From Methanospirillum sp. (lineage in GTDB: Archaea > Halobacteriota > Methanomicrobia > Methanomicrobiales > Methanospirillaceae): a DNA stretch of 64,000 bases. Below the pieces are notes generated by a model. The model was not told the origin of the DNA. It was given only the letters and a program-made list of their open reading frames with translations, and did no database searches. The DNA lies in NCBI GenBank assembly GCA_012728895.1, contig JAAYEG010000065.1, positions 7,538 to 71,537 of the forward strand, read 5' to 3'. This document shows, piece by piece, positions 1 through 64,000 of the stretch (positions within the stretch are counted from its first letter, which is position 1; each line of letters starts with the position of its first letter). Both the position numbers and the translations under genes were made by a program.

Positions 1-118
1 CCTCGATCCAGACCTCGACCTTCCAGCGGTGGCCGTGGAGGTTGTGGCACCGGCCCTCGTAGTGGAGCAGGCGGTGCGAGGCGTCGAACTCGACCTCCTT
101 GTAGATCCGGACGGTCAT
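1..118 (-). CDS. queD: 6-carboxytetrahydropterin synthase / PTPS-family protein, N-terminal fragment (gene runs off left edge)
   Basis: Own minus-strand translation from ATG at 118..116: MTVRIYKEVEFDASHRLLHYEGRCHNLHGHRWKVEVWIE. This fits the QueD/PTPS N-terminal F-x-A-x-H...C...HGH zinc-site pattern. Confidence 0.7.
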   Translation of the reverse strand, partial: MTVRIYKEVEFDASHRLLHYEGRCHNLHGHRWKVEVWIE

Positions 119-284
119 CACCCCAACCATGGTCGACAGAGAAATATATTATTACCCGGCAGGGGCCAATGATACACCCACGCGGGAACCGGGCGTACGA
201 ATTGATATATTCGCTCCCGTCGCAGTACTGATCTCAGGATCGGTGGCAGCCGTTCTCGATCTCCATACACACTGAGGCCATCCC

Positions 285-713
285 ATGGGACAGGGCAAAT
301 TCGCAGCCAGAAAACTCAAGCGGGACTCGAACCGGTTCCGCTGGAGCGACGTGAACTACGCACGCCGCCTCCTCGGACTCGACATCAAGAGCGACCCGCT
401 CGAGGGCGCGCCCCAGGCGCGCGGCATCGTGCTCGAGAAGGTGGGCGTCGAGGCCAAGCAGCCGAACTCGGCCATCCGCAAGTGCGTCCGGGTGCAGCTG
501 ATCAAGAACGGACGCCAGGTCACCGCGTTCGCCGCGGGCGACGGCGCGATCAACTTCATCGACGAGCACGACGAGGTCGTCGTCGAGGGGATCGGGGGCC
601 GGCTCGGCCGTTCGATGGGCGACATCCCCGGCGTCCGGTTCGTCGTGACGCAGGTCAACAACGTCTCGCTCCACGAGATGGTGATCGGCCGAAAAGAGAA
701 GCCGAGGCGCTGA
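285..713 (+). CDS. rps12: 30S ribosomal protein S12 (uS12)
   Basis: 142-aa ORF containing [19 protein letters not shown] and [10 protein letters not shown], characteristic of uS12. It is the first gene of an S12-S7-EF2 cluster. Confidence 0.95.
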
Positions 714-715
714 TC

Positions 716-1327
716 ATGGAGACCGTGGAAGCAGCAAACCCCGGCGAGGAAGAGACCCGGCCCGGCACGCCGCAGCTCCTCTTCAACCTCTACGATGTCG
801 GCGAGGTCGAGATCGAGGACATGGCACTCGATCGCTACGTGAACCTCCATTCGATGATCGTGCCGCACTCCTGCGGCAAGCTCACCGGCGGCGACTTCCA
901 GAAGAGCCAGATGCTGATCGTCGAGCGGCTGATCAACCGGCTGATGCAGACCGAGCACAACACGGGCAAGAAGCAGCTGGCCATCCGGATCGTCAAGGAC
1001 GCGTTCGCGATCATCGCGCAGAAGACCGACAAGAACCCCGTCCAGGTGCTGGTCGAGGCCGTCGCGAACGCGGGCCCCCGCGAGGAGACCGTCCGGCTCA
1101 AGTACGGCGGGATCAACGTCCCCAAGTCCGTCGACACCGCGCCCCAGCGGCGGGTCGACTCGGCGCTCAAGTTCATCACCGAGGGCACCCAGAAGAACTC
1201 CCGGGGCAAGAAGTCGGTCGCCGCGGCGCTCGCCGACGAGCTGATCGCGGCGTCGAAGGGCGACATGAGGGCCTACTCGGTCGCGAAGAAGGAAGAGCGC
1301 GAGCGGATTGCGAAGTCCGCCCGCTAG
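716..1327 (+). CDS. rps7: 30S ribosomal protein S7 (uS7)
   Basis: In-frame ATG at 716, 2 nt after the rps12 stop (METVEAAN...). Contains [15 protein letters not shown] and [22 protein letters not shown]. The 482 start in the ORF track is an Arg-rich extension overlapping rps12. Confidence 0.9.
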
Positions 1328-1355
1328 ATACCGATACCCCTTTTCCGGAACCACT

Positions 1356-3548
1356 ATGGCACGCGGTAAGAAGATGGTGGACCGTGTCACGGAGCTCATG
1401 GACAAGCCTGAGCAGATCCGTAACATCGGGATCGTTGCGCATATCGACCACGGCAAGACCACGCTCTCGGACAACCTGCTCGCCGGCGCGGGCATGATCT
1501 CGGAGGAGCTGGCGGGCCGGCAGCTCTTCATGGACTCCGACGAGGAGGAGCAGGCCCGCGGGATCACGATCGACGCCTCGAACGTCTCGATGGTCCACGA
1601 GTACGAGGGGCGGGAGTACCTGATCAACATGATCGACACCCCCGGCCACGTCGACTTCGGCGGGGACGTCACCCGCGCCATGCGCGCGGTGGACGGCGCC
1701 GTGGTGGTCGTGGACGCGGTCGAGGGGACGATGCCCCAGACCGAGACGGTGCTCCGGCAGGCCCTCAAGGAGGGGGTCGTGCCCGTTCTCTTCGTCAACA
1801 AGGTCGACCGGCTGATCAACGAGCTCAAGGTGGACGAGCAGGAGATGCAGATCCGGCTCGGGCGCGTGATCGACAAGGTCAACAAGCTGATCAGGGGCAT
1901 GAACGAGGAGGCCTACAAGGCGGGCTGGCGGCTCGACGCGGCCCAGGGCACGGTCGCCTTCGGCTCGGCGCTCTACAACTGGGCCGTCTCGGCCCCGTTC
2001 ATGAAGACCTCGGGGGTCTCGTTCAAGGAGGTCTACGAGAAGTGCCGCGCGGGCGAGATGAAGGAGCTCGCGAAACGCTCGCCGCTCTCGTCGGTCCTGC
2101 TCGACATGGTCGTGCGCCACCTCCCGGACCCGTTCGACGCGCAGAAGCGCCGGATCGGCGTGATCTGGCACGGCGACCGGGAGTCGCCCGAGGGGAAGGC
2201 CATGTACGCCTGCGACCCGAACGGCCCGATCTCGATGATGGTGACGGACATCTCGTTCGACCCGCACGCGGGCGAGGTGGCGACGGGCCGGCTCTTCTCG
2301 GGCACGATCCGCCGCGGCGCCGAGCTCTACGTGATGGGCGCGGCCCAGCGGGCGAACCGGATCCAGCAGGCGGGTATCTTCATGGGCCCCACGCGGATCG
2401 AGGTCGAGTCCCTGCCGGCCGGGAACATCGCCGCGGTGACGGGGCTCAAGGACGCGATCGTCGGGTCGACGGTGACTTCCTTACGCGAGATGACCCCGTT
2501 CGAGTCCCTGAAGCACTACTCCGAGCCGGTCATGACGGTGGCCGTCGAGGCCAAGAACATGAAGGACCTGCCGAAGCTCGTCGAGGTGCTGCGGCAGGTG
2601 GCGAAAGAGGACCCGACCCTCGCGGTCACGATCAACGAGGAGACCGGCGAGCACCTGATCGCCGGGATGGGCGAGCTCCACCTCGAGATCATCACGGGCC
2701 GGATCAAGCGCGACAAGGGGGTCGAGATCGTGACCTCGCCCCCGATCGTGGTCTACCGCGAGACGCCGGCCGGGAAGGCCACGGCGGTCGAGGGGAAGTC
2801 GCCGAACCGGCACAACCGGTTCTATATCGACATCGAGCCCCTGGACGACGAGATCGTCCGGATGATCCGGGAGGGCGAGGTCTCGATGAACCAGCCCGCG
2901 CTCGAGCGGCGCGACATCCTGGTCGCGGCAGGGATGGACAAGGACGAGGCCAAGTCGGTGAAAGACATCTACGGCACGAACATGTTCATCGACATGACCA
3001 AGGGGATCCAGTACCTGAACGAGACGATGGAGCTGATCCTCGAGGGCGTGCACGAGGCGCTCGCCGGCGGGCCGCTCGCCGACGAGAAGGTCCAGAACAC
3101 GAAGATGCGGCTCGTGGACGTCAAGCTCCACGAGGACGCGATCCACCGCGGGCCGGCGCAGGTGATCCCGGCCTCGCGCTCGGCGGTCAAGGCGGGGCTG
3201 CTGATCGCGGACGACTCGCTCCTCGAGCCGATGCAGAAGATCTCGATCACGGTCCCGACCGACCAGATGGGCGCGGCGACGTCGCAGGTCCAGGGCCGGC
3301 GCGGGCAGGTCTTCGACATCACCTCCGAGGGCGACACGGTCACGGTCGTGGGCAAGGCCCCCGTCGCCGAGCTCTTCGGGTTCGCCGGCGACATCCGCTC
3401 GGCTACCGAGGGGCGCGCGATGTGGTCGACCGAGTTCGCCGGGTTCGAGATCGTGCCGTCGTCGATGATCAAGGACGTCGTGATGGCCATCCGGAAGCGG
3501 AAGGGGCTCAAGGAGCAGCTCCCGCGGCCCGAGGACTACCTCGCCTGA
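1356..3548 (+). CDS. fusA: translation elongation factor 2 (aEF-2)
   Basis: [11 protein letters not shown]... start; GTPase motifs [17 protein letters not shown] and NKVDR; [11 protein letters not shown] (diphthamide-His loop region); 730 aa. Confidence 0.95.
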
Positions 3549-3550
3549 TC

Positions 3551-3556
3551 TTTTTT
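3551..3556 (+). terminator. oligo-T tract directly after EF-2 stop
   Basis: TGA at 3546..3548 is followed by tcTTTTTTcc. Archaeal terminators are typically oligo-T. Confidence 0.5.
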
Positions 3557-3907
3557 CCGGACTGTCCTGCGAAACTGTCCCGGAACCCGGGCTCGAGCGG
3601 TTCTGCTGTCCCGGGTTCCCCGGTGTCCTTTTTTCCCTGCATGGCGAACGCGGGGACGCGACAGACCTCCGCGCCCGGGGACGGACCCCGGGACCGGAGT
3701 TCGGGACGGCCCTGCGGCGTACGCCGGGGGGGGCACCGATCCCCGGTCGGGGGACGGGGAGCCGGCAGTAATCCCCCGTCATGCGCGGTGACAAGGACCG
3801 GCGCGGTTGGCGTGAAACCGAAAAAAACGGTGCCGGGGAACTCCCGGCGGATCGGTACGACGAACGACCCGGCTCCGGTTCCGGGGGTGACGTGCGAACG
3901 TCCCGGT

Positions 3908-4369
3908 TCAGGACCCCTCGATCAGTTCCTCGACGATCCCGCGCCCGGCCGGGTCGTCGGCGAAGGCGGTCTCGACCGCGGCCCGGGCGCTCTCGTCCCC
4001 GATCTTCGAGAGCGCGGCAGCGGCCATCCAGCGGCAGCACTCGTTCTCCCCGTTCAGGTTCGCGAGCAGCGAATCGAGCGCGCGGTCGTCGCCGATGTGC
4101 TCGAGTGCCCAGATCGCCGGGACCCGGACCTGGTAGTCGTCGTGCTTGGCCGCGACCACGAGCACGTCGACGGCCGGCGCGCCGATCCGCTCGAGGGCGA
4201 CGGCGGCCCGCCACCGGGTCTCGCGCTCCGACGATGCGAGCAGGGTCGCGACCGGGCTCACCGCGTCGTCGCCGTACACCGCGACCGACTGGGCGGCCTC
4301 GAGCATCTGGTAGGTCGTTCCCTGGACGAGGCTCTCGACGAGCTCGCTGACGGACTGCTGTTTCTCCAT
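3908..4369 (-). CDS. HEAT-repeat (PBS-lyase HEAT-like) protein, paralog A
   Basis: MEKQQSVSELVESL... start preceded by GGAGAGGAGAG. Repeated units RWRAAVALERIG / VRVPAIWALEHIG / CRWMAAAALSKIG. Close paralog of 20515..20976. Confidence 0.85.
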   Translation of the reverse strand: MEKQQSVSELVESLVQGTTYQMLEAAQSVAVYGDDAVSPVATLLASSERETRWRAAVALERIGAPAVDVLVVAAKHDDYQVRVPAIWALEHIGDDRALDSLLANLNGENECCRWMAAAALSKIGDESARAAVETAFADDPAGRGIVEELIEGS

Positions 4370-4417
4370 CTCTCCTCTCCTTTTGCCGATTCTTTCGACA
4401 CAACGACCTCTCTTCCG

Positions 4418-4446
4418 GGATGTAATGGATTTTTGCCAGACGACGT
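4418..4446 (-). promoter_or_regulatory. conserved promoter-like motif upstream of HEAT paralog A
   Basis: Minus-strand GACGTCGTCTGGCAAAAATCCATTACATCC is nearly identical to 20426..20456 upstream of paralog B. It contains an A-rich BRE-like run plus an ATTA(C/T)AT TATA-like core. Confidence 0.5.
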
Positions 4447-4473
4447 TGCACGGCATCGATGCCGGGCGATACG

Positions 4474-4481
4474 AAAAAAAA
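4474..4481 (-). terminator. T8 tract (minus strand) 14 nt after Yip1-like gene stop
   Basis: A8 on the plus strand at 4474..4481. The stop of 4495..5091 lies at 4495..4497. Confidence 0.5.
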
Positions 4482-4494
4482 CGGGACGACGGGG

Positions 4495-5091
4495 TCAGCC
4501 CAGGAGGCCCAGCAGGTCGGCGAGGCCGGACGCGACGGCAAGGCCGAAGAGCCCGAGGACCCACGCCACCGTCAGGTAGAGCACGAGGGCGACCACGGCC
4601 ACGGCCACGGCCTTCCCGGCATCCACCGCGTAGAGCTTCTGGACGCCGATGACGGTCAGGGCGACCGCCCAGAGCTGGGAGAGAAGCCAGCCGACGACCG
4701 GGATCCAGCCGAACAGCAGGTACGGGGTCTGGGCGTAGACGGCCACCCGGAACGCGTCGGCGAACTCGCCCCGCCCCCCGAGGGAGTTCGCCCCGATCTG
4801 GAGCACGATCGCCCAGATCACCAGGGTGAAGAGCCCCCAGGCGCAGGTGAAGGCCAGGGCCCAGACGAACGACATCAGGCCGTCCTCCGGCCCGGTGCTG
4901 ATCCCGAGGGCGCTTCCATCCATCACGGAGAACCCCAGGGAGACCATCACCCCGGCGAGGATCGACATCACGGCGAGCAGCAGCAGGTAGTAGACCGCAG
5001 CGTCGGCCACCGGCTCGTGCCGGACGGCGTGGAACGTTTCAGCGGGGCGCACGAGGAAGCCGGCGATCTTGGCGGCGAACGATGGTGCCAT
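4495..5091 (-). CDS. Yip1-domain integral membrane protein, paralog A
   Basis: 198 aa. N-terminal cytosolic segment IAGFLVRPAETFHAVRHEP followed by about 5 hydrophobic helices. Paralog of 6567..7214. Confidence 0.8.
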   Translation of the reverse strand: MAPSFAAKIAGFLVRPAETFHAVRHEPVADAAVYYLLLLAVMSILAGVMVSLGFSVMDGSALGISTGPEDGLMSFVWALAFTCAWGLFTLVIWAIVLQIGANSLGGRGEFADAFRVAVYAQTPYLLFGWIPVVGWLLSQLWAVALTVIGVQKLYAVDAGKAVAVAVVALVLYLTVAWVLGLFGLAVASGLADLLGLLG

Positions 5092-5333
5092 GCAGTAGCA
5101 TGCACGAACCCCGATAGAAAGGTTCCGATTCGCTGTTCCAACGGCGATACGGACGGTAAAAGAGTCTCGTGGTCACGGACGGGGTCCACGGTCGCCGGGG
5201 GAGAGCGCCACGGAAGAGGCAGGGGGTTCGCGATGGGGCGTCCCGGGACGATGGGCGCTGGCGCGGGCGAGATCAACGGGCCCGCCCGGGTGCGAGCCCG
5301 CGCTGCCGCCCGAAGGAGCGTCTTTCCGTGACC

Positions 5334-6470
5334 CTACTCGACCACCAGGGTCCCCATCCGGTGCGGGCTCGGGACCCCGCAGGCGATCACGTAGCGCCCG
5401 GGAGCGGCGGGTGCGGTGAAGGTGTATTCCACGACGGCCGGCCCCTTCACGGGGGCGCCCTCGAAGATCGGGTCGTCCCAGTCCTCGTCGGCGAAGATGG
5501 AGACGCTGTGCGTCGTCCAATCACGGTTGTCGAAGACGAGCGTCACCCGGGCGCCTGCCGGGACGGTGAGCGTGGACGGGGAGAACCCCGATTCGGGGTT
5601 GGATGAGTCCGCGACGAGCTCGACGGTGACCGCGGGTGGCGGTGTCGCGGTCGCCGTGGGAGACGGTGTCGCGGTCGCCGTGGGGGACGGTGTCGGCGCG
5701 GCGGTATCGCCGCCGATGAGCCCCGCCAGGATCGCGCGGTTCGCGGCGGCGTCCGCCCCGAACGCCTCCGAGGAGAGGAGGGCGGCGAAGAGGTCCATCG
5801 CCGTCCCGGCCTCCCGGACGACCGCGTCCCGGTCGCCGGCCGTGACCGCGCCGTAGGCGAGCGCGGAGTGCTGCCACCCCCTGGCGCAGGTCGCGAACTC
5901 GTCCATGTAGGCCCCCTTCGCCTCCAGGATCGGCACGATCAGGGCCGTGTAATCCGTGCCGTCGCCGAACGCGGTCCCTGAGTAGGAGGCCGCGAGGAGC
6001 GTCGACCTCGCGCGTTCGAAGAGTGTGCTCGACGACTCGAAGACCCCGGCCGCCTCGCCGAACCGGGCAGCGGCCGCCGCGTAGTCTCCTTCGTCCATCA
6101 GGACGCGGCCCTCGGCGTAGGTGTCCGCCCCCGCGTACATCGCGAGCGCGGCGTCGGCGAGGTCGACGTACGCGGCTGAGATCGACCGGATCAGCGCCAG
6201 GTTCGCCGCGTTTTCCGGGTCGTCCACCGCAGCGGCGGCCTCGAGGCAGGCGGCGTACGCCCCCCGCGCCCCGGCCAGGTTCTGCCGGATCTCCCCGACC
6301 TCGCTCGCGCTCCAGGCCCGCGCCCAGGAGTCGCCGGCGGCCGCGTAGAGCGTCCGGACGTCGTCGTAGGTCGGGCCGGCGGGCGCCGCGGCGCACGGGG
6401 CGGTCGAGAGGGCGAGGGCGATCGCGATCGCGAGGGCGAGCGTCGCCGGGAAAAGGTTGCGGCCTGACAT
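5334..6470 (-). CDS. secreted two-domain protein: Ala-rich helical N-domain, Pro/Thr linker, C-terminal cupredoxin-like domain
   Basis: Start chosen at MSGRNLFPATLALAIAIALALSTAPCAAA (signal peptide). Linker is PTPSPTATATPSPTATATPPP. C-terminus is TLTVPAGARVTLVFDNRDWTTHSV...GRYVIACGVPSPHRMGTLVVE, a His...Cys...His...Met pattern. Confidence 0.7.
   Translation of the reverse strand: MSGRNLFPATLALAIAIALALSTAPCAAAPAGPTYDDVRTLYAAAGDSWARAWSASEVGEIRQNLAGARGAYAACLEAAAAVDDPENAANLALIRSISAAYVDLADAALAMYAGADTYAEGRVLMDEGDYAAAAARFGEAAGVFESSSTLFERARSTLLAASYSGTAFGDGTDYTALIVPILEAKGAYMDEFATCARGWQHSALAYGAVTAGDRDAVVREAGTAMDLFAALLSSEAFGADAAANRAILAGLIGGDTAAPTPSPTATATPSPTATATPPPAVTVELVADSSNPESGFSPSTLTVPAGARVTLVFDNRDWTTHSVSIFADEDWDDPIFEGAPVKGPAVVEYTFTAPAAPGRYVIACGVPSPHRMGTLVVE
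5641..5699. repeat. 24-nt tandem repeat (2.4 copies) encoding the Pro/Thr/Ala linker
   Basis: ggtgtcgcggtcgccgtggg(a/g)gac is repeated at 5641..5664 and 5665..5688, with a partial third copy. Confidence 0.85.
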
Positions 6471-6566
6471 GGCATGGGGATCGCCCGCTGAGGATATAAG
6501 CTTTGACCATGGGGGATTCACGGTCCCCCCGGCCCGGACGGTCGGCGATGCAGAGAGAAGAGGGGG

Positions 6567-7214
6567 TCAGGTGGAGACGACGGTCACCACCGGGAGCGGC
6601 CCTCCCGAGCTCGAGAAGATTCCGAAGAGGGCGAAGAGCGCCACCCCGATCACGACGGCCAGGATCACCAGGATGAGCAGGATGATCCCGATCGCGATCA
6701 CGACGGCGATGATGGCCCGCCCGGTGTCGAGCTCGTGGAGTTCGCGCACCCCCAGGACGAGCAGCACCACGGACCAGATAAAGAAGACCAGGCCCAGGAT
6801 CCAGCCGATCACGGGGATGATCACGAGCCAGCCGAGGAGCATGGACGGGGTCAGGGAGTAGACCGACGACTTGAGCGAGTCGGCGAAGTCCCCGCGGCCC
6901 CCCGCGAACCGGGCGCCGACGTGCAGGAAGACCGAGAGGACGATCAGCACGACGATGCCGCCGATAAACGCGGCGACCAGGCTGCCGACGAAGTCCAGCG
7001 CCCCGGTGGTCGCGCCGATGCCGAAGGTGGACTCCACCGACTCGACGGCACTGAACCCGAGGACCGAGAGGACGGCGGTGATGAGCGCGTTGATCACCAG
7101 CAGGACCAGGAAGTAGATCCCGGCGTCGACCACCGTCTCGTCCCTGGCATCGCGGAACGTCCCGACGGGCCGTAGGATGAAGCCGACGAGCTTCTCTGTC
7201 AGCGGGATAGCCAT
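6567..7214 (-). CDS. Yip1-domain integral membrane protein, paralog B
   Basis: MAIPLTEKLVGFILRPVGTFRDARDE aligns with the paralog A N-terminus. The ATG at 7214 lies ~27 nt downstream of a TTATAT box, which suggests a leaderless transcript. The ORF-track start at 7235 is less likely. Confidence 0.8.
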   Translation of the reverse strand: MAIPLTEKLVGFILRPVGTFRDARDETVVDAGIYFLVLLVINALITAVLSVLGFSAVESVESTFGIGATTGALDFVGSLVAAFIGGIVVLIVLSVFLHVGARFAGGRGDFADSLKSSVYSLTPSMLLGWLVIIPVIGWILGLVFFIWSVVLLVLGVRELHELDTGRAIIAVVIAIGIILLILVILAVVIGVALFALFGIFSSSGGPLPVVTVVST

Positions 7215-7238
7215 ATCCTGAGCATGGGAATCCATCAG

Positions 7239-7244
7239 ATATAA
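7239..7244 (-). promoter_or_regulatory. TATA-like box for leaderless Yip1 paralog B
   Basis: Minus-strand TTATAT is centred ~27 nt upstream of ATG 7214. Confidence 0.4.
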
Positions 7245-7304
7245 GGCCGCGCCCCGCCGGATCCTGCCGAATCCTTGATAAACCCCCGCCGCGATCGGTT
7301 ATCC

Positions 7305-7790
7305 ATGGAGAAGCGTTCAGTCCAGTCGGGAGTCCCCGGCATTCTCAGGCCGTTCAGGGAGTATCTTACGGGGCTCGGGCTCGTCGAGGGCGACCAGGTG
7401 GTCTACATCGGCGTGCCCGGGACCTGCACGCCGTTCGTCGAGCTGCTCGCGTTCGCCACCCGGTCCCTCCCGGTGACCCAGATCTTCGTGCCCGGCGTGG
7501 ACGAGTCCGGGGCCCGCCGGCTCGAGCCGGTCCCGAAGGTCGGCATGCAGCCCGCCGGCCCGGCCGATACCCTGCATCCCCGCGTCATCGTCGTGATGGG
7601 CGGGCTCGCGATGGACAACAGCGGCGTCGAGGTGGAGCAGGTACTCGCGTTCCTGGACCGGTACCCGACGGCGCAGCTCGCCGGGGTCTGCTTCCAGAAG
7701 ATGTTCGAGAAGGCGGGCTGGTGCGAGCGGGTGCCGTTCGAGTTCATGATCGATGCGGCCATCGACCCGGTCGAGGTCTGGAGCGACTGA
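7305..7790 (+). CDS. conserved hypothetical protein (possibly an archaeal DUF2124-type protein)
   Basis: ATG at 7305 (MEKRSVQSG...). Coding-like high GC3. No diagnostic motif recognised; the family guess is from memory only. Confidence 0.55.
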   Translation: MEKRSVQSGVPGILRPFREYLTGLGLVEGDQVVYIGVPGTCTPFVELLAFATRSLPVTQIFVPGVDESGARRLEPVPKVGMQPAGPADTLHPRVIVVMGGLAMDNSGVEVEQVLAFLDRYPTAQLAGVCFQKMFEKAGWCERVPFEFMIDAAIDPVEVWSD

Positions 7791-7865
7791 GAGGGGGTCC
7801 GGCGCCGGGGCACCCGCAGCACAAAGCCAATTAGCCCGCGGGCCCCACTGATCTCGGGTTTTTTG

Positions 7866-9158
7866 ATGCGGACGCCGATAGCAAAGGTCACCCCCGGGCT
7901 CGAGCACGCGAAGGTCGTCGGGTTCGTCCACGAGATCCGGGACCTCGGGGGGCTCACGTTCGTCCTCCTGCGCGACCGGACCGGGATCCTGCAGGTCACG
8001 GTCCCGAAGAAGAGGGTCCCCCCCGGCGTCGCCGAGGCCGTCCGCTCGGTCTCGCGTGAGTCGGTGGTCGTGGTCTCCGGGAAGATCGCGGCGACGGAGA
8101 AGGCGCCCGGCGGGCGCGAGCTCGTCCCGAGCTCGTTCGAGGTCGTCTCGCGGGCCGAGTCGCCGCTCCCGCTCGACGTCGCCGAGAAGGTGCCGGCCGA
8201 GATCGATACCCGCCTGGACGTCCGGTTCCTCGACGCCCGGCGCCCGCGGATCGCGGCCATCTTCGAGGTCCGGTCCGCCGTCCTCCACGAGGTCGCGCGG
8301 TTCCTGCACCGGCACGAATTCGTCCAGATCACGACCCCGAAGATCGTCGCCGCCGCGACCGAGGGCGGGACCGAGCTCTTCCCGATCGCCTACTTCGAGA
8401 AGGAGGCCTTCCTGAACCAGTCGCCCCAGCTCTACAAGCAGATGATGATGGGGGCCGGTTTCGAGAAGGTCTTCGAGATCGGGCCGATCTTCCGGGCCGA
8501 GGAGCACAACACCACGCGCCACCTCAACGAGGCGACCTCGATCGACGTCGAGGCCTCGTTCGCCGACCAGGAGGACGTGATGCACCTCCTCGAGGACCTC
8601 GTCTCCTCGTGCTACGGGCACGTCGCGGCCACCTGCGCCGACGCCCTCGGACGGGGAGGGTTCGAGCCCCTCGACGTCCCGCGGACCCCCTTCCCGCGCC
8701 TCCCCTACACCGAGGCGATCGAGATCGCGGCCGACGGGATCGAGGAGCCGATCGGGTTCGGCGACGACCTCTCCCCGGCGGCCGAGAGGGCGATCGGCGA
8801 AGAGATGGGCGGGCACTACTTCGTCGTGGACTGGCCGACCGCGATCCGGCCGTACTACGCGATGCCGTACGACGACGACCCGTCCCTGTGCCGGGCGTTC
8901 GACCTGATGCACCCCCGGATGGAGCTCTCGTCGGGGGCCCAGCGGGTCCACGACCACGAGATGCTCGAGCGGCAGCTCGTTGCCAAGGGGCTCGACCCGG
9001 CCTCGTTCGAGTTCTACCTCCGGCCGTTCCGGTACGGGATGCCGCCGCACGCGGGCTGGGGCCTGGGGGTCGAGCGGTTCGTGATGACGATGCTCGGGCT
9101 CTCCAACGTCCGGGAGGCCGTCCTCTTCCCGAGGGACCGGCACCGCCTCGTGCCATGA
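7866..9158 (+). CDS. aspS: aspartyl-tRNA synthetase, archaeal type
   Basis: OB-fold N-terminus ([24 protein letters not shown]). Class II motifs [14 protein letters not shown] and [16 protein letters not shown]-terminal [10 protein letters not shown]. Confidence 0.9.
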
Positions 9159-10051
9159 GCCTGCCGCCGGTCCTCCTGCCGACGACCGTGGTCGGGTCCT
9201 ACCCGCCGGTCGAGGGGCGGGGACTCTGGTCCCGCCTGGACCCCCACCGGGCCGCCCGCGAGACCGCGGTCTCCGACCAGCTCCGGGCCGGGGTCGAGAT
9301 CGTCTCGGACGGCCAGGTCAGGGCGGACATGATCTCGGCCTTCGCCGGGCACCTCCCGGGGGTCCGCGACGGGAGGGTGATCGGCCGGATCGAGCCCCCG
9401 GCACGGCCGATCACGGTCGAGGACACCCGGTACGCGCTCTCCGTGGCCCCGTTCGTGAAGGGGATCCTGACCGGGCCCACCACCCTCGCGCACGCGCTCC
9501 ACCTGGACACGCGCGTCTACCGCGACCGGCAGGACCTGGCCCTCGACCTGGCGGCGGTCCTCGCCCGGGAGGCCCGGGCGCTCGTCGGGGAGGGGGTCTG
9601 CATGCTCCAGGTCGACGAGCCGATCCTCTCGACCGGCGCCGCCGACCCTGCCGCGGCCGGGGAGGCGATCGGGCGGATCGCCTCCGGGCTCTCGGTCCCG
9701 GTCGCGCTCCACGCCTGCGGCCCGGTCGGGGAGATGATCGACGACCTGCTCCGGTACCCCGTCCAGGTCCTGGACCTGGAGTTCGCCGGGCACCCGGGGA
9801 ACCTGGAGGTCGTGGCCGCGCGGGAGCTCGGCGACAAGCGTATCGGGCTCGGCGCGGTCGTCTCCTCCTCGGACGAGGTCGAGACGGTCGGGACCATCCG
9901 CGCCCGGGTCGAGCGCGGGGTCGCGGCCTTCGGGCCCGGGCGGCTCCTGGTCGACCCCGACTGCGGGCTCCGGATGCGGTCGCGCGAGGCCGCCTTCGCC
10001 AAGCTCTCGCGGATGGTCGAGGCCGTCCGCGAGGTCCGGGCGGAGCTCTGA
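9155..10051 (+). CDS. metE: cobalamin-independent methionine synthase homolog (short archaeal MetE type)
   Basis: ATG overlaps the aspS stop (ATGA). Contains [23 protein letters not shown] and VDPDCGLRMRS (Zn-ligand-like His/Cys). 298 aa, the size of the archaeal single-domain MetE homologs. Confidence 0.8.
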   Translation: MSLPPVLLPTTVVGSYPPVEGRGLWSRLDPHRAARETAVSDQLRAGVEIVSDGQVRADMISAFAGHLPGVRDGRVIGRIEPPARPITVEDTRYALSVAPFVKGILTGPTTLAHALHLDTRVYRDRQDLALDLAAVLAREARALVGEGVCMLQVDEPILSTGAADPAAAGEAIGRIASGLSVPVALHACGPVGEMIDDLLRYPVQVLDLEFAGHPGNLEVVAARELGDKRIGLGAVVSSSDEVETVGTIRARVERGVAAFGPGRLLVDPDCGLRMRSREAAFAKLSRMVEAVREVRAEL

Positions 10052-10075
10052 GGAGGGGCCGGCCGGACCCGTGGC

Positions 10076-10486
10076 ATGACCCGCGACCCGGACGCCCCCC
10101 TGCACCTGGCGGTCCACGCCGTGATCCCCGACCGGCGGGGCCGCCTCCTGCTTCTCCGCCGGTCGGAAGGGAGCCCGTACAACCCCGGCCGGTGGGAGTT
10201 CCCCGGCGGGAGGATCGAGCGGGGCGAGGGGGTCCGGGACGCGCTGGTCCGCGAGGTGGGCGAGGAGACCGGGCTCGCTGTCGGGCCGGGCCGGCTCCTC
10301 GGCGCCGGAAACGAGGAGCGGCACGAGGGGCGGGTGGTGCACCTGGTCATGGCCGTCGTCGCCAGCGACGGGGAGGTGGCGCTCTCGGAAGAGCACGACG
10401 CCTTCCGGTGGGTGACCCCGAAGGGGCTTTGCGAGCTCCCGCTCACGGACTGGATGCAGGCGTGGTACGCGGGACAGGCGGGGTGA
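10076..10486 (+). CDS. NUDIX hydrolase
   Basis: Nudix box GGRIERGEGVRDALVREVGEETGL (GX5EX7REUXEEXGU). Confidence 0.9.
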   Translation: MTRDPDAPLHLAVHAVIPDRRGRLLLLRRSEGSPYNPGRWEFPGGRIERGEGVRDALVREVGEETGLAVGPGRLLGAGNEERHEGRVVHLVMAVVASDGEVALSEEHDAFRWVTPKGLCELPLTDWMQAWYAGQAG

Positions 10487-10505
10487 CGGAGGAGGGCCGC
10501 GGCGC

Positions 10506-10952
10506 TCAATTCTCCTCTTCTTTGCCCTCGGCGCGGGGGCGGTTGAAGAGCTGCCAGTACGAGCCGATCTCCCGGACCGTCTCGGCGAACCGGTCGAACT
10601 CGACCGGCTTGACGATGTAGCTGTTCGCCCCGAGGCCGTAACTCATCGCGACGTCACGCTCCTCGGCCGACGACGAGAAGACCACCACCGGTGTCTCCCT
10701 GAGCTCCGGGTCCTCCTTGATCCGGCGGAGCACCTCGAGCCCCCCGACCTTCGGCAGCTTCAGGTCGAGCAGGATGACGCGCGGCCGCATCCCCTCCTCG
10801 AAGAGGGTGTCGAGCGCCTCCTGGCCGTCCCAGACGACCCGGACCCGGTCGTGGATGTTCGACCATTCGAAGACGTGAAGGATCAGCTCCACGTCGTGCG
10901 GGCTGTCTTCAACCAGCAGAATGTCCTTCTCCGCGTGCATCTCCATCTCCAT
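10506..10952 (-). CDS. single-domain response regulator (CheY-like receiver)
   Basis: ILLVEDSPHD, VILLDLKLPKVGG (phospho-acceptor Asp) and SYIVKP. No output domain. The start may be the internal ATG at 10940. Confidence 0.9.
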   Translation of the reverse strand: MEMEMHAEKDILLVEDSPHDVELILHVFEWSNIHDRVRVVWDGQEALDTLFEEGMRPRVILLDLKLPKVGGLEVLRRIKEDPELRETPVVVFSSSAEERDVAMSYGLGANSYIVKPVEFDRFAETVREIGSYWQLFNRPRAEGKEEEN

Positions 10953-13629
10953 TCTCTTCTCCGAGCGTGAAGTAAAAGGTTGTTCCCCGGTCCTCCTCGG
11001 ACTCCACCCAGATCCGCCCCCCGTGCCGCTCGACGATCCGCTTCACGATGGCGAGCCCGACCCCGGTGCCCTCGTACTCGCGCGCGTCGTGGAGCCGGTG
11101 GAAGACCTTGAAGAGGGTCCCGGCGTACTTCTGGTCGAACCCGACCCCGTTGTCCCTGACGAAGAAGATCTGCTCGCCGTCCCTCTCGACGGACCCGATA
11201 TCGATCTCGGCGACCTCGCGGGCCCGCGTGAACTTGAGCGCGTTCCCGATCAGGTTCGAGTAGATCTGCTTGACCAGGGCCGGGTCGCCGCGGCAGGAGG
11301 CCAGGCCGGCGGTCGTGATCCGGACGTCCCGGCCCTGCCGCTCCCCGCCGAGCTCCCCGAGCACCTCGTTCACGAGGTCCGAGAGGTCGACCTCCCGCAG
11401 GTTCATCGACTGCCGGCCCATCCGCGAGAAGTTGAGCAGGTCGTCGATCAGCCGGGCCATCCGCCGCGCGTTCTCGCTGATCTGCTCGAGGTACCGCCGG
11501 GCCGTGTCGGAGAGTTCGGGCCGGTGCTCGTTGAGCAGGATGTAGGTGTAGCCGTCGATCGCCCGCAGGGGGGCACGCAGGTCGTGCGAGACCGTGTAGG
11601 TGAACGACTCGAGTTCCCGGTTCGTGGCGGCGAGATCCTCGGTCCGCTGGCGGACCCGTTCCTCGAGATTCTCGGTGAGCCGGCGGTTCTCGCCCTCGGC
11701 CTCTTTGAGGCGCGTGATGTCGTTGCCGATGCAGAGGATCCCGAGCGGGGTGCCGTCGTCGTCGTGGATCGCCCGGTTGGTCCAGGAGACGAAGACCCGC
11801 GACCCGTCCTTGCGCATGTTCTCGTTCTGGTTGATCGTGTACTCGCTGGGGTCCCGGCAGATCCCGTGCACGATGTCGCCGACCGGGTTCCCCTCCTCAT
11901 CGGTCTCCGGCACGATCGTCCCGATAGCGTCGCGCCCCAGCAGCTCCCCCGGTTCGTACCCGAAGAACTGCTCGGCGTACTCGTTCACGTACCAGATGCC
12001 GCCGTCCGGGCCGAGCCGGAGGATGATCGAGTTCGCGTCCTCGACCAGCTGCCGGTACTTCTCCTCGCTCTCCCTGAGCGCGATCTCGTTGAGTTTCCGG
12101 TCGGTCACGTCCTGGCCGACCGCGTAGTACGCGCGTACGTGCCCGTCGACCGGGTCGCGCACGGGCATGGTCCGGTAGTTGAACCACCGGGTCTCTCCGC
12201 CGCCCGCGAGGACCCGGAACTCGCTCTGGTGCGGCTCGTTCGCCTCGATCCGCCGGAGGTGCTCCTCGAAGAGCCCCCGGTCGTCGGGATGGACGAGCGC
12301 GCTCCATTCCTCCGGCGTGCGGGACGGCCCGGACATCTCCCCGGTGACCGGGCCGGGATTCCCGGACTCCCAGACCCGCCTCCAGCTGCCGTCCGGCTGC
12401 CGCTCCATGCTGTAGGCGTAGTCGGAGACCAGGTCGAGGGTGCGGCGGTAGCGGTCCTCGCTCTCGGAGAGGCTGACCTGGTGCTGCCGGAGCTGCTCGA
12501 TCGTCCCCTTGAGTTGCCCGACCATCGAGGCGATCGAGGTCCCGAGCACCGAGAACTCCCGGGTCTGGCTCGGCGCGACCGGGTGGTCCAGGTCTCCCTG
12601 CGCGATCGCGTCGACGTCCCCGACCAGACCCCGGATCGGGCTGGTCAGCCGGTTCGTGACGAAGTTCGCCGTCAGGAGCCCGAGCAGGAGGGCCAGGAGC
12701 GCCGCCATCCCGTGGTAGAAGACGAGACCGGTGAGCGCCTCCTGGATCGGGCGGGGGTTGAACGTCAGCTCGAGGACCATCGAGAGGTCCGAGGCGTAGT
12801 CCTCGTCGAAGAGGTCCACGTAGCGGTAGACGGTCTTTCTCCCCGTCCCGGGCTCGAGCATGGAGAACGAGGACTTCGAGGCGACCACCCGGTCGATCCG
12901 CTCCAGGAACTCGTCGTCTGGCTTGAAGCTCTTGTTGCCGACCTGCTTCCCGTAGACTGTGAAGACCCGGATATCCTCGACGTAGGGGTTCAGCGCCTTG
13001 ACGTCCTCGATCGTCGCGGTGTACTGGAGCTCCTGCCGCTGCTTGCGGAACCTCTCGCCGATCAGCCCGAGCTCTAAGACGTACCGCCGGTCCGGGGTCG
13101 GCATGTACGCGTACTTGCGGAGGATGGACGAGTCCGCCTCGCGGACCACGCGATCGGGGAAGAAACCGCCCTCGGCCCGGATCATCGCCAGGTAGTCGTC
13201 CAGCCCCCACTCGGCGCCGAAGTCGAGGTCCTGGTCCGGGGGGTAGGTCGTGAACTCGACCATGTTCGACTCGTTGATCACGTAGAGGTCCATCGTGTCG
13301 CCGAAGACCTCGTGCTTGAGCCGCTCGAGGTCCAGAGCCGCCGGATCGCGCCCGACCCGCTCGTACTCCGCGACGAACTGCTCGAGCCCGTCCTGCATCT
13401 GGACGTTCAGGGTGTCGTCGAAGAGCTTGAGCCCCTTGTCGACCAGCTCGATCGCGTTGACCAGGTCGGTCTCGGTCTGGTCCTGGATCAGCGCCTGGTG
13501 GTCCCGGAGGTTCCGCTCCGCGATCGCGTAGTCCACGACCGTGATACCGACCAGGACCAGGACGATCAGGGCGACGATCGAGACGAGCAGTATCTGCGAG
13601 AAGGGACGGGGACGCAGGGAGAGCGGCAT
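10909..13629 (-). CDS. membrane sensor histidine kinase (extracytoplasmic sensor, HAMP, 2 PAS, HisKA, HATPase_c)
   Basis: Two TM helices flank a ~270-aa domain. H-box is FTYTVSHDLRAPL. N/G boxes are NLIGNALKF, DNGVGF and GTGVGLAIVKR. The 3' end overlaps the response regulator start. Confidence 0.9.
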   Translation of the reverse strand: MPLSLRPRPFSQILLVSIVALIVLVLVGITVVDYAIAERNLRDHQALIQDQTETDLVNAIELVDKGLKLFDDTLNVQMQDGLEQFVAEYERVGRDPAALDLERLKHEVFGDTMDLYVINESNMVEFTTYPPDQDLDFGAEWGLDDYLAMIRAEGGFFPDRVVREADSSILRKYAYMPTPDRRYVLELGLIGERFRKQRQELQYTATIEDVKALNPYVEDIRVFTVYGKQVGNKSFKPDDEFLERIDRVVASKSSFSMLEPGTGRKTVYRYVDLFDEDYASDLSMVLELTFNPRPIQEALTGLVFYHGMAALLALLLGLLTANFVTNRLTSPIRGLVGDVDAIAQGDLDHPVAPSQTREFSVLGTSIASMVGQLKGTIEQLRQHQVSLSESEDRYRRTLDLVSDYAYSMERQPDGSWRRVWESGNPGPVTGEMSGPSRTPEEWSALVHPDDRGLFEEHLRRIEANEPHQSEFRVLAGGGETRWFNYRTMPVRDPVDGHVRAYYAVGQDVTDRKLNEIALRESEEKYRQLVEDANSIILRLGPDGGIWYVNEYAEQFFGYEPGELLGRDAIGTIVPETDEEGNPVGDIVHGICRDPSEYTINQNENMRKDGSRVFVSWTNRAIHDDDGTPLGILCIGNDITRLKEAEGENRRLTENLEERVRQRTEDLAATNRELESFTYTVSHDLRAPLRAIDGYTYILLNEHRPELSDTARRYLEQISENARRMARLIDDLLNFSRMGRQSMNLREVDLSDLVNEVLGELGGERQGRDVRITTAGLASCRGDPALVKQIYSNLIGNALKFTRAREVAEIDIGSVERDGEQIFFVRDNGVGFDQKYAGTLFKVFHRLHDAREYEGTGVGLAIVKRIVERHGGRIWVESEEDRGTTFYFTLGEENGDGDARGEGHSAG

Positions 13630-13728
13630 GTCACCCCCAGTTCGGCTGGGAACGCATGCAACTCTATCCGGTGGGCCAAAAAAACTTCCGATCGGCCCCG
13701 GCGAGGCGCTGGAGCGGATCCGCGTCAG

Positions 13729-13736
13729 TTATTTAT
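13729..13736 (+). promoter_or_regulatory. TATA box for leaderless HTH-PAS gene
   Basis: TTATTTAT lies 24 nt upstream of ATG 13760. Confidence 0.5.
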
Positions 13737-13759
13737 GCCTGGCCGCGATGCTATCTCTT

Positions 13760-15562
13760 ATGGGTCTCGAAGAGGATCGCGCGATCGCCCGCAAGATCAG
13801 GACGCTCCTCAAGGCGCACCCGAAGGGGCTGATCATCACCGAGATCGCCCAGCGGCTCGGGATCAACCGGAACTCGGCCGCGAAGTACCTCGAGATCCTG
13901 CTCTTCACGGGGCAGGTCGAGATCCGGCAGGTCGGGATGGCCAAGGTCTACACCCCGTCCGCGCGGGTCTCGCTCTCGGGCCTGCTCCGGTTCGCGCGCG
14001 AGCAGATCGTGGTCGTGGACGACGAGGGGCGGATCATCCAGGCGAACGACAGGCTGCTCGACGTCTGGCAGATCCCGCGCGAATCGCTGATCGGGGAGCG
14101 GTTCGACCGGGTCGAGGTGGCGCCGCTCCGCGGGCTCACGCTCCCGTCGCTGCCCGGCGGCGGAGAGGCCGAGCGGCGGGACATCACCTTCGAGCACGGG
14201 GGGAGAACGGTCCACTGCCGGGTCTCGATGATCCCGACCGTCTTCGAGGACGGAGGGAGCGGCTGCACGGTGCTGATCGAGGACACGACGGCCGAACGGG
14301 AGTACGAACGGCAGCTCGCGGAGAGCGAGGCCCGGTACCGCGCCGTGGTCGAGGACCAGACCGAGATGATCGCGCGGTTCACCCCCGACAACAGGGTCAC
14401 GTTCGCGAACGAGGCCTGCCGCCGGTTTTTCGGGCTCGACGGAGACGACCCGCTCGGTCGCCCCATCCCCGGTTCCCTCTTCGATCCCGGCGACCTGGCC
14501 AGGGTCCAGGAGACCATCGCCCGCCTCTCCCCGGATGCGCCGATCGCGCACCACACCTACCCCGTCACCCTGCCGGGCGGGGAGCGGCGGTGGCTCGACT
14601 GGACGACCCGGGGGCTCTTCGACGCCGACGGGAGACTCGCCGAGGTCCAGGCGGTCGGGCGTGACGTGACCGGGGAGCACGAGCGGCAGCGGCAGCTTCA
14701 GGTCATGGCCGCGGCGATAGCGGGCTCGATCGACGGGATCGCGATCGTCGACATCGACCAGCGGTTCGAGTACGTGAACCGCGCCTTCGCGGCGATGTTC
14801 GGGTACGACGCCCCGGCAGACCTGGTCGGGAGCGGGTTCCGGGACCTGGTCCGCCGCGGGCTCTCCGAAGATACGACGGTCGACGAGATCTGGACCGGGC
14901 TCCTCCGCGACCGGCAGTGGTTTGGCGAGGTGCGCTGGCGGCGGCGCGACGACCGCCCTTTCACTGCCCAGGTCTCGGCCTCCGTGGCCGCCGACGGCTC
15001 GGGGCAGCACCTCGCCGCCCTCTTCTCGGTCATCGATATCACCGAGCGGCGGCAGACCGAGGAGGCGCTCAGGATGAGCCGCGAGAAGCTCCAGGAAGCG
15101 GTCGAGTTCATGCCCGACGCGACCTTCGTCGTGAACCGCGAGCGCCGGGTGGTCGCGTGGAACCGGGCGATGGAAGCCCTGAGCGGGGTGAGCCGCGAGG
15201 AGGTGATGGGGACGCACGACTACGGGCGCGGGTTCACCCGGTTCGGCGGGGTGTTCCCGGTCCTGGTCGACCTCCTGGGCCTCTCGTCCCAGGAGCTCGC
15301 CCGTACCTACCCCGGGGTGCGCCGTTTCGGCGACACCCTCTACTACGAGACCGCCGTCCCGTCGCTCAGGGGCGGGCGGGGCGGCTACCTCTGGGGGAAG
15401 GCGTCCCCCCTCGCGGAGCGGGGCGGGAGCGATATCGGGGCGATCCAGACCCTCCGCGACATCACCGACTGGAAGCGGGCCGAGGAGGCCTACCGGACGG
15501 CCGCCGAGCACAAGCGGGCGGCGGAGACCCCGGATGAAGAGCACGGGAGCCCGGCGTCCTGA
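13760..15562 (+). CDS. winged-helix HTH plus multi-PAS domain protein (no kinase or other output domain)
   Basis: MGLEEDRAIARKIRTLLKAHPKGLIITEIAQRLGINRNSAAKYLEILLFTGQVEIRQVGMAKVY, then several PAS-like segments. Paralog of 32774..34117. Alternative ATG at 13748; the ORF-track start at 13541 is unlikely. Confidence 0.8.
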   Translation: MGLEEDRAIARKIRTLLKAHPKGLIITEIAQRLGINRNSAAKYLEILLFTGQVEIRQVGMAKVYTPSARVSLSGLLRFAREQIVVVDDEGRIIQANDRLLDVWQIPRESLIGERFDRVEVAPLRGLTLPSLPGGGEAERRDITFEHGGRTVHCRVSMIPTVFEDGGSGCTVLIEDTTAEREYERQLAESEARYRAVVEDQTEMIARFTPDNRVTFANEACRRFFGLDGDDPLGRPIPGSLFDPGDLARVQETIARLSPDAPIAHHTYPVTLPGGERRWLDWTTRGLFDADGRLAEVQAVGRDVTGEHERQRQLQVMAAAIAGSIDGIAIVDIDQRFEYVNRAFAAMFGYDAPADLVGSGFRDLVRRGLSEDTTVDEIWTGLLRDRQWFGEVRWRRRDDRPFTAQVSASVAADGSGQHLAALFSVIDITERRQTEEALRMSREKLQEAVEFMPDATFVVNRERRVVAWNRAMEALSGVSREEVMGTHDYGRGFTRFGGVFPVLVDLLGLSSQELARTYPGVRRFGDTLYYETAVPSLRGGRGGYLWGKASPLAERGGSDIGAIQTLRDITDWKRAEEAYRTAAEHKRAAETPDEEHGSPAS

Positions 15563-15652
15563 CGCCCCCCCCCGGCCCGCCGCACGTTCAAATATCATGA
15601 TCGCCCTATCGTTGTAAACGCGTTCACCTGCGACCATCGAGGTGCCAGACCA

Positions 15653-16114
15653 GTGTTCAACCGGATTGTAGCGGCCGTCGACGCATCCGAGACCGCCGAG
15701 GAGGTCCTCGAGGTGGCGATCGCGATCTCCAAGAAGTTCGACGGGGAGGTCCACGTCGTCCACGCCGTCCACGGGGGGGTCCTCGCGGGCTTCCTCCGGG
15801 ACGAGGACGAGGACGAGGGGGGCGTCATGGGCCCCGACGGACCGATCGAGGAAGAGGACGAGGACGACCCGGAGTCGGTGGCCCGGCGGATGCGCCAGCA
15901 CGCGGAGATGCACGGGTCCGGGATCACGCTCCACCTCCCCGAGGGCTCGCCGGGCGAGGAGATCGTCCGGGTGGCCTCGGAGGTGCACGCGGACCTGGTG
16001 GTGCTCGGGGTCCGCGGCAAGAGCCTGGTCCGCCGCCTGCTCGTCGGCTCGGTCTCGGGCTACGTGATCGAGAACAGCCCTGTCTCGACCCTGGTCGTCA
16101 AGCCCGGGCCATGA
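15653..16114 (+). CDS. universal stress protein (UspA family)
   Basis: GTG start after GAGGTG. Contains RIVAAVDASETAEEVLEVA and VVLGVRGKSLVRRLLVGSVSGYVIENSPVSTLVV. Confidence 0.85.
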   Translation: MFNRIVAAVDASETAEEVLEVAIAISKKFDGEVHVVHAVHGGVLAGFLRDEDEDEGGVMGPDGPIEEEDEDDPESVARRMRQHAEMHGSGITLHLPEGSPGEEIVRVASEVHADLVVLGVRGKSLVRRLLVGSVSGYVIENSPVSTLVVKPGP

Positions 16115-16904
16115 GCCGGTCGCGCGAGAAGACCGCGGCCCCGAATCGGACCAGGAGGACGTCCACCCCGTAGATGGCCAGCCCGATGAGGAAGAGGACG
16201 GGGAGCGAGAGCATCAGCAGCCCCGAGCCCTGCCCCACCATCAGGGCCACGATCACGAGCGAGAGCAGGCCGCTCACCTGGTTCGCCTCCAGGACAGTCT
16301 CGACCCGGGTCGAGACCAGGACCGAGGCCGAGACCCCGAGGAGCGCGACGGCCGGCCCGACCCAGGCCGCGAGCGCGAGCGCCGGGACGGTCGGGAACCA
16401 GGCGCCGCCGACGATCGGGGCCGAGACCAGGTTCACCATCACCGCGTAGAGCGCGAAGTTCAGGAAGGCCGCGGCGACGGCCGGCACGAACCCCGCGAGC
16501 ACCTTGCCCGCGTAGAGTTCCAGGTCGGTCGCGGGCAAGAAGAGGAGCCCCTCGAGCGTGCCCCGCTCCTTCTCGCCCACGAACGACTCGGCCCCGACGA
16601 TCGAGGATACCATCAGGGGGATGATCAGGAAGAGTGGCGCGAGGAAGTAGCCGAGCATCAGCACGACCATGCGGGAGCCGATCGGGAGGTCCTGCTGGCC
16701 CGGCGGCAGCAGTCTCGTGAGCTGCTCGAACGGGCCGAGATCCCCGCCCGACGGCCCGGCCGCGAACGGGAGGAGTCCGATCAGGAGCGGCATCCCGACC
16801 GAGAAGAAGACCGAGAGACCCAGGATCGACCAGGTCGCCATCCGGTTCTTCCTGACCTCGAGCAGATCCTTCGCCGCCACCGCCCGGACCGCGCGCCAGT
16901 TCAC
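16098..16904 (-). CDS. ABC-2 type transporter permease
   Basis: GTG start overlaps the ATPase stop (GTGA). VNWRAVRAVAAKDLLEVRKNRMATW, then about 6 hydrophobic helices. The 639-aa track ORF is a read-through artefact upstream of this start. Confidence 0.8.
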   Translation of the reverse strand: MNWRAVRAVAAKDLLEVRKNRMATWSILGLSVFFSVGMPLLIGLLPFAAGPSGGDLGPFEQLTRLLPPGQQDLPIGSRMVVLMLGYFLAPLFLIIPLMVSSIVGAESFVGEKERGTLEGLLFLPATDLELYAGKVLAGFVPAVAAAFLNFALYAVMVNLVSAPIVGGAWFPTVPALALAAWVGPAVALLGVSASVLVSTRVETVLEANQVSGLLSLVIVALMVGQGSGLLMLSLPVLFLIGLAIYGVDVLLVRFGAAVFSRDRLMARA

Positions 16905-17833
16905 GCCGCCGCCTCCTGGAGCGCGAAGTAGACGTCCTCGAGCGTGTGCTCCCGCCGGCCGGCGGCGACCACCCGCCCGCCGGCCCCGACGGCGGCCCCG
17001 ACCGCCGCCGCGAGCGCTTCGTCGTCGGGGGCCGCGAGGAGGAGGTGACGCTCCCCGCGCTCCTCCACCGTCACGCCGGGAACGGCCCCGACCTCGCCGG
17101 CCACCGCGTCGGAGACCGGGTCCAGGAACGAGAGGGCGACCGGGGAGTCGGCGAGCAGCCGCTCCGAGAGCTCGCGGACGGTGCCGAGCGCGACGAGCCG
17201 GCCTTTCGCGAGCACGCCGACCCGGTCGCAGAGCGCCTCGGCCTCGACCAGGCGGTGGGTGCAGAGCACGACCGTCCTGCCCTCCTCCCGGAGGCCGCCG
17301 ACCATCTCGTGGACCTGCCGCGAGGCGGCCGGGTCGAGCCCGGCGGTCGGCTCGTCGAGAAAGAGGAGCTCGGGGTCGTGGACGAGGGCGCGGGCCAGGG
17401 CGAGCCGCTGCTTCATCCCCTTGGAGAACCCCCCGACCGGCTCGTCGGCGCGGTCCGCGAGCGAGAACCGGGCGAGGAGGTCGTTCACGCGGCAGGCGAC
17501 CTCGGGGAGGGGCACGCCGAAGACCTCGGCGGCGAACCCCAGGTTCTGCCGGGCCGTGAGCCGCCCGTAGACCGCCGGGGTCTCGGTCAGGACCCCGCAC
17601 CGGCGCCGGACCCCGGGGCCGTCGGTCCACGGGTCGAGCCCGAGGACCCGGGCCGAGCCGGCGCCGGGGAGGAGGACGCCCGCGAGGAGCCGGATCAGGG
17701 TGGTCTTGCCCGCGCCGTTCGGTCCCAGGAGGCCGAAGACCTCGCCGGCCGGGACCTCGAACGAGACCCCGTCCACGGCCCGCACCGTGCCGAAGGAGCG
17801 GGAGAGGCCGTCGGCCGCGATCGCCGTCGCCAT
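16901..17833 (-). CDS. ABC transporter ATP-binding protein
   Basis: MATAIAADGLSRSFG start. Walker A GPNGAGKTT, signature FSKGMKQRL, Walker B LLFLDEPTAGLD. Confidence 0.9.
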   Translation of the reverse strand: MATAIAADGLSRSFGTVRAVDGVSFEVPAGEVFGLLGPNGAGKTTLIRLLAGVLLPGAGSARVLGLDPWTDGPGVRRRCGVLTETPAVYGRLTARQNLGFAAEVFGVPLPEVACRVNDLLARFSLADRADEPVGGFSKGMKQRLALARALVHDPELLFLDEPTAGLDPAASRQVHEMVGGLREEGRTVVLCTHRLVEAEALCDRVGVLAKGRLVALGTVRELSERLLADSPVALSFLDPVSDAVAGEVGAVPGVTVEERGERHLLLAAPDDEALAAAVGAAVGAGGRVVAAGRREHTLEDVYFALQEAAA

Positions 17834-18118
17834 GCCGGATGGTGGGCGCGCGGGAGGGAAAAATGCGATGACTGGTGGGGGGTGGTGCCGGGACAGAACC
17901 TGCCGGCGCCCCGCACCCTCGGGGACCCGGCGAGACCGGGTGGCTGCCGATGCCGGCATTCGGTGGACCGGGGGACCGTGTCGCTGCGCATCGCCGGGGC
18001 GAGAGGCTCGCCGTCACCGCCGCACGCCATCGCCGGTCCCGGGCGGCCCCGCGGGTCTCGCCGGTATGCCCGGGCCGGGGAGCCCTCCACGGTCCTGCCG
18101 CGTCCTGGCCCGCGGCTG

Positions 18119-18568
18119 ATGGCGTTCCTCGACGATGCCTCCCGGTTCACCACCCGCAGGGGACTCTGCCCGTCGTCGACGACCGAGGCGGCCATCACGA
18201 CCCTCGAGACCGGGTTCGCGCGATACGGTGTCCCGAACGAGATCCTGACGGATCACGGCTCCCGGTTCGTCCCGGACCAGCAGGCCGAGACCACGCATCA
18301 TGCCTTCGGACGGTTCCTGGAACACCATGCCATTCGGCAGACCGTCGCCAGACGGAACCATCCGCAGACGAACGGGAGGATCGAACGCTTTTTCAGGGAG
18401 ATCGACCGGTTGATCGCGGCAGGCTTTTCCATGGACGATGTCGTCGACCGGCAGAACAGAATCAAACCACATGCCGGTCTGGACTATAAGGTGCCCGAAA
18501 CGGTCTTCCTTGAACGATTGCCACCGGAACGGATCTTCGGGTACGCACAGGGGTGGTTGTGTGAGTGA
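18119..18568 (+). mobile_element. truncated DDE transposase/integrase (rve core) remnant
   Basis: FLDDASRF...ILTDHGSRF...NHPQTNGRIERFF (second Asp and Glu of DDE). It lacks the HTH N-terminus and the first catalytic Asp region. No inverted repeats were identified. Confidence 0.75.
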
Positions 18569-18641
18569 AATGAATTCGAGACTCTACACGACCTGTTCAG
18601 ACCCGGAAGGTTTTTAGCCCGTGTGACAGAGAACCGGGGCC

Positions 18642-19961
18642 ATGGACCACACGAACACGCGGGTCGTTTTCCTGCTCTTTATCGCGGCGGTGCTCCTGCT
18701 GCTGGCACCCGCCGTCGGGGGTTCCCCGCCCCTCGCCTGGCAGAACGAGACCGTGGATTCCACGTGGTACGCCGGGAAGTACACGTCCCTGGCGCTGGAC
18801 GGCGACGGCAGACCCCGGATCAGCTACTGGGACGAGACGAACGGGGACCTGAAATTCGCGTGGCTCAACAGCGCCGGATGGCACACCGAGACGGTGGATT
18901 CGGAAGGATACGTCGGACTGTGGACATCCCTGGCGCTGGACGAGGTCGATGCCCCCCGCATCAGCTATTACGATGGTATGAATCACGACCTGAAGTACGC
19001 GTGGCGCGACAGCACGGACTGGTACACCGAGACCGTGGATGCGGCAGGAAATGTCGGCGAATACACCTCCATGGCGCTCGACGGTCACAACAAACCCCAC
19101 ATCGGTTACCGCGATGAGTGGAACGGGGATCTCAGGTACGCATGGCACAACGGCTCCGGCTGGGAGATCGAGACGGTGGATGGGGGATCCGCCGGACTCT
19201 ATTCATCCCTGGCTCTGGACAGCGCCGGCAACCCTCACTTCAGCTACCTGGGCGGTTACGGAGATTACGACCTGAAGTACGCGTGGCGCGACGGCACGGG
19301 CTGGCAGATCGAGACGGTCGAATCCGAGGGGGACTTCCGGGAGACCTCGCTTGCTCTGGACGTTTGCGGTTCACCCCGGATCAGTTACTGTTTCAACAAA
19401 CCCGGCGATTATCTGAACCACGACCTGAAGTACGCGTGGCGCGACGGCACGGGCTGGCACACGGAGACGGCGGATCCGGCGGGCAATGCAGGGATGTGGT
19501 CATCCCTCGCGCTTGACCGCGCCGGCGACCCCTGGATCAGCTACCTCGACCTGACACACCAGGAACTGAAACTCGCATGGCACAACAGCACCGGCTGGTA
19601 TAACCAGACGGTGGATTCGGAGTGTTTCGTCGGGGAGTGGACGTCCCTTTCGCTGGACAGTAACGACAGGCCCCGCATCAGTTATTGCAACGTGACCGGA
19701 TACAACCTGAAATACGCGTGGGCCGACAGAGCCCCGGCGGTGACGGCAATCCCCGGCGGCGCGGGCGTCCCCACCGACACCGACGGCGACGGGCTCTACG
19801 ACGACGTGAACGGTAATGACCGCGCCGACTTCGCGGACGTGGTGCTGTACTTCGTCGGGTTGACCTGGATCGCGGAGAACCAGCCGCTCGCCGGGTTCGA
19901 CTTCAACAACAACGGGCGGGTCGACTTCGCGGACGTCGTCTGGCTCTTCAACGACCTCTGA
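18642..19961 (+). CDS. secreted protein with seven ~45-aa repeats (predicted beta-propeller) and a C-terminal dockerin-like module
   Basis: Signal peptide VVFLLFIAAVLLLLAPAVGG. Seven units fit W-x-x-ETVDS-x-G-x-VG-x-YTSLALD-x-x-G-x-PRISYYD...DLKYAW. The tail is DTDGDGLYDDVNGNDRADFADVV...DFNNNGRVDFADVVWLF. Confidence 0.85.
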   Translation: MDHTNTRVVFLLFIAAVLLLLAPAVGGSPPLAWQNETVDSTWYAGKYTSLALDGDGRPRISYWDETNGDLKFAWLNSAGWHTETVDSEGYVGLWTSLALDEVDAPRISYYDGMNHDLKYAWRDSTDWYTETVDAAGNVGEYTSMALDGHNKPHIGYRDEWNGDLRYAWHNGSGWEIETVDGGSAGLYSSLALDSAGNPHFSYLGGYGDYDLKYAWRDGTGWQIETVESEGDFRETSLALDVCGSPRISYCFNKPGDYLNHDLKYAWRDGTGWHTETADPAGNAGMWSSLALDRAGDPWISYLDLTHQELKLAWHNSTGWYNQTVDSECFVGEWTSLSLDSNDRPRISYCNVTGYNLKYAWADRAPAVTAIPGGAGVPTDTDGDGLYDDVNGNDRADFADVVLYFVGLTWIAENQPLAGFDFNNNGRVDFADVVWLFNDL

Positions 19962-19966
19962 CCTTC

Positions 19967-19971
19967 TTTTT
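19967..19971 (+). terminator. T-rich tract after repeat-protein stop
   Basis: TGA at 19959..19961 is followed by ccttcTTTTTcc. Confidence 0.35.
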
Positions 19972-20425
19972 CCACCCCCTGGTCGCGGGACGGACCCCGT
20001 TCCGGAGCGGACCGAGCCGTGCGGGCGCCTGGCGGTTCGACGACGGCGCACGGTCGCGGAAGATCCGGGTTTCACGCGGTCCTGCCAGGATCGGGACGCA
20101 CCTGCCGTGCCGGGTGAAGACCCTGGTCCGGACCGGCCCCCGGACCCGTCTCGATAACGGCCCGTCCCGGCGAGGGAGGACCGGGAGTGCCCCGCGACCG
20201 CCCCCGTTTTTTTGGCGCCGGCAACCGGGTCTGCTCTTCCGCCTCCACCCGTTCGCTGCGCCGGGCTCACGGTCCGGGAGCCCCGGGCGCGCCACCGCAT
20301 GGACCCGCCCCCCCTCTTCTTTCGGCATGGGACCCGCGCGGTTCACGGGACCGCCCCCCCGTCCGCCGTGCCCGGGCCCCGCCCGCCGGGCCGGCGACGG
20401 GTACTGCCGGTCATTATTGCCCGGC

Positions 20426-20456
20426 GACGTCGGCTGGCAAAAATCCATTATATTCC
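20426..20456 (+). promoter_or_regulatory. conserved promoter-like motif upstream of HEAT paralog B
   Basis: GACGTCGGCTGGCAAAAATCCATTATATTCC is near-identical to the minus strand of 4418..4446. Confidence 0.5.
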
Positions 20457-20514
20457 CCGCGAGAGGTGGGATCGCCGAGAGACTCGGTCAGGCAGGAACA
20501 GGAGGAGGAGAGAG

Positions 20515-20976
20515 ATGGAGAAGAAACAGGCAGTGAACGACCTCGTGACCAGGCTCGTGGAGGGGACCACCTACCAGATGCTCGAGGCCGCCCAGGCGGC
20601 CGGGGAACACGGCGGGGACGCGGTCGGTCCGATCGCGGCGCTGATCTCCTCGGCCGACCGGGAGACCCGGTGGCGGGCCGCCGTCGCCCTCGAGCGGATC
20701 GGCGCGCCGGCGGTCGAGGCGCTGGTCTCGGCCGCCGCGAGCGAGGACTACCTGGTCCGCGTGCCGGCGATCTGGGCGCTCGAGCATATCGGGGACCCGC
20801 GCGGCATGGACGTCCTCTACACGAACCTGGAGGGCGAGAACGAGACCTGCCGCTGGATGGCCGCCGCCGCCCTCAGCCGGATCGGCGGGGACCAGGGGAG
20901 GACGGCCGTCGACCGGGCGTTCGCAGACGACCCGACGGGCCGCGGCATCGTCGAGGAGCTGATCGAGGGGTCCTGA
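20515..20976 (+). CDS. HEAT-repeat (PBS-lyase HEAT-like) protein, paralog B
   Basis: MEKKQAVNDLVTRLVEGTTYQMLEAAQ...GRGIVEELIEGS. Same length (153 aa) as 3908..4369 and collinear with it. Confidence 0.85.
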   Translation: MEKKQAVNDLVTRLVEGTTYQMLEAAQAAGEHGGDAVGPIAALISSADRETRWRAAVALERIGAPAVEALVSAAASEDYLVRVPAIWALEHIGDPRGMDVLYTNLEGENETCRWMAAAALSRIGGDQGRTAVDRAFADDPTGRGIVEELIEGS

Positions 20977-21275
20977 GACAGGGGGGGGCAGCGTCCCCCG
21001 GCCCGTCCCGGGGATCCCCCGGGCGCGGCTCACCGCCGGGCCGGACGTCCCGCCCCGCACCTCTTTTTGAGAGCCGGCTTTTGGGGGATCGCACGCGGCG
21101 GCCCCCGTCCCCGGCCGGTACGTCGGGCCCGGGTGGAGGCGGTGGGCGGCGTGCCGCAGAGTGCGGTTCGCGTCCCGGGGAACGCGCCGGTCACCCCGCC
21201 GGGCGGTAGCCACGGGGGTACCCGGCGCGCCCGGTCCCCGGAAGGTATATCGAGGATGAGGTCGTCTCCCCGACC

Positions 21276-21692
21276 ATGACGGCGACACCGGCCGGCCCGG
21301 TCGCGGGGAGCGGGGAGGTGTCCCGGGGGTCTTCCACGGCGCTGTTGGGGCCGATCACCCCGGTCCAGCTCGCGGCCCTCTTCGTCTTCCTGCTCCTCTC
21401 GGTGGTCGACGTCGTCCTCTCGACCTACCTGATCTTCGGCGCGGGGGGCTACGTCGAGAGAAATCCCCTGCTCGCCTGGGCGAGCGGGAGTACCCTCTCC
21501 TTCATCCCGGCGGCGATGGGCGTCAAGGCGATCGGGGCCGGGTGGCTCGCCCTGCTGGTCTCTTTCGCGAACCGCTTCTCCACGCTCGCCGGCCACGCGG
21601 TGCTCGCCGCGGCGATCGGCACGACCGCCATCGTCCTGCTCGTCATCGCCGCGGGGGCAGTCACGACCCTGCTCGCCGCCGTCGGCATCTGA
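21276..21692 (+). CDS. small polytopic membrane protein (E-R-N-P motif; possibly DUF5658-type)
   Basis: About 4 hydrophobic helices with YVERNPLLAW between helices. A GTATAT box lies ~27 nt upstream of the ATG, which suggests a leaderless transcript. Confidence 0.65.
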   Translation: MTATPAGPVAGSGEVSRGSSTALLGPITPVQLAALFVFLLLSVVDVVLSTYLIFGAGGYVERNPLLAWASGSTLSFIPAAMGVKAIGAGWLALLVSFANRFSTLAGHAVLAAAIGTTAIVLLVIAAGAVTTLLAAVGI

Positions 21693-21739
21693 GGCTCCCG
21701 GTCGGGGCTTCCCCGGCCGGATCCCGGGGAAGGGGGGGG

Positions 21740-23046
21740 TCACAGGTTGTTGAAGAGCCAGGCCACGTCGGCGAAGTCGACCCGCCCGTTCCCGTTGCAG
21801 TCGAAGAGGACGACCGGCTCGTTCGCGGCGATCCATGCCATCTGGTTGAAGTAGAGCACGACGTCCGAGAAGTCGGCGCGGGTGTTGCCGTTCACGTCGT
21901 CGTAGAGCCCGTCGGCGTCCGTGTCCGTCGGCACGCCGATGCCGCCTGGGACCATCGTCACCGGATTCAGGTCGGCCCACGCGTACTTCAGGTCGTAATT
22001 CGAGAAATCGTAGTAACTGATCCGGGGGTTGCCAGCCCCGTCCAGCACCAGCGACGTGTACACTCCCTGTTCTCCGCCCCCGTCCACGGTCTCGGTGTGC
22101 CAGCCCGTGCCGTCGCGCCAGGCGTACTTCAGGAGCTTGTTGCCCACGACCGTATAGTCCTGGTAACTGATTCGCGGAGAGCCCGTCCCGTCCAGCGCCA
22201 GGGACGGGTGCCTTCCGACAGTTCCTTCCGAGTCCACCGTCTCGGTGTGCCAGACCGTGCCCTCGCGCCAGGCGTACTTGAGGTCCTGGTTCGTCTGGTC
22301 GAAGTAGGCGATCCGGGGGTTGCCGGCTGCGTCGAGCGCGAGTGACGAGTACGACCCGACCCATCCCTCCGAGTCCACCGTCTCGATATTCCAGGGACGA
22401 TAGGGAAAGCCTTCGTGCCAAGCGTACTTGAGATCGCCGCTCGTCCCGTCGTAATAGCTGATACCGGGAACCCCCGTGGAATCGAACCCGAGGGACGAAT
22501 CGTCCCACCCGTACCCTGCCGGGGCCACCGTCTCGATCACCCAGCTGGAGCCGATGCGGGACGCGTACTTCAGGCGGGTATTGGTCGAGTCGTAGTAGCT
22601 GATGCGGGGGAACCGGGACGCCAGCAGCGCCAGGGAGGTGTACATGCCGACCACTCCGTTCGAATCAACCGTCTCGCTGCACCAGCCGGCGCCATCGTGC
22701 CAGGCGTACTTCAACGTGGAGAACGTCCAGTTCATGTAGCTGATATGGGGGTTCCCGGCGCTGTCCAGCGCCAGGGAGGTGAACCCCCCGACCTCTCCAT
22801 CTGAATCGACCGTCCCGGTATGCCAGCCGTCAGCGTCGCGCCAGGCGTACTTCAGGTCGTAATTCGAGAGATCGAGGTAGCTGATCCACGGGGTGGCGTT
22901 CCCGTCGAGCGCCAGGGAAGAGTGGCGCCCGACATCCCCCCCGAGTCCACGGTCTCGATCTGCCATGCCAGGGCAGACGCGGTTCCGGGGACGGGCACCA
23001 GCAGCAGGGACGCGAGAACGAGCCGCCCCACGATCGCCCGGTTCAT
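21740..23046 (-). pseudogene. paralogous 7-repeat/dockerin-like secreted protein, reading frame broken at a C7 (G7 on coding strand) tract
   Basis: The signal peptide and first repeat start (MNRAIVGRLVLASLLLVPVPGTASALAWQIETVDSGG) are in one frame (track ORF 22852..23154). The rest (DVGRHSSLALDGNATPWISY...WLFNNL) is in the 21740..23416 frame. The junction is the homopolymer 22936..22942. The span is 3n+2 nt, so one extra G would restore a single ORF. Confidence 0.8.
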
Positions 23047-23675
23047 GAGCGCATGTCTGCCCATCATCCGTGAAAAAGGTGAGCATGCGAGAGCGTGGCA
23101 AGAGGCCCCCGTCACAGTGCCATGCCGACCGGGAGGCGACCACCACCCCGGCATGGATCGGCGCCGACGGGGACGGCAACCCCGGGATCGTGACCCTGTC
23201 GCTTCCGCGTGGACTCCGGAGGCAGCCCGTTTCCCCGATGGCGGGGCCGGAAAGAGGGGTCCCGCCTTCCTGATATCCCTGCATCGCGTTCTCGCCAGAC
23301 CCCCGCCTCTCTCGATCTGGGTTCCTTCGACGCGGACCTATCCGTCGTGGTTCGGGATACCGGCAACCGGCTGGTGTTTTCCGAGAAGTGCTGCGCAAAC
23401 CCCGTGACTGGTGCATCGACCCGGATCGTCGAAGGCAACGGCGTCGTCGTCTCCCCCGGCGATATCCCGGGGCGGCGACGGAGCACGGGATCGCCGGACG
23501 GTAGCTGGGGAGTTGCTCCGGCAGTCGAACAACCGGAAAGGGTTTTTAGTATCGGTACGAAAGGACGGTCCAGTCGATCCGCTGTACTATCAGCACCGCG
23601 AATCCCTGCGTGATCGCATTTTCCGTGCTCTCCCCCTGGCTGATCCGACAGAGACGAACCGAATGGTGATGACAG

Positions 23676-24908
23676 ATGTTCGTCAGGACCATTACCACCA
23701 TCTCCGAGCTCGACAACCTCGTGAGCCTGACACCTGGAGAACGCAGAGGGATGGAAGAGGTATGCGAGACCTTCCCGTTCCGTGTCAACGACTACTACCT
23801 GTCCCTCATCGACTGGACGGACGATCGGGACCCCCTGCGCAGGATCGTCATTCCCGACCCGAGGGAACTGGAAGGAGGGGGCTCGCTCGATCCCTCGTCC
23901 GAACGAAAGTTCACGAAAATACCCGGGCTCCAGCACAAGTACCGGCAGACCGGGCTCCTGCTCCTCTCCGACGTGTGCGGCGGGATCTGCCGGTTCTGCT
24001 TTCGTAAGCGACTGTTCGTCAACCGGGAACGGGAGACCGTGGTGGACGTCTCGGAAGGAATCGACTATATCCGCGCCCACCCCGAGATCACCAACGTTCT
24101 TTTGACAGGCGGAGACCCTTTCTCCCTGGATACCCGCAGGCTGGAGACGGTCCTGAAGGAACTTTTCGAGATCGAGCACGTCGGCATCGTCCGGATCGGG
24201 ACCAAGATGCTGGCCTACAACCCCTACCGGTTCCTCGACGACCCCTCGCTCCCGGAGGCCCTCTCGCGCTTCAGAACGCCCGGGAAGCGGATCTACGTCA
24301 TGGCCCACTACGACCACCCGGGAGAGATAACGGGGCCGTCGGTGCAGGCGGTGGACCTCCTGCAGCAGTCCGGGGCAGTGGTCGTCGACCAGACCCCGGT
24401 CCTCAATGAAGTGAACAGCGATCCCGGCGTCTTCACCGGGCTGTTCCGAACACTGTCGTTTGCCGGCATCGCCCCGTACTACGTGTTCCAGTGCCGTCCC
24501 TCGCTCGGCAACCGGTCCTTCCAGACCCCGGTCGAGCATTCGTTCAGGATCGTCCAACAGGCGTGGGCGAGGTGTTCCGGCCTGGCCAAACGCGCCCGGT
24601 TCGTCATGTCCCATGCCACCGGCAAGATCGAGGTGATCGGTAAGACGGCGACCCACGTCTTCATGCGCTACCACCAGGCGGCAGATCCTGCCGATGTCGG
24701 CAGGACGCTGGTCTACCGGTCAAGTCCCCTGGCGAGATGGTTCGATGAGTATCTGCACCAGCCGGATCATGCCGGGGACCTGTGCTCCCCGGGGGCCCGG
24801 AACATGCGGCAGCCCAATTCACCGGTTTTTTCGAGGTTTTGTCGAAAAGCCGGACCGTGCCGGCCGGATCTATCGGGTGGTCCGGGGCAGGCGACATGCC
24901 GGCGCTGA
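23676..24908 (+). CDS. KamA-family radical SAM protein (lysine 2,3-aminomutase-like)
   Basis: CGGICRFCFRKR (CxxxCxxC). N-terminal FRVNDYYLSLIDWTDDRDPLRRIVIP. NVLLTGGDPFSL. GGTGAT lies upstream of the ATG. Confidence 0.85.
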   Translation: MFVRTITTISELDNLVSLTPGERRGMEEVCETFPFRVNDYYLSLIDWTDDRDPLRRIVIPDPRELEGGGSLDPSSERKFTKIPGLQHKYRQTGLLLLSDVCGGICRFCFRKRLFVNRERETVVDVSEGIDYIRAHPEITNVLLTGGDPFSLDTRRLETVLKELFEIEHVGIVRIGTKMLAYNPYRFLDDPSLPEALSRFRTPGKRIYVMAHYDHPGEITGPSVQAVDLLQQSGAVVVDQTPVLNEVNSDPGVFTGLFRTLSFAGIAPYYVFQCRPSLGNRSFQTPVEHSFRIVQQAWARCSGLAKRARFVMSHATGKIEVIGKTATHVFMRYHQAADPADVGRTLVYRSSPLARWFDEYLHQPDHAGDLCSPGARNMRQPNSPVFSRFCRKAGPCRPDLSGGPGQATCRR

Positions 24909-26124
24909 CCCGGAGCGGGAGCGTGTCACGGGGGCTGCCCGGTCAAAACGGGTGGCCGTCAAGGCGGACCGGGGCGGGGACCCCGTGCTGGAACCCCGGG
25001 GGCCGGGAGCCGGGAATCGTCGCGAGATGGCATTCCTGCATCCGGGGGGTGCAGATCGCAGGATAACCACGGATACCGTGGACAACAGGGATTGGGCGTA
25101 TCTGGACCGTCCGGGAGGGGGGGGGCAGTCTCTGTGCTGACAGCACCGGCCCGTTGATCCATCCCGGGAGAGGATGTCCGGGGCTCGTTCGCCGGCGGGG
25201 TCGGGATCTCGTCCGGCCGGATGAACACCGGAATCCGTAACCGTCCAGGATACATTCTGAGCCGTTACCGGGAGCCGATCCCCCGGATCGAGCAGGATGC
25301 CGGAAAGATGATGGGGGCGGTTTCGTGAATCTTTCCGGTCCGGGACGAGAGAGGCGACCCCGGCGAGATCCCGGCGATCCCGAGCCCGGCGCGCTGTTAA
25401 GCCGTGACCCGACGGCTGGAGAACAGAGCGTCCTCTCCCTGGATGCGGCAGAATATGCACCCAGCGGCCTCGGGGTTCGGACCGCGCCCGCGAGAGCGGG
25501 GGGGTCGTCCACGTAACCCGGGACCGCCCGGTGGACCGGGTGAACGAGACGGACGAAGCCTTCTCGTTCGCGTCCTGCGAGCGGCCTGAACCCGGGAACA
25601 GGCCGTCCCCGAATGCGTGCGCCTCGCCGGACGCACACGTTCTCGCCCGGATCGGGGGCGTGGATCCGGGCATGCCGCGGATCGCGGTGGACGCGGCTTC
25701 TATCGGGTTCCTGACCGAGAGGGGGCCGACCATCGACGCTTCGATGTTCTCGTAGACGGAGCGTCCGGCGCGGGACCCCCGGGCGATCCCGGCAGGAGGC
25801 TTCACCCGGTACGCACGACGTCTTCCGTACGGTGCCCGGGGGCGGAACCGGGCCCGGAACCCGGAGGGTGCGATACGTGGAACCCGGAACGGGGATGAGA
25901 ACGCCAGCCGATCCAGAGAGGCGTGATACCGGGGGGGGCACGACCGCGGTTCGACTGACCGAACGATCGGTCCCGTCCCGGCGGGCACGGTCACGCCGCT
26001 CGTTGCCAGGATACCGCTTCGCGTTCCCCGGCAACGCGATCTCGTTCCTGTCCGGCCACGCCGACCGCCCGAGATCGCCAGCGGGGATAGGACCCAGAAT
26101 CCCGGGCATCGCACCCGGGGCGGA

Positions 26125-27717
26125 TCAGGAGGTGGCCCGGTCGACGGGAGAAGAATCGCGGAGGTACCAGCCGACCAGACGGTTGAAGGCGCCTTCCCCG
26201 AGCCTGGAGGCGAGGGCGGCTGCCCGGTACTTCGGGTTGCGGGGCTGGAGTTTCGCTCCCCGGCAGAGGTAGTCGCGGCCCTTCTCGAACTCGCCGGCCC
26301 GTACGTACTGGAGCCCGAGCCGGACGCAGTGCTCGGCAAGGACCTCCGGGTGGCCGGCAAAATCGTCGTGGTGGAGATCGAGGATCTGCTCCGTTGCCCG
26401 GAGAATGCAGTGGCTGTTGTCGGAGATCCCGCCCTCGGAGAACCGGCAGTCGAGCAGCGGCTCGGCGATGAACCGGAACTGGTAGTCTCTCGAGATCCGG
26501 AGAAAGAGCTCCCACTCCTGTTTTCCGGGGAGCCCCTCGAGCCAGGGGCCGGAGGTCTCGAAACAGTCTCGGCGGACGACCGCGGTCGGCGTGGCCACGA
26601 AGTTGTTGCGGAGCAGCTCCTCGTGGATCCAGCCGTCGTGGCGTCGCACCCAGGGCAGGGGGACGTAGACCCGTTTCCCCGGCGGGGCGAGGTCCTGCCA
26701 GTACCCCGAGTAGACGACGCCAACCTCCCTGCCGGCGGCGGCGAACGCTGCCATGCTCTTCTCGAGCTTCTCGGGGTACCAGTCGTCGTCCGAGTCCTGG
26801 AAGGCGATGTACCCGGCCCGGGCCTCGCGGATGCCGACGTTCCGGGCGTGGTTCGCGCCACGGTTCGGGGCGTACCGGACGTACCGGACCCTCGGGTCGG
26901 TGACCGAGGCCATCACGGACGGGGTCTCGTCGGTCGAGCCGTCGTCGACCACGATCAGCTCGAAGTCGGTCCAGGTCTGGAAGAGGACGCTCTCGATCGC
27001 CCGGGGCAGGATCGCGGCACGGTTGTAGGTCGGCAGCACGACGCTGACCGCCGGCGCTCCCGTCCCCGGCGGGGCCGGGCCGGGCGTCCCGGCACCGGGA
27101 GCCGGGAGAGCGGATCGTGCGCCGGAGGCCGGCAGGTCGTCAGGGCCCTCGCCCGGCGTGGTGGCCCCTGCCGGGCTCACCGGGCTCGCCGGGCGCGCTG
27201 GCGACCCCGCGATCTCGATCCTGGGCTCCAGAAACGAGCGGTTGACGACCGACTTCGGGTGGATCGTGATGTCATCGGCGATCGTGATCCGGCCATACAT
27301 GACCGTGCCCTGCCCGATCGAGACGTTCTCCCCGATGATCGGGGCCTCGGCGTCCTCCCCGGCCCGGGTCCCGATGTTGACGCAGGTGTCGAGCCGGCAG
27401 TTCGCGCCGACCCGGGCGGCGGAGTTCACCACGATCGTGCCGCGGTGCGGGAGCAAGAGGCCCGGTCCGAAGACGTTCGGCGGGATGGTGAACCCCAGCC
27501 GGAGAGAGGCCCGGTGAAGCCGGATGAAGAGCAGGCTCCGGGCCGGGCGGTGGTACCAGGCCCGTCTGCAGTTCTCGTGGTACTCGACGGCCCGGAGCAG
27601 CCTCAGGAACCGCCGGGCCCCTTCGCCACGCGGATCCGACCTCCCCGTCGACGCATCCAGGGCGGCCCGGTCGGCCTCGAGGTAGAGCAGGTAGTCGTCC
27701 CTGGAGCGGATCGTCAT
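26125..27717 (-). CDS. fusion protein: hexapeptide-repeat acetyltransferase domain + family-2 glycosyltransferase domain + helical tail
   Basis: MTIRSRDDYLLYLEADRAAL...GANCRLDTCVNIGTRAGE...IGENVSIGQGTVMYGRITIADD (LbH acetyltransferase). A Pro/Ala/Gly linker follows. Then VSVVLPTYNRAAILPRAIESVLFQTWTDFELIVVDDGSTDET...FQDSDD (GT2). Confidence 0.8.
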   Translation of the reverse strand: MTIRSRDDYLLYLEADRAALDASTGRSDPRGEGARRFLRLLRAVEYHENCRRAWYHRPARSLLFIRLHRASLRLGFTIPPNVFGPGLLLPHRGTIVVNSAARVGANCRLDTCVNIGTRAGEDAEAPIIGENVSIGQGTVMYGRITIADDITIHPKSVVNRSFLEPRIEIAGSPARPASPVSPAGATTPGEGPDDLPASGARSALPAPGAGTPGPAPPGTGAPAVSVVLPTYNRAAILPRAIESVLFQTWTDFELIVVDDGSTDETPSVMASVTDPRVRYVRYAPNRGANHARNVGIREARAGYIAFQDSDDDWYPEKLEKSMAAFAAAGREVGVVYSGYWQDLAPPGKRVYVPLPWVRRHDGWIHEELLRNNFVATPTAVVRRDCFETSGPWLEGLPGKQEWELFLRISRDYQFRFIAEPLLDCRFSEGGISDNSHCILRATEQILDLHHDDFAGHPEVLAEHCVRLGLQYVRAGEFEKGRDYLCRGAKLQPRNPKYRAAALASRLGEGAFNRLVGWYLRDSSPVDRATS

Positions 27718-29016
27718 GCCTTCCCCTCCCGGAGAATGGGGGCGGGGCATCCCCCCGCCCGGCGGCCGGCATGTCGACCGCAGGCCCCGCGCCGCAGCCC
27801 GCGCCCCTCCCCGGGAAGGCTGAGAACGAAGGACTGCCGCCCACGACATACCTGCTCTCTCGACACGCGCTGAAGGGTCATCCTGCTCCGTCTCAATGTC
27901 TTTGCCGGGTGCGGGATGTCGCTCCCCTCCGCTCCCCCCCCGGCGCCGGGGGAAGCCAGCTCGATTCCCGGGGTGCCGCGCGTTCCCTGGTGCAGCCGCG
28001 GCGCCGGGAACGTCCGTCCCGGGATGTCCGGCTGGACCGGAGCGGCTCCTGTCGCGCCTCTCGCGGACCGCGGCCGGTTCTCGGTGCAGGCGCACAGAGT
28101 TCCATCACCTCGAGCCGTGACAGCGAAACCGGGAGGAAGGGGGGCATCACCATCTTTCCAGGTGCGGACAGCGGGGGTCCGATAATCAGTACAGGGCCCG
28201 CAGAGCGGATATATACTCCTGACGGACACGCCCGGGACGCACCCCTGCCTTGGCCAAACGGGGTCCCGCCCGGCCCTGCGCCGGGTCCCGGGGGGTGCAG
28301 GACCTGCACGTGGCGGACAGGCGGACCCGGAGGACCACGACGGGTCCATGCACCTGCTGCAGCCACAGCAGACCGGGCCCGTTCCGCGGGGACCGGGCCA
28401 TGGATGCGGACCACGCCGGGTTCGCCGGCGACCTCCGGTACTCGCTCGACGACGGAGTCCGCCCCGTGACGTACGGGCGGCGGCCACGGGCGGAACGAGA
28501 CGTCGTGCCGGGCGTGCTTCAAGAGCGGGGACTATCCCCATTCCTGCGCCGCTGGCCGGAGCGCGGGGTTCCCGGCCAGCCGGCGGAGCGGGCCGCCGTC
28601 CCTCGCGGCGGCGACGGGAGGTCTCACGGTCCCCCTCCCGGGCGCAGCGCACCTCCCCCCGGTCCGCGGGGCCTCGTCTCAGGTCCCCGCTCCGGGCTGG
28701 GTGGTGCGCGTCCTCCCCGGCGGGCCGCGGGGGGTGGAGACGGGCAGGGAGCACGCGCCCGGGCGGAGGTGCCCCTCCACGCTCGTTCTCCCGGAGGAGG
28801 GGTTGGGCGTCGACCCGGACCAGGGGTACGGGCGACCGGGGACCGTTCCGCCCCCGGGTGTCAGCGCTCCCCCGGGTCGACGCCGGCAGCAGCGGGCGCC
28901 CGCGCACCCGCGAGATCGTGCTCGCGAGGCTGCCCGTGCCGCGGCGCGTGCAGGGCCTCTCGGACGACGGTCCCGCGCCCTGGCCCGTAAACCGGGCCGG
29001 CGAAAAAGAGGGGAGA

Positions 29017-31269
29017 TCAGGGTGACACGGGGGCCGGGGAGCCGACCGAGCGGCGGTGCTCGAGCCGGGCCTGGATCCGGTCCATCACCACGAGGGCCGC
29101 GGGCATCACCACGATCGCGCCCGTCAGGCTGAAGAGGACCGCGAAGACGGTCGTGACCCCGAAGTTCGAGATCAGGGGGAAGTTCGAGGCGAAGAGGGCC
29201 GAGAAACCGGCCGCCGTCGCGAGCCCCGAGACCAGGATCGCGCGGCCGATCCGCTGGACCGAGTGCTCGATCGCGACGAAGACGTCCCCGTACTTCTCTT
29301 TCTCCTCGAGAAACCGCTCGAGCACCAGGATCGTGTACTCGGCCGCAACCCCGATCGTCATCGAGCCGAGGACCGCGGTCAGCGGGGTGTACTCCATGCC
29401 GAGCACGGTCATGGCGACGGCGTTCCAGCCGACCACCGCGACGATCGGGATCAGCGGCGCGGCCGCGTGGACCTTCCGGTAGACCAGGAGCAGGACGGCC
29501 AGGACCCCGACGAACCCGAGCACGGTCATCCGGTCCTTGTTGTTTGCGATGTCGCCGATCAGGTTCGTGAAGAGCGCGAACGACCCGCTGGGCTCGGCCT
29601 GGATGCCAACCGGCGGGGAGACGTACGCGAGGTCGGCCTCGAGCTGCCTCTTGAGGGCCGCCTGGACCGGCATGTCCATCGTGGTGGAGCCGAACGAGAT
29701 CTGCGCCGTGCCGTGGCCCGAGAGGTACGGCTCCTTCGCCGACGCCGGCATGGCGTCGAGCACGGCGCGGAGCTCGCTCTCCGTCGATGGCAGGGTCCCG
29801 CCGTGGTACTGGACCACCAGGTCGGCGATGCTGGTCGCGCCGGTCAGCCGGTCGGCGTGGTGCGTGAGCGCGTAGTCCTCGAACTCGAGCATCCACCGGA
29901 GCGTGTCCAGGCTGTCGACCCCGTCGCCCCTGACCAGGATCGGGACCGGCGTGGTCGAGCCCATGCTCCGGCTCACCTTCTCCATCTGCACCAGGGCCGG
30001 CATGTCCTGCGGAACGAACGTGTTCTCGTCGGTGGAGATCGGGATCGACGGGTCGAGCGCGACCCCGAGGAGGGCCACGAGCCCGACCACGGCGAGGAGG
30101 GGGAGGGGGTTCTTCGCGATCCTCACCGAGAGGGTGGCGAGCAGGCGGTCGGGCCCGGTCGCCTGGCGGACCTCGGTGTGGACGCCCTTCGGCCTGTACC
30201 CGGTCAGCCGGGCGATGAGGGGGATACCGACGAGCGAGACCGCGTAGCAGGCCACGATCCCGGTGATCGCGACGAACGCGAAGCCCCCGATCATCGGGAT
30301 GGGCGAGATGAAGAGCGGCGCGAAGCCCATGGTGGTCGCGACCATCGCCCAGAAGACGGCCGGCCCGGTGTTCTCCATCGTCTCTCGGACCGCCACGGGG
30401 AGCGGGCCCTTCCGCGCCTCCTCCTCGAGCCGGGCGTGGAACTGGATCGCGTAGTCGACGCCGAGCCCGATCAGGATCGGGAACGCCCCGATGGCGGCCA
30501 TGGTGATCTTGACCCCCGCGAGCCCCAGGACCCCGAAGGTGATGACCAGGCCGATGCCGACCATCAGGACGGGCAGGAAGCGGTGGCTGACGTACCCGAA
30601 GAGGAGGCCCACCGCGCCCACCAATAGCAGCATCGCGACCCCGACGAGCGTGCCCGTCGAGGTCCCCATCTCGGTCCCCATCTGCTGGGCGAACGCGCTG
30701 CTCCCGGTCACCGAGACGGTGGTCCCGGGCGGGACGTCCGAACTCGAGACGAGCGACTGGATGTTGTCGAGCGCCGCGGTGCTCTGGTCGAGGGAGAGGC
30801 CCTGGTCGAGCGCGACCTGGACCAGCGTGAAGGTGTTGGACGGGACGTACCGTTCGAGCAGGCTCGCGGGGACCTGCGCCTTGACCGCGATCACCTCCGC
30901 GGCGGAGGTCGGGACTCTCCCGCCGTTCGCCTGCTTGACCAGATCGGCGATCGAGGCGACCGACGCGACGTGCTGCTGCCTGCGCAGGTCCGACTCGAGC
31001 GAGTCCAGGAACTGGAGCTGCTCGACGCCGGTCGAGTCGTCGGACTCGACGAGGATGATGACGGCATCGGAGGACCCGAATGTCGTCGTATAGGTGTTGT
31101 AGCTCTGGCCGAAGGGGGTGGACCCGTCCAGGTAGCCGTCCGTCCCGGTCTCCATCGTGATCAGGGTCGTCCCGTAGAGCGAGGCGACGAGCACGACCAG
31201 GAGAAGGCCGGCCACGACCTTCGGGTAGCCGTTGATCAGCCCGGCAAGCAGCGTGAATGGGGATCGCAT
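29017..31269 (-). CDS. RND-superfamily (MMPL / COG1033-type) exporter
   Basis: 750 aa with two blocks of about 6 TM helices separated by large loops. The N-terminus MRSPFTLLAGLINGYPKVVAGLLLVVLV is typical of predicted exporters of this family. Confidence 0.8.
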   Translation of the reverse strand: MRSPFTLLAGLINGYPKVVAGLLLVVLVASLYGTTLITMETGTDGYLDGSTPFGQSYNTYTTTFGSSDAVIILVESDDSTGVEQLQFLDSLESDLRRQQHVASVASIADLVKQANGGRVPTSAAEVIAVKAQVPASLLERYVPSNTFTLVQVALDQGLSLDQSTAALDNIQSLVSSSDVPPGTTVSVTGSSAFAQQMGTEMGTSTGTLVGVAMLLLVGAVGLLFGYVSHRFLPVLMVGIGLVITFGVLGLAGVKITMAAIGAFPILIGLGVDYAIQFHARLEEEARKGPLPVAVRETMENTGPAVFWAMVATTMGFAPLFISPIPMIGGFAFVAITGIVACYAVSLVGIPLIARLTGYRPKGVHTEVRQATGPDRLLATLSVRIAKNPLPLLAVVGLVALLGVALDPSIPISTDENTFVPQDMPALVQMEKVSRSMGSTTPVPILVRGDGVDSLDTLRWMLEFEDYALTHHADRLTGATSIADLVVQYHGGTLPSTESELRAVLDAMPASAKEPYLSGHGTAQISFGSTTMDMPVQAALKRQLEADLAYVSPPVGIQAEPSGSFALFTNLIGDIANNKDRMTVLGFVGVLAVLLLVYRKVHAAAPLIPIVAVVGWNAVAMTVLGMEYTPLTAVLGSMTIGVAAEYTILVLERFLEEKEKYGDVFVAIEHSVQRIGRAILVSGLATAAGFSALFASNFPLISNFGVTTVFAVLFSLTGAIVVMPAALVVMDRIQARLEHRRSVGSPAPVSP

Positions 31270-31326
31270 GAGACCTCCTGAGAGAGAACGGGCGGCCGGC
31301 CGCGAGGGGCCGGCCGATCGAGCCGT

Positions 31327-32628
31327 CTAGGCCGAACCCTTCCGGCGGCGATACACGACATACCCGCCCCCGATCAGCAGGGCCGCGATCAGCGCGAGCA
31401 CGAGCGGGGACCCGAGGAGGCTGCCCCCGGGGGTGACCGTGACGGAGACCTTCATGGTGTCGGAGATCTGGGAGTTGTCGAGCGCGTCGCGGTACCGGAC
31501 CTCGGAGTCGAGGCCGTACTCCTTCGCCGTCGCGCCCGCGTCGACCGAGACCTCGAACCGGGCTGCCTTCTCCTCGCCGGGCTCCATGTCGCCGAGGAAC
31601 GCGGTGTCGTCCGAGGAGGTGAACGGGTCCACGGCCGAGAGCCGCGCCTGGGCCGCCGCGACGGGCGCGGCGCCGGTGTTCCGGTAGACGACCTCGAGCA
31701 CCGCCTTCTCGCCGGCCGCGACCGATGCCGGGGCCGAGACCACGGCGAAGCCGATCTTGCCGCCGACGGGGACACCGATGGTCACGGGCCGGCCCGTCCG
31801 GTTGATCCCGTCGGTATCGTCGTAGCTGACCATGATATCGAGGGGATAGGACTGGGCCCCGGCCTCGCTCGAGACGGCGACCCGGTACCGCAGGTGCACG
31901 GTCTGGCCCGGCGCGAACGCGCCGACGAACACAGAGCTGTCGACCGGGGTGACCGGGGACTGGCCGTTCCGCGCGACGCGGACGATGGCGTTGGTCGCGG
32001 GCTCGGCCCCGGCGTTCTTCACCGTGAGGTTCAGGTAACCCTCGGTCCCGACGTTGAGCGACTCGGTCGTGACGTTCACGACCTCGAGCACGGCCTCGGG
32101 CTTCACGGTCAGGGCCAGGGGGATAGTCTCGCGGACCTCGCGGTACTGGTAGTTGATCGAGTCGCCGCCGATCTGCTCGGCCGAGGCGAGGTGGGTGTAG
32201 GTGAGGGCCAGCGGCAGTGTGTACGTGCCCGCGGGCGTGCCCGACGGGATGCGGACCATGAAGGTCGCCGGCGCCGCGGCGCCGCCGGGGATGTCGCCGA
32301 CCATCTGCGGGTCGGACTCGACCGCGATACCGCTCGCGCCGCCCAGGCCGACGGTCAGGGACTTGGCCGTGTTCGGGAGGTCCGTCCGCTCGACGATGGT
32401 CGTGCCGACCATCTTCGAGTCGATCAGGCCCGAGTTCTGGACGACGACGTTCAGGGGTACCGTCTGGCCGGCGGGGACCTCGTTCGACCCCGCGATCGAG
32501 GCCGAGAGGACCGGGCCGCCCGACGTGTACTTCGCCCCGGCCGCAACCGGGGAAACGATGACGGCAGCGATGAGAAGCGCGGCAACCGCGCACCCGACCG
32601 CTGCCCGGAGAGATACACTCGTCTGCAT
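31327..32628 (-). CDS. COG1361-type cell-surface (S-layer-domain-like) protein with C-terminal TM anchor
   Basis: Signal peptide, then repeated beta-rich CARDB-like segments (LNVVVQNSG, LNLTVKNAGAEPATN, LEVVYRNTGAAP). C-terminal LVLALIAALLIGGGYVVYRRRKG. Confidence 0.7.
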   Translation of the reverse strand: MQTSVSLRAAVGCAVAALLIAAVIVSPVAAGAKYTSGGPVLSASIAGSNEVPAGQTVPLNVVVQNSGLIDSKMVGTTIVERTDLPNTAKSLTVGLGGASGIAVESDPQMVGDIPGGAAAPATFMVRIPSGTPAGTYTLPLALTYTHLASAEQIGGDSINYQYREVRETIPLALTVKPEAVLEVVNVTTESLNVGTEGYLNLTVKNAGAEPATNAIVRVARNGQSPVTPVDSSVFVGAFAPGQTVHLRYRVAVSSEAGAQSYPLDIMVSYDDTDGINRTGRPVTIGVPVGGKIGFAVVSAPASVAAGEKAVLEVVYRNTGAAPVAAAQARLSAVDPFTSSDDTAFLGDMEPGEEKAARFEVSVDAGATAKEYGLDSEVRYRDALDNSQISDTMKVSVTVTPGGSLLGSPLVLALIAALLIGGGYVVYRRRKGSA

Positions 32629-32743
32629 GAGAACTGGCTCCGACGCGATTTACCCATACCCGAATGAGGTCTGGTCATTTAAAAGGTTCGTCAATGTGTA
32701 ACATATAGATGACGCAGACAATGGCAACACATGACATCAGCGG

Positions 32744-32750
32744 TTAAATA
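32744..32750 (+). promoter_or_regulatory. TATA box for leaderless HTH-PAS paralog
   Basis: TTAAATA is centred ~27 nt upstream of ATG 32774. Confidence 0.45.
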
Positions 32751-32773
32751 GGGAGTGGGACAATGGGTACACG

Positions 32774-34117
32774 ATGACCCGCCTCGATGCCGAGCTCGCG
32801 CGCATCCGGGAGATCCTCCGCGACCAGCTGCAGGGCATGTCCGTGACGGAGATCGCCGCGGCGCTCGGGAGGAACAAGCACTCGGTGGGGCGGTACCTCG
32901 ACGTGCTCCGTGCGTCCGGACAGGTCGAGATGCGGACCTTCGGGATGGCAAAGGTCTTCACCCTGGCGAAGAGGCTCCCGGTCGCGTCCATGCTCTCGAT
33001 CGCGGACGAGCCGATCCTGGTCCTCGACGAGGAGCGGCGCGTCAACGAGGCGAACGACGCCGCCCTCGCCCTCCTCGGGCTGCCGCGGGAGCGCGTAATC
33101 GGGCAGCGGCTCGACTACCTCCCGGCCCCCGATCCCCTGGTCCACGACCTTGTCCGGGAGATCGCCCTGGCGGCGGCGGGCCAGGCGACCAGCACCGAGA
33201 TCCACCTCGAGGGCGAAGACGAGCGCTGGTACTGGTGCCGGGCGATCCCGATGGTCTTCGAACTGGGCGAGCGCGGAGTCGTCCTGGTGCTCGCCGACGT
33301 CACCGAGCAGCGCCGGGCGGCCGAGGCGCTCGCGGCGTCCGAGGCCCTCTTCCGCGGGCTCGCCGAGAACGTGCAGGACGGCGTCCTGATCTACCGCGGC
33401 GAGACCCTCGTCTTCGCGAACAGCCGGGCGACCGAGTTCCTGGGGAGCGACCCGGGCGAGGGCGACCTGGCCCGGCTGGTGGCGGAGGTCGACCGGGAAC
33501 GGGCCGCGGCCCTGATCGCGGCGCATGTCGCCGACCCGCTCCGTCCCCGGGAGTTCCGGTGCTGGGTGCGGCGGGACGGTGCGGAGCGCTACCTGTACGC
33601 GCGCCTCTCGGCGGTCGAGGACGACGGCGAGGTGACGCGCTACCTGGTCCTGACCGACATTTCCGAGGAACACCGGGCCGAGATGGCGCTCCGAAAGCAG
33701 GCCGTCTTCGTGCAGCACTTCCTCGACGAGTTTCCGCACCCCTTCTACACCCTCGACGCCGCCGGCGTCTTCGTCGAGTGCAACGACGCCTTCGCCGCCA
33801 TGGTCGGGCGAGGGCGGGAGGACGTGGTCGGCGCGACCGTGGACGAGGTGGTCCCCGGGGAGGACCGCGAGGCCTTCGTCGTGGCCGACGCCGGGGTGCT
33901 CGAGCGGCCCGGCGAGCGGGTCTACTGCACGACCCTCACGGTCGCGGGAGAGGGGCGGACGCGGTTTCTCGTCCGGAAGTCGAGCCTCCGGATCGGGGAC
34001 GAGGGACGCCCGGTCGTGGTCGGCGTGCTGATCGGCCACCCGGATGCCGGCTCGAACCCCCGGTCGGCAGTCATCCCCGGGGACCCGGCCGCAGACGACG
34101 TGCGGGACACGCAGTAA
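32774..34117 (+). CDS. winged-helix HTH plus PAS domain protein (paralog of 13760..15562)
   Basis: MTRLDAELARIREILRDQLQGMSVTEIAAALGRNKHSVGRYLDVLRASGQVEMRTFGMAKVF, followed by PAS-like repeats. No catalytic output domain. Confidence 0.8.
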   Translation: MTRLDAELARIREILRDQLQGMSVTEIAAALGRNKHSVGRYLDVLRASGQVEMRTFGMAKVFTLAKRLPVASMLSIADEPILVLDEERRVNEANDAALALLGLPRERVIGQRLDYLPAPDPLVHDLVREIALAAAGQATSTEIHLEGEDERWYWCRAIPMVFELGERGVVLVLADVTEQRRAAEALAASEALFRGLAENVQDGVLIYRGETLVFANSRATEFLGSDPGEGDLARLVAEVDRERAAALIAAHVADPLRPREFRCWVRRDGAERYLYARLSAVEDDGEVTRYLVLTDISEEHRAEMALRKQAVFVQHFLDEFPHPFYTLDAAGVFVECNDAFAAMVGRGREDVVGATVDEVVPGEDREAFVVADAGVLERPGERVYCTTLTVAGEGRTRFLVRKSSLRIGDEGRPVVVGVLIGHPDAGSNPRSAVIPGDPAADDVRDTQ

Positions 34118-34271
34118 ACCCCGGGAGAGGACCGCGTTGCACCGGGGGCGCGGCTGCCCCGGGCGGAGGCGGGGGGGCGGCTCCGAACTCGAAGGCGGAC
34201 GTGCGGGGTGCGACGGCCCCCGGCGCGGCGGGCGGCTCCCGGGAGAGGAAGCCGTGGAATAATAAAATAGC

Positions 34272-34281
34272 AATATTTATT
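34272..34281 (+). promoter_or_regulatory. AT-rich TATA-like element upstream of the ADC/SDR cluster
   Basis: AATATTTATT lies ~35-45 nt upstream of ATG 34316. GAGGA sits at 34305..34309. Confidence 0.4.
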
Positions 34282-34315
34282 CCGGTTCTCACTACATCTT
34301 CACCGAGGAACACCG

Positions 34316-35134
34316 ATGTTCAGGTTCGACGAGACCAGGACCTACCGGATGCCGCCCTTCTTCGGCGGAACCGCCCCGGCGGCTCCGGACTTCGCGGTCC
34401 GGAACCGCGACGCGACCGCCATGGCGTTCACCTGCACCACGGACGAAGAGATGCTCGCGCAGCACGTCCCCGAGTGCTTCGAGATCCTGCGGCCCGAGGT
34501 GGTCTACACCTTCGGCCAGCTCCGGGAGATCGACTGGCTCGCCGGGGGGCGGTACAACGTCGTCACGGCCGACGTGCCGGTCCGGTTCAACGGGACGCGT
34601 GACCGGCTCGAGGGGAACCTGAACCTGGTCACCTGGGAGAACCTGGCCACCCCGATCATCGGGGGGCGGGAAGAGAACGGCGTCCCGAAGATCTACGCCG
34701 AGATCCAGGACCTGCACGCGGGGGCAGCGGGCTACCTCGGCGCGCCCGACTACTTCACCAACGCGAGCTACGACGGCAACACCTTCGTCAGGATGGAGAT
34801 GCGGGACCCGGTCCCCGTGGAGGGGGAGCGGCTCGCGGCCCTGAAGGCCGCGATGGCCACCGTCAACCTCCTCTGCTGGCGCTACATCCCGAACGTCAGC
34901 GGCCCCGGGGCGGCGCTGAGCCAGCCGATCCTGTACCCCCAGGGGGCCGAGGTGCACAGCGCCTGGACGGGGACGGGCTCGGTCGAGTGGATCCGGCTCG
35001 CGCCCTGGCAGAACCCGATGCAGCACCACATCGTCAACGCCCTCGCGGACCTCCCGATCCTGGCGATGGCCCCCGTGATGCTGGTGCAGAGCACCGCCGT
35101 GCTGAAGCCGAGCCAGGGGCGGGTGCTGGAGTAG
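34316..35134 (+). CDS. acetoacetate decarboxylase (ADC) family protein 1
   Basis: DVPVRFNGTRDRLEGNLNLVTWENLATPIIGGREENGVPK aligns with the clostridial Adc region PVSFNG...EPAIAVGRELSAYPKK (Schiff-base Lys). C-terminal AWTGTGSVEW resembles AWTGPTRLQL. Confidence 0.8.
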   Translation: MFRFDETRTYRMPPFFGGTAPAAPDFAVRNRDATAMAFTCTTDEEMLAQHVPECFEILRPEVVYTFGQLREIDWLAGGRYNVVTADVPVRFNGTRDRLEGNLNLVTWENLATPIIGGREENGVPKIYAEIQDLHAGAAGYLGAPDYFTNASYDGNTFVRMEMRDPVPVEGERLAALKAAMATVNLLCWRYIPNVSGPGAALSQPILYPQGAEVHSAWTGTGSVEWIRLAPWQNPMQHHIVNALADLPILAMAPVMLVQSTAVLKPSQGRVLE

Positions 35135-35186
35135 GCCTGCCCGGGACGCGGGCGGGAAACACGATCCACCACCGGAGGACTATCAC

Positions 35187-36023
35187 ATGAACAACCAGGG
35201 CTACTACACGGACAGGATCTGCATCGTAACGGGCGCGAACTCCGGCATCGGGTACGCGCTCAGCGAGGAACTGCTGAAGCGGGGCGCGACCGTCTACCTG
35301 CTCGGGCGGGACCCGGCGAAGGTCGCGGCCGCCGCCGGCAAACTCTCGTCGCACGGGGACCGGGTGCGGACCCTCGTCGCGGACGTGACGGACTGGGAAC
35401 AGGTGCGGACGGCGATCGAGGGCGCGGCAGCGGAGGCCGGAAGGCTGGACATGCTCTTCAACAACGCCGGCATCGGCGGCACCCTGCAGTTCGAGAAGGC
35501 GACCCTCGAGGACTGGAAGAAGATCATCGAGACCAACGTCTGGAGCGTGGTCTACGGCGTGCACGCGGCCTTCCCGATCATGCTCCGGCAGGGCTCGGGC
35601 CACATCGTGAACACCAGCTCGGCGGCCGGCATCGTCCCCCCGCCGTTCCAGGCGCTCTACTCGCTCACCAAGTTCGGCGTCACCGGCATGACCGAGTGCC
35701 TGCGGTACGAGTTCGCGGAGAAGGGGCTCTTCTTCTCGACGATCTGTCCGACCAACATCGCGACGCCCATCTTCCAGAGGTCGGCCGACGGCCCGGTGAA
35801 CGAGAAAGCGCCGATCCCCGACGACGCCTATCCCGTGGACCGGGCGGCCGTCGAGATCCTGGACGCGGTCGCCGAGCGGAAGGGGGTCATCGTCGTGCCC
35901 GAGGAGCCGGGCACGGCTGTCTGGCGGGGATGGGCCGCGGGAGACCCCGAGACGGAGGCGTATCTCATGCAGATGGCGCACGACCGCCGGGTCGCGTACG
36001 AGACGAAGGGGTCGTACTTCTGA
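35187..36023 (+). CDS. short-chain dehydrogenase/reductase (SDR), type a, copy 1
   Basis: TGANSGIGYA, NNAG and SSAAG...YSLTK (Ser-Tyr-Lys). Confidence 0.9.
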   Translation: MNNQGYYTDRICIVTGANSGIGYALSEELLKRGATVYLLGRDPAKVAAAAGKLSSHGDRVRTLVADVTDWEQVRTAIEGAAAEAGRLDMLFNNAGIGGTLQFEKATLEDWKKIIETNVWSVVYGVHAAFPIMLRQGSGHIVNTSSAAGIVPPPFQALYSLTKFGVTGMTECLRYEFAEKGLFFSTICPTNIATPIFQRSADGPVNEKAPIPDDAYPVDRAAVEILDAVAERKGVIVVPEEPGTAVWRGWAAGDPETEAYLMQMAHDRRVAYETKGSYF

Positions 36024-36042
36024 GGGCGGCGCTGGGGGGACC

Positions 36043-36897
36043 ATGGAGACCGGCGACTACTACCAAAAAAAGGTCTGCATCGTCACGGGCGCGAACTCCG
36101 GCATTGGGTACGCGCTCTCGGAGGAGCTGCTGAAGCGCGGCGCGACCGTCTACCTGCTCGGGCGCAACGCGGCGAAGGTCGCGGAGGCGGCCGGAAAGCT
36201 CGCGGCGCACGGGGACCGGGTGCGCACCCTGGTCGCGGACGTGACGGACGGGGCGCAGATGCGGGCGGCCGTCGAGGGCGCGGCAGCGGAGGCCGGCCGG
36301 CTCGACCTGCTCTTCAACAACGCCGGCGTCGGCCTGACCGTCCCGTTCGAGCGGATCGGCCTTGACGAGATGCGGGCGGTCATCGACGCCAACCTCTGGA
36401 GCGTGCTCTACGGGACGCACGCCGCCGTGCCGATCATGCTCCGGCAGGGCTCGGGCCAGATCGTCAGCACCTCGTCGATCGGCGGGCTCATCCCGGTGCC
36501 GTTCCAGTCACTGTACAACACGACCAAGTTCGCCGTCACCGGGCTCTCCGAGTCGTTGCGGTACGAGTACGCGGCGCGGGGGATCTCGTTCTCGGCCGTC
36601 TGCCCGTTCTTCATCGCGTCGGCCATCTTCAGCAAGGGCCTCGACGGCAGCACGGGCGACCAGGGGATCCCCGCCGGCGCCTACCCCGCGGACCGTGCCG
36701 CGGCCTTCATCCTCGACCGCGTCGCCGAACGGCAGGGGATCATCGTCGTGCCCGAGGAGCCGTTCCTCGGGCTCTGGCGGGAGTACGCGAACGGCGATCC
36801 GGGCATGGAGGCGTTCATGCTGGAGACCGCGAGGATGCGTGGGCAGCAGGTGGAACGGGGCGAGACGCCGACGGCGGTGCCGCCGCTCCCCCCATGA
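36043..36897 (+). CDS. short-chain dehydrogenase/reductase (SDR), type b, copy 1
   Basis: TGANSGIGYA, NNAG and SSIGG...YNTTK. Confidence 0.9.
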   Translation: METGDYYQKKVCIVTGANSGIGYALSEELLKRGATVYLLGRNAAKVAEAAGKLAAHGDRVRTLVADVTDGAQMRAAVEGAAAEAGRLDLLFNNAGVGLTVPFERIGLDEMRAVIDANLWSVLYGTHAAVPIMLRQGSGQIVSTSSIGGLIPVPFQSLYNTTKFAVTGLSESLRYEYAARGISFSAVCPFFIASAIFSKGLDGSTGDQGIPAGAYPADRAAAFILDRVAERQGIIVVPEEPFLGLWREYANGDPGMEAFMLETARMRGQQVERGETPTAVPPLPP

Positions 36898-36934
36898 CGC
36901 CGGGAGGCGGACGACAGGAGTGGAGGTGATCCGT

Positions 36935-37729
36935 ATGTTCGAGATCGATGATTCCCTCGACTACACCATGCCGGCGCACTTCGGCGGCACGGAGCTGGTG
37001 CCCGGGCACGTGGCCACGCAGCGCGTGACCGCCCTGGTGATCGCGTACGAGACCGACCGGGCGCTCCTCGAGGCGTTCGTCCCCCGTGAGTTCACGCTCC
37101 GCGCCCCGGAGGTGCAGGTGATGTTCGCCACGTTCGCCGGGGTCAACTGGCTGGCCGGCGCGCGGTACAACCTGGTCAACGTCTCGGCGCCCGTCCGGTT
37201 CGACGGGAGCAGGGACCACCTGGACGGCGATTACACGCTCGTCACCTGGGAGAACAGCACCGAGCCGATCCTGCGGGGACGGGAGCAGTCCGGGGTCCCC
37301 AAGGTCTACGCGGAGATCCAGGACCTGCGCGAGGTCGGGCCGTATTACTCCACGAACGCGAGCTTCGCGGGAAACACCTTCCTCTCCCTGGAGTTCGAGT
37401 CCGCGGGCCCGCTGGCGGGAAGCGAGCTCGGGGAGGTGCGGGCCGGGATGGCGACCCTGAACACCATCGGCTGGCGGTACATCCCCCGGATCAACGGCCC
37501 GGGAGCGGACCTCTCGCAGTTCGTGCTCTTCCCGCAGGGGCTGGACCTCGAGCGGGCCGAGGCGGGGGCGGGGAGCCTGCGCTGGACCGCGCTCTCCTGG
37601 ATGCAGCACCCGACGCAGCACCGGATCATCGAGGGCCTGGCCTCTCTGCCGGTGGAGCGGGTGACGCGGGCGGTGCTGGGGGAGGGGACCGGCGTGCTCG
37701 ACCGCCTTGGTTCGCGCCTGCTCGAGTGA
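36935..37729 (+). CDS. acetoacetate decarboxylase (ADC) family protein 2
   Basis: ATG after GGAGGTGAT. SAPVRFDGSRDHLDGDYTLVTWENSTEPILRGREQSGVPK. Collinear with 34316..35134. Confidence 0.8.
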   Translation: MFEIDDSLDYTMPAHFGGTELVPGHVATQRVTALVIAYETDRALLEAFVPREFTLRAPEVQVMFATFAGVNWLAGARYNLVNVSAPVRFDGSRDHLDGDYTLVTWENSTEPILRGREQSGVPKVYAEIQDLREVGPYYSTNASFAGNTFLSLEFESAGPLAGSELGEVRAGMATLNTIGWRYIPRINGPGADLSQFVLFPQGLDLERAEAGAGSLRWTALSWMQHPTQHRIIEGLASLPVERVTRAVLGEGTGVLDRLGSRLLE

Positions 37730-37778
37730 CCCGGCGCCGAAAACCACGAGAATGAACCAGAACTCAAAGGAGAATACA

Positions 37779-38615
37779 ATGACCAACCAGGACTACTACA
37801 AGGAGAAGATCTGCATTGTCACGGGCGCGAACTCGGGGATCGGGTACGCGCTCAGCGAGGAACTGCTGAAGCGCGGCGCGACCGTCTACCTGCTCGGACG
37901 CGACCCGGGAAAGGTCGCGGCCGCCGCCAAAAAACTCTCGTCGCACGGGGACCGGGTGCGCACGCTCGTCGCGGACGTGACGGACGGGGCGCAGGTGCAG
38001 CGGGCCATCGAGGGCGCGGCGGCGGAAGCCGGCCGGCTGGACATGCTCTTCAACAACGCCGGCATCGGCGGGACCATGCAGTTCGAGAAGGCCACGCTCG
38101 ACGACTGGAAAAAGTTGATCGATACGAACATCTGGAGCGTCATCTACGGCGTCCACGCGGCCCTCCCGATCATGCTCCGGCAGGGCTCGGGCCATGTCGT
38201 GAACACCAGCTCGGCCGCGGGCATCTTCCCTCCGCCGTTCCAGGCGCTGTACTCACTATCCAAGTTCGGCGTCACCGGCATGACCGAGTGCCTCCGGTAC
38301 GAGTTCGCTGAGAAGGGGCTGGCCTTCTCGACGGTCTGTCCCTCCAACATCGCGACGCCGATCTTCCAGAAGTCTCCCGATGGCACGGTCCACGACCAGC
38401 TGCCGATACCCGACGACGCCTATCCCGCGGACAGGACGGCCGTCGAGATCCTGGACGCGGCCGCGGAGCGGAAAGGGGTCATCGTCGTGCCCGAGCAGCC
38501 GGGTACCGATATCTGGCGGGGATGGGCGGCGGGGGACCCCGGGACGGAGGCGTTCCTGATGCAGATGGCGCACGACCGGCGCGTCGCGTACGAGACGAAG
38601 GGGTCGTACTTCTGA
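37779..38615 (+). CDS. short-chain dehydrogenase/reductase (SDR), type a, copy 2
   Basis: MTNQDYYKEKICIVTGANSGIGYA after AAGGAG. YSLSK. Most residues identical to 35187..36023. Confidence 0.9.
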   Translation: MTNQDYYKEKICIVTGANSGIGYALSEELLKRGATVYLLGRDPGKVAAAAKKLSSHGDRVRTLVADVTDGAQVQRAIEGAAAEAGRLDMLFNNAGIGGTMQFEKATLDDWKKLIDTNIWSVIYGVHAALPIMLRQGSGHVVNTSSAAGIFPPPFQALYSLSKFGVTGMTECLRYEFAEKGLAFSTVCPSNIATPIFQKSPDGTVHDQLPIPDDAYPADRTAVEILDAAAERKGVIVVPEQPGTDIWRGWAAGDPGTEAFLMQMAHDRRVAYETKGSYF

Positions 38616-38640
38616 GCGCGGCCCGCGGAAGGGGACGACG

Positions 38641-39474
38641 ATGGACGCGAGCGACTACTACCGGGAGAAGATCTGCATCGTCACGGGCGCGAACTCCGGC
38701 ATCGGGTTCGCGCTCTCGGAGGAACTGCTCAAGCGCGGCGCGACCGTCTATATGCTCGGGCGCGACCCCGCGAAGGTCGCCGGCGCCGCCGGAAAACTCT
38801 CGTCGCACGGAAGCCGGGTGCGGACCCTCGTCGCGGACGTGACGGAGCAACAGCAGGTGCAGGCGGCGGTCGAGGGGGCGGCGGCGGAGGCCGGCCGGCT
38901 CGACATGCTCTTCAACAACGCGGGGATCTTCCGGCCCCAGCTCTACGAGACGGCCACGCTCGGGGACTGGCAGACCATGATCGAGACCAACCTCTGGAGC
39001 GTGATCTACGGCGTCCACGCCGCCCTGCCGATCATGCTCCGGCAGGGCTCGGGCCACGTCGTGAACACCGCGTCGGTGGCCGGCCTGGACCCGTTCCCGA
39101 TGCAGGAGATCTACAACACCACGAAGTACGCGGTCGTCGGGCTCTCCGAGAGCCTGCGGTACGGGTTCGCGGAGAAGGGGATCGCCTTCTCCGTGATCTG
39201 CCCCGGCGACATCGCGACCCCGATCTACTCCAAGGTGACCGACCGCGAGGGCCGCGGGACAGAGACCCCCGCCCACGCGTACCCCGCCGATGCCGCGGCC
39301 ACGTACTCCCTCGACCGGGTGGCGGAGCGGAAGGGGATCGTCGTCGTGCCCGAACAGCCGTACACCGACCTCTGGAGGGGGTACGTGGTGGGAGATCCGG
39401 GCGTGGAGGCCATGCTCGTCCGGATGGCGCACGACCGCAGGGTGCTGCTCGAGACAAGGGGGACGTATATCTGA
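38641..39474 (+). CDS. short-chain dehydrogenase/reductase (SDR), type b, copy 2
   Basis: TGANSGIGFA, NNAG and YNTTK. Confidence 0.9.
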   Translation: MDASDYYREKICIVTGANSGIGFALSEELLKRGATVYMLGRDPAKVAGAAGKLSSHGSRVRTLVADVTEQQQVQAAVEGAAAEAGRLDMLFNNAGIFRPQLYETATLGDWQTMIETNLWSVIYGVHAALPIMLRQGSGHVVNTASVAGLDPFPMQEIYNTTKYAVVGLSESLRYGFAEKGIAFSVICPGDIATPIYSKVTDREGRGTETPAHAYPADAAATYSLDRVAERKGIVVVPEQPYTDLWRGYVVGDPGVEAMLVRMAHDRRVLLETRGTYI

Positions 39475-39523
39475 GACCTCCGTCGTCTTCTCGAAGGGTG
39501 TCATCGGCGGGGGAGAGGTAACC

Positions 39524-40834
39524 ATGAACGACGATACGACGCACCGGGACCCTGGCGGTCCGCACACACTCCAGTCCTACGCACAGCACAGGGCCGAGGT
39601 CGACCTCTCGATCGAGGTCGTGCTCCTGCTCGTCGGCGGAGTCTTCTTCCTGATCTTCGGCCTCCTCCTCTTTCCGATCGGGACGGGAGCGCTCCCCTAC
39701 AGCGAGGGCGCCATGTACGGGCTCTTCGTGGTGCTCGTCTCGATGCAGATCATCACCATGGGCAAGACCCCGTTCGGCGACCTGCTCCGGTCCTGGATCG
39801 TGGTAATCGCCGGGATCGTCACGGCCATCGTCGGGACGCTCGCCATCTTCTACCCCGGGGAGACGACCGGGCTGATCCGCGTGCTGGCCGGCGCGATCGT
39901 CCTTGTCACGGGGGCGCTCGGGCTCGTCCAGCTCGTCACCGCAGAGGATCGTGCACGGACCTGGCTGCGCGTCCCGGGGGTGCTGCGGCACCTGGCCGTC
40001 GCCTGCGCCGCCGTGTACGCCCTCGAGGTGGTCCTCGGGGTCATCACGCTCGTTCCTGGGGTCGTGCCCGTGGGGCTCACGGCGGGGATCTGCGTCGCCT
40101 TCGGCGCCGCCCTCGTGTACCTCGCCTGGGCGATCCACTCGGTCACGGCCCGGTACGCCCCCGAACCGGCGGAGGAGAAGGCGGCGGCGACGGGGGAGAG
40201 CCGGAGGGAGCGCCGCCCCCGCGGCCTCTTCGGAGAGGCCGGGCTCTCGGTCGGCGACTCGTTCAACGTCTTCCAGGGCGTCCTCCTGCTCCTCCTCGGG
40301 TGCCTGGTCCTCTTCATGATCCTGGGCGCGATACCGGCCTTCAACGCCGACGGCCAGCTCGGCCTGCTGCTGGTCCTGACCTCGCTCCAGATGCTCGCCC
40401 TCGGGCAGGTGGTGGGGAGCACGGTGACGCGCTCCTGGCCGCTCGTCGCCGCCGGGCTCGCCTTCGCCGCGATGGGGATCGTCTCGTGCATCGTCCCGGG
40501 GGTCCTCTCCTCGGTGATCTCGCCGCTCCTCGGGGTCCAGAACATCATCACCGGGGTGGTGCTCCTGGGCACCCAGGTGATCGGGCCGACCCTCTTCGGC
40601 ATCCGTCACCCCCCGGCCGAACCGGTGGCGATCCCCCCGCTCGTCAAACGACTCCTGCTCGTCCTCGCGGCGACCGGGATCGTGGCGATCCTGTTCGGCC
40701 TGAACATGCTCGCGCCGTTCCTCCTGCCTGGCCTGCTGGGGGTGGTGGCCTTCGCACTCTTCCTCCCGATCCTGATCGTGGTCATGGGGCTTCTGACCCT
40801 GGTAACGGTGCAGATCACCCGGAAACTGGGGTGA
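39524..40834 (+). CDS. polytopic membrane protein with internal duplication (two ~200-aa hydrophobic halves joined by a charged linker)
   Basis: The two halves share a pattern: ...GALPYSEGAMYGLFVVLVSMQIITMGKT... versus ...AFNADGQLGLLLVLTSLQMLALGQV.... The linker is EPAEEKAAATGESRRERRPRG. A DUF308/HdeD-like guess is from memory only. Confidence 0.7.
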   Translation: MNDDTTHRDPGGPHTLQSYAQHRAEVDLSIEVVLLLVGGVFFLIFGLLLFPIGTGALPYSEGAMYGLFVVLVSMQIITMGKTPFGDLLRSWIVVIAGIVTAIVGTLAIFYPGETTGLIRVLAGAIVLVTGALGLVQLVTAEDRARTWLRVPGVLRHLAVACAAVYALEVVLGVITLVPGVVPVGLTAGICVAFGAALVYLAWAIHSVTARYAPEPAEEKAAATGESRRERRPRGLFGEAGLSVGDSFNVFQGVLLLLLGCLVLFMILGAIPAFNADGQLGLLLVLTSLQMLALGQVVGSTVTRSWPLVAAGLAFAAMGIVSCIVPGVLSSVISPLLGVQNIITGVVLLGTQVIGPTLFGIRHPPAEPVAIPPLVKRLLLVLAATGIVAILFGLNMLAPFLLPGLLGVVAFALFLPILIVVMGLLTLVTVQITRKLG

Positions 40835-40926
40835 CGGGGCAGCGGGGCGGTTCTCCCCCCCCTCGCAGTCCCGGGCTGGAAAACCGGTGGCCACAGGCCT
40901 CCGTAAACCAACAGAATTACCAGTTG

Positions 40927-40932
40927 TTTTTT
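40927..40932 (+). terminator. T6 tract downstream of the ADC/SDR/membrane gene string
   Basis: cagttgTTTTTTcat lies ~90 nt after the stop at 40834, at the start of an AT-rich spacer. Confidence 0.4.
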
Positions 40933-40968
40933 CATTTGATATTATTTCTTTTTGACATTTTAGAAAGT

Positions 40969-40992
40969 TAATAAAGTTGACAACGTTTATTA
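40969..40992. promoter_or_regulatory. 7-bp inverted repeat TAATAAA-N10-TTTATTA in the AT-rich mod promoter region
   Basis: Read directly from the sequence. The right arm doubles as a TATA-like element ~70 nt upstream of modA. Confidence 0.35.
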
Positions 40993-41059
40993 CTCATATG
41001 AGCCAAAATATCGACGCGGCCAGGATCCTCGATCCTGGCATATCCAGTCTGGAGAAATC

Positions 41060-41827
41060 ATGGAAACCAACTACCGCCGTATCGCGGCGATGGGTGCATG
41101 TCTCATCGCCGGTCTCCTGTTACTCTCAGCGGGGTGCGTCAGCCAGGATGCCCCGCTGAACCTCTATGTGGCCGCGGGCCTGAAGAAGCCGATGGACGTG
41201 GTAATCGCGAACTACAGCGCGTCCTCCGGGTCCGACATCACTCCGAACTACGGCCCCTCCGGTGGACTCTATGCCCAGATCAACCAGAGTCAGCCCTGTG
41301 ACCTCTATTACTCGGCCGACTACAGCCTGATCGAGAAACTCGAGGCGGAGGGCAGGGTGAGCGAGGCCAGGAAGCTCATGAAGGAGTTCGTCGTACTGGC
41401 CGTGTCCAAGACCGGGCGGGAGAAAGGAATCAGGAACGCCTCCGACCTGACAGCGCCCGGCACCGTCGTGGCAGTCGCCGATCAGAGCGCCCCCGTCGGC
41501 GTGTACTCCGAAAACGTGCTCCGGAACCTGGGGCTCCTGGATCAGCTCAACAGCATGGGCAACATCAGGACGCGTCCCGGCACCGTGAACCAGGTGGCCC
41601 TGATGGTCCAGAGCGATGAGGTGGACGCCGGCTTCACCTACAGCAGCACCGCCAACCTCTACGACCTGGATGTCGCAGAGAAGTACGGCTACGATCTGTC
41701 CGAGGAGATCGTCTTCGGCGCCGCGGTGATCAGGGGAGGGAACGAGGAGAAGGCGAAGGACTTCATGAATTTCGTCGATCAGAACATCGAGGAGTTCACA
41801 AAATACGGCTGGGAGATCTATGCGTAA
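41060..41827 (+). CDS. modA: molybdate (or tungstate) ABC transporter substrate-binding lipoprotein
   Basis: Lipobox LLLLSAGC. LYVAAGLKKPMD...PNYGPSGGLYAQI...DLYYSAD matches the ModA pattern AAxSL...SSGxLxxQI...DVFxSA. Confidence 0.8.
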   Translation: METNYRRIAAMGACLIAGLLLLSAGCVSQDAPLNLYVAAGLKKPMDVVIANYSASSGSDITPNYGPSGGLYAQINQSQPCDLYYSADYSLIEKLEAEGRVSEARKLMKEFVVLAVSKTGREKGIRNASDLTAPGTVVAVADQSAPVGVYSENVLRNLGLLDQLNSMGNIRTRPGTVNQVALMVQSDEVDAGFTYSSTANLYDLDVAEKYGYDLSEEIVFGAAVIRGGNEEKAKDFMNFVDQNIEEFTKYGWEIYA

Positions 41828-42608
41828 GGTGAGCATCTGGGAAGTACTCTTCGTCCCCCTCTTTTTCCTCCTGATCTTCTACCCGATTCTCGCCATCCTC
41901 GGCAACGTCACCCTCGATGGGATGGCAAAGACCTTCGGGGACCCGGTGTTCTGGGACGCCGTCAAGAATACCCTCGGAACGGCCTTCTGTGCGGCGCTTC
42001 TCGGCGTGCTGATGGCCCTCGGGTTCGCGTATTTCTACATCTTCCACCCCGGGACCGTCATCTACAGGATCGCCGATTTCATGAACGACCTCCCGATCGC
42101 CCTCCCCCACACCGTCGCGGGGCTCGCCCTTCTCCTGGCATTCGGCAGGAACATGTTCGGGTTCGCCGGGCCGACCGGGCTCGCGTTCACCCTTGTCGCT
42201 GTGATCCTGGCCATGTTCTTCGTCTCCTACCCCCTGGCAGCCCGGACCATCGCCTCGTCCGCGGAGGAGATCGACAGGGAGCTGATCAACGTCGCCAGGA
42301 GCCTCGGCGATTCGCCGCCCCGGGCCTACCGGCGGATCGTCATCCCGCTCCTGGGCGAGGCGATCTTCTCAGCGTTCGTGCTGGGATTCTCCCGCTCGCT
42401 CTCGGAGTTCGCCGCGGTCATCATGTTCGGCGGGAACGTGCCCGGGATGACCATGGTGCTCGCCAGTTACGTCTTCACCAAGGTGGAGGAGGGAGAGGTG
42501 AGCATGGCCGTCACGGCCAGTGCGTTCTGTATCCTCCTGTCACTGCTGCTCGTGCTCTTCCTGCGCCTGGAGGTGAAATTCCGTGCTCGAAGCAAGAGAA
42601 CTGCATAA
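41820..42608 (+). CDS. modB: molybdate ABC transporter permease
   Basis: Overlaps the modA end by 8 nt. About 5-6 TM helices. EAA-loop-like ARSLGDSPPRAYRRIVIPL. Confidence 0.8.
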   Translation: MRKVSIWEVLFVPLFFLLIFYPILAILGNVTLDGMAKTFGDPVFWDAVKNTLGTAFCAALLGVLMALGFAYFYIFHPGTVIYRIADFMNDLPIALPHTVAGLALLLAFGRNMFGFAGPTGLAFTLVAVILAMFFVSYPLAARTIASSAEEIDRELINVARSLGDSPPRAYRRIVIPLLGEAIFSAFVLGFSRSLSEFAAVIMFGGNVPGMTMVLASYVFTKVEEGEVSMAVTASAFCILLSLLLVLFLRLEVKFRARSKRTA

Positions 42609-43269
42609 GTCATTCGACGATCGCCACGTCCTCAAGGGGGTCACGTTCGGCGTCGGACCCGGGGAGATCAGGGTCCTGATCGGGCTGAACGGGTGTGGCA
42701 AGACCACGCTCCAGCGGATCATCACCGGGATCCTCGAGCCCGACTCGGGCTCGATCAGGATCGGGGGAGAGGAGATCACCGCCCTCCCCCCCGAGGAGCG
42801 GCAGCTGGGCTACGTTCCGCAGAACACCGGCCTGTTCCCTCACCTCTCCGTCCGTGAGAACATACTCTATTCTCTGAAGAACGGACGGGGCTCGGTGGAG
42901 TCCTTCCACGGGATGGTGGAGCTCCTGGGCCTCGAGACGTACCTCGACCTGAAGCCGAAACAGCTCTCGGGCGGGTACAGGAGCCGCGTCTCCCTGGCAC
43001 GCGCCCTCGCGTCCTCGCCGAGGGCGATGCTCCTCGATGAGCCCATAACGGAGGTTGACCGGGCAAAGAAGGAGTTCGTCCTCCCCCTCTTCCGAGAGAC
43101 CCTCCTGGGGTTGAAGATCCCCGTCCTCTACATCACCCACGACCCCTGGGAGGCCGGGGAGATCGGCACCTCCTTCTCGATCATGAAGGGCGGGGTGATG
43201 AGCCCGATCTCCTCCCCCGAAGAGGCCTTTGCCGTGATCCGGCAGGAGGCCAGGGACTCCGGGGAGTAG
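42583..43269 (+). CDS. modC: ABC transporter ATP-binding protein of the mod operon (short form, no TOBE domain)
   Basis: GTG start overlaps the modB end. Walker A GLNGCGKTT, signature LSGGYRSR, Walker B MLLDEP. Confidence 0.8.
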   Translation: MLEARELHKSFDDRHVLKGVTFGVGPGEIRVLIGLNGCGKTTLQRIITGILEPDSGSIRIGGEEITALPPEERQLGYVPQNTGLFPHLSVRENILYSLKNGRGSVESFHGMVELLGLETYLDLKPKQLSGGYRSRVSLARALASSPRAMLLDEPITEVDRAKKEFVLPLFRETLLGLKIPVLYITHDPWEAGEIGTSFSIMKGGVMSPISSPEEAFAVIRQEARDSGE

Positions 43270-43290
43270 GCCTCTCCCCCCTTCTCTTTC
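43261..43290 (+). terminator. hairpin GGGGAG-N7-CTCCCC spanning the modC stop, followed by a C/T-rich tract
   Basis: Read directly: ggggagtaggcctctcccc then cttctctttc. Confidence 0.4.
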
Positions 43291-44073
43291 TACCGCCAGG
43301 ACGGCGTTTATTCCGCCCCGGGCCCGACCCGGCCGGGTGACCAGTAGGGGAGAGAACGGTATCGTGCGGCCCGCCGGCGCCGCCCCGGGCATTCGGATTC
43401 CTCCTGGACGGGGGGCGTGAGGGTGGCCGAAGGCCCAGGGCCGGACGACTGCAGGCCGCTTCTGCCTTCAGGGGGGAACGGCGGGGACGGAGCCCCGCCG
43501 GCAGGCGTTCCCGTTCGGCCTCGGGATGGCCGCCTCCAGGGGAGCGACCTGCGACTGGCATCGCCCTGCCAGGGCCCGACTCTCCGCGCCGCGTCCTCGC
43601 AGCCATCGCGGCCGCGATGCGGCCGCCGGGCATGGAGAAGATGGCGGGCCCGGGTTGCACTCCATCGCATCCATCATGGCCCCGTCCGGGAAGGCCCCGG
43701 GCCTGGATCCTTTCGGCCATCGCGCCTTCGGCGATCCCCCCGGCGCGCAGGATCGCCTCTGAGACAGTGGGGATGTGCCGTGCATTGGTGGATCGCTGAT
43801 CCCGCTGTGCCAATCCGCCTGGCCTTGCCACGGGGCGAGAGGGATTGGGTCACCGCTCAGCCGCCCTGGACGTGATGACCGCACGGACAAAGCCGTGCGA
43901 TAGCAGGCGAGAGACCGGACGATGCGTCCGGGCGGGTTTCGCCGATCCCGTTGGCCCTTTCACCACCTCCGAGATGCGGGGGGCATTCCTCGATGCCGCA
44001 CGCACGGCTGACGGATCGGGAGTACCGGCGATCAGGGGCCGGGCAGCTCGTCCCACCAGTCCGTCGCATCGGC

Positions 44074-44826
44074 TCAGTCGTTGAACCTCCGGTACAGCAG
44101 GTTCGCCGCGAACTGGAAGACGAGGATGAAGACGAGGAGGAGGCCGACGTCGACCGCCGGCCCGAAGTGGGCTTCGCCCGTGAAGCCTGCCCGGATCAGG
44201 TCGCTGCCGTAGGTCAGCGGCGAGAGGAGCGCGATGAACTGGCCGGCGGACGGGAGCTGGGAGAGCGGGATGAAGACGCCGGAGATGAAGATCAGCGGGA
44301 GCCGCACCAGGTTCAGCATGGACATGATGTCGCCCGGGCTCTCGGTCGGGTACGCGGCGAAGAGCGTACCCATGGTCGAAAAGCAGAAGGCCGTGAGGAC
44401 GACCCCGGCCACGAGGAAGGCGGGCCCGACGATCCCCGCCCGGAAGACGGCGAGGCCGGCGGCCAGCGGCACGAGGGCGATCCCGATGCTGTAGAGGAAC
44501 CCGCTCAGGCTCTCGCCCAGGACCACCGCGTGGAGCGAGATCGGGGCCGAGAGGAGGCGGTCGAAGGTGTTCATGCGCCGCTCGATCGGGATGGAGACCG
44601 GCTCGATCGAGGAGGCCGAGAAGAGGATGGTGATCGCCACGAGGCCGGGGACCAGGACCGTCGGCTCGGCCGGCCGGCCGACGGCGAACGCGAGGAACAT
44701 GAAGAGCGGAAAGAGCATGCCCGAGACGATGATGCCCGGCTTGAGGTACCAGATCAGGATGTCCTTCTTCGCGATCGCCCAGGCCGCGGCGAGCTCGGTC
44801 GAGACCTGCCCGAACCACCCCTCCAC
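44074..44826 (-). CDS. ABC-2 type transporter permease
   Basis: 250 aa with 6 hydrophobic helices. The start lies 1 nt after the upstream ATPase stop. Confidence 0.85.
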   Translation of the reverse strand: MEGWFGQVSTELAAAWAIAKKDILIWYLKPGIIVSGMLFPLFMFLAFAVGRPAEPTVLVPGLVAITILFSASSIEPVSIPIERRMNTFDRLLSAPISLHAVVLGESLSGFLYSIGIALVPLAAGLAVFRAGIVGPAFLVAGVVLTAFCFSTMGTLFAAYPTESPGDIMSMLNLVRLPLIFISGVFIPLSQLPSAGQFIALLSPLTYGSDLIRAGFTGEAHFGPAVDVGLLLVFILVFQFAANLLYRRFND

Positions 44827-44827
44827 C

Positions 44828-45784
44828 TCAGTCAGCGGTCGTCACCCCCTTCGTCCGGACGTCGAGCCCGGTCAGGCGGATGAAGACGTCCTCGAGGCTC
44901 GGGCCGCGGGTGTTCACGCTGATGACCCGGACTCCGGCGCGGGGCGCGAAGGCCATGACCTCCTCCAGCACCCCGGGCGGATCCTCGGTGATGAGCCGGA
45001 ACTTGTCGCCCTCCTTGCGCACCTCGCGGACGCGGGAGAGCGCCGCCAGGTCGTCCGCGGCCACCCGCCCGCCCGGGTGGAAGGCGACCTCGACCGACTG
45101 GACGGACTGGATCGTCTCCTTGAGCCGCTCGGGGGAGTCGATGGCCGCGATCCGGCCGTGGTCGATGATGGCCACCCGGTCGCAGGTCAGGTTCGCCTCC
45201 TCGATGTTGTGGGTCGTGAGGAAGACCGTGACCCCGTCCTCGTTCAGCCCCCGGATCACGTCCCGGATGATCAGGTTGCTCTGGACGTCCAGGCCCGAGG
45301 TCGGCTCGTCGAGGAAGAGGAGGCGGGGGGAGTTGACCAGGCCCATGGCGAGCGTGAGCCGCCGCTTCATCCCCTTCGAGAAGCCCCTGGTCCTGTCGTG
45401 TTGCCGGTCGGCGAGGTCGAAGACCTCGAGGAGCTCGGCGCCGCGCTTCTCGCGCTCGCGCCGGCCGACGCGGTAGAGCTCGGCCGCGAACATCAGGTTC
45501 CGCCAGGCCGAGAGGTCCGTGTAGATGTTCGAGGTCTCGTGCACGATCCCCATCTGCCGCCGGGCCGCGACCGTCTCGCGTACGATATCGTGGCCGAAGA
45601 TGCGGGCCGTCCCCGATGTCGGCGCCGTGATCCCGGTCAGGATACGGATCGTCGTCGTCTTGCCGGCGCCGTTCGGGCCGAGGAAGCCGAAGGTCTCGCC
45701 CTCGCCGACCGTGAAGGAGACGTCAGAGAGGGCCCGGAGGTCGCCAAAACGCTTCGAGATCCCGAGGGTTTCGATCGCATGCAT
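44828..45784 (-). CDS. ABC transporter ATP-binding protein (DrrA/daunorubicin-resistance-like)
   Basis: Walker A GPNGAGKTT, signature FSKGMKRRL, Walker B LLFLDEPTSGLD. A C-terminal accessory domain is present. Confidence 0.9.
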   Translation of the reverse strand: MHAIETLGISKRFGDLRALSDVSFTVGEGETFGFLGPNGAGKTTTIRILTGITAPTSGTARIFGHDIVRETVAARRQMGIVHETSNIYTDLSAWRNLMFAAELYRVGRREREKRGAELLEVFDLADRQHDRTRGFSKGMKRRLTLAMGLVNSPRLLFLDEPTSGLDVQSNLIIRDVIRGLNEDGVTVFLTTHNIEEANLTCDRVAIIDHGRIAAIDSPERLKETIQSVQSVEVAFHPGGRVAADDLAALSRVREVRKEGDKFRLITEDPPGVLEEVMAFAPRAGVRVISVNTRGPSLEDVFIRLTGLDVRTKGVTTAD

Positions 45785-46313
45785 GACAGGGCCAATCTCA
45801 CTCTTTCACGAGCACCTGCTAAGGGAAATAACATTCGACGGCGACATTGGCCGTGGTCTCCCTGCTGCGGGAAGCCTTCGTGACCGGAACCGTGGCAGCC
45901 GAACCGGATCGCGTGGGTCCAGGAGTCCGCGACGACGGCGCCGGGACGGGCGCCGGACCGCGCCTCGAGTACGGCCTTCGGCCGCACGGGGAGCCGTCCG
46001 GGTCCCTCGGAAGCGGCGTGACGTGGCCCGGCGGGGCGTCCGGGGCGTCCGCGCCGGCGTGTTCGGGAGAAGCGTCCCGTTCGCGAGGCAGAGCAGGAAG
46101 CCGTCGATCCCGCCCACGACCCGGTCCGACGCCTCGATGACCGCGTCCCCGTCCACGGATGCGCTCGCGTCGGTCCGGGCGACCGGGTCAAGGAGCGCGC
46201 CGGCGGGGTCGCCGGCGGGGACGAGGACCGGCGTCCCGAGGGGGAAGAGCGCCGAGGACGAGGTCGCGGATGGCTCCCCGGCCGGCGGACTGCGGAATTT
46301 GCTCTCCTGTCCG

Positions 46314-48083
46314 TCATCTCCCCTGCATCCTCTCGATGGCCCGTTCCAGCCCTGCAATCTCTCGCTCCCGCAGGACCGAGAGGTCGCGGCTCGCCTCCTC
46401 GTGCCGCCCCCGCTCCGCCACGGCCGCCGCGATCGCGCCGTGCGTCGCCAGGACCGCGTCGGCGAGCCCCCCGTCGAGCTCCGACGCGAAGGCCCGGAAG
46501 GCCGCGTCCAGATCCTGGATCATCGACCAGCGCAGGTTCTCGACGTTCGCCCGGACGAGGTTGCCGGCCTGCCGCCCGAGCCGTTCCCGGGCCCGCCGCT
46601 CGCGCAGCCGGCGCGGGAGGGCCCGCTCCATCACCTCGGCCGGGATCGGGACCAGCGGCGCCATCGAGAAGTCTCGCCGGACCCACCAGGCCCGCGACCC
46701 CTGCTCGAGCCGGTGCCCGGTCCCGGGCACGTGGTACGGCACGTCGAAGAGCTCGGCCGCGGCCGCCCGCACGGATCCGATCAGCCGCGCCGCGTTCTCG
46801 TGGTGGACCCGCAGGCGCCGGCCGAGCTCCTCGTCCAGCATCCCGGCCGTCGCCTCGATCTCCAGGGGAAACTCCTCGGCGACGGCCTCGGCCATGGCTT
46901 CGACCGCCGCCGCCTCGCTGCCGCTCTCCGCGAGTGCCGCGTCCGCGACCTCGACCAGGCGGGCCCCGTACCGCTCCCGGAGCGCGGCCGCGTGCGTCTC
47001 CACGAGCTCGGCCATCCGCTTCTGCTCCCCCGCGAGCATGTCCTTCGCGTACCGCCGCTGCTGCTCGGCCTCGGCCAGGGCCGCGTCGAACCGGGCGCTC
47101 TTCTCCTCCAGCTCCTCGCCCGGCATCGCGAGCGCCCAGAGCGAGAGCCGGAGCGCGAGCAGGACTTCGTCCGCGACCTCGCCCGCACGCTGCCGGACCG
47201 AGGCCTCGAGGACCTGCTGCTTCTCCTCCGCGAGGAAGGCGAGGAGGCGGTCGGCGATCCCGGCGCAGCCGCTCGCCCGCCACTCCGCCTCGTCGCCGCG
47301 CTCCCGGGCCGCGAGCCCGCGGCGGGCCGAGACCGGGTAGATGGGCACGTCCGAGGGAAGGTCCGCCTGCTCGGCGAGCACCCGCCGCAAAAAGCCCGTG
47401 GCGGCCGCGGCCTCGTCGTCGGAGAGGTAGTCGACCTTGTTCAGCACGAAGAAGAGGCGCGGGACACGGCCCTGCACCTTTTGGAGGAACTCGACCTCGA
47501 CCGCGGTGATTGGCGGGTCGGCCGAGAACAGGAAGAGGGCCGCGTCGCACTCTGCGAGATACGCCATCGTGGTCGCGGTATTGTGCGCGTACGTCGAGCC
47601 GATCCCGGGCGTGTCGATCAGCACCACGCCGTGCGCCAGCGCGGGTGACGGGTGGAGCACCTCGACCCCGGCCACGCCGAGCCGGTTTCCCGGGTTCGCC
47701 TCCTCCGTGACGTACCGGGCGAGGACGGCCGCGAGGGCCGCCGCGTCGGGGACGGCCGGCACCTCGTCGGTCCTGCCATCAGAGAAGTCGACCCGGACCT
47801 GCCGCATCGACCCCGCGCGGATCCGGGTCGGGATGGCCGTGAGCGGCACGACCGAGCTCGGGAGCACGGCCTCGCCGAGCAGGGCGTTCAGGAGCGTGGA
47901 CTTTCCGCGCTTGAACTGGCCGAGCACGGCCAGGTGAAACGATCCCGCGTCGAGCCGGAGGTCGAGCGCGTCGAGCCGGTCGGCCGCGGGTTCGAACTCC
48001 GGGCCGCAGGAACGGACGAGGGCGGCGAGACCAGCCAGGTCGGCCGCGAGCGAAGGGGGGTCTCTCGATGGTATCGGGTCCAC
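46314..48083 (-). CDS. dynamin-family (bacterial dynamin-like) large GTPase
   Basis: G1 GQFKRGKST, G3 LIDTPGIGS, G4 FVLNKVDYL, then a ~350-aa Ala/Glu/Arg-rich helical stalk. Start set at GTG 48083 after GAGGAGA. The alternative ATG at 48209 adds 42 aa. Confidence 0.8.
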   Translation of the reverse strand: MDPIPSRDPPSLAADLAGLAALVRSCGPEFEPAADRLDALDLRLDAGSFHLAVLGQFKRGKSTLLNALLGEAVLPSSVVPLTAIPTRIRAGSMRQVRVDFSDGRTDEVPAVPDAAALAAVLARYVTEEANPGNRLGVAGVEVLHPSPALAHGVVLIDTPGIGSTYAHNTATTMAYLAECDAALFLFSADPPITAVEVEFLQKVQGRVPRLFFVLNKVDYLSDDEAAAATGFLRRVLAEQADLPSDVPIYPVSARRGLAARERGDEAEWRASGCAGIADRLLAFLAEEKQQVLEASVRQRAGEVADEVLLALRLSLWALAMPGEELEEKSARFDAALAEAEQQRRYAKDMLAGEQKRMAELVETHAAALRERYGARLVEVADAALAESGSEAAAVEAMAEAVAEEFPLEIEATAGMLDEELGRRLRVHHENAARLIGSVRAAAAELFDVPYHVPGTGHRLEQGSRAWWVRRDFSMAPLVPIPAEVMERALPRRLRERRARERLGRQAGNLVRANVENLRWSMIQDLDAAFRAFASELDGGLADAVLATHGAIAAAVAERGRHEEASRDLSVLREREIAGLERAIERMQGR

Positions 48084-49100
48084 AGGTGTCTCCTCGGAAG
48101 GGGTAGGAGTTATCAGCGGGACCCGCGGTTGACGGTGAACTCCATCACCGATCGTACTCAGGCGTGCGGCAACGTCAATCTTCGCGCCGGAGCCGGTCGG
48201 AACCATCCCGGGACCCTCTGCGCAGGGCCCTGTGCGGCCAGCCTGGAGGGGGGGGGGCGATCCGCGAGATCGCGAAGGCCCGGTCCCTCGATTGTTTCGA
48301 GCTCCCCGAGCAGGGAGAGCCCGGCGAGGACGTGGCCGGCCAGGAAGACTCTCGCAAACGAGCCGCCCGTTCCCCGGAGAAACCGGGTGAGTGCGACCCT
48401 TGCGCGGTCGGCCGCGACAGGCCCCCGCCGCCATCGGGCGACGAGGGCGTGCCGGGTATCGGCCGCGTCGGCTCGGGGAGCCGCCAGAAGCGGTTCCCGC
48501 CCACGCCGCAGCCGTTGCGGCGGCACACCGGGGGACCGCCGGCTGTCCGGGGAGAAGGGGCAGCGTGCGTGCCCCGGCAGGAGTCACCCGCCTCGCGGGG
48601 GTCCCGGGGCGGACCCCATCGCCTCCGGTGACCGATGGCGCGGTACCGGGACAAGGCTGTCCCCCTGCTGGAACGCCCTCCTCGCCTGGTGATGATGAAC
48701 GTGCAATCGGCGCCGAGGGGGCCGTGGTCACCATGAGGTCGACCCGTCACGGGCACGCTCCGCCGGAAGAGATCGCGACAGGCCTTGAGGGCGTCCCTGT
48801 CCTGATCCCGGCCCCCGGCATGACGATCGAAAACCCTGGCCCGGGGGATGCCGGCGCATGAACGAGGGGTGACGGCATCGATGAGAGGAAGAAGATCCCT
48901 GCTACCGCCTGGAGCAGGTGAACCGTCCCCTCGCGCCCTCATCGCGAGTCGGTCACTCGAGGGGCTCCGCCTCGCGACAGGCGGTACCAGCGACGCGATA
49001 CGGAGGAGCGCCGATGCGCGCCCTGCCGATCCTCACGTCGATGGGATCCGGCCCACGGATGGAGAAACCTACAAGCGTACTGACGTTGTGGGGATCTACG

Positions 49101-49955
49101 ATGATCTATTTTACCGAAAACGAGATCGACCGATTGATTGAAGACGACGTTCCGGCAGGGGACTTGACAACAACACTGCTGGAACTGTCTGGGAAGAAGG
49201 GTTCGATCTCATTGACCGCCAGAAACGATATGATCGCGTGCTGTACCGAGGAAGCAGCACGGCTTTATAAAAAAGCGGGACTCGAGATCCGGTATGCGGT
49301 CGCTTCGGGAACCAGGTTGCAGACAGGCGAAAAATTGCTCGAAGCGGAGGGCGATGCAAGTGCCATCCATCTGATCTGGCGTACAGGGGATGCCATGATC
49401 GAATACGCATCGGGCATTGCAGGGCGCACGAGGCAACTGGTCGATGCCGCCCGGGCGGAAAACCCCCTGGTTTCGGTCGCCGGAACCCGGAAACACCCCC
49501 CGTTTGTAAAAAAGATAGCGTTAAAAGCGCTTGTGGCGGGTGGCGGGGTGCCGCACCGTACCGGGCTATCCGACACCGTGCTCGTTTTCCGAGAACATCT
49601 TCTTTTCACGGGAGGCTACGAGGGGTTGGCCGGCGTGGTGCGTTGCATCAAAAATAAGCAGCACGAACGGAAAATTGTCGTTGAAGCCCATACCGGAGAG
49701 GAAGCCCTGATGATAGCCAGCTCCGGAGCTGACGCCGTCCAACTGGACAAGATGGCCCAGGAACCTTTTGTCGAATGCGCCAGGCAGTGCCGTGCCATCA
49801 ATCCCGATATCACCATGATAGCAGCGGGGGGCATCAACGGAACCAATGCGGCAGCCTATGCCAGAGCCGGGGCCGATGTGCTGGTTACTTCGTGGATGTA
49901 TTATGCTCCGCCAGCCGATGTCAGGGCGGAGATCGTTCCAATACCCCTTTCCTGA
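49101..49955 (+). CDS. modD: ModD protein (quinolinate phosphoribosyltransferase-fold, molybdenum-transport associated)
   Basis: MIYFTENEIDRLIEDDVPAGDLTT...AGTRKHPPFVKK...VPHRTGLSD...AAGGIN. Markedly lower GC3 than its neighbours. Confidence 0.75.
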   Translation: MIYFTENEIDRLIEDDVPAGDLTTTLLELSGKKGSISLTARNDMIACCTEEAARLYKKAGLEIRYAVASGTRLQTGEKLLEAEGDASAIHLIWRTGDAMIEYASGIAGRTRQLVDAARAENPLVSVAGTRKHPPFVKKIALKALVAGGGVPHRTGLSDTVLVFREHLLFTGGYEGLAGVVRCIKNKQHERKIVVEAHTGEEALMIASSGADAVQLDKMAQEPFVECARQCRAINPDITMIAAGGINGTNAAAYARAGADVLVTSWMYYAPPADVRAEIVPIPLS

Positions 49956-50308
49956 ACGGGGCACAATTTTCACGACCTGTGATGATGCGGTGCGGCAGGC
50001 CTTCCCGCTGCCGCACCCCCTTCCCAGGACCCGCGCATCGATCTCTCTCGAGCGGATCATCGTTCTGTGCCAGGGGCATCCCGTGTGTTTGGTCCAATGG
50101 ATATGCCTCTTTCGGGGTTCCTCGTCGGTGCGGCACACCATCAACCGTGCACCGGTTTCACCCGGTCGACGTTCCGACCCCCGTGTGCGGTGACGAGCGA
50201 GGCCGTGCCTCGCCGGAAGAACGTCCCGGCCGGCGTACCGGGCTCCGTTGCCCCATCGCCTCCTCGATCCGGAGGAGGTGGTGGTACCGCTCGACCCGCC
50301 CGCCGCGG

Positions 50309-51538
50309 TCACCGTCCCGGGCCGTCGACCCAGCGCGAGAGCCGGCCGGCCTCCCGCACCGCCTCGGCGAGCGGGAGGCGGATCCCGGAGCGGCGGGCGT
50401 TCCGGTAGAACCGCCAGCGGTCCCGGAGCCCCAGGGCCCCTCCGCCGCCGGCGGCCAGCAGGCGGTCGAGGGTCTCCCGCTCCCCTCTCATCCACCCGAA
50501 CCTCGCGAGGACGGCCCGGGTGTAGCCCTCCGGGTCCCCCAGGCGATCGGCGAGGAGCCGGGCGCACTCCAGGGAGGGTAGGATTCCCTCGCCGGTGAAG
50601 GGCCCGACGGTCCCGATCGACTCCCCGGCGCCCACGACCAGGCGGGGGCCGCCGTCCCCGGGGGGCCGCCTGGAGAAGAACGGGGTCGCGTAATACGGGG
50701 ACGAGACGCGGACCGCCCCCCCGCAGGCGCAGCACCGGGCGAGACGCGGGCCGCCGCCGGCCCATCCCCGGAGCGAGCGCTCCAGCAGGGTTTCCAGGTC
50801 GGCCGGCCCTATCGCGCCCACCCCGACGTGATAGTCCGTCCCGCCCAGGGGGAAGGCCCAGGTGTACCCGAACCCGGGAACGGCGCTCCCCCGGACGGCG
50901 GGCCCGGGGAGGCGGTCCCCTGGCCCCTCCGCCCTGACGCGGCACTGGAGGGTCCGCATCACGAGGTCCGACCGGCAGGGGGGGAGGAGGGCCCGGGCGA
51001 TCCCCGTCGCATCGACGACCAGGTCGAACTCCCCCGCCTCGGGGGGAGCGAGGAACCGGCGGTGGACCCGGACCGTCCGGACGAGGTCGCGGACGAGGCG
51101 CGGCTTCTCGATCGTGAGAAGCGGGGTCCGGGCCCGCAGCCCCTCGATCACCAGGGTCTCCATCGGCGCGAGGGCGTAGTCGTCGAGCGCGAGGCCGACC
51201 GCGTCGAGGTACGGGCCGAGGCGGCGGGAGACACCCCACCCGCACGGCCGGAGGCCGCACCGCGTGGCATGCGCCATCGGGTCGTAGAGGTCGGGGTCGA
51301 TCCCCCGTGCCGAGAGGAGGGCCGCGAGGTAGGCGCCGGCGGGCCCGGCGCCGGCGATGGCGATGTTCAGGGCCCCACCTCCCGGGGGGTTCTCCGTGAC
51401 CGGCCGAGATCTTCCATCGGTGCGACGTCCTGTTGCCCTGGTCCGAGAAAAAGAGGTCGGTCCGAACCGGCGTCCGGGACGGGGGGACCCTCCCCGATCG
51501 CGGCACGGCGCCGGCCCGTGGACGGGTCGAGGTCTCAA
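50309..51538 (-). CDS. FAD-dependent oxidoreductase, geranylgeranyl-reductase-like
   Basis: NIAIAGAGPAGAYLA (GxGxxG), DLVVDATG and VVGAGESIGTVGPFTGEGI. The first ~55 codons of the ATG-51538 ORF are Arg/Pro/Gly noise, so the true start is uncertain (see finding at 51384). Confidence 0.75.
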   Translation of the reverse strand: MRPRPVHGPAPCRDRGGSPRPGRRFGPTSFSRTRATGRRTDGRSRPVTENPPGGGALNIAIAGAGPAGAYLAALLSARGIDPDLYDPMAHATRCGLRPCGWGVSRRLGPYLDAVGLALDDYALAPMETLVIEGLRARTPLLTIEKPRLVRDLVRTVRVHRRFLAPPEAGEFDLVVDATGIARALLPPCRSDLVMRTLQCRVRAEGPGDRLPGPAVRGSAVPGFGYTWAFPLGGTDYHVGVGAIGPADLETLLERSLRGWAGGGPRLARCCACGGAVRVSSPYYATPFFSRRPPGDGGPRLVVGAGESIGTVGPFTGEGILPSLECARLLADRLGDPEGYTRAVLARFGWMRGERETLDRLLAAGGGGALGLRDRWRFYRNARRSGIRLPLAEAVREAGRLSRWVDGPGR

Positions 51539-51823
51539 CGCGGCCCCCCGCCGTCCGGCAGGACGCGCGAGACCCGGCCCGGTTCTCGATGGCGAGACGG
51601 GGCCGGTCCCGGCAGGAACCGTGTCACTGCCCGGCCGGCCACGTTAACAGCGTTAACACGGGTGCGGAAGGCTGCCCGGAGGTCCTCCACCGGGGGCTTC
51701 AGGTCCGTCCAGGGACAGGCGGGGGGCCCGGTATCCCGGCCCGCTGACAGGGAGGAGCATCCGCTCCACGGATCGGCGCCCACCACCCCGGGGGCCGCCA
51801 GGAGCGCAGCCCCCGCCGGCGGC

Positions 51824-52117
51824 TCAGCTGAGTTTCCGGTAGAGCCCGATCTCGAGAGGACCGTCGAAGAGCGGTCCCGCCTTCTCCACGAAGCCCTGGA
51901 AATGCGGCGTCGCGTTGTGGAGGTCGATCGCAGCCTGGTCCTTCCAGACCTCGATGAACGTGAACCTCGCCGGGTCGGAGAGGTCCGCGAAAAAGTCGTA
52001 CGAGATGTTTCCCGCTTCGTCCCGGGACGCCCGGACCAGGTCCAGGGCGAGCCGCTCGAGGTCCGCGGCCCTCTCCGGGAGGGCGCGGCCCCCCGCCACG
52101 ATGGTGATCATTGCCAA
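51824..52117 (-). CDS. antibiotic-biosynthesis-monooxygenase (ABM) domain protein
   Basis: 97 aa: ...RASRDEAGNISYDFFADLSDPARFTFIEVWKDQAAIDLHNATPHFQGF, the typical ABM/YgiN-like pattern. Confidence 0.8.
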   Translation of the reverse strand: MAMITIVAGGRALPERAADLERLALDLVRASRDEAGNISYDFFADLSDPARFTFIEVWKDQAAIDLHNATPHFQGFVEKAGPLFDGPLEIGLYRKLS

Positions 52118-52550
52118 TTACTCCAGTGCCGATCGGCACTATCGAAGGTCTTCCGGCGAACCGATAAACCTGCGCACGGGAGGCGGCGGGCGACAGGTCG
52201 TCCCGGCGCGCGAGCACGGCTCCCGCCGCGACAGGGACGGCCGGAGGCCGGCGCGGGCGGGATCGCCGGGGCACGGGAGGGTGCAGACAGAGAACCGGAG
52301 TCCGTCTCGTGTCACCGGCAACGGCCGGGCCCCGGTCTTCCATCGCCTGCATGCCCCGCGTGCGCCGGGAGTGCCGGCCCGCCCCCCGGCGCGCCGTCGT
52401 CCCGCCCGGCCGTTCGTGGTCCGGGCGACGACCGGGGCCGGTCAGCGCACTATTCCCGCGTTCGTCGCTCCATCCGTGCGCCGACCCATGCATTCATAAC
52501 AATGCAGGAGTAACGTGCAACCGGTGCCGGCTGCGGCACGGGTATCTATC

Positions 52551-52832
52551 ATGGCAGACGAACAGAAAGGCGGACTGGGCGGGATGCTCGGCGGTATCGG
52601 GAAGGCGATCGGAGGGATCGGCGATTCGGCCAAGGAACAGATGGCGATCACCATGGTCAAACAGGCGCTCTCCGAGATGACCTACCCGGTGACCAAGGCG
52701 GACCTGGCGGCCGAGGCCCAGAAGCGGGGCGCCCCGACCCAGATCATGGACGTGCTCGCGAAGATGGCGGACCGGCAGTACGCGTCGGTCGACGACGTGG
52801 CCGACGAGGCGATGAAGGCCTGGAAGGGCTGA
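52551..52832 (+). CDS. DUF2795-type small protein
   Basis: MADEQKGGLGG...MTYPVTKADLAAEAQKRGAPTQIMDVLAKMADRQYASVDDV matches the remembered DUF2795 pattern (YPxxKxDL...GA...L..LP...Y.S..dV). Confidence 0.7.
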   Translation: MADEQKGGLGGMLGGIGKAIGGIGDSAKEQMAITMVKQALSEMTYPVTKADLAAEAQKRGAPTQIMDVLAKMADRQYASVDDVADEAMKAWKG

Positions 52833-53510
52833 GCGAGTACCGTCTCTTTTTCCCGGCGGAACCCTGCCGGGCTCTGCCGGGCGGACGGAGGCAGTGAGAT
52901 GGGGCCTGAGAATCCGGATCCCGTTCCTCCCGCATTCGGTCGTGTCTTCCCGAACGATCGGGGGCCGTCCCGGTGCATCGTGCTGCCCGGGGGGGTGGGC
53001 GAGGTGCATCGCGGTGGCGCGGCGCGGCAATGAACACCGGCGGGGAGTCCGGTCCCGCTCTCGCGGCGGCGGCCCCGCCGATCCTTTAACCCGCACCCGC
53101 CCCTGCTGCCGGCTCCCCTTCCCCGTCTCGTCGCCGGCACCGGGCTGCCGAGTGAAGTCGCCTCCCGGTGCTGCAGACCAGGGGCGCAGGCCCGCCGAAC
53201 CGGGCCCCCCGGTCCTCTGGCGGCTCTCCGTGCTCCAGGCCCTGCCTGGCGTTCCCGGGACCATCCCCGTGGCATCCACACGCTCGCGCCGGGCTCCCTC
53301 CCGGGCCTGGTGATCGCAGGGGTTCCTTCCGTGAACGGCATGCTCGTCTTCGCCCTGGCCCCCGTCCTGCACGCGCTCTCGCGGTTGTCGGGCCGGGCGG
53401 AGTGACCGCGCGTACACTCTGTTCCCACCGGGCAGAGGCATGACCGCCGGAGAACGGCGCGATCGGTGGAGAGGCGGCGATCCGGTGGCGGGAACCCGGC
53501 GGTCCCCTTC

Positions 53511-55913
53511 CTACCAGACCTCCCGGCCGCCACCGAAGTGCGCCGTGAAGACCTTCTCCGGGTCCCCCGTCTCCTCGACGTTGGGGATGGCCCTCCCGTC
53601 CAGGGACCCGTAGCCCTCCGGCAGGTAGAGCGTGAAGTCCAGGGGGGCCGCTCCCTTCGAGACGGCCTCGAGGTAGTTCGCGATCGCGCAGGGGTCCGAG
53701 ATGGAGGCGTCCCGGCTCCCCGTGTAGCCGCCGCCGTTGGTGGTCTTGTCGGCGTACTGGAAGGCGTCCGCATAGAGGGACGGGGCGGAGAACTCCGCCA
53801 GCGACTGCCCGCCGTAGATGACCGACATGAATAAGTACCAGGAGGTGAACTCCCAGCTCGGCCACATCCCCTGGCCCCACCGCATACCGGGGACGAAGGG
53901 ATCGTCGAAGACGGCCTCGTTCCTGGAGAGCTGGAACGCCGTTCCGGCGAGGGTGACCAGGTGGTACTCCCGGCTGAAGTCGTGTCCGCCGGCGTTCCAT
54001 TCGCGGCGGGTCGGCTTGATGAAGAGCCGGGCTGTCTGGTAGAAGTGCCCCGAGAGCGGCCCGTGCTCCTCGCGCATCTGCATCTCCAGGGCGCGTGCCA
54101 GGATGTAGAACGCGATCGTCCAGTACCCCTTCGTGCCGTTCTCGTCGTAGTCGATCATCCCGTCGCCGTTCCCGTCGAAACCCTCCATGAACGCCGCGAG
54201 GAGCGAGGAGCCGGTCAGCCTGTCGTGCGCCTCCGCGTAGCTCAGGAGGGTCCGCTGCATGTCCCAGAGCATGCAGGAGAGGTTGTGATACATCGTCCCG
54301 GTCATCAGTTCGAGGAACCGGTCGTCCTCGACCCTGCCGAGGTGGCCGTCGAGCGAGGCGAGCGGCGATTCCGTGACGGTGTCCCAGCCCGCAACCCGGT
54401 ACTGCTGCCGCCCCATGCCCCGCCGTTCGGCGTACCGGTAGAGGTTGTACCGGAAGAGCGGCGAGTCGAGCCCCTCGTCCGTGACGATCTGCGTGCCCTC
54501 CACCCGCGCCACCGGGACGTGGCGGACGAACTCCGTGCTCCAGCCGTTCTCCTCCCGGAGCCGGATCCCCTCGGCCATCGGAACGGTCTTGAAGCAGTAC
54601 CGGGCCGAGAAGAGGTCGAGGGCGACCGGGTCGAGGGAGGACCAGAGGTAGCCCTCGGGGCACCGGACCGCGATCCCCTCCGGGTTGTGGTTGAGGTTGA
54701 TCATGTCGATCGAGTCCGAGACGTGGACCATGAAGACCTGCTGGGCCTGGGTCGCGCGGATGACGTCCGCCTGCGTCCCGGGCATCCCGTCGTTCTTCAC
54801 CGCCCGGTACGTCCCGTCCTCGTTCCGCTGCGGCTCGTCGGTCTCCTCGTCGATCTCGACCACCCAGGGCATGTGCGGCAGCCGCGCCTTGTAGGTCGGC
54901 AACGTCGACGAGGGGAGGGCGTACTTCCAGCTCTGCCCCCCGTGCCCCCCTCCGGCCGGGCACTGCACCGGGTAGAGGCCGATCCCCAGGTTCTTGATCG
55001 CGTTCGTTAAAAGGTCCTGCGCGTGGATCTTCAGCTTCGGGACGTTGACCAGGACGCAGCCCGGGTAGTCCGCGAGGTCCGAGGGGTTGGCCGGGTCCCC
55101 GCCGACGATCACCTTGTGCAGGGTGACCTCCCGGAAGTTCGCCCCGCCGGGGACGGGGACGGTCCTCCCGCGCGAGGCGTCGTCCCCCACTCGGTTCAGG
55201 TCGTAGACCATGAGCCGGCCGGTCGCCCTCCCCGGCGGGAGGTAGGTGCCGTCCACGCTCTCCCCGTACCCGCTCATGGGGTCGTCGTCGTGGTCGGACG
55301 GGTGACGGTCGGCGAGGTACCGGCGGACGAAGTAGAACCCCCAGCCCCCGTAGAAGTCGCCGCTCCGCCCCTCGAAGACCGCCTCGGCGGTGATCCGCCG
55401 GCCCGTGTCCCGGCTCCAGAGGAACTCCCAGACGTTGACCGATGTGGATGCCTCCCCGAGCGCCATCTGGTGGTACGTGATGCCGAGCCGATCGTGGAAC
55501 CACCGCATCAGCGCGGCGATCACCGTCCAGTCCGTGCAGATGGGGGCGCCGAGGTCCTCGCCGTGGGTGACGGAGTGGATCGCCGTGGGGCCGACCAGGT
55601 TCGGCTTGAAGACCAGCCGTTTGCCGTCCCGCACCTCCGACCGGACCCGCTCGGCGAACCCGGTCTCGCGGTCGAGGGCCGAGAGGGCCAGGTCGACATG
55701 CGCATGGATGTAGTCGACCCGCTGCACGATCTCCGCCCATGCGGCCTCGTCGCCGTCGTCGATCGCCCTCTGCAGCAGCCCGGGGATCCCCGCGTACGCG
55801 CGGGCCGGCTCCATCCTGGCCCCGCAGACGGCCGAACCGTCGTGGTCGAGCCTCCGTCTTCCCACCGGCGATTCCACCGTCGTGTCCCTCGCACTCGCGT
55901 CGTCTGCGGTCAC
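53511..55913 (-). CDS. large (~800 aa) uncharacterised protein: N-terminal DUF362-like region, long unknown middle, canonical EF-hand loop
   Basis: GKRLVFKPNLVGP (DUF362-like KPNlv strand). FDGNGDGMIDYDENG is an EF-hand loop DxNxDGxIxxxE. Strong GC3 coding signal throughout. Start set at GTG 55913 after GGAGG; alternatives are ATG 55814 and ATG 55952. Confidence 0.7.
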   Translation of the reverse strand: MTADDASARDTTVESPVGRRRLDHDGSAVCGARMEPARAYAGIPGLLQRAIDDGDEAAWAEIVQRVDYIHAHVDLALSALDRETGFAERVRSEVRDGKRLVFKPNLVGPTAIHSVTHGEDLGAPICTDWTVIAALMRWFHDRLGITYHQMALGEASTSVNVWEFLWSRDTGRRITAEAVFEGRSGDFYGGWGFYFVRRYLADRHPSDHDDDPMSGYGESVDGTYLPPGRATGRLMVYDLNRVGDDASRGRTVPVPGGANFREVTLHKVIVGGDPANPSDLADYPGCVLVNVPKLKIHAQDLLTNAIKNLGIGLYPVQCPAGGGHGGQSWKYALPSSTLPTYKARLPHMPWVVEIDEETDEPQRNEDGTYRAVKNDGMPGTQADVIRATQAQQVFMVHVSDSIDMINLNHNPEGIAVRCPEGYLWSSLDPVALDLFSARYCFKTVPMAEGIRLREENGWSTEFVRHVPVARVEGTQIVTDEGLDSPLFRYNLYRYAERRGMGRQQYRVAGWDTVTESPLASLDGHLGRVEDDRFLELMTGTMYHNLSCMLWDMQRTLLSYAEAHDRLTGSSLLAAFMEGFDGNGDGMIDYDENGTKGYWTIAFYILARALEMQMREEHGPLSGHFYQTARLFIKPTRREWNAGGHDFSREYHLVTLAGTAFQLSRNEAVFDDPFVPGMRWGQGMWPSWEFTSWYLFMSVIYGGQSLAEFSAPSLYADAFQYADKTTNGGGYTGSRDASISDPCAIANYLEAVSKGAAPLDFTLYLPEGYGSLDGRAIPNVEETGDPEKVFTAHFGGGREVW

Positions 55914-57255
55914 GATGCCTCCGTTGTTGCGTGATTGGCCGACATCCAGCATAAAGCATGACGATCGCCGTCGTGGGACGGGCCGGGAACGAAGGGTGTG
56001 TACGACCCGGTCCGGGACGAGAACACCGCGAAGGCAGGATCCTGTCCGGGCCAGGACCCGGATAGGGGACTTCCGGGGTGCCGGTATTCTTCGACGGAGA
56101 GGTCCCCCGGGGCCGGACGCGGGGCCGTTCATGCACGGCTCCACCCCGCTCACGGCCACGTGCGCCGCCGGCAGGGAGGGGGCTGGTTGACGAGCTTCCC
56201 GGGAGGGTTCGAGGTTCTCGCGCCGGCGCTGGGCGTCTCCTTCACCTCGCTGCGCGGGATCGACCGGATGGCCGGCGGGTCCAGGAACCCGGTGCAGGTC
56301 CAGCTCCCGGCGAGGCTCGCGGGAGGGCGTGACCGGCTCGACGGGCGCCCATCCCCGGCGGGCTGAAGGGTTCCGGGATCCAGACGCTCCTCGCCGATGC
56401 CCAGGACCCCGCGTCCGGCCCCCCGCACCACTCCACCGACGCGAGCCACGACGGGTCGGCGTACCCGGGGATGGGCGCCCGGAACCCGGTGGAGTCGCCG
56501 GAGCGGGATCCACGGCCGTTCGGGGAGGCACCGGGGGCCGACCTCAGCCAGTGCGTCCTCCACCCGGAGGACATCCGGGCCGGGCGGGCCCGGAGCGGCG
56601 AGGGAGATACCCGGTGGACGGAACTCACCAGGGAGGAGAGCCCGGTGCAGCGAGCAGATCATCGAGGCGCTCGCAGACCCGCCCGTTCGCGGGATGCGGC
56701 CGGCCTCGATGGCGATGGGGATCAGGGGCTGAAACCGGGCCGGGGGTGGCTCCCCGAACAGCGGGGCCCGCCGCCGGGACCATCGAGACGACGCAGGCTG
56801 TCCCCTAGGCCGTTATCCGATGCCCCCTCGCCATGCGTTCGAACGGATGCGATCCGCCTTCTCGGAAGTGCCGGACCGGATCCGGGCGCGTGGCTCCGGG
56901 CCGGTCCGCGCAGCCGGCCACGAGGACGGTCCGGGGCAGGATGGAGGCCGGGGCGGCCCCCGTGCCGAGAGAGGCAGGTGTGCATCGCGGGGATAGCATG
57001 AACACCCCGGTGACGGAGGGCGGAGCGGGGGGTCGCAGGTGGAGAGCGGATCGGCCCGGCGGAGGTACTGCTCCTCCCGGCCGCGGCAGGCCCCGTAGAG
57101 GTTCACGACGCCCCGGCAGGGGTGCGCGGCCTTCGTGAAGGTGGTTCCGGGTCACCGCAGGGGGAGGACTGCATCGATGATCGCTCCTCCTGCTCCTCCC
57201 GCCCGATCCCCCGCGTGTTCAAAAGACTGAGAAATCTTCGGTGACCCGGGGGGCA

Positions 57256-58128
57256 TCAGTCACAGACGGAAAACGAGGGGGAGGACGCGGAACCCCGTCG
57301 TTCTGGTTTCGTTGCGCTGAGCTGGATGCTCGCGATGAACTCCCCGAGGCCGGCCACCAGCCCGGGCGGCAGGTTCATATCGGTCATGATTGCCCTCGCC
57401 GTCGGGTCGTTTGTCATGCAGTCGAGCGTCATCGGGCTCTCGCCGAGGATCCGCACCTCGTGGAACCCGGCGTCCCTCACCAGGTCGAGGTAGTCCTGCC
57501 GGCCGATCGCCCCCGAGAGGCACCCGACGTACGCCCCCACCGACTGCCTGACCCCGTCGGGGAGCGGCCGGAGCAGGACCGTGTCCGAGATCATCAGCCG
57601 CCCGCCGGGTTTGAGGACGCGAAAGGCCTCGCGGAAGACCCGGGCCTTGTCCGGCGCAAGGTTGATGACGCAGTTCGAGACGATCACGTCGACGGACCCG
57701 TCGGCCACCGGCAGGTGCTCGATCTCGCCGAGCCGGAACTCGACGTTGGCGTACCCCCCGGCCCTCGCGTTCTCGCGGGCCCTCGAGAGCATCTCGGCCG
57801 TCATGTCCACGCCGATCACGCGCCCATCGGGTCCGACGCGGCCGGCGGCGAGGAAGCAGTCGAAGCCGGCGCCGGAGCCCAGGTCGAGCACGGTCTCGCC
57901 GGGCTGCAGGGAGGCGAGCGCGATCGGGTTGCCGCAACCGAGCCCGAGGTTGGCCCCGGCTGGGACGGCCTGCAGGTCCTCGTCCGCATAGCCGAGCCGC
58001 CGGCTGATCTCGTCTTGGACGGGGGCGCTCTCGCATCCGCAGCCGGACGGGCCGCAGCAGGAGCCCCCGCTCCGGGCGATCTCTCCGTAGCTCTTCCGCA
58101 CCATCCTTTTCAGCTCGTCGTCGGTCAT
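57256..58128 (-). CDS. arsM: arsenite S-adenosylmethionine methyltransferase
   Basis: [13 protein letters not shown]...GCGCE Cys-rich N-terminus. [14 protein letters not shown] motif. [16 protein letters not shown]. Confidence 0.85.
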
Positions 58129-58415
58129 GTCGACACCTCGTCGAGCAGGGCATCCTTCACCAGCGGTCCCACCACGCTCTTCACCGGGTCGTCGAGCCGG
58201 TCGGCCCTGACCAGCATCAGGCAGCAGGTCTCGCCGCCCGTCTCCCAGCCGATCACCGCGAGCTTGCTGCCGGGGCTGATCCCCGCCCGCACCCGAAGGT
58301 CCTTCGGGAGGAGAAGCTGCCCGCGCTCGTCGATCGTCACGATCGCCTCGAGCGAGCAGCGGCCGGCCGGACCGGGAGCTGAACAGCAGGGTTCGTCCGT
58401 TCTGACCATGTCCAT
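58125..58415 (-). CDS. AbrB/SpoVT-type small DNA-binding-domain protein with two vicinal Cys pairs
   Basis: [27 protein letters not shown] (looped-hinge-helix pattern). CC occurs at residues 10-11 and 64-65. The stop overlaps the arsM start (ATGA). Confidence 0.75.
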
Positions 58416-58445
58416 TCAACTGTACTATAGGCAGGGCTGGATGAT

Positions 58446-58479
58446 GAATTTTCTTGCAATGCGCAATTCTCTGAAAATT
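58446..58479. promoter_or_regulatory. dyad symmetry AATTTTC-N19-GAAAATT in the divergent promoter between the AbrB-like gene and the C_GCAxxG gene
   Basis: Read directly from the most AT-rich part of the 58416..58582 spacer. Confidence 0.3.
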
Positions 58480-58582
58480 ACGATCCCGATCCACCGTGAC
58501 CGCGCCATGGGCGATACCGGGGGATATCCCGATCGGGGTGTCGGTGACCGGTATAAAACCGGTGAGGCCGAACGAGAGAGGC

Positions 58583-59038
58583 ATGAGTACGGACCGTCCC
58601 GAGAGAGCCGTCGCCTGCCTCGATGCCGGGTTCTCGTGCGCCCAGGCGATCTGCCAGGTCTGCGGCCCGGAGTTCGGCCTCTCACGCGATACGGCCAGCC
58701 GGATCGCGGCGGGACTGGGCGCGGGAATGGCCAGGACCGACGATATCTGCGGCGCCGTCTCGGGCGCGGTGCTGGTCCTCGGGCTCGCGTACGGAGGCAA
58801 CCTCGAGGACGCCGTACCCGCGCGGGAACGGACCTACGCCGCTGTTCAGAAGTTCATCGCGGCCTTCACGGCGGCGCAGGGTTCCGTCTCGTGCACCGGG
58901 CTGCTCGGGTATAATCTCGGCGACCTGGACGAGTTCGCAGCGGCACGGCAGGCCGGCATCGTCAGGCGAGTCTGTCCGGCCATGGTCCGGGCCGCCTCGG
59001 AGCTCCTCGAGGAGATGCCGGGCCAGCCCGGGGAATGA
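58583..59038 (+). CDS. C_GCAxxG_C_C family redox protein
   Basis: [17 protein letters not shown]...[24 protein letters not shown]...SCTGLLG...VCPAMV. Confidence 0.75.
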
Positions 59039-59525
59039 AAGGATCCCCGCTGGCCCTCGTGTCCGCCACATCCGGGGTGGACACCGCACTCCGGATACCG
59101 ACCCGTCGGGCCTTGTGGCTCACGGTGTCACGAGAGGAACCGCCGGCGAGGGTGCAGGCGATTCACTCCCCGGTGCTACTCTCACCCGGGAGCTCGCCTG
59201 GAATCCGGAACGACCGCGCCTGGACGCTTGCCTGCCCGATCACGGCCTCGAGCGTGACCTGGCGCGAGAGGTCGCCGATAGCGCGCAGAGCTGGAACTGC
59301 ACCGATGACGCGTGCCGTGGTCCCCGATGACTGGCGAGCCGCGGAGCGGGAGCCCGACGGCATCACACTGGCCCGCGCTGGATCCGTGCCGGCCGGTACG
59401 GTTCCGGCCTGACCGGATTCCGCGCCGGATACGGGCAACCCGGTCCCGGTTCGACGGCCTTCGCCGATATATTTTTCATCGGCAGACCGCCATTCGCTGA
59501 TCAGCGCACCGATGTGAGGGCGGGC

Positions 59526-60723
59526 ATGGAACCGGATGCCATCGGAGGATATGTACACCCGGGGTTCGAGGAGGTCCGGGACGCCTTCGTCGAGAACTTC
59601 GAGCGCCGCAACGAGCTCGGCGCCGCCTGCTGCGTGTACCACCGCGGGGAGCGGGTGGTCGACCTCTGGGGCGGCGTCCGGGACAGGGCGACGGGCGAGC
59701 CGTGGGAGGAGGACACCATGGTCCTGGTGTACTCCTCGACGAAGGGCATGGCCGGCCTCGCCATGGCGCTGGCCCACTCGCAGGGCCTGTTCGACTACGA
59801 CGAGCGGGTCGGCGCATACTGGCCGGAGTTCGGCCAGCGGGGCAAGGAGCGGATCACGGTCCGGCAGCTCCTCGCGCACCAGGCCGGGCTGCACGTGCTC
59901 GACGAGAGGCCGACCCGGGAGCTCGTCGCGGACCCCGACCGGCTCGCGGCCGTGCTCGCGCGGCAGCGGCCGGCGTGGGAGCCGGGGACGCGCCAGGCCT
60001 ACCACGGCATCACCATCGGGTTCTACGAGAGCGAGCTCCTCCGCCGGGTGGACCCGGAGCACCGGACCATCGGGCAGTTCTTCCAGCAGGAGATCGCCGG
60101 CCCCCTGGGCCTCGACTTCTACATCCGGCTGCCCGGGGAGATCCCGGACTCCAGGCTGGCGAGGCTCGAGCGGTTCGGCATGGCGGAGATCTTCTCCGCC
60201 GCGGTGCCGCTCCCGTTCATGCTCACCGTGATGAACCCGCGCTCGAGCTTCCGCCGGTGCCTGCTGGGGTCCGAGCTGCCCGAGGAGGACCGGGAGCAGG
60301 TCTACGCCCGGAACCTGGAGGTGCCGGCCGGCGGCGGCGTCGGCACGGCCCGGGCCATGGCGAAGGCCTACGGCGTCTTCGCGAACGGGGGGGCCGGGCT
60401 CGGGGTGCGCGAGGAGACGCTCCGCGAGCTCATGGCCCCCGCCGTCCCGCCGGTCCGCGGGTTCCGGGACGAGTGCCTGAAGGCGGAGGTCCCGTTCTCG
60501 CTCGGGTTCTCGAAGCCTCACCCCGGGAACCCCTACGCGCATCCCGGCGCCTTCGGCATGCCCGGGACCGGGGGGGTCCTTCGGGTTCGCAGATCCCGGG
60601 GCCCGGATCGGCTATGCATACGTCATGAACCGGATGGGGGCGCACCTGGAGGACCCGCGGGACAGGGTGCTCCGCACGGCCCTCTGGCGCTCTCTCGGCG
60701 ATCCGGACCCGTACCCTGCGTGA
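59526..60723 (+). pseudogene. serine hydrolase of the beta-lactamase/esterase (class C-like) family, frame broken at a G7 tract
   Basis: SSTKG (SxxK). After GAFGMPGTGG the expected C-terminus SFGFADPGARIGYAYVMNRMGAHLEDPRDRVLRTALWRSLGDPDPYPA* continues in the +1 frame to TGA 60721..60723. The junction is 60570..60576. The span is 3n+1 nt. Confidence 0.8.
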
Positions 60724-60805
60724 GCCGGCGCGCCCGGGCCACGGAACAGGGAGGTATTTTTTTCCCGGGGGAGGGCGAGAGGTGCACAGGCACGGGGGCC
60801 TCTTC

Positions 60806-61330
60806 ATGAACGTCGTGGTGGTGTATGCGAGCAGGTACGGGTCGACGAAAGGGATCGCGGAGTCCATCGCCGCGAGGCTGCGGGAGCGCGGGCTCGAGGC
60901 GGAGGCGCGGAGCGTCGATTCGAACCCCGACCCCGGGGCGTACGACGCGGTCGTGCTCGGCAGCGCGGTCTACCTGGGCCGGTGGATGAAGGAGGCCGCG
61001 GAGTTCGCGGAGCGGAACCGGGCGGCCCTGGCATCGAGGCCGGCCTGGCTCTTCTCCAGCGGCCCGCTCACCCTCAAGGACGGGGTCACGGTGGACGACC
61101 CCGACGTGGTTCCCACCGACATCGCCTCGCTCAGGGACGCCATTCATCCACGCGACCACCGGGTCTTCTTCGGGGCCCTGGACCCGGGGAAGCTCGGCTT
61201 TGCCCAGCGGGCGATGCGCATGCTCCCGGCCGCCCGGGCCGTCCTGCCCGAGGGCGACTTCCGGGACTGGGACGCGATCGGGGCCTGGGCGGACGGGATC
61301 GCGGCGGCGGTAAAAGATCGGACATCGTAA
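60806..61330 (+). CDS. flavodoxin-domain protein (HemG/flavodoxin_5-like)
   Basis: MNVVVVYASRYGSTKGIAESIA...YDAVVLGSAVYLGRW. Confidence 0.8.
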   Translation: MNVVVVYASRYGSTKGIAESIAARLRERGLEAEARSVDSNPDPGAYDAVVLGSAVYLGRWMKEAAEFAERNRAALASRPAWLFSSGPLTLKDGVTVDDPDVVPTDIASLRDAIHPRDHRVFFGALDPGKLGFAQRAMRMLPAARAVLPEGDFRDWDAIGAWADGIAAAVKDRTS

Positions 61331-61583
61331 AGTCCGCGACGACCCTGCGGGCGGAGGGGACCGGCACGCCCCTCCGCGCGGCCTGATACGGGGCTGCTCC
61401 GTTCTCCTGGAGCCAGTTGTCGAAGATCTGGCGGCCCCCCGTCGATGACTCTCGAACGACCTGAAAGGGACTTGGGCCGCTCGCGTTTTGTCCCGATCAG
61501 GCACAGGCGTTACTATACGGGCCGGGTGGGTTGCGCTGGGCGCGGCGTCGGCCGCCGGCCTCGCCCTCCCGCACCGCGGGCGC

Positions 61584-61660
61584 ACGCCCATGGAACTGAG
61601 GCATCCCGTCATCGTCGCAGGGGAGGGGCCGCGCATGGCGCGGCGGGGGGGGGGGGCGGC
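61584..61660. repeat. copy A of a degenerate direct repeat flanking the SdpI-like gene (contains hairpin CCGCGC-ATG-GCGCGG and a G12 tract)
   Basis: The core gtcatcgtcgcaggggaggggccgcgcatggcgcggcgg matches copy B at 35 of 39 positions. Confidence 0.7.
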
Positions 61661-61843
61661 GGCGCTGGCAGTCATCGCCCGGAAAAATGCCCCTGCCGAC
61701 CCGGGATCGCGGTACCGGCGCGGGGCGGGTGCCCTGTTCCCTTCGGCCGTGAGGCCTCCGGGCACACCGCGGGGACCGCGACGACCGCCCGGGATTGCCG
61801 GCGGTGAAAGGATAATGCGCCGGCGCGTCCCCATACTTATCTA

Positions 61844-62488
61844 ATGACGCCCGTCCGCTACGGCATCCTCCTCCTCGTCGTCCTGACGCTGGCGGTCACG
61901 GTAATCGCGTACCCGGCGCTCCCGGACCGGATCCCCTCCCACTGGAACGCCGCGGGCGAGGTGGACGGCTACCTCCCGACGCCCTGGGGCGTGCTGATCG
62001 TCCCGCTGCTGATGATCCCCTTCGCCGCCCTGCTCTTCCTGCTGCCGAGGATCGACCCGCTCAAAGCGAATTACCGGAAGTTCCGGCCGTACTACGACGG
62101 GTTCATCCTGGTCTTCGTCGGGTACCTCTTCGTCATCCAGCTGCAGATCCTCCTCTGGGGGCTGGGTTACCCGGTCAGCCCCAACCTCCTCTACCCCGTC
62201 CTCTTCGGCGGGCTGTTCATCTATATCGGGTTCATGCTCGAGCACGCCGAGCAGACCTGGTTCGTGGGGATCCGCACGCCCTGGACGCTCTCGAGCGAAC
62301 GGGTCTGGAAGAAGACCCACGCCCGCGGCGGCACCCTCTTCAAGGTCGCCGGCATCGTCTCGATGGCCGGCGCGCTCTTCGGGCCGTACGCGCTCTGGTT
62401 CATCCTGGTGCCGGCGCTCGCCGTCTCGGCCTACCTGGTGGTCTACTCGTACCTCGAGTTCCGGAGGGAGGAGGGAGTGCCGGGGTGA
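61844..62488 (+). CDS. SdpI/YhfL-family membrane protein (DUF1648 + SdpI immunity-like)
   Basis: LPDRIPSHWNAAGEVDGY and GIRTPWTLSSERVWKKTH. About 6 TM helices. Confidence 0.8.
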   Translation: MTPVRYGILLLVVLTLAVTVIAYPALPDRIPSHWNAAGEVDGYLPTPWGVLIVPLLMIPFAALLFLLPRIDPLKANYRKFRPYYDGFILVFVGYLFVIQLQILLWGLGYPVSPNLLYPVLFGGLFIYIGFMLEHAEQTWFVGIRTPWTLSSERVWKKTHARGGTLFKVAGIVSMAGALFGPYALWFILVPALAVSAYLVVYSYLEFRREEGVPG

Positions 62489-62536
62489 TGGCCGGCGCGG
62501 CATCGCCCGGCGGCGTTGCTCATCAACACGGGGGGT

Positions 62537-62610
62537 ACGTCCATCGAGCAGGGACATCTCGTCACCGTCGCAGGGGAAGTGCCGCGCAGGGCGCGGCGGA
62601 GGGGGCGGCG
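62537..62610. repeat. copy B of the direct repeat (hairpin CCGCGC-AGG-GCGCGG)
   Basis: The core is gtcaccgtcgcaggggaagtgccgcgcagggcgcggcgg. See copy A. Confidence 0.7.
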
Positions 62611-62857
62611 CGAGCCCCTCACCGGGCCGGCGAGCAGCGATAGCGGGAGCGGGCCGGCATTTCCGCGGCAACAGACGCCGCCCGCTACCGGGGGGGCAGC
62701 GCCGGCAAAGAGCGCGTACCCTTGGAGCACTGGTCGAGCCCGTTCACGGAGCTGTCGCCGTGGAATGCCAGCTCGGTTCGTTATTCGCACAGCACGGCAG
62801 GGGTGAAAACGACAGCGCTATATCCATTCCCATGGCATCACGATCCAGCGATCTAGA

Positions 62858-64000
62858 ATGGCAACATACCTAGCGACAGTGACGCTTGAGTCGCACTCCG
62901 ATAAGAGCCCCGATAAGAACGAAGAACGCCTCGACTGCGCCCTCGCCATCGCCGACCGGGTGGCCTCGACCGTCCCCGGCGACTGCGTCCTCCTCTTCCC
63001 CGGTGGCTGGTTCCACACCGGCGGCAGTCGGGCGGACAGCATCATCCCGTCCGTCACTGCCCGGGTGATGGAACAGCTCGCGACATACCCGAACGACCTG
63101 GTCCTCGCGTTCGGCGTCGACGGCCTGATGACGCCCAAGGGATTCGACCGTGACCAGCTGGGGCTCGCCGTCGGGCGGCAAGGCTTGCTCGCCCTCGGCC
63201 GGAAATTCTACCTCTCCAAGGAAGATAAGAAGGGTGACGTCCTCAAGACCGAGGACCATCTCGCCCGCGAACAGGGATACGACCGGGTATTCATCTTCAA
63301 CGGCCGCCGGTTCTTCATCGCCGTCTGCTACGATGCCAGGGGAATTATCGCGCTACGGCTCGAGAACCCCGAGCCCGGGAAGATCGATGTTGTCCTCAAC
63401 ATGGTCCACTTCTTTTACCAACCTCTGACCCGTGAGGAGAGGGAGGATCCCAATGTTGAAGGACGACCCTCGGGAGTCATATACAACGTCCGGAACCTCG
63501 TCGCAGGTGCGTCCAAGCAATGGGAATGCCCGGCCTTCGCCACGGCCACGTTCGTGAACCGGGGTATTACGGAGAAATACCGGACGGGGATGTACTGGCG
63601 GATGGGCGGTGAATCGGTCACGAGGTGCGGGATCGATGACAACAGCCTTCGGCCCCTCGACATGCTCGGCTTCCGCCAACCCTGCCCCGAAGGCACTGCC
63701 GAGGTCCGCGTCTATGACCTCGACCGGGTCTTGGCCGAGCCTGAGGCGTGCCGGTACGGGCCCGGGGAAAGCGTGCCACGGGCCGCCTGCGCACGGCGGG
63801 CGGGGATGAAGCCGGTACTGCCAGTCCGTTACCCCGGTGCCTTCAACAAGGTGAGGGATAAGGTGGAGGAGAACGGCGCGGGCGAGGTCTTCGACACGCT
63901 CGTCGATGGGCTGGCGCCGATCTTCGGCGATGACCGTCACGAGCAGGACACCCAGGTGACGTTCTTCGGCCCGAACCGCGTCGGGTACGATAACGTGGAG
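62858..64000 (+). CDS. uncharacterised protein, 5' part (open to window end); weak carbon-nitrogen-hydrolase-like pattern
   Basis: Own translation from ATG 62858: MATYLATVTLESHSDKSPDKNEERLD...CVLLFPGGWF...GRKFYLSKED...RRFFIAVCYDARG...; there is no stop through 64000. GC3 is lower than in core genes. It is absent from the ORF track because it is open-ended. Confidence 0.65.
   Translation, partial: MATYLATVTLESHSDKSPDKNEERLDCALAIADRVASTVPGDCVLLFPGGWFHTGGSRADSIIPSVTARVMEQLATYPNDLVLAFGVDGLMTPKGFDRDQLGLAVGRQGLLALGRKFYLSKEDKKGDVLKTEDHLAREQGYDRVFIFNGRRFFIAVCYDARGIIALRLENPEPGKIDVVLNMVHFFYQPLTREEREDPNVEGRPSGVIYNVRNLVAGASKQWECPAFATATFVNRGITEKYRTGMYWRMGGESVTRCGIDDNSLRPLDMLGFRQPCPEGTAEVRVYDLDRVLAEPEACRYGPGESVPRAACARRAGMKPVLPVRYPGAFNKVRDKVEENGAGEVFDTLVDGLAPIFGDDRHEQDTQVTFFGPNRVGYDNVE

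Follow-up and report, generated by a model that had tools for sequence, protein, structure and literature searches.

Dockerin modules are established in archaea without cellulosomes, including Archaeoglobus fulgidus, ANME and some methanogens (PMC9012536, PMC5244752), as a preliminary description of the DNA studied here had stated. Methanospirillum hungatei JF-1 is reported to have nine dockerin domain hits and one cohesin domain hit (PMC5244752, Table 2). Work cited in PMC9012536 has demonstrated binding within archaeal cohesin-dockerin pairs. No function is known for non-cellulosomal dockerins, according to PMC5244752. A second set of described proteins, the PLL/PHL lectins of Photorhabdus (5c9l, 5mxg, 8q83; PMC6943638) and CV39L of Chromobacterium, consists of propellers with seven four-stranded, highly similar blades. 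The PLL lectins bind sugars between the blades through Trp residues (PMC6943638).

We analyzed a stretch of 64,000 nucleotides from Methanospirillum sp. (the window; contig JAAYEG010000065.1) that carries two paralogous genes, A and B. Both genes are copies, now diverged, of a surface-protein gene that is common in Methanomicrobiales, and the protein is an ordinary, known kind of surface protein of a methanogen-type archaeon. Our preferred reading, to which we assign a probability of roughly 0.55, is that A and B represent lectin-like surface proteins docked through a dockerin, that only A is intact and B is likely a pseudogene, and that the intervening HEAT-repeat and DUF5658 genes are unrelated to them. 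Like the archaeal non-cellulosomal dockerin proteins, proteins of this type are exported, carry an end module of about 60 residues with two Ca-loop/helix segments, show varied passengers and have no large scaffoldin evident.

Gene A is intact and gene B is most likely a pseudogene

Gene A (18642..19961, + strand) is an intact open reading frame that encodes a predicted secreted propeller protein of 439 aa with a dockerin-like tail, and it is likewise called at 439 aa in four public assemblies. Its GC content is 0.63 and its GC3 is 0.83. The signal peptide (MDHTNTRVVFLLFIAAVLLLLAPAVGG; 18642..18722, + strand) covers approximately residues 1-27. As read from the sequence, its n-region is charged, and 17-18 hydrophobic residues come next. 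It can be aligned to the VSA-ending signal peptides of relatives, and residues 4-20 form a helix in the AlphaFold2 model. The propeller (18732..19727, + strand) occupies residues 31-362 as seven units of 47-51 aa, and the tail (19776..19958, + strand) occupies residues 379-439, about 60 aa.

Gene B is 55% identical to gene A. The preliminary description had ascribed a signal peptide to each gene. This is correct for A. The minus-strand paralogue does end at 21740, but its whole coding region (21740..23046, - strand, 1307 nt) is not one frame. The main body (21740..22936, - strand) runs from part of blade 1 through blade 7 and the dockerin-like tail, whereas the 5' fragment (22937..23046, - strand), which encodes the signal peptide MNRAIVGRLVLASLLLVPVPGTASA and 13 residues from the start of blade 1, is in a different frame. 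The point of the -1 frame change is a run of seven G residues (C7 on the + strand; 22936..22942). Because the signal peptide is out of frame with the body, B has one only across the frameshift. The frame of the 5' fragment reaches a stop at 22852, and one G added to the run restores a protein of 435 aa whose first unit is exactly 47 aa long. The G7 run is identical in four independent assemblies (L024-L027; three JGI metagenomes and one ENA assembly), and no G8 variant was seen in the four assemblies compared. Public gene calls in four assemblies give B as a 408-aa product that starts from the ATG at 22966 and lacks the signal peptide. The -1 frameshift in the G7 run most likely makes B a pseudogene in this population.

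The repeat units are predicted to form a seven-bladed propeller

Both proteins contain seven units, each 47-51 aa long, that follow the consensus gW..ETVDs.G.vG..tSLALD..g.PrISY..D.t.n.dLKYAWrdg, as first described. No Pfam or NCBIfam model matched the repeat of A or B, in line with the earlier remark that it was not recognized as a named family. Two Trp residues (in gW..ETVD and KYAW), a Tyr, an Asp and the motifs ETVD, SLALD and PRISY are kept in every blade. Blades are 51-54% identical to one another inside each protein. Between A and B, identity is 48-63% for blades at the same position and 53% for blades at different positions. Blade identity within a protein therefore equals that between A and B, which indicates selection on a per-blade consensus.

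The preliminary description had proposed counting the blades in a predicted structure, and AlphaFold2 gave seven. The model of A is a closed propeller of 28 strands, four in each blade, with a pLDDT above 90 in the propeller and a mean of 84. This closed ring of seven four-stranded blades is the arrangement found in PLL/PHL lectins, which were the best Foldseek matches of the A propeller (E ~1e-14; TM 0.68-0.76 by target), together with CV39L. GH145 BT3686, AAL-type lectins and sialidases came next. Propellers of many functions look alike, and the structural alignment of A to the PLL/PHL lectins has only 12-14% identity. The lectins differ from A and B in having no sequence or profile match to them, and among PDB sequences neither phmmer nor a profile search matched any solved natural propeller to the A/B repeat. 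The matched PLL chains are 336-354 residues long, approximately as long as the propeller by itself, which leaves no room for a dockerin tail.

The same residues recur in every blade, so the propeller may offer up to seven equivalent sites. In alignment A1, which contains A, B and 19 relatives, CBM6/CBM35 modules follow the dockerin in 9 of the 21 proteins and PKD is present in 8. The similarity of fold to lectins, together with these domain fusions, suggests that the A/B propeller is most likely a multivalent glycan-binding (lectin-like) module.

The C-terminal tails resemble dockerins

We compared the two tails to the layout of type I dockerins, which have two tandem Ca loops (D/N at positions 1, 3, 5, 9 and 12) about 30-35 residues apart, a helix after each loop and no helix before loop 1. 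Both tails show this two-loop/helix layout, as had been claimed. The loops of A lie at residues 388-399 (DVNGNDRADFAD) and 420-431 (DFNNNGRVDFAD), and those of B (tail at 21743..21925, - strand) span residues 384-395 and 416-427 once the frame is restored. In each tail the loops have D/N at all five positions, and are spaced 32 residues apart, and a hydrophobic helix pattern comes after each of them. The Ca-loop residues are invariant across 75 tails.

At the level of profile scores, the dockerin assignment made in the preliminary description held for B and fell short for A. The B tail reached 24.5 bits (E 3.1e-5) with Pfam Dockerin_1 (PF00404), above the gathering threshold of 22.9 bits, and the A tail reached 15.6 bits (E 0.019), below it. 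The A tail is 75% identical to the B tail and 62-77% identical to other tails in alignment A2, and the tails of relatives reach Dockerin_1. The model is matched at E<=0.01 in 17 of the 18 tail-bearing alignment members (best 1.1e-7). This tail subtype occurs in 432 proteins, mostly with a precomputed PF00404 match, and NCBI names one protein with this tail 'dockerin type I domain-containing protein [Methanospirillum sp.]'. Other passengers carry the same tail, including a PD40/Tricorn_N protein in L001 and proteins with PKD or DUF7507 insertions.

A third, extra loop (DTDGDGLYDDVN; DxDxDG) overlaps and precedes the first canonical loop, at residues 379-390 in A and 375-386 in restored B. Canonical dockerins lack such a loop. 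A and B differ from the archaeal non-cellulosomal dockerin proteins in this respect, as well as in their passenger (an unnamed seven-bladed propeller), in the subthreshold Pfam score of the A tail and in that their cohesin-like partner is only putative. The Pfam cohesin model had no match among the 34 window proteins scanned, in keeping with the preliminary description, and none was present among the precomputed Pfam matches of genes listed beside three relatives.

The intervening genes are probably bystanders

The two genes between A and B had been identified correctly. The HEAT-repeat gene (20515..20976, + strand) encodes 153 aa, matches HEAT_2 (E 2.9e-15), has a GC3 of 0.955 and is named 'HEAT repeat domain-containing protein' by NCBI. 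The DUF5658 membrane protein gene (21276..21692, + strand; GC3 0.94) encodes 138 aa with an ERNP motif, scores 25.5 bits against a cutoff of 25.2, and its product is identical to NLX49943.1. Upstream of A lies a truncated rve integrase gene, an insertion-sequence remnant (18119..18568, + strand; Pfam rve E 7.1e-9, profile positions 21-102 only; GC3 0.78), which ends 73 nt before A and is a 149-aa gene in public assemblies.

The GC3 values of the HEAT and DUF5658 genes (0.94-0.955) are native, and those of A and B (0.83-0.87) are not. Searching 23 related loci with tblastn, we found no homologs of the HEAT, DUF5658, radical-SAM or rve genes by the propeller genes at E<=1e-3. The same neighbors are absent from three more contexts (P0063, P0119 and P0010), which differ. 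Because they are absent from the 23 related loci and have a native codon composition, unlike A and B, the HEAT and DUF5658 genes are probably unrelated bystanders.

Alternative explanations

The propeller could be a carbohydrate-active enzyme rather than a lectin, either a glycoside hydrolase or a lyase of the sialidase, BNR_4 or GH145 kind; the combination of propeller, dockerin and, in relatives, CBM would then copy the layout of cellulosomal enzymes. The relatives' domain order of propeller-dockerin-PKD-CBM6 fits this reading, 6 of the 21 A1 proteins match BNR_4 (PF15892) at E<=0.01, and BT3686 (5mul) is a good fold match to A that has, at 18%, the highest identity of the top matches, with sialidases also among the fold matches. 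However, the relatives' BNR_4 scores add up weak matches that all fall on one blade-sized part of the profile. A and B themselves have no BNR_4 match at E<=1 and no Asp-box (S-x-D-x-G-x-T-W) in strict or relaxed searches. Their blades are near-identical, unlike those of enzyme propellers, and the same residues in all seven are a better fit to repeated binding sites than to one asymmetric active site. We therefore find an enzymatic propeller quite improbable. An unlikely reading of the tail is that it is a generic EF-hand-like Ca-binding pair that stabilizes the protein or binds the envelope with no cohesin partner, in which case the protein may be merely secreted. The tail profile matches EF-hand proteins in the PDB (E 0.02) at least as well as dockerins (2ccl_B 0.09, 2y3n_B 0.19, 1ohz_B 0.5), all weakly, and Pfam EF-hand_1 gives a weak match. 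The extra third loop and the lack of a cohesin in the proteins and gene lists searched point the same way, as does the stated lack of a known function for non-cellulosomal dockerins. Foldseek with the tail model, which is of mediocre quality (pLDDT 71.6), gave no PDB match at E<=0.001 and listed both EF-hands and dockerins (2vn5_D, 6kg9) at E 1.5-6. In that model, however, coil lies ahead of loop 1 and helices follow the loops, which is the F-hand layout of dockerins and not the EF-hand layout. Dockerin_1 is the best Pfam family for the tail, the tail is C-terminal on exported proteins with several different passenger domains, and the archaeal cohesin-dockerin binding cited in PMC9012536 also favors a dockerin.

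Two further alternatives concern the locus itself. Gene B could be alive if full-length protein were made by ribosomal or transcriptional -1 slippage on G_GGG_GGG, or if variation in run length turned it on and off. Read in the upstream frame, the run has the formal X_XXY_YYZ heptamer pattern, and a -1 shift restores the exact first unit. It is common to the four assemblies, and the downstream frame is still open, with intact repeats and a dockerin over the Pfam threshold. Against this, a predicted hairpin begins only 2 nt past the run, and the folding energy is no better than shuffled (z -0.54; 61 of 200 shuffles fold as well). The lack of a G8 variant in the four assemblies also argues against a live gene B, as does the frequency of such runs, with 30 homopolymers of at least 7 bases in the window. 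It is simpler to assume a plain frameshift mutation, and a functional gene B seems very unlikely. The preliminary description had also bracketed A, B and the two intervening genes as one functional cell-surface module. The four genes do adjoin within 4.4 kb, in an identical arrangement in four assemblies of the same organism. The comparison of loci and the codon composition described above both argue against a module, and the gaps from A to the HEAT gene and on to the DUF5658 gene are 553 and 299 nt. A HEAT paralog (3911..4372; 71% identical, 16 kb away) has no adjoining propeller gene. HEAT is, moreover, a cytoplasmic-type repeat, which is at odds with a surface module. We regard the module as extremely unlikely.

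Proposed role and relatives

Under the preferred reading of docked, lectin-like surface proteins, a predicted Sec-type signal peptide would export the A-type protein, and its seven near-identical 47-aa units would close into the confidently modeled seven-bladed propeller. With up to seven equivalent sites, this propeller may act as a multivalent glycan-binding module. The C-terminal 60 aa, which have the sequence features of a dockerin-type pair of Ca-loop/helix segments, would then anchor the protein to a putative cohesin-like receptor on the envelope through a non-covalent, Ca-dependent attachment.

A broader proposal can be put forward only tentatively. The 47-aa unit may represent a very large unnamed family of highly symmetric seven-bladed multivalent glycan binders, which Methanomicrobiales might display, along with other passengers, on a putative envelope receptor by means of a three-loop dockerin subtype of their own; the G_GGG_GGG run of gene B would be a slippage switch added to this system. 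The repeat family is indeed very large, with 22,317 clusters at 50% identity and proteins of up to 6,384 aa. It includes Chloroflexota, Patescibacteria, Legionella and Methanomicrobiales, among others, and if the proposal is true, the unit would define a large propeller family spanning these groups.

A and B are each 62-63% identical to proteins from Methanoregulaceae or Methanosphaerula and 55% identical to each other. We rejected a recent inverted duplication as their origin, since each is nearer to proteins of other taxa than to its partner. The proteins annotated as 'carbohydrate-binding protein' in Methanoregulaceae and Methanosphaerula (P0015, P0010, P0027 and others) share the signal peptide, propeller and dockerin, with 53-63% identity along the whole of A and B, and differ in having PKD and CBM6/CBM35 modules after the dockerin. 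A, B, P0063, P0119 and P0047 end at the dockerin.

Paralogous propeller proteins with a lectin-like fold

Gene A (18642..19961, +) is an intact open reading frame of 439 aa. Its paralog B occupies a region of 1307 nt (21740..23046, -) that is read in two frames. Each encodes a propeller built from seven units of 47-51 aa, and the unit consensus of the two proteins (gW..ETVDs.G.vG..tSLALD..g.PrISY..D.t.n.dLKYAWrdg) bears out the repeat number and motif given in the preliminary description. Blades within either protein are 51-54% identical. Between A and B, identity is 48-63% for blades at the same position and 53% for blades at different positions. Because blades are as similar within a protein as they are between the proteins, every blade is constrained to a single consensus. 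An AlphaFold2 model of A, based on 21 aligned sequences, had a mean pLDDT of 84. The propeller region exceeded 90 and contained 28 strands, and the blade count that had been proposed as a check came out at seven, with four strands per blade.

The preliminary description had not recognized the repeat as a named family, and neither did our scans, in which it matched no Pfam or NCBIfam model for either protein. Six of the 21 proteins in an alignment of A, B, and 19 relatives reached BNR_4 (PF15892), and the matches of some relatives to BNR_4 or DUF7253 were weak scores summed over a blade-sized stretch. There is no Asp-box motif in either protein. No natural propeller was recovered from PDB sequences, whether the query was A itself or the family profile. 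What the profile did find were CBM6 modules from relatives and some designed TIM barrels, hits that were taken as compositional or repeat-driven.

We compared the predicted fold of A to known structures. The top matches were CV39L and PLL/PHL, the multivalent seven-bladed lectins of Photorhabdus. PLL/PHL gave the best values (E ~1e-14, TM 0.68-0.76 by target) at an identity of 12-14%. The next-ranked matches were GH145 BT3686 (18% identity), AAL-type lectins, and sialidases. PLL lectins use a stacking Trp to bind sugar between blades (PMC6943638). The sequence of the A/B unit contains two Trp per blade.

An exhaustive search of 50%-identity cluster representatives recovered 22,317 family members at E<=1e-3 and 6,426 at E<=1e-30. 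Some members reach 6,384 aa and contain many propellers, and the matches include Chloroflexota, Patescibacteria, Legionella, Actinomycetes, and others. The propeller family is very common, unnamed, and unstudied. A Methanomicrobiales subfamily shares the arrangement of signal peptide, propeller, and dockerin. Many of its members extend into PKD and CBM6/CBM35 modules and carry the NCBI name 'carbohydrate-binding protein'; others (P0063, P0119, and P0047) resemble A and B in stopping at the dockerin. Strong symmetry among the blades, a fold like that of lectins, and fusion to CBMs in relatives lead us to favor a putative multivalent glycan-binding role for the propeller.

Dockerin-like tails

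The tails of A and B each contain two calcium loops with D/N at positions 1, 3, 5, 9, and 12. The loops of A are DVNGNDRADFAD at residue 388 and DFNNNGRVDFAD at residue 420, and those of B begin at residues 384 and 416. The spacing between the two loops of a tail is 32 residues, and a hydrophobic helix pattern comes after each loop. The Pfam Dockerin_1 model (cutoff 22.9 bits) scored B at 24.5 bits but A at only 15.6 bits. The earlier assignment of dockerin-like tails therefore stands for the two loop-helix segments in both proteins, but the family match passes the cutoff only for B. Dockerin_1 also matched 17 of the 18 tail-bearing members of the alignment (E<=0.01). A tail-profile search assigned 432 proteins to the subtype, and a precomputed PF00404 match exists for most of them; the search recovered only short proteins of 55-113 aa and gives no view of passenger domains or cohesin fusions. 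Other passengers also bear the tail, for example a PD40/Tricorn_N protein at a related locus (L001).

The tail had a pLDDT of only ~50 in the full-length model of A and 72 when modelled alone, and Foldseek returned no significant structural match to the isolated tail. Against PDB sequences, the tail profile placed EF-hand proteins (E 0.02) slightly ahead of true dockerins (E 0.09-0.5). Considering the Pfam support together with the slightly better EF-hand profile match and the lack of a significant fold match, we call the tail dockerin-like, a membership backed by Pfam and unconfirmed by fold.

In the tails, DTDGDGLYDDVN forms a third loop that overlaps the first calcium loop. This extra loop (DTD(G/A)DGLYDDVN; 19776-19811, + and 21890-21925, -) is placed directly ahead of the canonical one and fits the same 1, 3, 5, 9, 12 pattern. 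Most of it is conserved over 75 tails of this subtype, several D/G/N positions being invariant or at least 90% conserved, which suggests that the tail may hold a third calcium site. In public assemblies, many genes called at 55-113 aa encode nothing but the dockerin tail, such as those on the ENA contigs L028 (3001-3309 and 5672-5896) and L029 (3001-3222). The two tail-only ORFs examined are surrounded by further short genes of the same strand on long ENA contigs and have the appearance of fragmented gene calls, not of real mini-proteins.

Gene B is frameshifted

A and B had been described as two paralogs, each with a signal peptide. A is intact, but B is not a single open reading frame. The body of the gene is in one frame, and the signal peptide together with the first 13 residues of blade 1 is in another; the frame changes at a run of seven G (22936-22942, -). 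With one G added, the gene encodes 435 aa, and its first unit then has a length of exactly 47 aa, like the other units. Public gene callers place the start of B at an internal ATG, giving a 408-aa product with no signal peptide. Exact-sequence look-ups of A, of restored B, and of the 408-aa product gave no match, even though these genes are annotated in public assemblies. The 8.4-kb locus holding A and B recurs in three JGI metagenomes, whose copies show 0-1 substitutions, and in one ENA assembly, on contigs of up to ~106 kb. The G7 run is identical in all four assemblies, which makes an isolated sequencing error unlikely. B is thus a frameshifted gene in the sampled population, and the simplest reading is that it is a pseudogene.

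B would stay functional if slippage or phase variation occurred at the G7 run. Taken in the upstream frame, the run is G_GGG_GGG, and shifting by -1 would yield exactly the expected protein. We assign this explanation a low probability, since homopolymers of at least 7 bases are frequent (30 in the window) and the sequence after the run offers little to promote a shift: the predicted hairpin begins just 2 nt past the run, and its folding energy is no better than that of shuffled sequence (z -0.54). A frameshift-stimulating RNA structure is therefore unsupported. The preliminary description of the sequence proved largely right, with the frame of B as the exception.

A and B may have arrived separately

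Pfam confirmed that the genes between A and B encode a HEAT-repeat protein (20515..20976) and a small DUF5658 membrane protein (21276..21692), as originally described. Grouping them with A and B as a bracketed four-gene module was not supported. Homologues of HEAT, DUF5658, the rve fragment upstream of A, and the radical-SAM gene beside B were absent from the vicinity of propeller genes in 23 related loci. They were also absent from three further contexts, where propeller genes stood alone amid unrelated genes. GC3 is 0.955 in HEAT, 0.94 in DUF5658, and 0.94-0.97 in core genes, versus 0.83 in A, 0.87 in B, 0.78 in the rve fragment, and 0.81 in the radical-SAM gene. The low values hint that these last four were acquired horizontally. 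A and B are each 62-63% identical to proteins of other genomes versus 55% to one another. The lack of recurring neighbors, the GC3 contrast, and the closer similarity to other genomes suggest that A and B arrived separately, possibly on mobile DNA, and flank resident genes. The proposed role in surface display or adhesion is reasonable for A. The bracketed genes are probably irrelevant.

The truncated rve integrase (18119-18568, +) is an insertion-sequence remnant that ends 73 nt upstream of A. The gene adjoining B (23676-24908, +) encodes a 410-aa radical-SAM protein that scored 28.1 bits with Pfam Radical_SAM, just under the threshold of 29.5. Its CxxxCxxC motif (CGGICRFCF) resembles that of the lysine-2,3-aminomutase-like group. 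A second HEAT gene (3911-4372, -) is 71% identical to the one between A and B and neighbors genes for two Yip1-domain membrane proteins and a cupredoxin-like protein (4495-5172, 5334-6521, and 6567-7298, -).

Genomic setting and non-cellulosomal dockerins

The window has a GC content of 69% and contains chromosomal genes for EF-2, aspartyl-tRNA synthetase, PAS histidine kinases, an MMPL transporter, and glycosyltransferases. Two of the window proteins, DUF5658 and HEAT, have exact counterparts (NLX49943.1 and NLX49942.1, respectively) in a MAG labelled 'Methanospirillum sp.' Because the GC content of Methanospirillum hungatei is ~45%, we read this label as no more than 'Methanomicrobiales'. 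The A/B propeller genes have their closest relatives in Methanoregulaceae, Methanosphaerula, and Methanospirillum bins, and the top match in a scan of genome contigs was 53% identical.

No cohesin was detected among the 34 window proteins scanned, in agreement with the preliminary description. M. hungatei JF-1 is reported to have 9 dockerin and 1 cohesin domain hits, and Methanoregula formicica none (PMC5244752). The role of these modules outside cellulosomes has been stated as unknown (PMC5244752; PMC9012536). On dockerins of Methanomicrobiales, or dockerins borne by propellers, the literature searched yielded just two ANME comparative papers. We conclude that A and B probably belong with the known non-cellulosomal archaeal dockerin proteins and that their passenger belongs to an unnamed propeller family. 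If true, this would be a further case of a methanogen envelope decorated with dockerin-attached binding proteins, and would bear on the attachment of these archaea to partners or polymers in anaerobic digesters. These findings do not overturn current understanding. The more useful by-product is a repeat, very common in bacteria and archaea, that has neither a family model nor a studied member. With one binding assay and one structure for a member as small and simple as A, thousands of proteins could be annotated.

Other loci in the window

A fluoride riboswitch (RF01734; 48097-48158, -; 53.5 bits) precedes a dynamin-family GTPase gene (46314-48083, -; Dynamin_N E 1.9e-28), at a distance of 14 nt from the first in-frame start of that gene (GTG 48083). 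The GTPase gene is followed on the same strand by genes for an ABC ATPase and an ABC-2 permease. A dynamin-like GTPase is not known to be usual among fluoride-regulated genes. An acetoacetate-decarboxylase-like gene precedes four consecutive short-chain dehydrogenase genes (35187-36023, 36043-36897, 37707-38615, and 38641-39474, +) in the region 34316-39474 (+).

Follow-up and report, generated by a model that had tools for sequence, protein, structure and literature searches.

Results

Layout and boundaries of the seven-gene cluster

The window analysed here is a 64-kb stretch of a Methanospirillum sp. genome. Within it, seven plus-strand genes spanning positions 34316-40834 code for four classical SDRs, two PF06314 proteins and one 436-aa membrane protein. 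These genes and the other features considered here are:

32774..34117, plus strand: putative regulator of operon transcription, with an HTH and three PAS domains (Pfam PAS_4/PAS/PAS_9, TIGR00229)
34256..34283, plus strand: AT-rich promoter-like element, GGAATAATAAAATAGCAATATTTATTCC, 90% A+T within a 70% G+C intergenic region
34316..35134, plus strand: ADC1, ADC superfamily, 3CMB branch, 272 aa (PF06314, 105 bits; Schiff-base Lys125)
35187..36023, plus strand: SDRa1, classical SDR, 278 aa (adh_short, E 2e-53; predicted NADP(H)-dependent)
36043..36897, plus strand: SDRb1, classical SDR, 284 aa (adh_short, E 5e-52; in a clade of its own)
36935..37729, plus strand: ADC2, ADC superfamily, 3CMB branch, 264 aa (PF06314, 122.7 bits; Schiff-base Lys123)
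37779..38615, plus strand: SDRa2, classical SDR, 278 aa (adh_short, E 1.5e-54)
38641..39474, plus strand: SDRb2, classical SDR, 277 aa (adh_short, E 1e-52; third SDR clade)
39524..40834, plus strand: MEM, 436-aa polytopic membrane protein with two homologous six-helix halves (DUF308, 26.8 bits)
40927..40953, plus strand: two oligo-T runs, terminator-like for an archaeal operon (T6 at 40927-40932, T5 at 40949-40953)
53514..55952, minus strand: D362L, 813-aa DUF362-containing protein (60% identical to the D362L beside ADC in locus L031)
56071..56732, plus strand: decayed ADC-like pseudogene, divergent from D362L (ADC segments in three reading frames)

The cluster genes follow one another in the order ADC1, SDRa1, SDRb1, ADC2, SDRa2, SDRb2 and MEM, with gaps of 52, 19, 37, 49, 25 and 49 nt from 5´ to 3´, and a purine-rich, GGAGG-like stretch lies ahead of every start codon. 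An alternative start for SDRa2 at 37752 would give a 287-aa protein, and public gene calls include both starts. The AT-rich element upstream of the cluster contains a TATA/BRE-like sequence, AATATTTAT, and is flanked in this genome by a 7-nt inverted repeat (GGAATAA/TTATTCC). The core GGAATAA..AAATAGCAA..TTTAT is kept ahead of homologous clusters in three related MAGs (L026, L009 and L016), and we infer that the element is a promoter or operator. At the other end, both oligo-T runs lie inside an AT-rich stretch (40903-41015), and transcription probably terminates at these runs. Of only five AT-rich spots (at least 70% A+T over 30 nt) across the window, two border the cluster exactly. With one promoter-like element ahead of them and one T-rich, terminator-like tract behind, the seven genes have the appearance of a single operon, a prediction made from sequence.

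The regulator gene upstream encodes a protein with weak N-terminal HTH matches in Pfam and a match to the TIGR00229 sensory box; orthologues with 85-87% identity are found upstream of homologous clusters in L018 and L026. An earlier, sequence-only reading of this DNA had described the seven same-strand genes, their order and gaps of 19-52 nt, a promoter-like element at 34272, an oligo-T at 40927 and an HTH-PAS regulator gene upstream. Gene coordinates, the two elements as now delimited (34256-34283 and 40927-40932) and the Pfam matches of the regulator (32774-34117) bear out this description.

ADC1 and ADC2 are old paralogues that differ from true decarboxylases

Both ADC-like proteins match PF06314 (105 and 122.7 bits, against a cutoff of 29.8 bits), the search that the sequence-only reading had suggested, and both have the GRE-x-x-G-x-PK segment it had pointed out, as GREENGVPK in ADC1 (K125) and GREQSGVPK in ADC2 (K123). 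The Schiff-base lysine is invariant across an alignment of 18 diverse members of this branch. ADC1 and ADC2 are 45% identical and belong to different clades, ADC1 to one labelled Methanoregulaceae/Methanospirillum and ADC2 as sister to a Methanoculleus/Methanobacterium clade. ADC1 has a 6-residue insertion past the catalytic region that is common to its clade.

Their branch includes PDB 3CMB, an unpublished JCSG structural genomics entry from Methanoculleus marisnigri labelled "acetoacetate decarboxylase", which aligns over its full length with ADC2 (E 1.4e-98, 54% identity) and ADC1 (E 3e-74, 46% identity) and has the motifs WEN, GRE..G.PK and WRYIP in common with them. The 3CMB protein is reported as a tetramer, not a dodecamer, in a fold description and is otherwise without publication or assigned function. 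Unlike the single 3CMB, the window holds two old paralogues, one of them with the insertion.

The true Adcs of Clostridium acetobutylicum (3BH2), Chromobacterium violaceum (3BGT) and Legionella (3C8W) have the Pfam family and the Schiff-base lysine in GRE..PK in common with ADC1 and ADC2, but similarity reaches only E 1e-3 to 1e-10. The residue after the Schiff-base lysine, K116 in true decarboxylases, is Ile or Val in ADC1 and ADC2, Val or Leu occupies the position that aligns with E76 of clostridial Adc, and the R29 region varies within this branch; because of these differences, decarboxylation by ADC1 and ADC2 is not assured. The expectation that the catalytic Lys and Glu would be kept thus held in part: the lysine and the Glu of the GRE motif are present, the glutamate at the E76 position is not. 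A true acetoacetate decarboxylase identity is not supported, given these replacements of K116 and E76 and the NF002614 scores, which are 43.6 and 30.2 bits where the cutoff is 150. The earlier caution that the chemistry is open within the superfamily is upheld. Characterised relatives in the superfamily, MppR among them, perform no decarboxylation.

Four SDRs with a common cofactor half and divergent substrate halves

All four SDRs match adh_short (on the order of E 1e-52 to 1e-54), and all have TGANSGIG at 15-22, NNAG at 92-95, N117, S145, Y158 and K162, in line with the Pfam assignment and the TGxxxGIG, NNAG and Ser-Tyr-Lys motifs already noted from sequence. An Arg follows strand beta2, and the proteins are therefore predicted to use NADP(H). 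SDRa1 and SDRa2 are 86% identical, and SDRb1 and SDRb2 61%. The four are spread over three clades, with SDRb1 grouping only with an L016 copy and SDRb2 with copies from L009 and L016. The SDRs are mosaics, in which any two share 79-88% identity over the first 95 aa, and the remainder is 47-62% identical between types. Their substrate loops are Pro/Phe-rich (PPPF/PVPF and CPFFIA). The top PDB matches are D-3-hydroxybutyrate dehydrogenases; identity as such enzymes was rejected, as TIGR01963 scores are about 144 against a cutoff of 307 and the carboxylate-binding residues Q94, H144, K152 and Q196 are replaced by G, G, Q and G (also in SDRb1).

MEM is an internally duplicated membrane protein

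The two halves of MEM are related (BLASTP E 3e-5), as expected from the internal duplication noted previously, and in Methanoculleus and L004 they are two separate genes. The AF2 model (pLDDT 78) has 6+6 helices with a disordered, charged linker between the halves. Conserved polar residues in the helices and loops include K81, D86, R89, R303 and C322. A weak match of its first half to DUF308 (26.8 bits against a Pfam cutoff of 25) links MEM to HdeD/DUF308 proteins, and some sources name its homologues "HdeD (DUF308 family)". Unlike these proteins, MEM is twice as long, is internally duplicated or split into two genes, has its own conserved motifs (MGKTPFGDLLRSW plus a second-half counterpart) and keeps a fixed linkage to genes for ADC and SDR. 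No structural relative was found in the PDB (best Foldseek E 0.06, TM 0.2).

The cassette in other anaerobes

From 223 relatives, 79 loci were fetched, and counts were made over 80 loci from Methanomicrobiales, Methanobacterium, Methanothrix, Desulfobacterota, Anaerolineae, Actinomycetota and Bacillota. Of these loci, 57 have an SDR no more than 300 bp from the ADC gene and 69 have one within 5 kb; MEM is encoded near ADC in 43, and MEM or another small membrane protein in 56. Methanoculleus genomes have the same arrangement of ADC, SDR and two-half MEM, the MEM-ADC-SDR cassette is also present in Methanothrix, and bacteria have compact trios with unrelated flanking genes. Carriers include sulfate reducers and syntrophs (Syntrophorhabdaceae). 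The neighbourhood search proposed earlier thus revealed ADC/SDR/membrane linkage in archaea and bacteria, far past this genome. The idea of a tandemly duplicated three-gene module describes the gene order only: the paralogues differ in age and clade, and we reject simple tandem duplication because identities are so uneven (45% for the ADCs, 86% for the SDRa and 61% for the SDRb pair) and the ADCs and "b" SDRs fall in separate clades.

Three representative proteins are natural fusions of an ADC-branch domain to 3HCDH_N and 3HCDH domains; the fused ADC domains are 36-38% identical to ADC1 and ADC2 and retain the family motifs. Together with the SDR neighbours, these fusions suggest that a beta-hydroxyacyl dehydrogenase partner was recruited twice independently, and they link the ADC branch to beta-hydroxy/beta-keto chemistry.

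Elsewhere in the window, D362L and the decayed ADC pseudogene belong to the same gene network as the operon. In 24 of the 80 loci, D362L lies no more than 5 kb from ADC, and 10 of these 24 are without any SDR. It has 953 homologues; among the 120 listed, identities are 55-100%, both archaea and bacteria are represented, and all are unnamed proteins. No relative was found in the PDB by sequence or fold. The pseudogene has an internal deletion, and its catalytic motif has decayed to GGLKGSGIQTLLA with loss of the Lys; the public contig has no gene call there.

Discussion

We tentatively propose, at somewhat less than even confidence, that the cluster combines dehydrogenation at a beta-hydroxy/beta-keto position with C-C bond cleavage through a lysine imine, probably a decarboxylation, the substrate being a hydrophobic oxo-acid that MEM handles. 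The 2x6-helix MEM would import, export or present an amphipathic or hydrophobic hydroxy/oxo-acid, and the SDRs would interconvert its beta-hydroxy and beta-keto groups, with NADP(H) as predicted cofactor. Through Lys125 (ADC1) or Lys123 (ADC2), the ADC-like enzyme would form an imine with the keto group and then break the adjacent C-C bond, most likely by decarboxylation to a ketone, with retro-aldol cleavage or dehydration as possible alternatives. The upstream PAS-HTH protein may switch the operon on.

In known two-step oxidative decarboxylations, a dehydrogenase acts first and CO2 is then lost from the beta-keto acid, as with L-carnitine and L-gulonate 3-dehydrogenase of the 3-hydroxyacyl dehydrogenase family. 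The ADC branch resembles these in that a dehydrogenase is paired with, or in the ADC-3HCDH fusions joined to, a beta-keto-directed enzyme. Unlike them, the cassette has an SDR as dehydrogenase, a separate Schiff-base enzyme as the decarboxylase-like partner and a dedicated membrane protein. Several observations count against our proposal. Neither K116 nor E76 is kept, and the R29 region varies; the usual substrates of 3HCDH enzymes are CoA thioesters, for which decarboxylation is impossible; no known transporter is similar to MEM; and the partner is D362L in 24 loci, including the 10 that are SDR-free.

The missing K116 and E76 also count in favour of an aldolase-dehydratase or enone pathway, which we consider unlikely but the most serious of the alternatives. 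Here, the lysine imine/enamine would condense or cleave carbonyls or dehydrate beta-hydroxy-ketones, the SDRs (in some lineages with an ene-reductase) would reduce the products, and the membrane protein would export or import, such that the cassette detoxifies or salvages reactive aldehydes and unsaturated carbonyls common in anoxic habitats. MppR and Sbi00515/Swit_4259 are non-decarboxylase members of the superfamily that work within multi-enzyme pathways, and across these proteins the lysine-imine scaffold carries out cyclisation, aldol condensation and dehydration of keto acids. A reductive direction is suggested by the NADP(H) type of the SDRs, and the cassette moves between very different hosts with unrelated flanks, as is common for detoxification modules. 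In Methanothrix, an enoate-reductase-like gene (Oxidored_FMN/Pyr_redox_2) is the immediate same-strand neighbour of ADC and SDR, and enone chemistry fits there as well. However, within the 80-locus set this partner is confined to the Methanothrix loci, a PDB search with a profile of the ADC1/ADC2 branch picks up true ADCs and neither MppR nor Sbi00515/Swit_4259, whose antibiotic or polyketide-like actinomycete clusters are unrelated to the cassette, and the 3HCDH fusions are a better match for beta-hydroxy/beta-keto chemistry.

Modification of the cell envelope or membrane lipids, with MEM as a membrane enzyme or scaffold and the ADC-like protein and SDRs acting on a lipid-linked or polyprenyl intermediate, would accommodate the conserved polar residues of MEM, its lack of likeness to known transporters, the hydrophobic SDR pockets and the position of the cluster of a close relative (L004) within a dTDP-rhamnose (rmlABCD)/glycosyltransferase region. 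We regard it as improbable, as flanking genes are wholly different from lineage to lineage, carriers include archaea and bacteria with chemically different membrane lipids, and the ADC branch also occurs without a membrane partner (10 loci with ADC and D362L only).

The earlier suggestion of a beta-keto-acid, ketone or secondary-alcohol pathway stands for its beta-hydroxy/beta-keto theme, which the ADC-3HCDH fusions favour, and not for its tie to secondary alcohols as electron donors of Methanomicrobiales. Secondary alcohols can be substrates for oxidation by SDRs, the host is a MAG from Methanomicrobiales, and the order is known for NADP-dependent oxidation of alcohols with coupling through F420. 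Such a tie is nevertheless still less probable, given the cassettes with unrelated flanks in Desulfobacterota, Syntrophorhabdaceae, Anaerolineae, Actinomycetota, Bacillota and acetoclastic Methanothrix, the absence of an F420-linked gene from the cluster, and an alcohol oxidation that leaves the Schiff-base lyase without a role. A ketone-body-type pair, in which a 3-hydroxybutyrate dehydrogenase and a genuine acetoacetate decarboxylase yield acetone, agrees with the top PDB matches of the SDRs, the ADC Pfam family and the "acetoacetate decarboxylase" label in source annotations, but is very improbable and largely refuted already by the low NF002614 and TIGR01963 scores and the replaced residues of both enzymes.

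Returning to the beta-hydroxy/beta-keto proposal, the old ADC paralogues and the three SDR clades, with near-identical cofactor halves and divergent substrate halves, point to several related substrates, which may differ in chain length or stereochemistry. The seven-gene locus is a lineage-specific expansion (two ADC-like proteins, four SDRs and one fused MEM) of a compact, self-contained cassette of membrane protein, 3CMB-type ADC-like enzyme and classical SDR, which horizontal transfer has apparently distributed to strict anaerobes in both domains.

A compact, operon-like seven-gene cluster

The run of seven closely spaced same-strand genes picked out by the sequence-only reading was recovered as it had been described, with the ORFs, Pfam families, AT-rich element and T-runs all in place. 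The genes encode, in order, ADC1, SDRa1, SDRb1, ADC2, SDRa2, SDRb2 and MEM, where ADC1 and ADC2 are acetoacetate-decarboxylase-like (PF06314) proteins and MEM is a 436-aa membrane protein.

Features of the operon (window coordinates)
32774-34117, + strand: upstream regulator gene; weak N-terminal HTH, three PAS domains
34256-34283: AT-rich element GGAATAATAAAATAGCAATATTTATTCC, the sole AT-rich sequence between the regulator gene and ADC1
34316-40834, + strand: seven ORFs separated by gaps of 19-52 nt, each preceded by a purine-rich, ribosome-binding-like stretch
40927-40953: T6 and T5 runs after gene 7 (MEM)

The core of the AT-rich element is kept ahead of homologous clusters in three related MAGs. 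Stretches with at least 70% A+T over 30 nt occur five times in the whole 64 kb, and two of these bracket the operon. On JGI anaerobic-digester contigs with identical DNA, the published gene calls place + strand genes alone across the operon; ORFs on the opposite strand, though long, thus look like artefacts of the G+C content, which is about 69% in the window. None of eight proteins matched any PADLOC model of known anti-phage defence systems.

Directly downstream, at 41060-43269 (+), is a three-gene ABC importer of the molybdate/tungstate/sulfate-binding type (SBP_bac_11 binding protein, BPD_transp_1 permease and ABC_tran ATPase), which is preceded by its own AT-rich region and appears to be a unit separate from the operon. 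Upstream of the regulator gene and divergent from it, 29017-32628 (-) encodes a 750-aa MMPL/RND-type membrane protein and a 433-aa CARDB/Ig-like surface protein. The window also contains a paralogue of the HTH-PAS regulator at 13793-14923 (+), which tblastn aligns along 395 residues at 33% identity, and a fluoride riboswitch at 48097-48158 (-) (Rfam RF01734; 53.5 bits, gathering score 34).

The ADC-like proteins belong to a small branch of their family

Both ADC-like proteins score well above the PF06314 cutoff of 29.8 bits (105 for ADC1 and 122.7 for ADC2), with residues 12-252, the whole double-barrel domain, covered. Within the GRE..PK segment, which the sequence-only reading had noted in both proteins, K125 of ADC1 and K123 of ADC2 occupy the position of K115 in the enzymes from Clostridium and Chromobacterium. 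This Schiff-base lysine is invariant among 18 family members. The full-length match to PDB 3CMB (E 1.4e-98 for ADC2 and 3e-74 for ADC1), an unpublished structural-genomics structure from Methanoculleus marisnigri whose fold note reports a tetramer, and the motifs MPxxFG, WLxG..YN, LVxWEN, GRE..G.PK, WRYIP and Q..I...LA.LP place the two proteins in what we call the 3CMB branch. The branch is small, comprising 238 representative clusters (E <= 1e-30) in a set of 1.84 billion proteins.

True acetoacetate decarboxylases are distant: the single proteins match them at E 1e-3 to 1e-8, and a branch profile reaches 1e-10 at best. Unlike them, ADC1 and ADC2 have PKI/PKV instead of PKK, so that K116 is replaced, and YNVV/YNLV where the true enzymes have YTESGQ, which puts Val or Leu at the E76 position. 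The N-terminus aligns poorly around Arg29, the residue that holds the substrate carboxylate in place in the true enzymes; an Arg lies nearby in many branch members and is not invariant. The scores of 43.6 and 30.2 bits against NF002614, the NCBIfam model for true acetoacetate decarboxylase (EC 4.1.1.4), fall below its curated cutoff of 150. With K116 and E76 replaced and this cutoff missed, we reject the identification of either protein as a true acetoacetate decarboxylase. Neither MppR nor Sbi00515 was among the PDB matches of the branch profile, which at E <= 10 were 3CMB and three true acetoacetate decarboxylases alone.

Some branch members (P0383, P0373) look exported: one has a twin-arginine-like leader (RRAFIGTAAAMG), and another, built of two ADC units in tandem, has a lipoprotein-like N-terminus (LAAGCSED).

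Four classical SDRs that are not 3-hydroxybutyrate dehydrogenases

Genes 2, 3, 5 and 6 match Pfam adh_short at E 1e-52 to 1e-54, and all four products keep the classical motifs noted from the sequence, namely TGANSGIG (15-22), NNAG (92-95) and the tetrad N117, S145, Y158 and K162. An Arg directly follows strand beta2, which under the standard rules for SDRs marks a preference for NADP(H) and is the basis of our cofactor prediction. Pro and Phe are abundant in the substrate loops.

The best PDB matches of the SDRs are D-3-hydroxybutyrate dehydrogenases. Residues Q94, H144, K152 and Q196 of that enzyme, which we take from the Pseudomonas fragi protein to bind the carboxylate, are G, G, Q and G in SDRb1. 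The SDRs score 142.8-147.6 bits against TIGR01963 (D-3-hydroxybutyrate dehydrogenase) and miss its cutoff of 307 by a factor of about two. Given the replaced carboxylate-binding residues and the missed cutoff, this identity is also rejected.

Old paralogues in a variable array

The repeated gene order had been read as a tandemly duplicated ADC-SDR-SDR module, and a simple duplication of this kind is not supported. ADC1 and ADC2 are only 45% identical, compared with 86% for SDRa1/SDRa2, 61% for SDRb1/SDRb2 and 61-70% for the remaining SDR pairs. In neighbour-joining trees of 84 ADC and 69 SDR sequences, ADC1 falls within a clade labelled Methanoregulaceae/Methanospirillum, and ADC2 pairs with one copy from a related locus (L016), the two being sister to the Methanoculleus/Methanobacterium clade in which 3CMB lies. 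SDRa1 and SDRa2 share one clade, each paired with its own orthologue in other MAGs, and SDRb1 and SDRb2 lie in two further, separate clades. The closest relatives bear Methanoregulaceae or Methanospirillum labels, and the window itself comes from a Methanomicrobiales MAG.

Related MAGs combine these genes differently: L016 has three ADC genes, four SDR genes and MEM; L004 has two ADC genes, two SDR genes and MEM split into two genes; and L009 has one ADC gene and two SDR genes. These differing combinations indicate that the locus is a variable array of units, each consisting of an ADC gene and one or two SDR genes, with a membrane gene closing the array. The L016 operon (6712-14210, in a MAG labelled uncultured Methanospirillum sp.) is larger than that of the window and unlike it in gene order, and its ADC genes come from three clades.

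The first 95 residues of the SDRs, the cofactor half, are 79-88% identical across all four, and the substrate half is 47-62% identical between types. At the DNA level, the first ~300 nt of the four genes (35187-39474) are 82-90% identical and the 3' parts 68-89%. A test for gene conversion, based on codon identity at conserved residues, gave 54-83% identical codons in every comparison and is uninformative because of the extreme codon bias.

Fusions to 3-hydroxyacyl-CoA dehydrogenase domains

Three of the representative matches, P0378, P0387 and P0443 (675, 435 and 675 aa), carry an ADC-branch domain fused to 3HCDH_N and 3HCDH domains. In the two of the three that were checked, the ADC domain retains the motifs of the family and shares 36-38% identity with ADC1/ADC2. 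The dehydrogenase part is closest to PRK08293, an NCBIfam 3-hydroxyacyl-CoA dehydrogenase model. With SDRs as neighbours and 3HCDH domains as fusion partners, the ADC branch is coupled twice to a dehydrogenase at the beta-hydroxy/beta-keto position, and we regard this double coupling as the strongest hint to its chemistry.

MEM and a second locus with a decayed ADC-like gene

MEM is deposited, in identical form, as a hypothetical protein from a 'Methanospirillum sp.' MAG, and has no NCBIfam match. One marginal PF03729 (DUF308) repeat was found in its first half (26.8 bits against a cutoff of 25) and none in its second. The predicted structure (pLDDT 78) has 6+6 helices with a charged, disordered linker between them, and no structural relative was found for it; the best Foldseek match is a MATE transporter at E 0.06 and a TM-score of about 0.2. 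Known transporter folds (MFS, MATE and others) gave no meaningful match and were set aside. Across loci, MEM is encoded by a single gene (~430 aa) or by a pair of genes (~210 aa each).

A further trace of the ADC branch is found elsewhere in the window, next to a gene for D362L, a DUF362-containing protein.

Features of the second locus (window coordinates)
53514-55952, - strand: intact D362L gene (813 aa), 60% identical to a Desulfobaccales copy that adjoins an ADC gene
56071-56732, + strand: decayed ADC-like gene, divergent from D362L, with segments in three frames

The pseudogene has an internal deletion and has lost the catalytic lysine, and the public contig has no called gene at this place. 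D362L is highly conserved: the best 120 of 953 homologues are 55-100% identical to it, with both domains present, and its EF-hand-like loop is invariant. Neither the PDB nor NCBIfam gave a sequence match, and a fold comparison of its AlphaFold model (pLDDT 76) with the PDB found no match either (best E 0.34). DUF362 and the lactate racemase N-terminal domain belong to a common Pfam clan, a tie that is only a lead. The pairing of D362L with an ADC gene is intact in Methanosarcina, Clostridia and Desulfobaccales.

A cassette conserved in archaea and bacteria

One genome per species was scanned with an alignment of ADC homologues, which gave 223 relatives; 79 loci were fetched, and the neighbour counts cover 80 non-redundant loci.

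Partners of ADC genes among the 80 loci
SDR within 300 bp: 57
SDR within 5 kb: 69
MEM within 5 kb: 43
D362L (~800 aa, DUF362-containing): 24
TM169 (small membrane protein in place of MEM): 13

The ADC-SDR neighbourhood is therefore widespread. TM169 (135-170 aa) is unrelated to MEM (hhalign probability 0.1). Archaeal loci come from Methanomicrobiales, Methanobacterium and Methanosarcina, and MEM-ADC-SDR also occurs in Methanothrix. Bacterial loci come from Desulfobacterota, Syntrophorhabdaceae, Syntrophales, Anaerolineae, Actinomycetota, Clostridia, Bacilli and Selenomonadales; there the MEM-ADC-SDR trio is compact, and its flanking genes are unrelated. A role specific to methanogens is thus not supported, and the cassette has apparently been exchanged between archaea and bacteria.

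Two loci have distinctive surroundings. At 7398-16774 of L004 (GCA_037975395.1), a close relative, ADC-SDR-ADC-SDR-MEM-MEM forms an insert with rmlC/rmlB/rmlD-like genes on one side and an rmlA-like nucleotidyltransferase gene on the other. In the Methanothrix MAG contigs L092/L093 (4566-11828), MEM, SDR and ADC genes are grouped, and a 646-aa Oxidored_FMN/Pyr_redox_2 enoate-reductase-like gene adjoins ADC and SDR on the same strand; this partner was found in the Methanothrix loci alone, being absent from all other loci in the set and from the window. In L092 there are, in addition, pieces of IS605/Cas12f-like genes lying between MEM and SDR, and a pair of short DUF362-like fragments with the look of a disrupted D362L.

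Discussion

The operon-like layout, the protein families, the conserved cassette and the fusions are shown by the analysis. We tentatively propose, at a little short of an even chance, that the operon couples dehydrogenation at a beta-hydroxy/beta-keto position with a C-C bond reaction. The SDRs would act as the dehydrogenases, and the ADC-like proteins would react via a lysine imine with a hydrophobic or amphipathic oxo-acid, most likely by decarboxylation. MEM may handle the substrate or product, the PAS-HTH protein could be the switch of the operon, and the ADC and SDR paralogues might cover related substrates. The dedicated carbonyl pathway with its own membrane component that the sequence-only reading had put forward is supported, without the simple duplication and the restriction to methanogens.

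Aldol or dehydration chemistry of the Sbi00515/MppR type, followed by reduction, would fit the missing decarboxylase residues and the enoate-reductase neighbour in Methanothrix, but that neighbour is lineage-specific, and we consider this chemistry unlikely. The rml-like genes around the L004 cluster hint at an envelope- or lipid-modifying role for the cassette, which seems to us quite improbable. The secondary-alcohol function first suggested for these genes is very improbable, and a genuine 3-hydroxybutyrate/acetoacetate pair hardly credible.

As a long shot, the cassette could be a new, horizontally spread route from free 3-hydroxy acids to methyl ketones by oxidative decarboxylation. If so, candidate substrates would be polyhydroxyalkanoate monomers or 3-hydroxy fatty acids from decaying biomass, the paralogues would span chain lengths or stereoisomers, and the 813-aa D362L would be a further enzyme of the same network. 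The NADPH made would feed CO2 reduction in methanogens like this one, and the route would open a new class of organic electron donor to hydrogenotrophic Methanomicrobiales, to Methanobacterium and even to Methanothrix.

The folds are familiar and the enzyme superfamilies well known; what stands out is a conserved cross-domain three-gene unit, expanded in the window operon and made up of an SDR, a Schiff-base enzyme of the 3CMB type and a 12-helix membrane protein of its own, which a highly conserved DUF362 protein of ~800 aa often accompanies. The crystal structure of one branch member has been public since 2008 with no function assigned to the unit, and we found no account of the branch or the cassette in the full-text literature searched, where the relevant items were the fold note on 3CMB, the clan link of DUF362 and a description of MppR. 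With two old ADC paralogues, three SDR clades and one sensor-regulator, the window operon is a handy place to study substrate range. Carriers of the cassette run methanogenic carbon turnover, among them Methanoculleus, Methanobacterium, Methanothrix, Methanosarcina, syntrophs and sulfate reducers. Its substrate, once found, would fill the 'acetoacetate decarboxylase' annotation gap in hundreds of genomes, and could expose a metabolite common to anoxic communities.

Follow-up and report, generated by a model that had tools for sequence, protein, structure and literature searches.

As shown in Table 1, the minus strand of the window (the whole 64-kb stretch of DNA that was analysed) carries a gene for a dynamin-like protein (DLP), preceded by a fluoride riboswitch aptamer, a short expression platform and a conserved upstream box. 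The open reading frame ending at 46314 proved to be real, and codon-position GC across it (0.79/0.49/0.94) was that of a coding sequence. The initial annotation had set its 5′ end at 48209, which was 126 nt too far upstream because bases 48097–48158 are the riboswitch aptamer; the start codon is the GTG at 48083. These 62 bases fell inside the reading frame as it was first drawn. The alignment with homologues of 587–620 aa begins at residue 1 of the window protein, five close relatives (L001–L005) have an ATG exactly where the window has this GTG, and close relatives are also 589 aa long, at the low end of the 590–630 aa first estimated. Both ATG 48209 and ATG 48734 were rejected as starts, since the riboswitch and the conserved promoter-like box intervene between each of them and the conserved N terminus.

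Table 1. Features of the DLP locus and its upstream region in the window.
Feature	Position	Strand	Basis or detail
Dynamin-like GTPase CDS	46314–48083	−	589 aa, GTG start, stop codon included
Dynamin_N GTPase domain, residues 51–217	47433–47933	−	Pfam PF00350; G1/G3/G4 motifs
Outgoing stalk half, residues 273–445 (helices 288–319/322–387/390–445)	46749–47267	−	AlphaFold2, pLDDT mostly 85–93
Disordered stalk-tip loop, residues 446–483	46635–46748	−	pLDDT <50 at 454–475; conservation
Returning stalk half, residues 484–588 (helices 491–560/562–588)	46320–46634	−	AlphaFold2 model
Expression platform	48081–48095	−	SD GAGGAG 48090–48095, 6-nt spacer, GTG 48081–48083
Fluoride riboswitch aptamer (crcB motif, RF01734)	48097–48158	−	Rfam, 53.5 bits; own model, 62 bits
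ACUCCU, pseudoknot 3′ strand and anti-Shine-Dalgarno	48105–48110	−	MFE pairing
Conserved box CGAAG(A/G)TTGACG, putative BRE/TATA-type element	48173–48184	−	about 35 nt upstream of P1
Frameshifted, internally deleted prenyltransferase-like (alpha-alpha toroid) fragment	48302–48541	−	tblastx vs L001, L004
Degenerate second fluoride-aptamer-like sequence	48571–48632	−	own model, 28.3 bits, E=6e-6

The DLP gene lies, as had been described, between an ABC-2 exporter downstream (ABC ATPase and ABC-2 permease, 44074–45784) and an ORF-poor stretch upstream. A functional link to the exporter was not borne out: it adjoins the DLP gene solely in a contig of the same species (L081), the downstream gene differs in other relatives, and the exporter was rejected as an operon partner. 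A 530-nt spacer separates the DLP gene from the ABC gene, and an AT-richer patch about 45 nt before the ABC start may be a promoter. No T-run terminator was found in this spacer, the sole T4 run (45749) lying inside the ABC ATPase CDS. The idea that the spacer is a relic of the MutS_V gene, which follows the DLP gene in L002 and L005, was dropped, as tblastn gave no signal. Upstream of the DLP gene, the second aptamer-like sequence had no Rfam match at the gathering score; it retains P1 and the loop (GGCGAUGGGGUCCGCC) but has only UGA left of the conserved CUGAUGA, and it is probably a relic. The prenyltransferase-like fragment gave tblastx matches in two frames (GGYCFYRLPEP and NxADTRYAL... 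motifs), and about 515 nt that L001 has are missing from the window. Intact homologues of the prenyltransferase-like gene match Pfam Prenyltrans and are associated with fluoride clusters in relatives. An enolase remnant is also present among these decayed fluoride-cluster elements; the cluster-protein queries used detected no intact enolase, CrcB or Na+/H+ exchanger in the 64-kb window. A weak match to the snoRNA sR39 at 48323–48363 (13.9 bits vs 50) was treated as chance.

The encoded protein is a true bacterial-dynamin-like protein of the BDLP/IniA class, and the proposal of a large GTPase with BDLP architecture was upheld. The Pfam profile PF00350 (Dynamin_N) was matched over its full length (positions 1–168 of 168) with E=1.9e-28 and 100 bits against a cutoff of 27. 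The G1 (GxxxxGKS/T), G3 (DxxG) and G4 (N/TKxD) motifs occur as GQFKRGKST (residues 55–63), DTPG (157–160) and NKVD (215–218), and their residues were invariant or nearly so in 108 homologues. Towards the C terminus the protein is helical, with much Ala (18%), Arg (10%) and Glu (10%), in agreement with the first description of the protein. In a profile search of the PDB, the top ranks were taken by BDLP, the Campylobacter DLP pair, IniA and mitofusins; BDLP (2J68) was matched at E=6e-38, residues 19–442 aligning with 29–478 of the chain, so that the match runs from the N-terminal helices well into the stalk. LeoA did not appear in this search at E≤0.001. The gene also stands alone: tblastn with the DLP itself and with the second DLP of locus L014 detected only the 46314–48083 gene in the window.

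The AlphaFold2 model (pLDDT 80.8, pTM 0.71) consists of a G domain, a long helical stalk and a tip loop. As in the BDLP/mitofusin class, the stalk helices leave the G domain and return to it with the termini close together: N-terminal helices span residues 12–46, the outgoing helices 288–445 and the returning helices 491–588. Foldseek aligned the model over roughly its full length (600–690 columns) with IniA (E=5e-21) and BDLP (E=2e-19). These top matches and the predicted helical stalk argue against the reservation that a stalk might be absent. The remark that no obvious transmembrane or paddle segment could be spotted was also correct. The maximum 19-residue hydropathy (Kyte-Doolittle) was 1.4, no transmembrane or hydrophobic paddle was found, and a conserved disordered loop lies where one would be expected. 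This 38-residue loop between the two long stalk helices contains conserved Trp, Tyr and Arg residues; W467 is invariant, and P449, Y450 and V468 are conserved. Judged by its position and conservation, the loop is a candidate membrane-binding element in a part of the model where confidence is low.

The alternative that the protein joins a small GTPase of the Era/EngA/YeeP type to an unrelated helical tail was refuted, and we give it almost no weight. Models of Era, Der, HydF and EF-Tu weakly matched parts of the G domain, and some JGI records call homologues 'GTPase Era' or 'EngB'. However, the scores were far below the cutoffs (Era 35.8 bits vs 237, Der 32.2 vs 307, TIGR00436 16.2 vs 116), neither a KH domain nor a second G domain was found, and both the Dynamin_N match and the fold matches to IniA and BDLP extend over the full length.

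The aptamer was assigned to Rfam family RF01734: it scored 53.5 bits, where 34 is the gathering score, and the alignment covered model positions 1–64 of 64 (E=5e-12 over 64 kb). It departs from the Rfam consensus at a single highly conserved (upper-case) position, where GAUGAC has A in place of G; this A pairs with the U of GGAGUU and so extends the pseudoknot (pair 21-91, where U-A alternates with C-G). P2 of the window aptamer has only 3 bp. Among 108 distinct related aptamers, collected with a search model that contained no pseudoknot, 98.8% of cells were paired and the standard pairs of the pseudoknot (P1 loop GGAGU with 3′ tail ACUCC) were formed in 100%. The pairing is maintained by compensatory changes: double changes were seen at three of the six pseudoknot pairs (GC/AU 84/23; CG/UA 55/42), and P1 covaried as UA/GC/CG 39/31/27. 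None of 500 shuffles reached the observed values, and slid partners were 38–63% paired. Rfam also confirmed 20 related aptamers in nine loci. The window aptamer lies in the 5′ leader on the strand of the DLP gene and ends 13 nt before the start codon, overlapping the expression platform.

When the leader was folded to its MFE structure, CUCCU (48105–48109) was paired with AGGAG (48090–48094) of the Shine-Dalgarno sequence. For the apo state, the MFE structure has the start codon paired with the 3′ side of P2, as CGGGUCC.GC with GUGGACCCG. A switch that turns translation ON is suggested, since leaders of the window's clade can engage the Shine-Dalgarno sequence and the start codon through the pseudoknot 3′ strand. 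The Shine-Dalgarno sequence paired with ACUCCU in five of six leaders of the window's clade, and the sequence, its spacing and the start codon are kept in L001–L005. Among the longer archaeal leaders, just 5 of 21 MFE folds joined the Shine-Dalgarno sequence to the pseudoknot strand, and the Shine-Dalgarno sequence was still paired in 16 of 27 archaeal folds when aptamer nucleotides were excluded. Thermodynamic support for the leader fold was non-significant: shuffled sequences folded with comparable energies (z=−0.76), and a 42-nt sub-fold was non-significant too. An automated anti-Shine-Dalgarno test on 27 archaeal leaders supported the model in the window's clade only. Therefore, the translational model is secure only as sequence complementarity within that clade. 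Many bacterial relatives have an intrinsic terminator instead. Further upstream, CGAAG(A/G)TTGACG is the sole block conserved among five close relatives, the sequences beyond it being unalignable, and it is a putative archaeal promoter element of the BRE/TATA type.

The arrangement of aptamer followed by DLP gene is conserved across archaea and bacteria, inside clusters of recognised fluoride-regulon genes. Using our own model, a 400-nt limit and the same strand, an aptamer was found upstream in 68 of 77 testable species-level DLP loci (88%), comprising 27/27 in archaea and 41/50 in bacteria; 6 of the 77 had none. The aptamer, Shine-Dalgarno sequence and start codon were conserved among relatives whose further-upstream DNA could not be aligned. 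Other aptamers in the DLP loci precede genes for enolase (11/45), Na+/H+ exchanger, CrcB, MutS_V, DUF190, Usp and FlK, and an enolase gene was located within 6 kb of the DLP gene in 37 of 80 loci. One Thermodesulfobacteriota genome contains the unit DLP–HEAT–unknown–enolase–unknown–Na+/H+ exchanger–Usp, and Methanoregula-type loci have a second DLP that is also in a fluoride-controlled unit. The survey of neighbourhoods found fluoride-regulon genes near the DLP gene in relatives and no defence genes.

The view that such proteins are sparse in archaea needed qualification, as the DLP subfamily is common in Methanomicrobia, for which DLPs had already been reported (Bramkamp 2012, as cited in PMC3791482). 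Recent horizontal acquisition, which had been considered, was not supported: the GC content of the gene (0.72–0.74) is slightly above the usual 0.62–0.74 of the window and no outlier, and the archaeal sequences clustered according to Methanomicrobiales lineage in an NJ tree built without bootstrapping. The presence of the subfamily in both domains implies at least one inter-domain transfer, and only an old one is plausible.

We consider it reasonably probable that the locus is a one-gene fluoride-response unit of a Methanomicrobiales archaeon and that its DLP is a fluoride-induced membrane-maintenance GTPase. The pairing of aptamer and DLP in most archaeal and bacterial relatives points to a role of the family in fluoride stress. 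Of the membrane-stress or defence function first suggested, the stress part is thus retained, with fluoride as the stress indicated by riboswitch linkage, and the defence part is not. The unit would consist of the putative promoter box, the aptamer, the short expression platform and the DLP gene, in this order. The switch would rather probably act on translation and turn expression ON. Without fluoride, ACUCCU and the 3′ side of P2 would mask the Shine-Dalgarno sequence (GAGGAG) and the start codon (GUG) by base pairing; with fluoride, the Mg2+/F− complex would lock the pseudoknot (GGAGU:ACUCC) and free the ribosome-binding site. More tentatively, with the chances slightly against it, the soluble protein may dock on the cytoplasmic membrane through the conserved aromatic and basic stalk-tip loop and then self-assemble, driven by GTP, so that damaged membrane would be remodelled, sealed or pinched off. 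Envelope integrity and the ion gradients needed for fluoride export and pH homeostasis would thereby be preserved. We know of no case of direct membrane damage by fluoride. PMC12700350 reports that fluoride triggers lysis in diverse bacteria. The proposed action would be comparable to that of IniA and DynA under cell-envelope stress: IniA is a stress-induced DLP that binds membranes through a loop and keeps the plasma membrane intact (PMC6715688), and DynA guards membrane integrity (PMC8844932).

The same linkage could arise if the cell merely made more, or a more tolerant copy, of a DLP that fluoride poisons, or if the DLP served as a fluoride sink; we regard this as unlikely. Fluoride forms MgF3− or AlF4− with Mg2+ or Al3+, gamma-phosphate mimics that trap GTPases on GDP, and the G-domain dimers of the dynamin family are classic targets of these complexes. 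The catalytic G motifs of the window protein are all intact, the DLP gene is repeatedly co-located with riboswitch-controlled enolase, and the fluoride regulon does include over-produced enzymes that fluoride inhibits, such as enolase and pyrophosphatase (PMC11139923). However, for compensation the cell would have to need this activity constitutively, yet the riboswitch would keep the gene off without fluoride. No constitutive DLP paralogue was seen in the 64-kb window, the second DLP of Methanoregula-type loci is itself in a fluoride-controlled unit, the DLP sequence bears no sign of fluoride tolerance, and the sink version has no precedent.

Relic status of the aptamer, with the DLP in housekeeping membrane, division or vesicle-forming work, is very unlikely. 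The degenerate aptamer, the prenyltransferase-like pseudogene and the enolase remnant do adjoin the DLP gene, and IniA and IniC mediate vesicle release in mycobacteria (PMC10240201). Unlike the nearby relic, however, the aptamer before the DLP gene scores well above the gathering threshold, its single changed consensus position is compensated by pseudoknot pairing, and it is conserved together with the Shine-Dalgarno sequence and start codon amid otherwise unalignable upstream DNA. Slighter still are the chances of a horizontally acquired anti-phage or defence dynamin (LeoABC- or DynA-like) beside an incidental riboswitch, and this reading was largely refuted by the genomic context. The PADLOC profiles LeoA (E=7e-24) and LeoBC (E=4e-12) matched the DLP, part of the stalk included, DynA protects B. 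subtilis against phage (PMC8844932), and the presence of the subfamily in both domains entails the transfer noted above. The PADLOC matches, however, reflect general DLP homology, no LeoBC-like partner gene is present in the window, and the neighbours are transporters and metabolic genes, or fluoride-regulon genes in relatives. In 50,697 phage and 72,556 plasmid records, only partial matches (≤55% of the query) and no full-length relative were found, so an origin from a mobile element was also rejected; the riboswitch linkage is kept in most loci and the gene is not a GC outlier.

A wider proposal, which we hold to be possible and rather doubtful, is that the whole DLP subfamily, known from several hundred species or more among Methanomicrobiales and anaerobic bacteria, acts as a hitherto unrecognised effector dedicated to fluoride stress. 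Fluoride toxicity in these organisms would then have a membrane-integrity component that is countered by a membrane-remodelling machine. In the boldest version, GDP with MgF3− or AlF4− would lock the G-domain dimers, and fluoride would both induce and stabilise a sealing or tethering assembly. To our knowledge, the physiological roles of prokaryotic dynamin-like proteins have been worked out only in small part, and an activating signal has been named for a minority of them. For this DLP the inducer can be read from the sequence, as a riboswitch of established ligand specificity lies directly before the gene, and the linkage spans two domains of life and two types of platform, translational and terminator-based. 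Millimolar NaF is a simple candidate inducer for the subfamily. The clusters also flag uncharacterised co-regulated partners, namely a HEAT-repeat/zinc-ribbon protein, a Cys-rich 244-aa protein, the prenyltransferase-like toroid protein and the second DLP. The locus adds a riboswitch-controlled archaeal gene, few riboswitch classes being known in archaea; when the crcB motif was described, TPP was the only other class said to span both domains (PMC2864571). The finding may also bear on the fluoride tolerance of methanogenic and syntrophic communities during the defluorination of organofluorine pollutants.

Among known systems, IniA of Mycobacterium (PDB 6J72/6J73) was the best structural match of the DLP, over about 600 columns. 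Both are single-headed proteins of about 600 aa with a GTPase domain and neck and trunk helix bundles, and both have a long loop instead of a transmembrane paddle at the membrane-facing part of the trunk. The tip loop of the window DLP sits where IniA has its lipid-interacting loop region; IniA is induced by a specific chemical stress and probably serves to keep the plasma membrane intact (PMC6715688). However, the two share only about 20% sequence identity, IniA belongs to Actinobacteria and not archaea, and it is induced not by fluoride but by isoniazid and ethambutol, which are cell-wall drugs. IniA is encoded in the iniBAC operon together with a second DLP, IniC, from a promoter that is regulated by the protein IniR (PMC5760070) and not by a riboswitch; the window DLP has no IniB- or IniC-like neighbour, a riboswitch precedes it, and it does not belong to an iniBAC system.

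BDLP of Nostoc punctiforme (PDB 2J68/2J69/2W6D), for which we are aware of no connection to fluoride or to a riboswitch, was the closest solved structure by sequence profile and the second-best fold match; its N-terminal helices, G domain and stalk follow one another as in the window DLP. It is about 100 residues longer and inserts into lipid with a hydrophobic helical-hairpin paddle (PMC6715688), whereas the window DLP has no hydrophobic segment and only the disordered conserved loop. DynA of Bacillus subtilis is a DLP of membrane surveillance under pore-forming antibiotics and phage (PMC8844932), and its NCBIfam model NF052648 matched the window G domain (E=4e-19). The window DLP has one G domain, whereas in the two-headed DynA two DLP units are fused into about 1190 aa, and membership was rejected at 68 bits against a cutoff of 1600, with only model positions 42–206 of 1187 covered. 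LeoA/LeoBC of enterotoxigenic E. coli comprises several DLP genes in tandem, whereas the window has one. LeoA ranked 32nd in the fold search and there is no defence context; a LeoABC-type system was rejected, the NCBIfam LeoA/HP0731 model giving 12 bits against a cutoff of 325.

Compared with the fluoride riboswitch regulon (RF01734; Weinberg 2010, Baker 2012), the window aptamer is a standard member of its class and is likewise placed in the 5′ leader of the gene it would regulate, with a putative ON-type expression platform. The gene classes named for this regulon are exporters, Na+/H+ antiporters, pyrophosphatase, HAD phosphatases, enolase, formate hydrogen lyase, chorismate mutase, MutS and K+/Cl− transport (PMC2864571, PMC11139923); unlike the window locus, neither source names a GTPase or dynamin. 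In the searchable literature, which did not extend to the original list of Baker et al. (2012), no link between fluoride or its riboswitch and a dynamin was found, and fluoride and GTPase occurred together in no title or abstract. In the bacterial relatives, terminators overlap the motif, as first described for the crcB motif (PMC2864571), and the riboswitch-controlled neighbours of the DLP gene are recognised ones: enolase, Na+/H+ antiporter, CrcB and a MutS-like protein. The DLP would thus add a membrane-remodelling protein to a regulon that has otherwise been described as comprising exporters, ion antiporters and fluoride-sensitive enzymes.

The minus-strand open reading frame ending at 46314, claimed in the initial annotation as a dynamin-like GTPase, is a real gene: the Pfam model Dynamin_N was matched over its entire length (E=1.9e-28, 100 bits against a cutoff of 27), and the motifs GQFKRGKST, DTPG and NKVD were found as described and varied little or not at all across 108 aligned homologues. 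The frame encodes 806 aa from the first in-frame start, with conservation limited to the last 589 aa. The 5' end originally proposed, ATG 48209, was rejected, as a fluoride riboswitch aptamer (RF01734) lies within that extension. The coding sequence was assigned to 46314-48083 because relatives with 70-97% identity were 589-602 aa long and covered 99-100% of the 589-aa query, the GTG start position was ATG in the aligned leaders of five related genomes, and upstream DNA could not be aligned beyond the box CGAAGNTTGAC. This box is possibly a BRE/TATA-type promoter, from which transcription would begin shortly 5' of the aptamer. The codon-position GC of the dynamin-like protein (DLP) gene (0.79/0.49/0.94) had the pattern expected of a genuine gene at a genomic GC of 69%. 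The closest relatives in the homologue search came from Methanoregulaceae and other Methanomicrobiales MAGs, and the window is archaeal: ORF 1308-3548 matched the model of archaeal elongation factor aEF-2 at equivalog level (1165 bits, cutoff 738).

Features of the DLP gene, its predicted protein and its surroundings in the window
Feature	Position	Strand	Basis or remark
DLP coding sequence, 589 aa	46314-48083	-	Conserved N terminus, start alignment, aptamer position
GTG start codon	48081-48083	-	After Shine-Dalgarno sequence and 6-nt spacer
Shine-Dalgarno sequence GAGGAG	48090-48095	-	Directly 3' of aptamer, then 6-nt spacer
Fluoride riboswitch aptamer RF01734	48097-48158	- (DLP strand)	Rfam 53.5 bits against 34, E=5e-12
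Conserved box CGAAGNTTGAC	48173-48184	-	DNA upstream unalignable among five related genomes
N-terminal helices	DLP residues 12-46		AlphaFold2 model
G domain	DLP residues about 49-270		AlphaFold2 model
Very long outward helices	DLP residues 288-445		AlphaFold2 model
Low-confidence loop joining stalk halves	DLP residues 446-483		AlphaFold2 model
Returning helices	DLP residues 491-588		AlphaFold2 model
Degenerate fluoride-aptamer-like sequence	48571-48632	-	28 bits, own model; CUGAUGA shortened to UGA
Enolase remnant, C-terminal ~30 residues	50215-50307	-	58-74% identity to riboswitch-controlled enolase of loci L001/L004, E about 1e-4
DLP-to-ABC ATPase spacer	45785-46313		530 nt, roughly 72% GC
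ABC importer (periplasmic-binding protein, permease, ATPase)	41060-43269	+	SBP_bac_11 / BPD_transp_1 / ABC_tran
Quinolinate-phosphoribosyltransferase-fold gene	48918-49955	+	Divergent from DLP

The aptamer was the sole match above the gathering score in an Rfam scan of the whole window and covered the full 64-position model. Its single deviation from the Rfam consensus, the A in GAUAAC, belongs to the covarying pair 21-91 and so extends the pseudoknot without damaging it. At least 554 species encode a relative of the DLP in a scan of one genome per GTDB species, and the best 80 of these loci were analyzed. A simple regular expression alone already detected the aptamer upstream of most of them. 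Our own covariance model, trained on 43 of these aptamers, found 120 aptamers in 0.93 Mb, and the curated Rfam model confirmed 20/20 aptamers in nine loci picked from both domains. Three of the 80 loci had too little upstream DNA; among the 77 testable ones, 68 (88%) had a same-strand aptamer no more than 400 nt upstream of the DLP (archaeal 27/27, bacterial 41/50), three carried it 0.5-2.4 kb upstream, and six had none upstream in the covariance-model scan. Genomes usually hold only a handful of fluoride riboswitches, so with 68/77 loci paired, chance linkage is out of the question and the pairing is no coincidence.

Selection maintains the known fold in these aptamers. Across 108 distinct aptamers, standard pairs filled 98.8% of the cells of helices P1 and P2 and the pseudoknot; P1 pair 12-23, for example, was UA in 39, GC in 31 and CG in 27. 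The pseudoknot, which had been left out of our search model, was paired in 100% of cells, and three of the six pairs showed compensating double substitutions (GC/AU 84/23, CG/UA 55/42, AU/GC 95/2). None of 500 shuffles reached the observed pairing, and slid-partner controls were 38-63% paired. Two aptamer types were seen in the same genomes, the DLP type GGAGU...ACUCC and the enolase type GAAGU...ACUUC (e.g. L012:5846-5907 and L012:4620-4681 in one relative), which is a compensatory difference in the pseudoknot; the Shine-Dalgarno sequence in DLP leaders matches the strand of the DLP-type aptamer.

In the minimum free energy (MFE) fold of the window leader, CUCCU (48105-48109, part of the 3' strand of the pseudoknot) pairs with AGGAG of the Shine-Dalgarno sequence, and CGGGUCC.GC (3' side of P2 plus loop) pairs with GUGGACCCG, which holds the start codon. 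Both pairings are incompatible with the folded aptamer, and therefore fluoride binding should free the ribosome-binding site. Without fluoride, these two pairings would close the site; with fluoride, folding of the aptamer would release it, giving a translational ON switch. The pairing of the Shine-Dalgarno sequence to ACUCCU was also present in 5/6 leaders of the window's clade. Other archaeal leaders were 36-110 nt long, with (A)GGAG(G)AGU-type Shine-Dalgarno sequences that repeat the GGAGU strand of the aptamer, and a crude MFE test recovered the competing pairing in only 5/21 of them. The folding energy of the window leader was unexceptional (z=-0.76). Many bacterial relatives have an obvious intrinsic terminator 3' of the aptamer, e.g. 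CCCACC...GGUGGGUUUUUU, as described for this riboswitch class (PMC2864571). Direct control of the DLP by the riboswitch is thus well supported, and for the window a translational mechanism can reasonably be proposed from the predicted leader fold.

As predicted from the sequence, the protein is a dynamin-like GTPase with a predicted helical stalk; small GTPases were not its best match in HMM searches, and the stalk was present in the structure model. The AlphaFold2 model, built from the 108-sequence alignment, had a mean pLDDT of 80.8 and a pTM of 0.71. Foldseek against the PDB placed mycobacterial IniA on top (6J72, E=5e-21) and Nostoc punctiforme BDLP second (2J68, E=2e-19), with about 600-690 columns aligned; the Campylobacter DLP pair, mitofusins and SynDLP ranked below, and LeoA was 32nd. 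A profile search of PDB sequences aligned residues 19 to 442 with BDLP (E=6e-38), and the NCBIfam models Era, Der, DynA, CrfC and LeoA all scored far below their own cutoffs. No hydrophobic segment was detected (maximum 19-residue hydropathy 1.4), which agrees with the initial reading that no transmembrane or paddle segment was evident; therefore the paddle that BDLP has is absent here. IniA has a long loop with a lipid-interacting segment (PMC6715688) in the same place as the tip loop of the window DLP, in which W467 was invariant and Pro, Tyr and Val residues were conserved among the 108 homologues. The window DLP is a BDLP/IniA-class GTPase, very probably gated by a riboswitch, and is embedded in the fluoride regulon.

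In the relatives, the DLP sits within fluoride gene clusters. The ORFs after other aptamers in these loci (n=45) included enolase (11), Na+/H+ exchangers, prenyltransferase-like and HEAT-repeat proteins (four each), CrcB (two), and MutS domain V, DUF190, Usp and FlK of the fluoroacetyl-CoA thioesterase family (one each). Enolase, Na+/H+ antiporters, exporters and MutS are recognised gene classes of the fluoride riboswitch (PMC11139923; PMC2864571). An enolase homologue lay within 6 kb of the DLP in 37/80 loci, including 23/28 counted as archaeal. In a Thermodesulfobacteriota genome, the aptamer is followed by DLP, a HEAT-repeat protein, a 244-aa unknown, enolase, a 139-aa unknown, a Na+/H+ exchanger and Usp, and in Methanoculleus sp. 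Wushi-C6 the aptamer-DLP unit is immediately preceded by a unit made up of an aptamer, a prenyltransferase-like gene and enolase. Wushi-C6 (L082) and the bacterium Neomoorella sulfitireducens SLA38 (L053) are cultured carriers of the DLP.

Several further genes accompany the DLP. Bacterial loci (e.g. L084:9830-12765, +) encode tightly coupled uncharacterised proteins, all soluble by hydropathy: a 139-aa zinc-ribbon and HEAT-repeat protein, a Cys-rich 244-aa protein without Pfam match, which was the most frequent tight downstream neighbour (seven tight, two loose), and another 139-aa protein without Pfam match. These proteins may be partners of the DLP or additions to the fluoride regulon. In Methanolinea-type archaea (L015:7764-8696, L049, L054, L057, L027; +), the DLP stop overlaps by 4 nt the start of a gene for a ~300-aa prenyltransferase-like alpha-alpha toroid, suggesting translational coupling; 12/28 loci counted as archaeal had a homologue of it, in some cases immediately 3' of an aptamer of its own (e.g. 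L082:4830-5687 in Wushi-C6). DLP pairs are common among bacterial dynamins. In Methanoregula-type relatives, another DLP of divergent sequence is encoded on the opposite strand, 2-6 kb upstream (L014:3427-5466 (-), L021, L022, L025, L030, L033, L037, L039, L048); it is about 680 aa long in L014, with 31-38% G-domain identity. DLP pairs therefore exist in this family as well. The second DLP follows its own aptamer directly in L014 and lies beyond an aptamer-controlled enolase in L022, and at least some copies look fluoride-controlled. It was lost from, or never present in, the window's clade.

The stretch upstream of the window DLP, described as ORF-poor, holds remnants of a fluoride cluster (48302-48632, -). 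The aptamer-like sequence there had no Rfam match at the gathering score. After it come pieces of a gene for a prenyltransferase-like repeat protein, broken by frameshifts and lacking ~515 nt that L001 has; the whole looks like a decayed riboswitch-gene unit of a formerly larger cluster. The enolase remnant lies just after the stop of ORF 50309-51538 in a different frame, and no intact enolase homologue was detected in the 64-kb window. The ABC importer and the quinolinate-phosphoribosyltransferase-fold gene are unrelated to fluoride and appear to interrupt the decayed cluster. The ABC-2 exporter was rejected as a conserved DLP partner, being adjacent only in the same-species contig L081. The spacer between them showed neither a convincing ORF nor a T-run terminator; it was not homologous to the MutS_V gene that L002 and L005 have at this place, and only the same-species contig has a counterpart to it. 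The ABC operon may have its own promoter in a patch richer in AT, GAATGTTATTTCCC, some 45 nt ahead of the ABC start. The window and L081 differed at 37 positions in 17,770 nt, 36 of them within the first 193 nt of the DLP coding sequence (window 47891-48083, L081:8001-8193), among them the start codon (GTG versus ATG); 16 amino acids differ in residues 1-46. So tight a concentration of differences, beginning right after the riboswitch, marks a mosaic or recombination tract. Four ORFs at 34316-39474 (+) matched short-chain dehydrogenase/reductase models, and three ~77-80% identical DNA copies in 35201-38616 (blastn with L081) indicate recent tandem duplication.

In a midpoint-rooted neighbour-joining tree without bootstrap, the DLPs of Methanoregula, Methanolinea and Methanomicrobiaceae grouped by lineage, bacterial DLPs formed one cluster, and the window's clade was a divergent archaeal branch. 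The GC of the DLP (0.72-0.74) was slightly above most of the window and not an outlier. Tree and GC agree with a gene long established in Methanomicrobiales, with one or more old transfers between domains, and not with a recent acquisition. One DLP from a contig labelled uncultured Spirochaetaceae (L017, CAYYEN010000338.1) was nested within Methanomicrobiaceae, and its aptamer, Shine-Dalgarno sequence and start region were nearly identical to those of L007. The probable explanation for L017 is the mis-binning of an archaeal contig into a bacterial MAG, the alternative being a transfer in the very recent past.

DLPs in Methanomicrobia had already been noted (Bramkamp 2012, as cited in PMC3791482), NCBI annotates these relatives as 'dynamin family protein', and the fluoride riboswitch is a well-known class in both domains (PMC2864571). 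A link between this riboswitch and dynamins was not found among about 8 million full texts, a bare listing in the original Science paper (Baker et al. 2012, Science 335:233) or its supplement being possible; a 2024 review of fluoride resistance (PMC11139923) and a 2020 riboswitch review named no GTPase among the associated genes. We class as new, within the literature searched, the control by a known riboswitch class of a gene family with no earlier connection to it, together with the assignment of a defined physiological cue to a known protein family. An inexpensive inducer now allows a direct test of what prokaryotic dynamins do, a question that has long been open.

Metal-fluoride complexes trap GTPases on GDP, and therefore, by the logic of enolase and pyrophosphatase, the cell may need an extra or replacement DLP under fluoride. 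We consider this main rival to a membrane role rather improbable: no constitutive DLP paralogue was evident in the window, and the second DLP of Methanoregula-type loci is itself inside a fluoride-controlled unit. The defence function also raised by the initial annotation is unlikely because the window holds no partner DLP and no defence neighbours, and no full-length relatives were found in the phage or plasmid collections searched.

A role in membrane maintenance is tentatively favoured, at a little under an even chance, by analogy with IniA and DynA, because fluoride reportedly triggers lysis, and because fluoride export and pH homeostasis need an intact membrane. Fluoride has been reported as a lysis trigger in diverse bacteria (PMC12700350), and export and pH homeostasis require the membrane to be intact and energised (PMC11139923). 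IniA is induced by cell-wall drugs, binds membranes through its loop, performs fission and was proposed to maintain plasma-membrane integrity (PMC6715688), and DynA gathers at damaged membrane and delays lysis (PMC8844932; PMC12998192). These are the two best-understood stress-linked prokaryotic DLPs, and both are membrane-maintaining.
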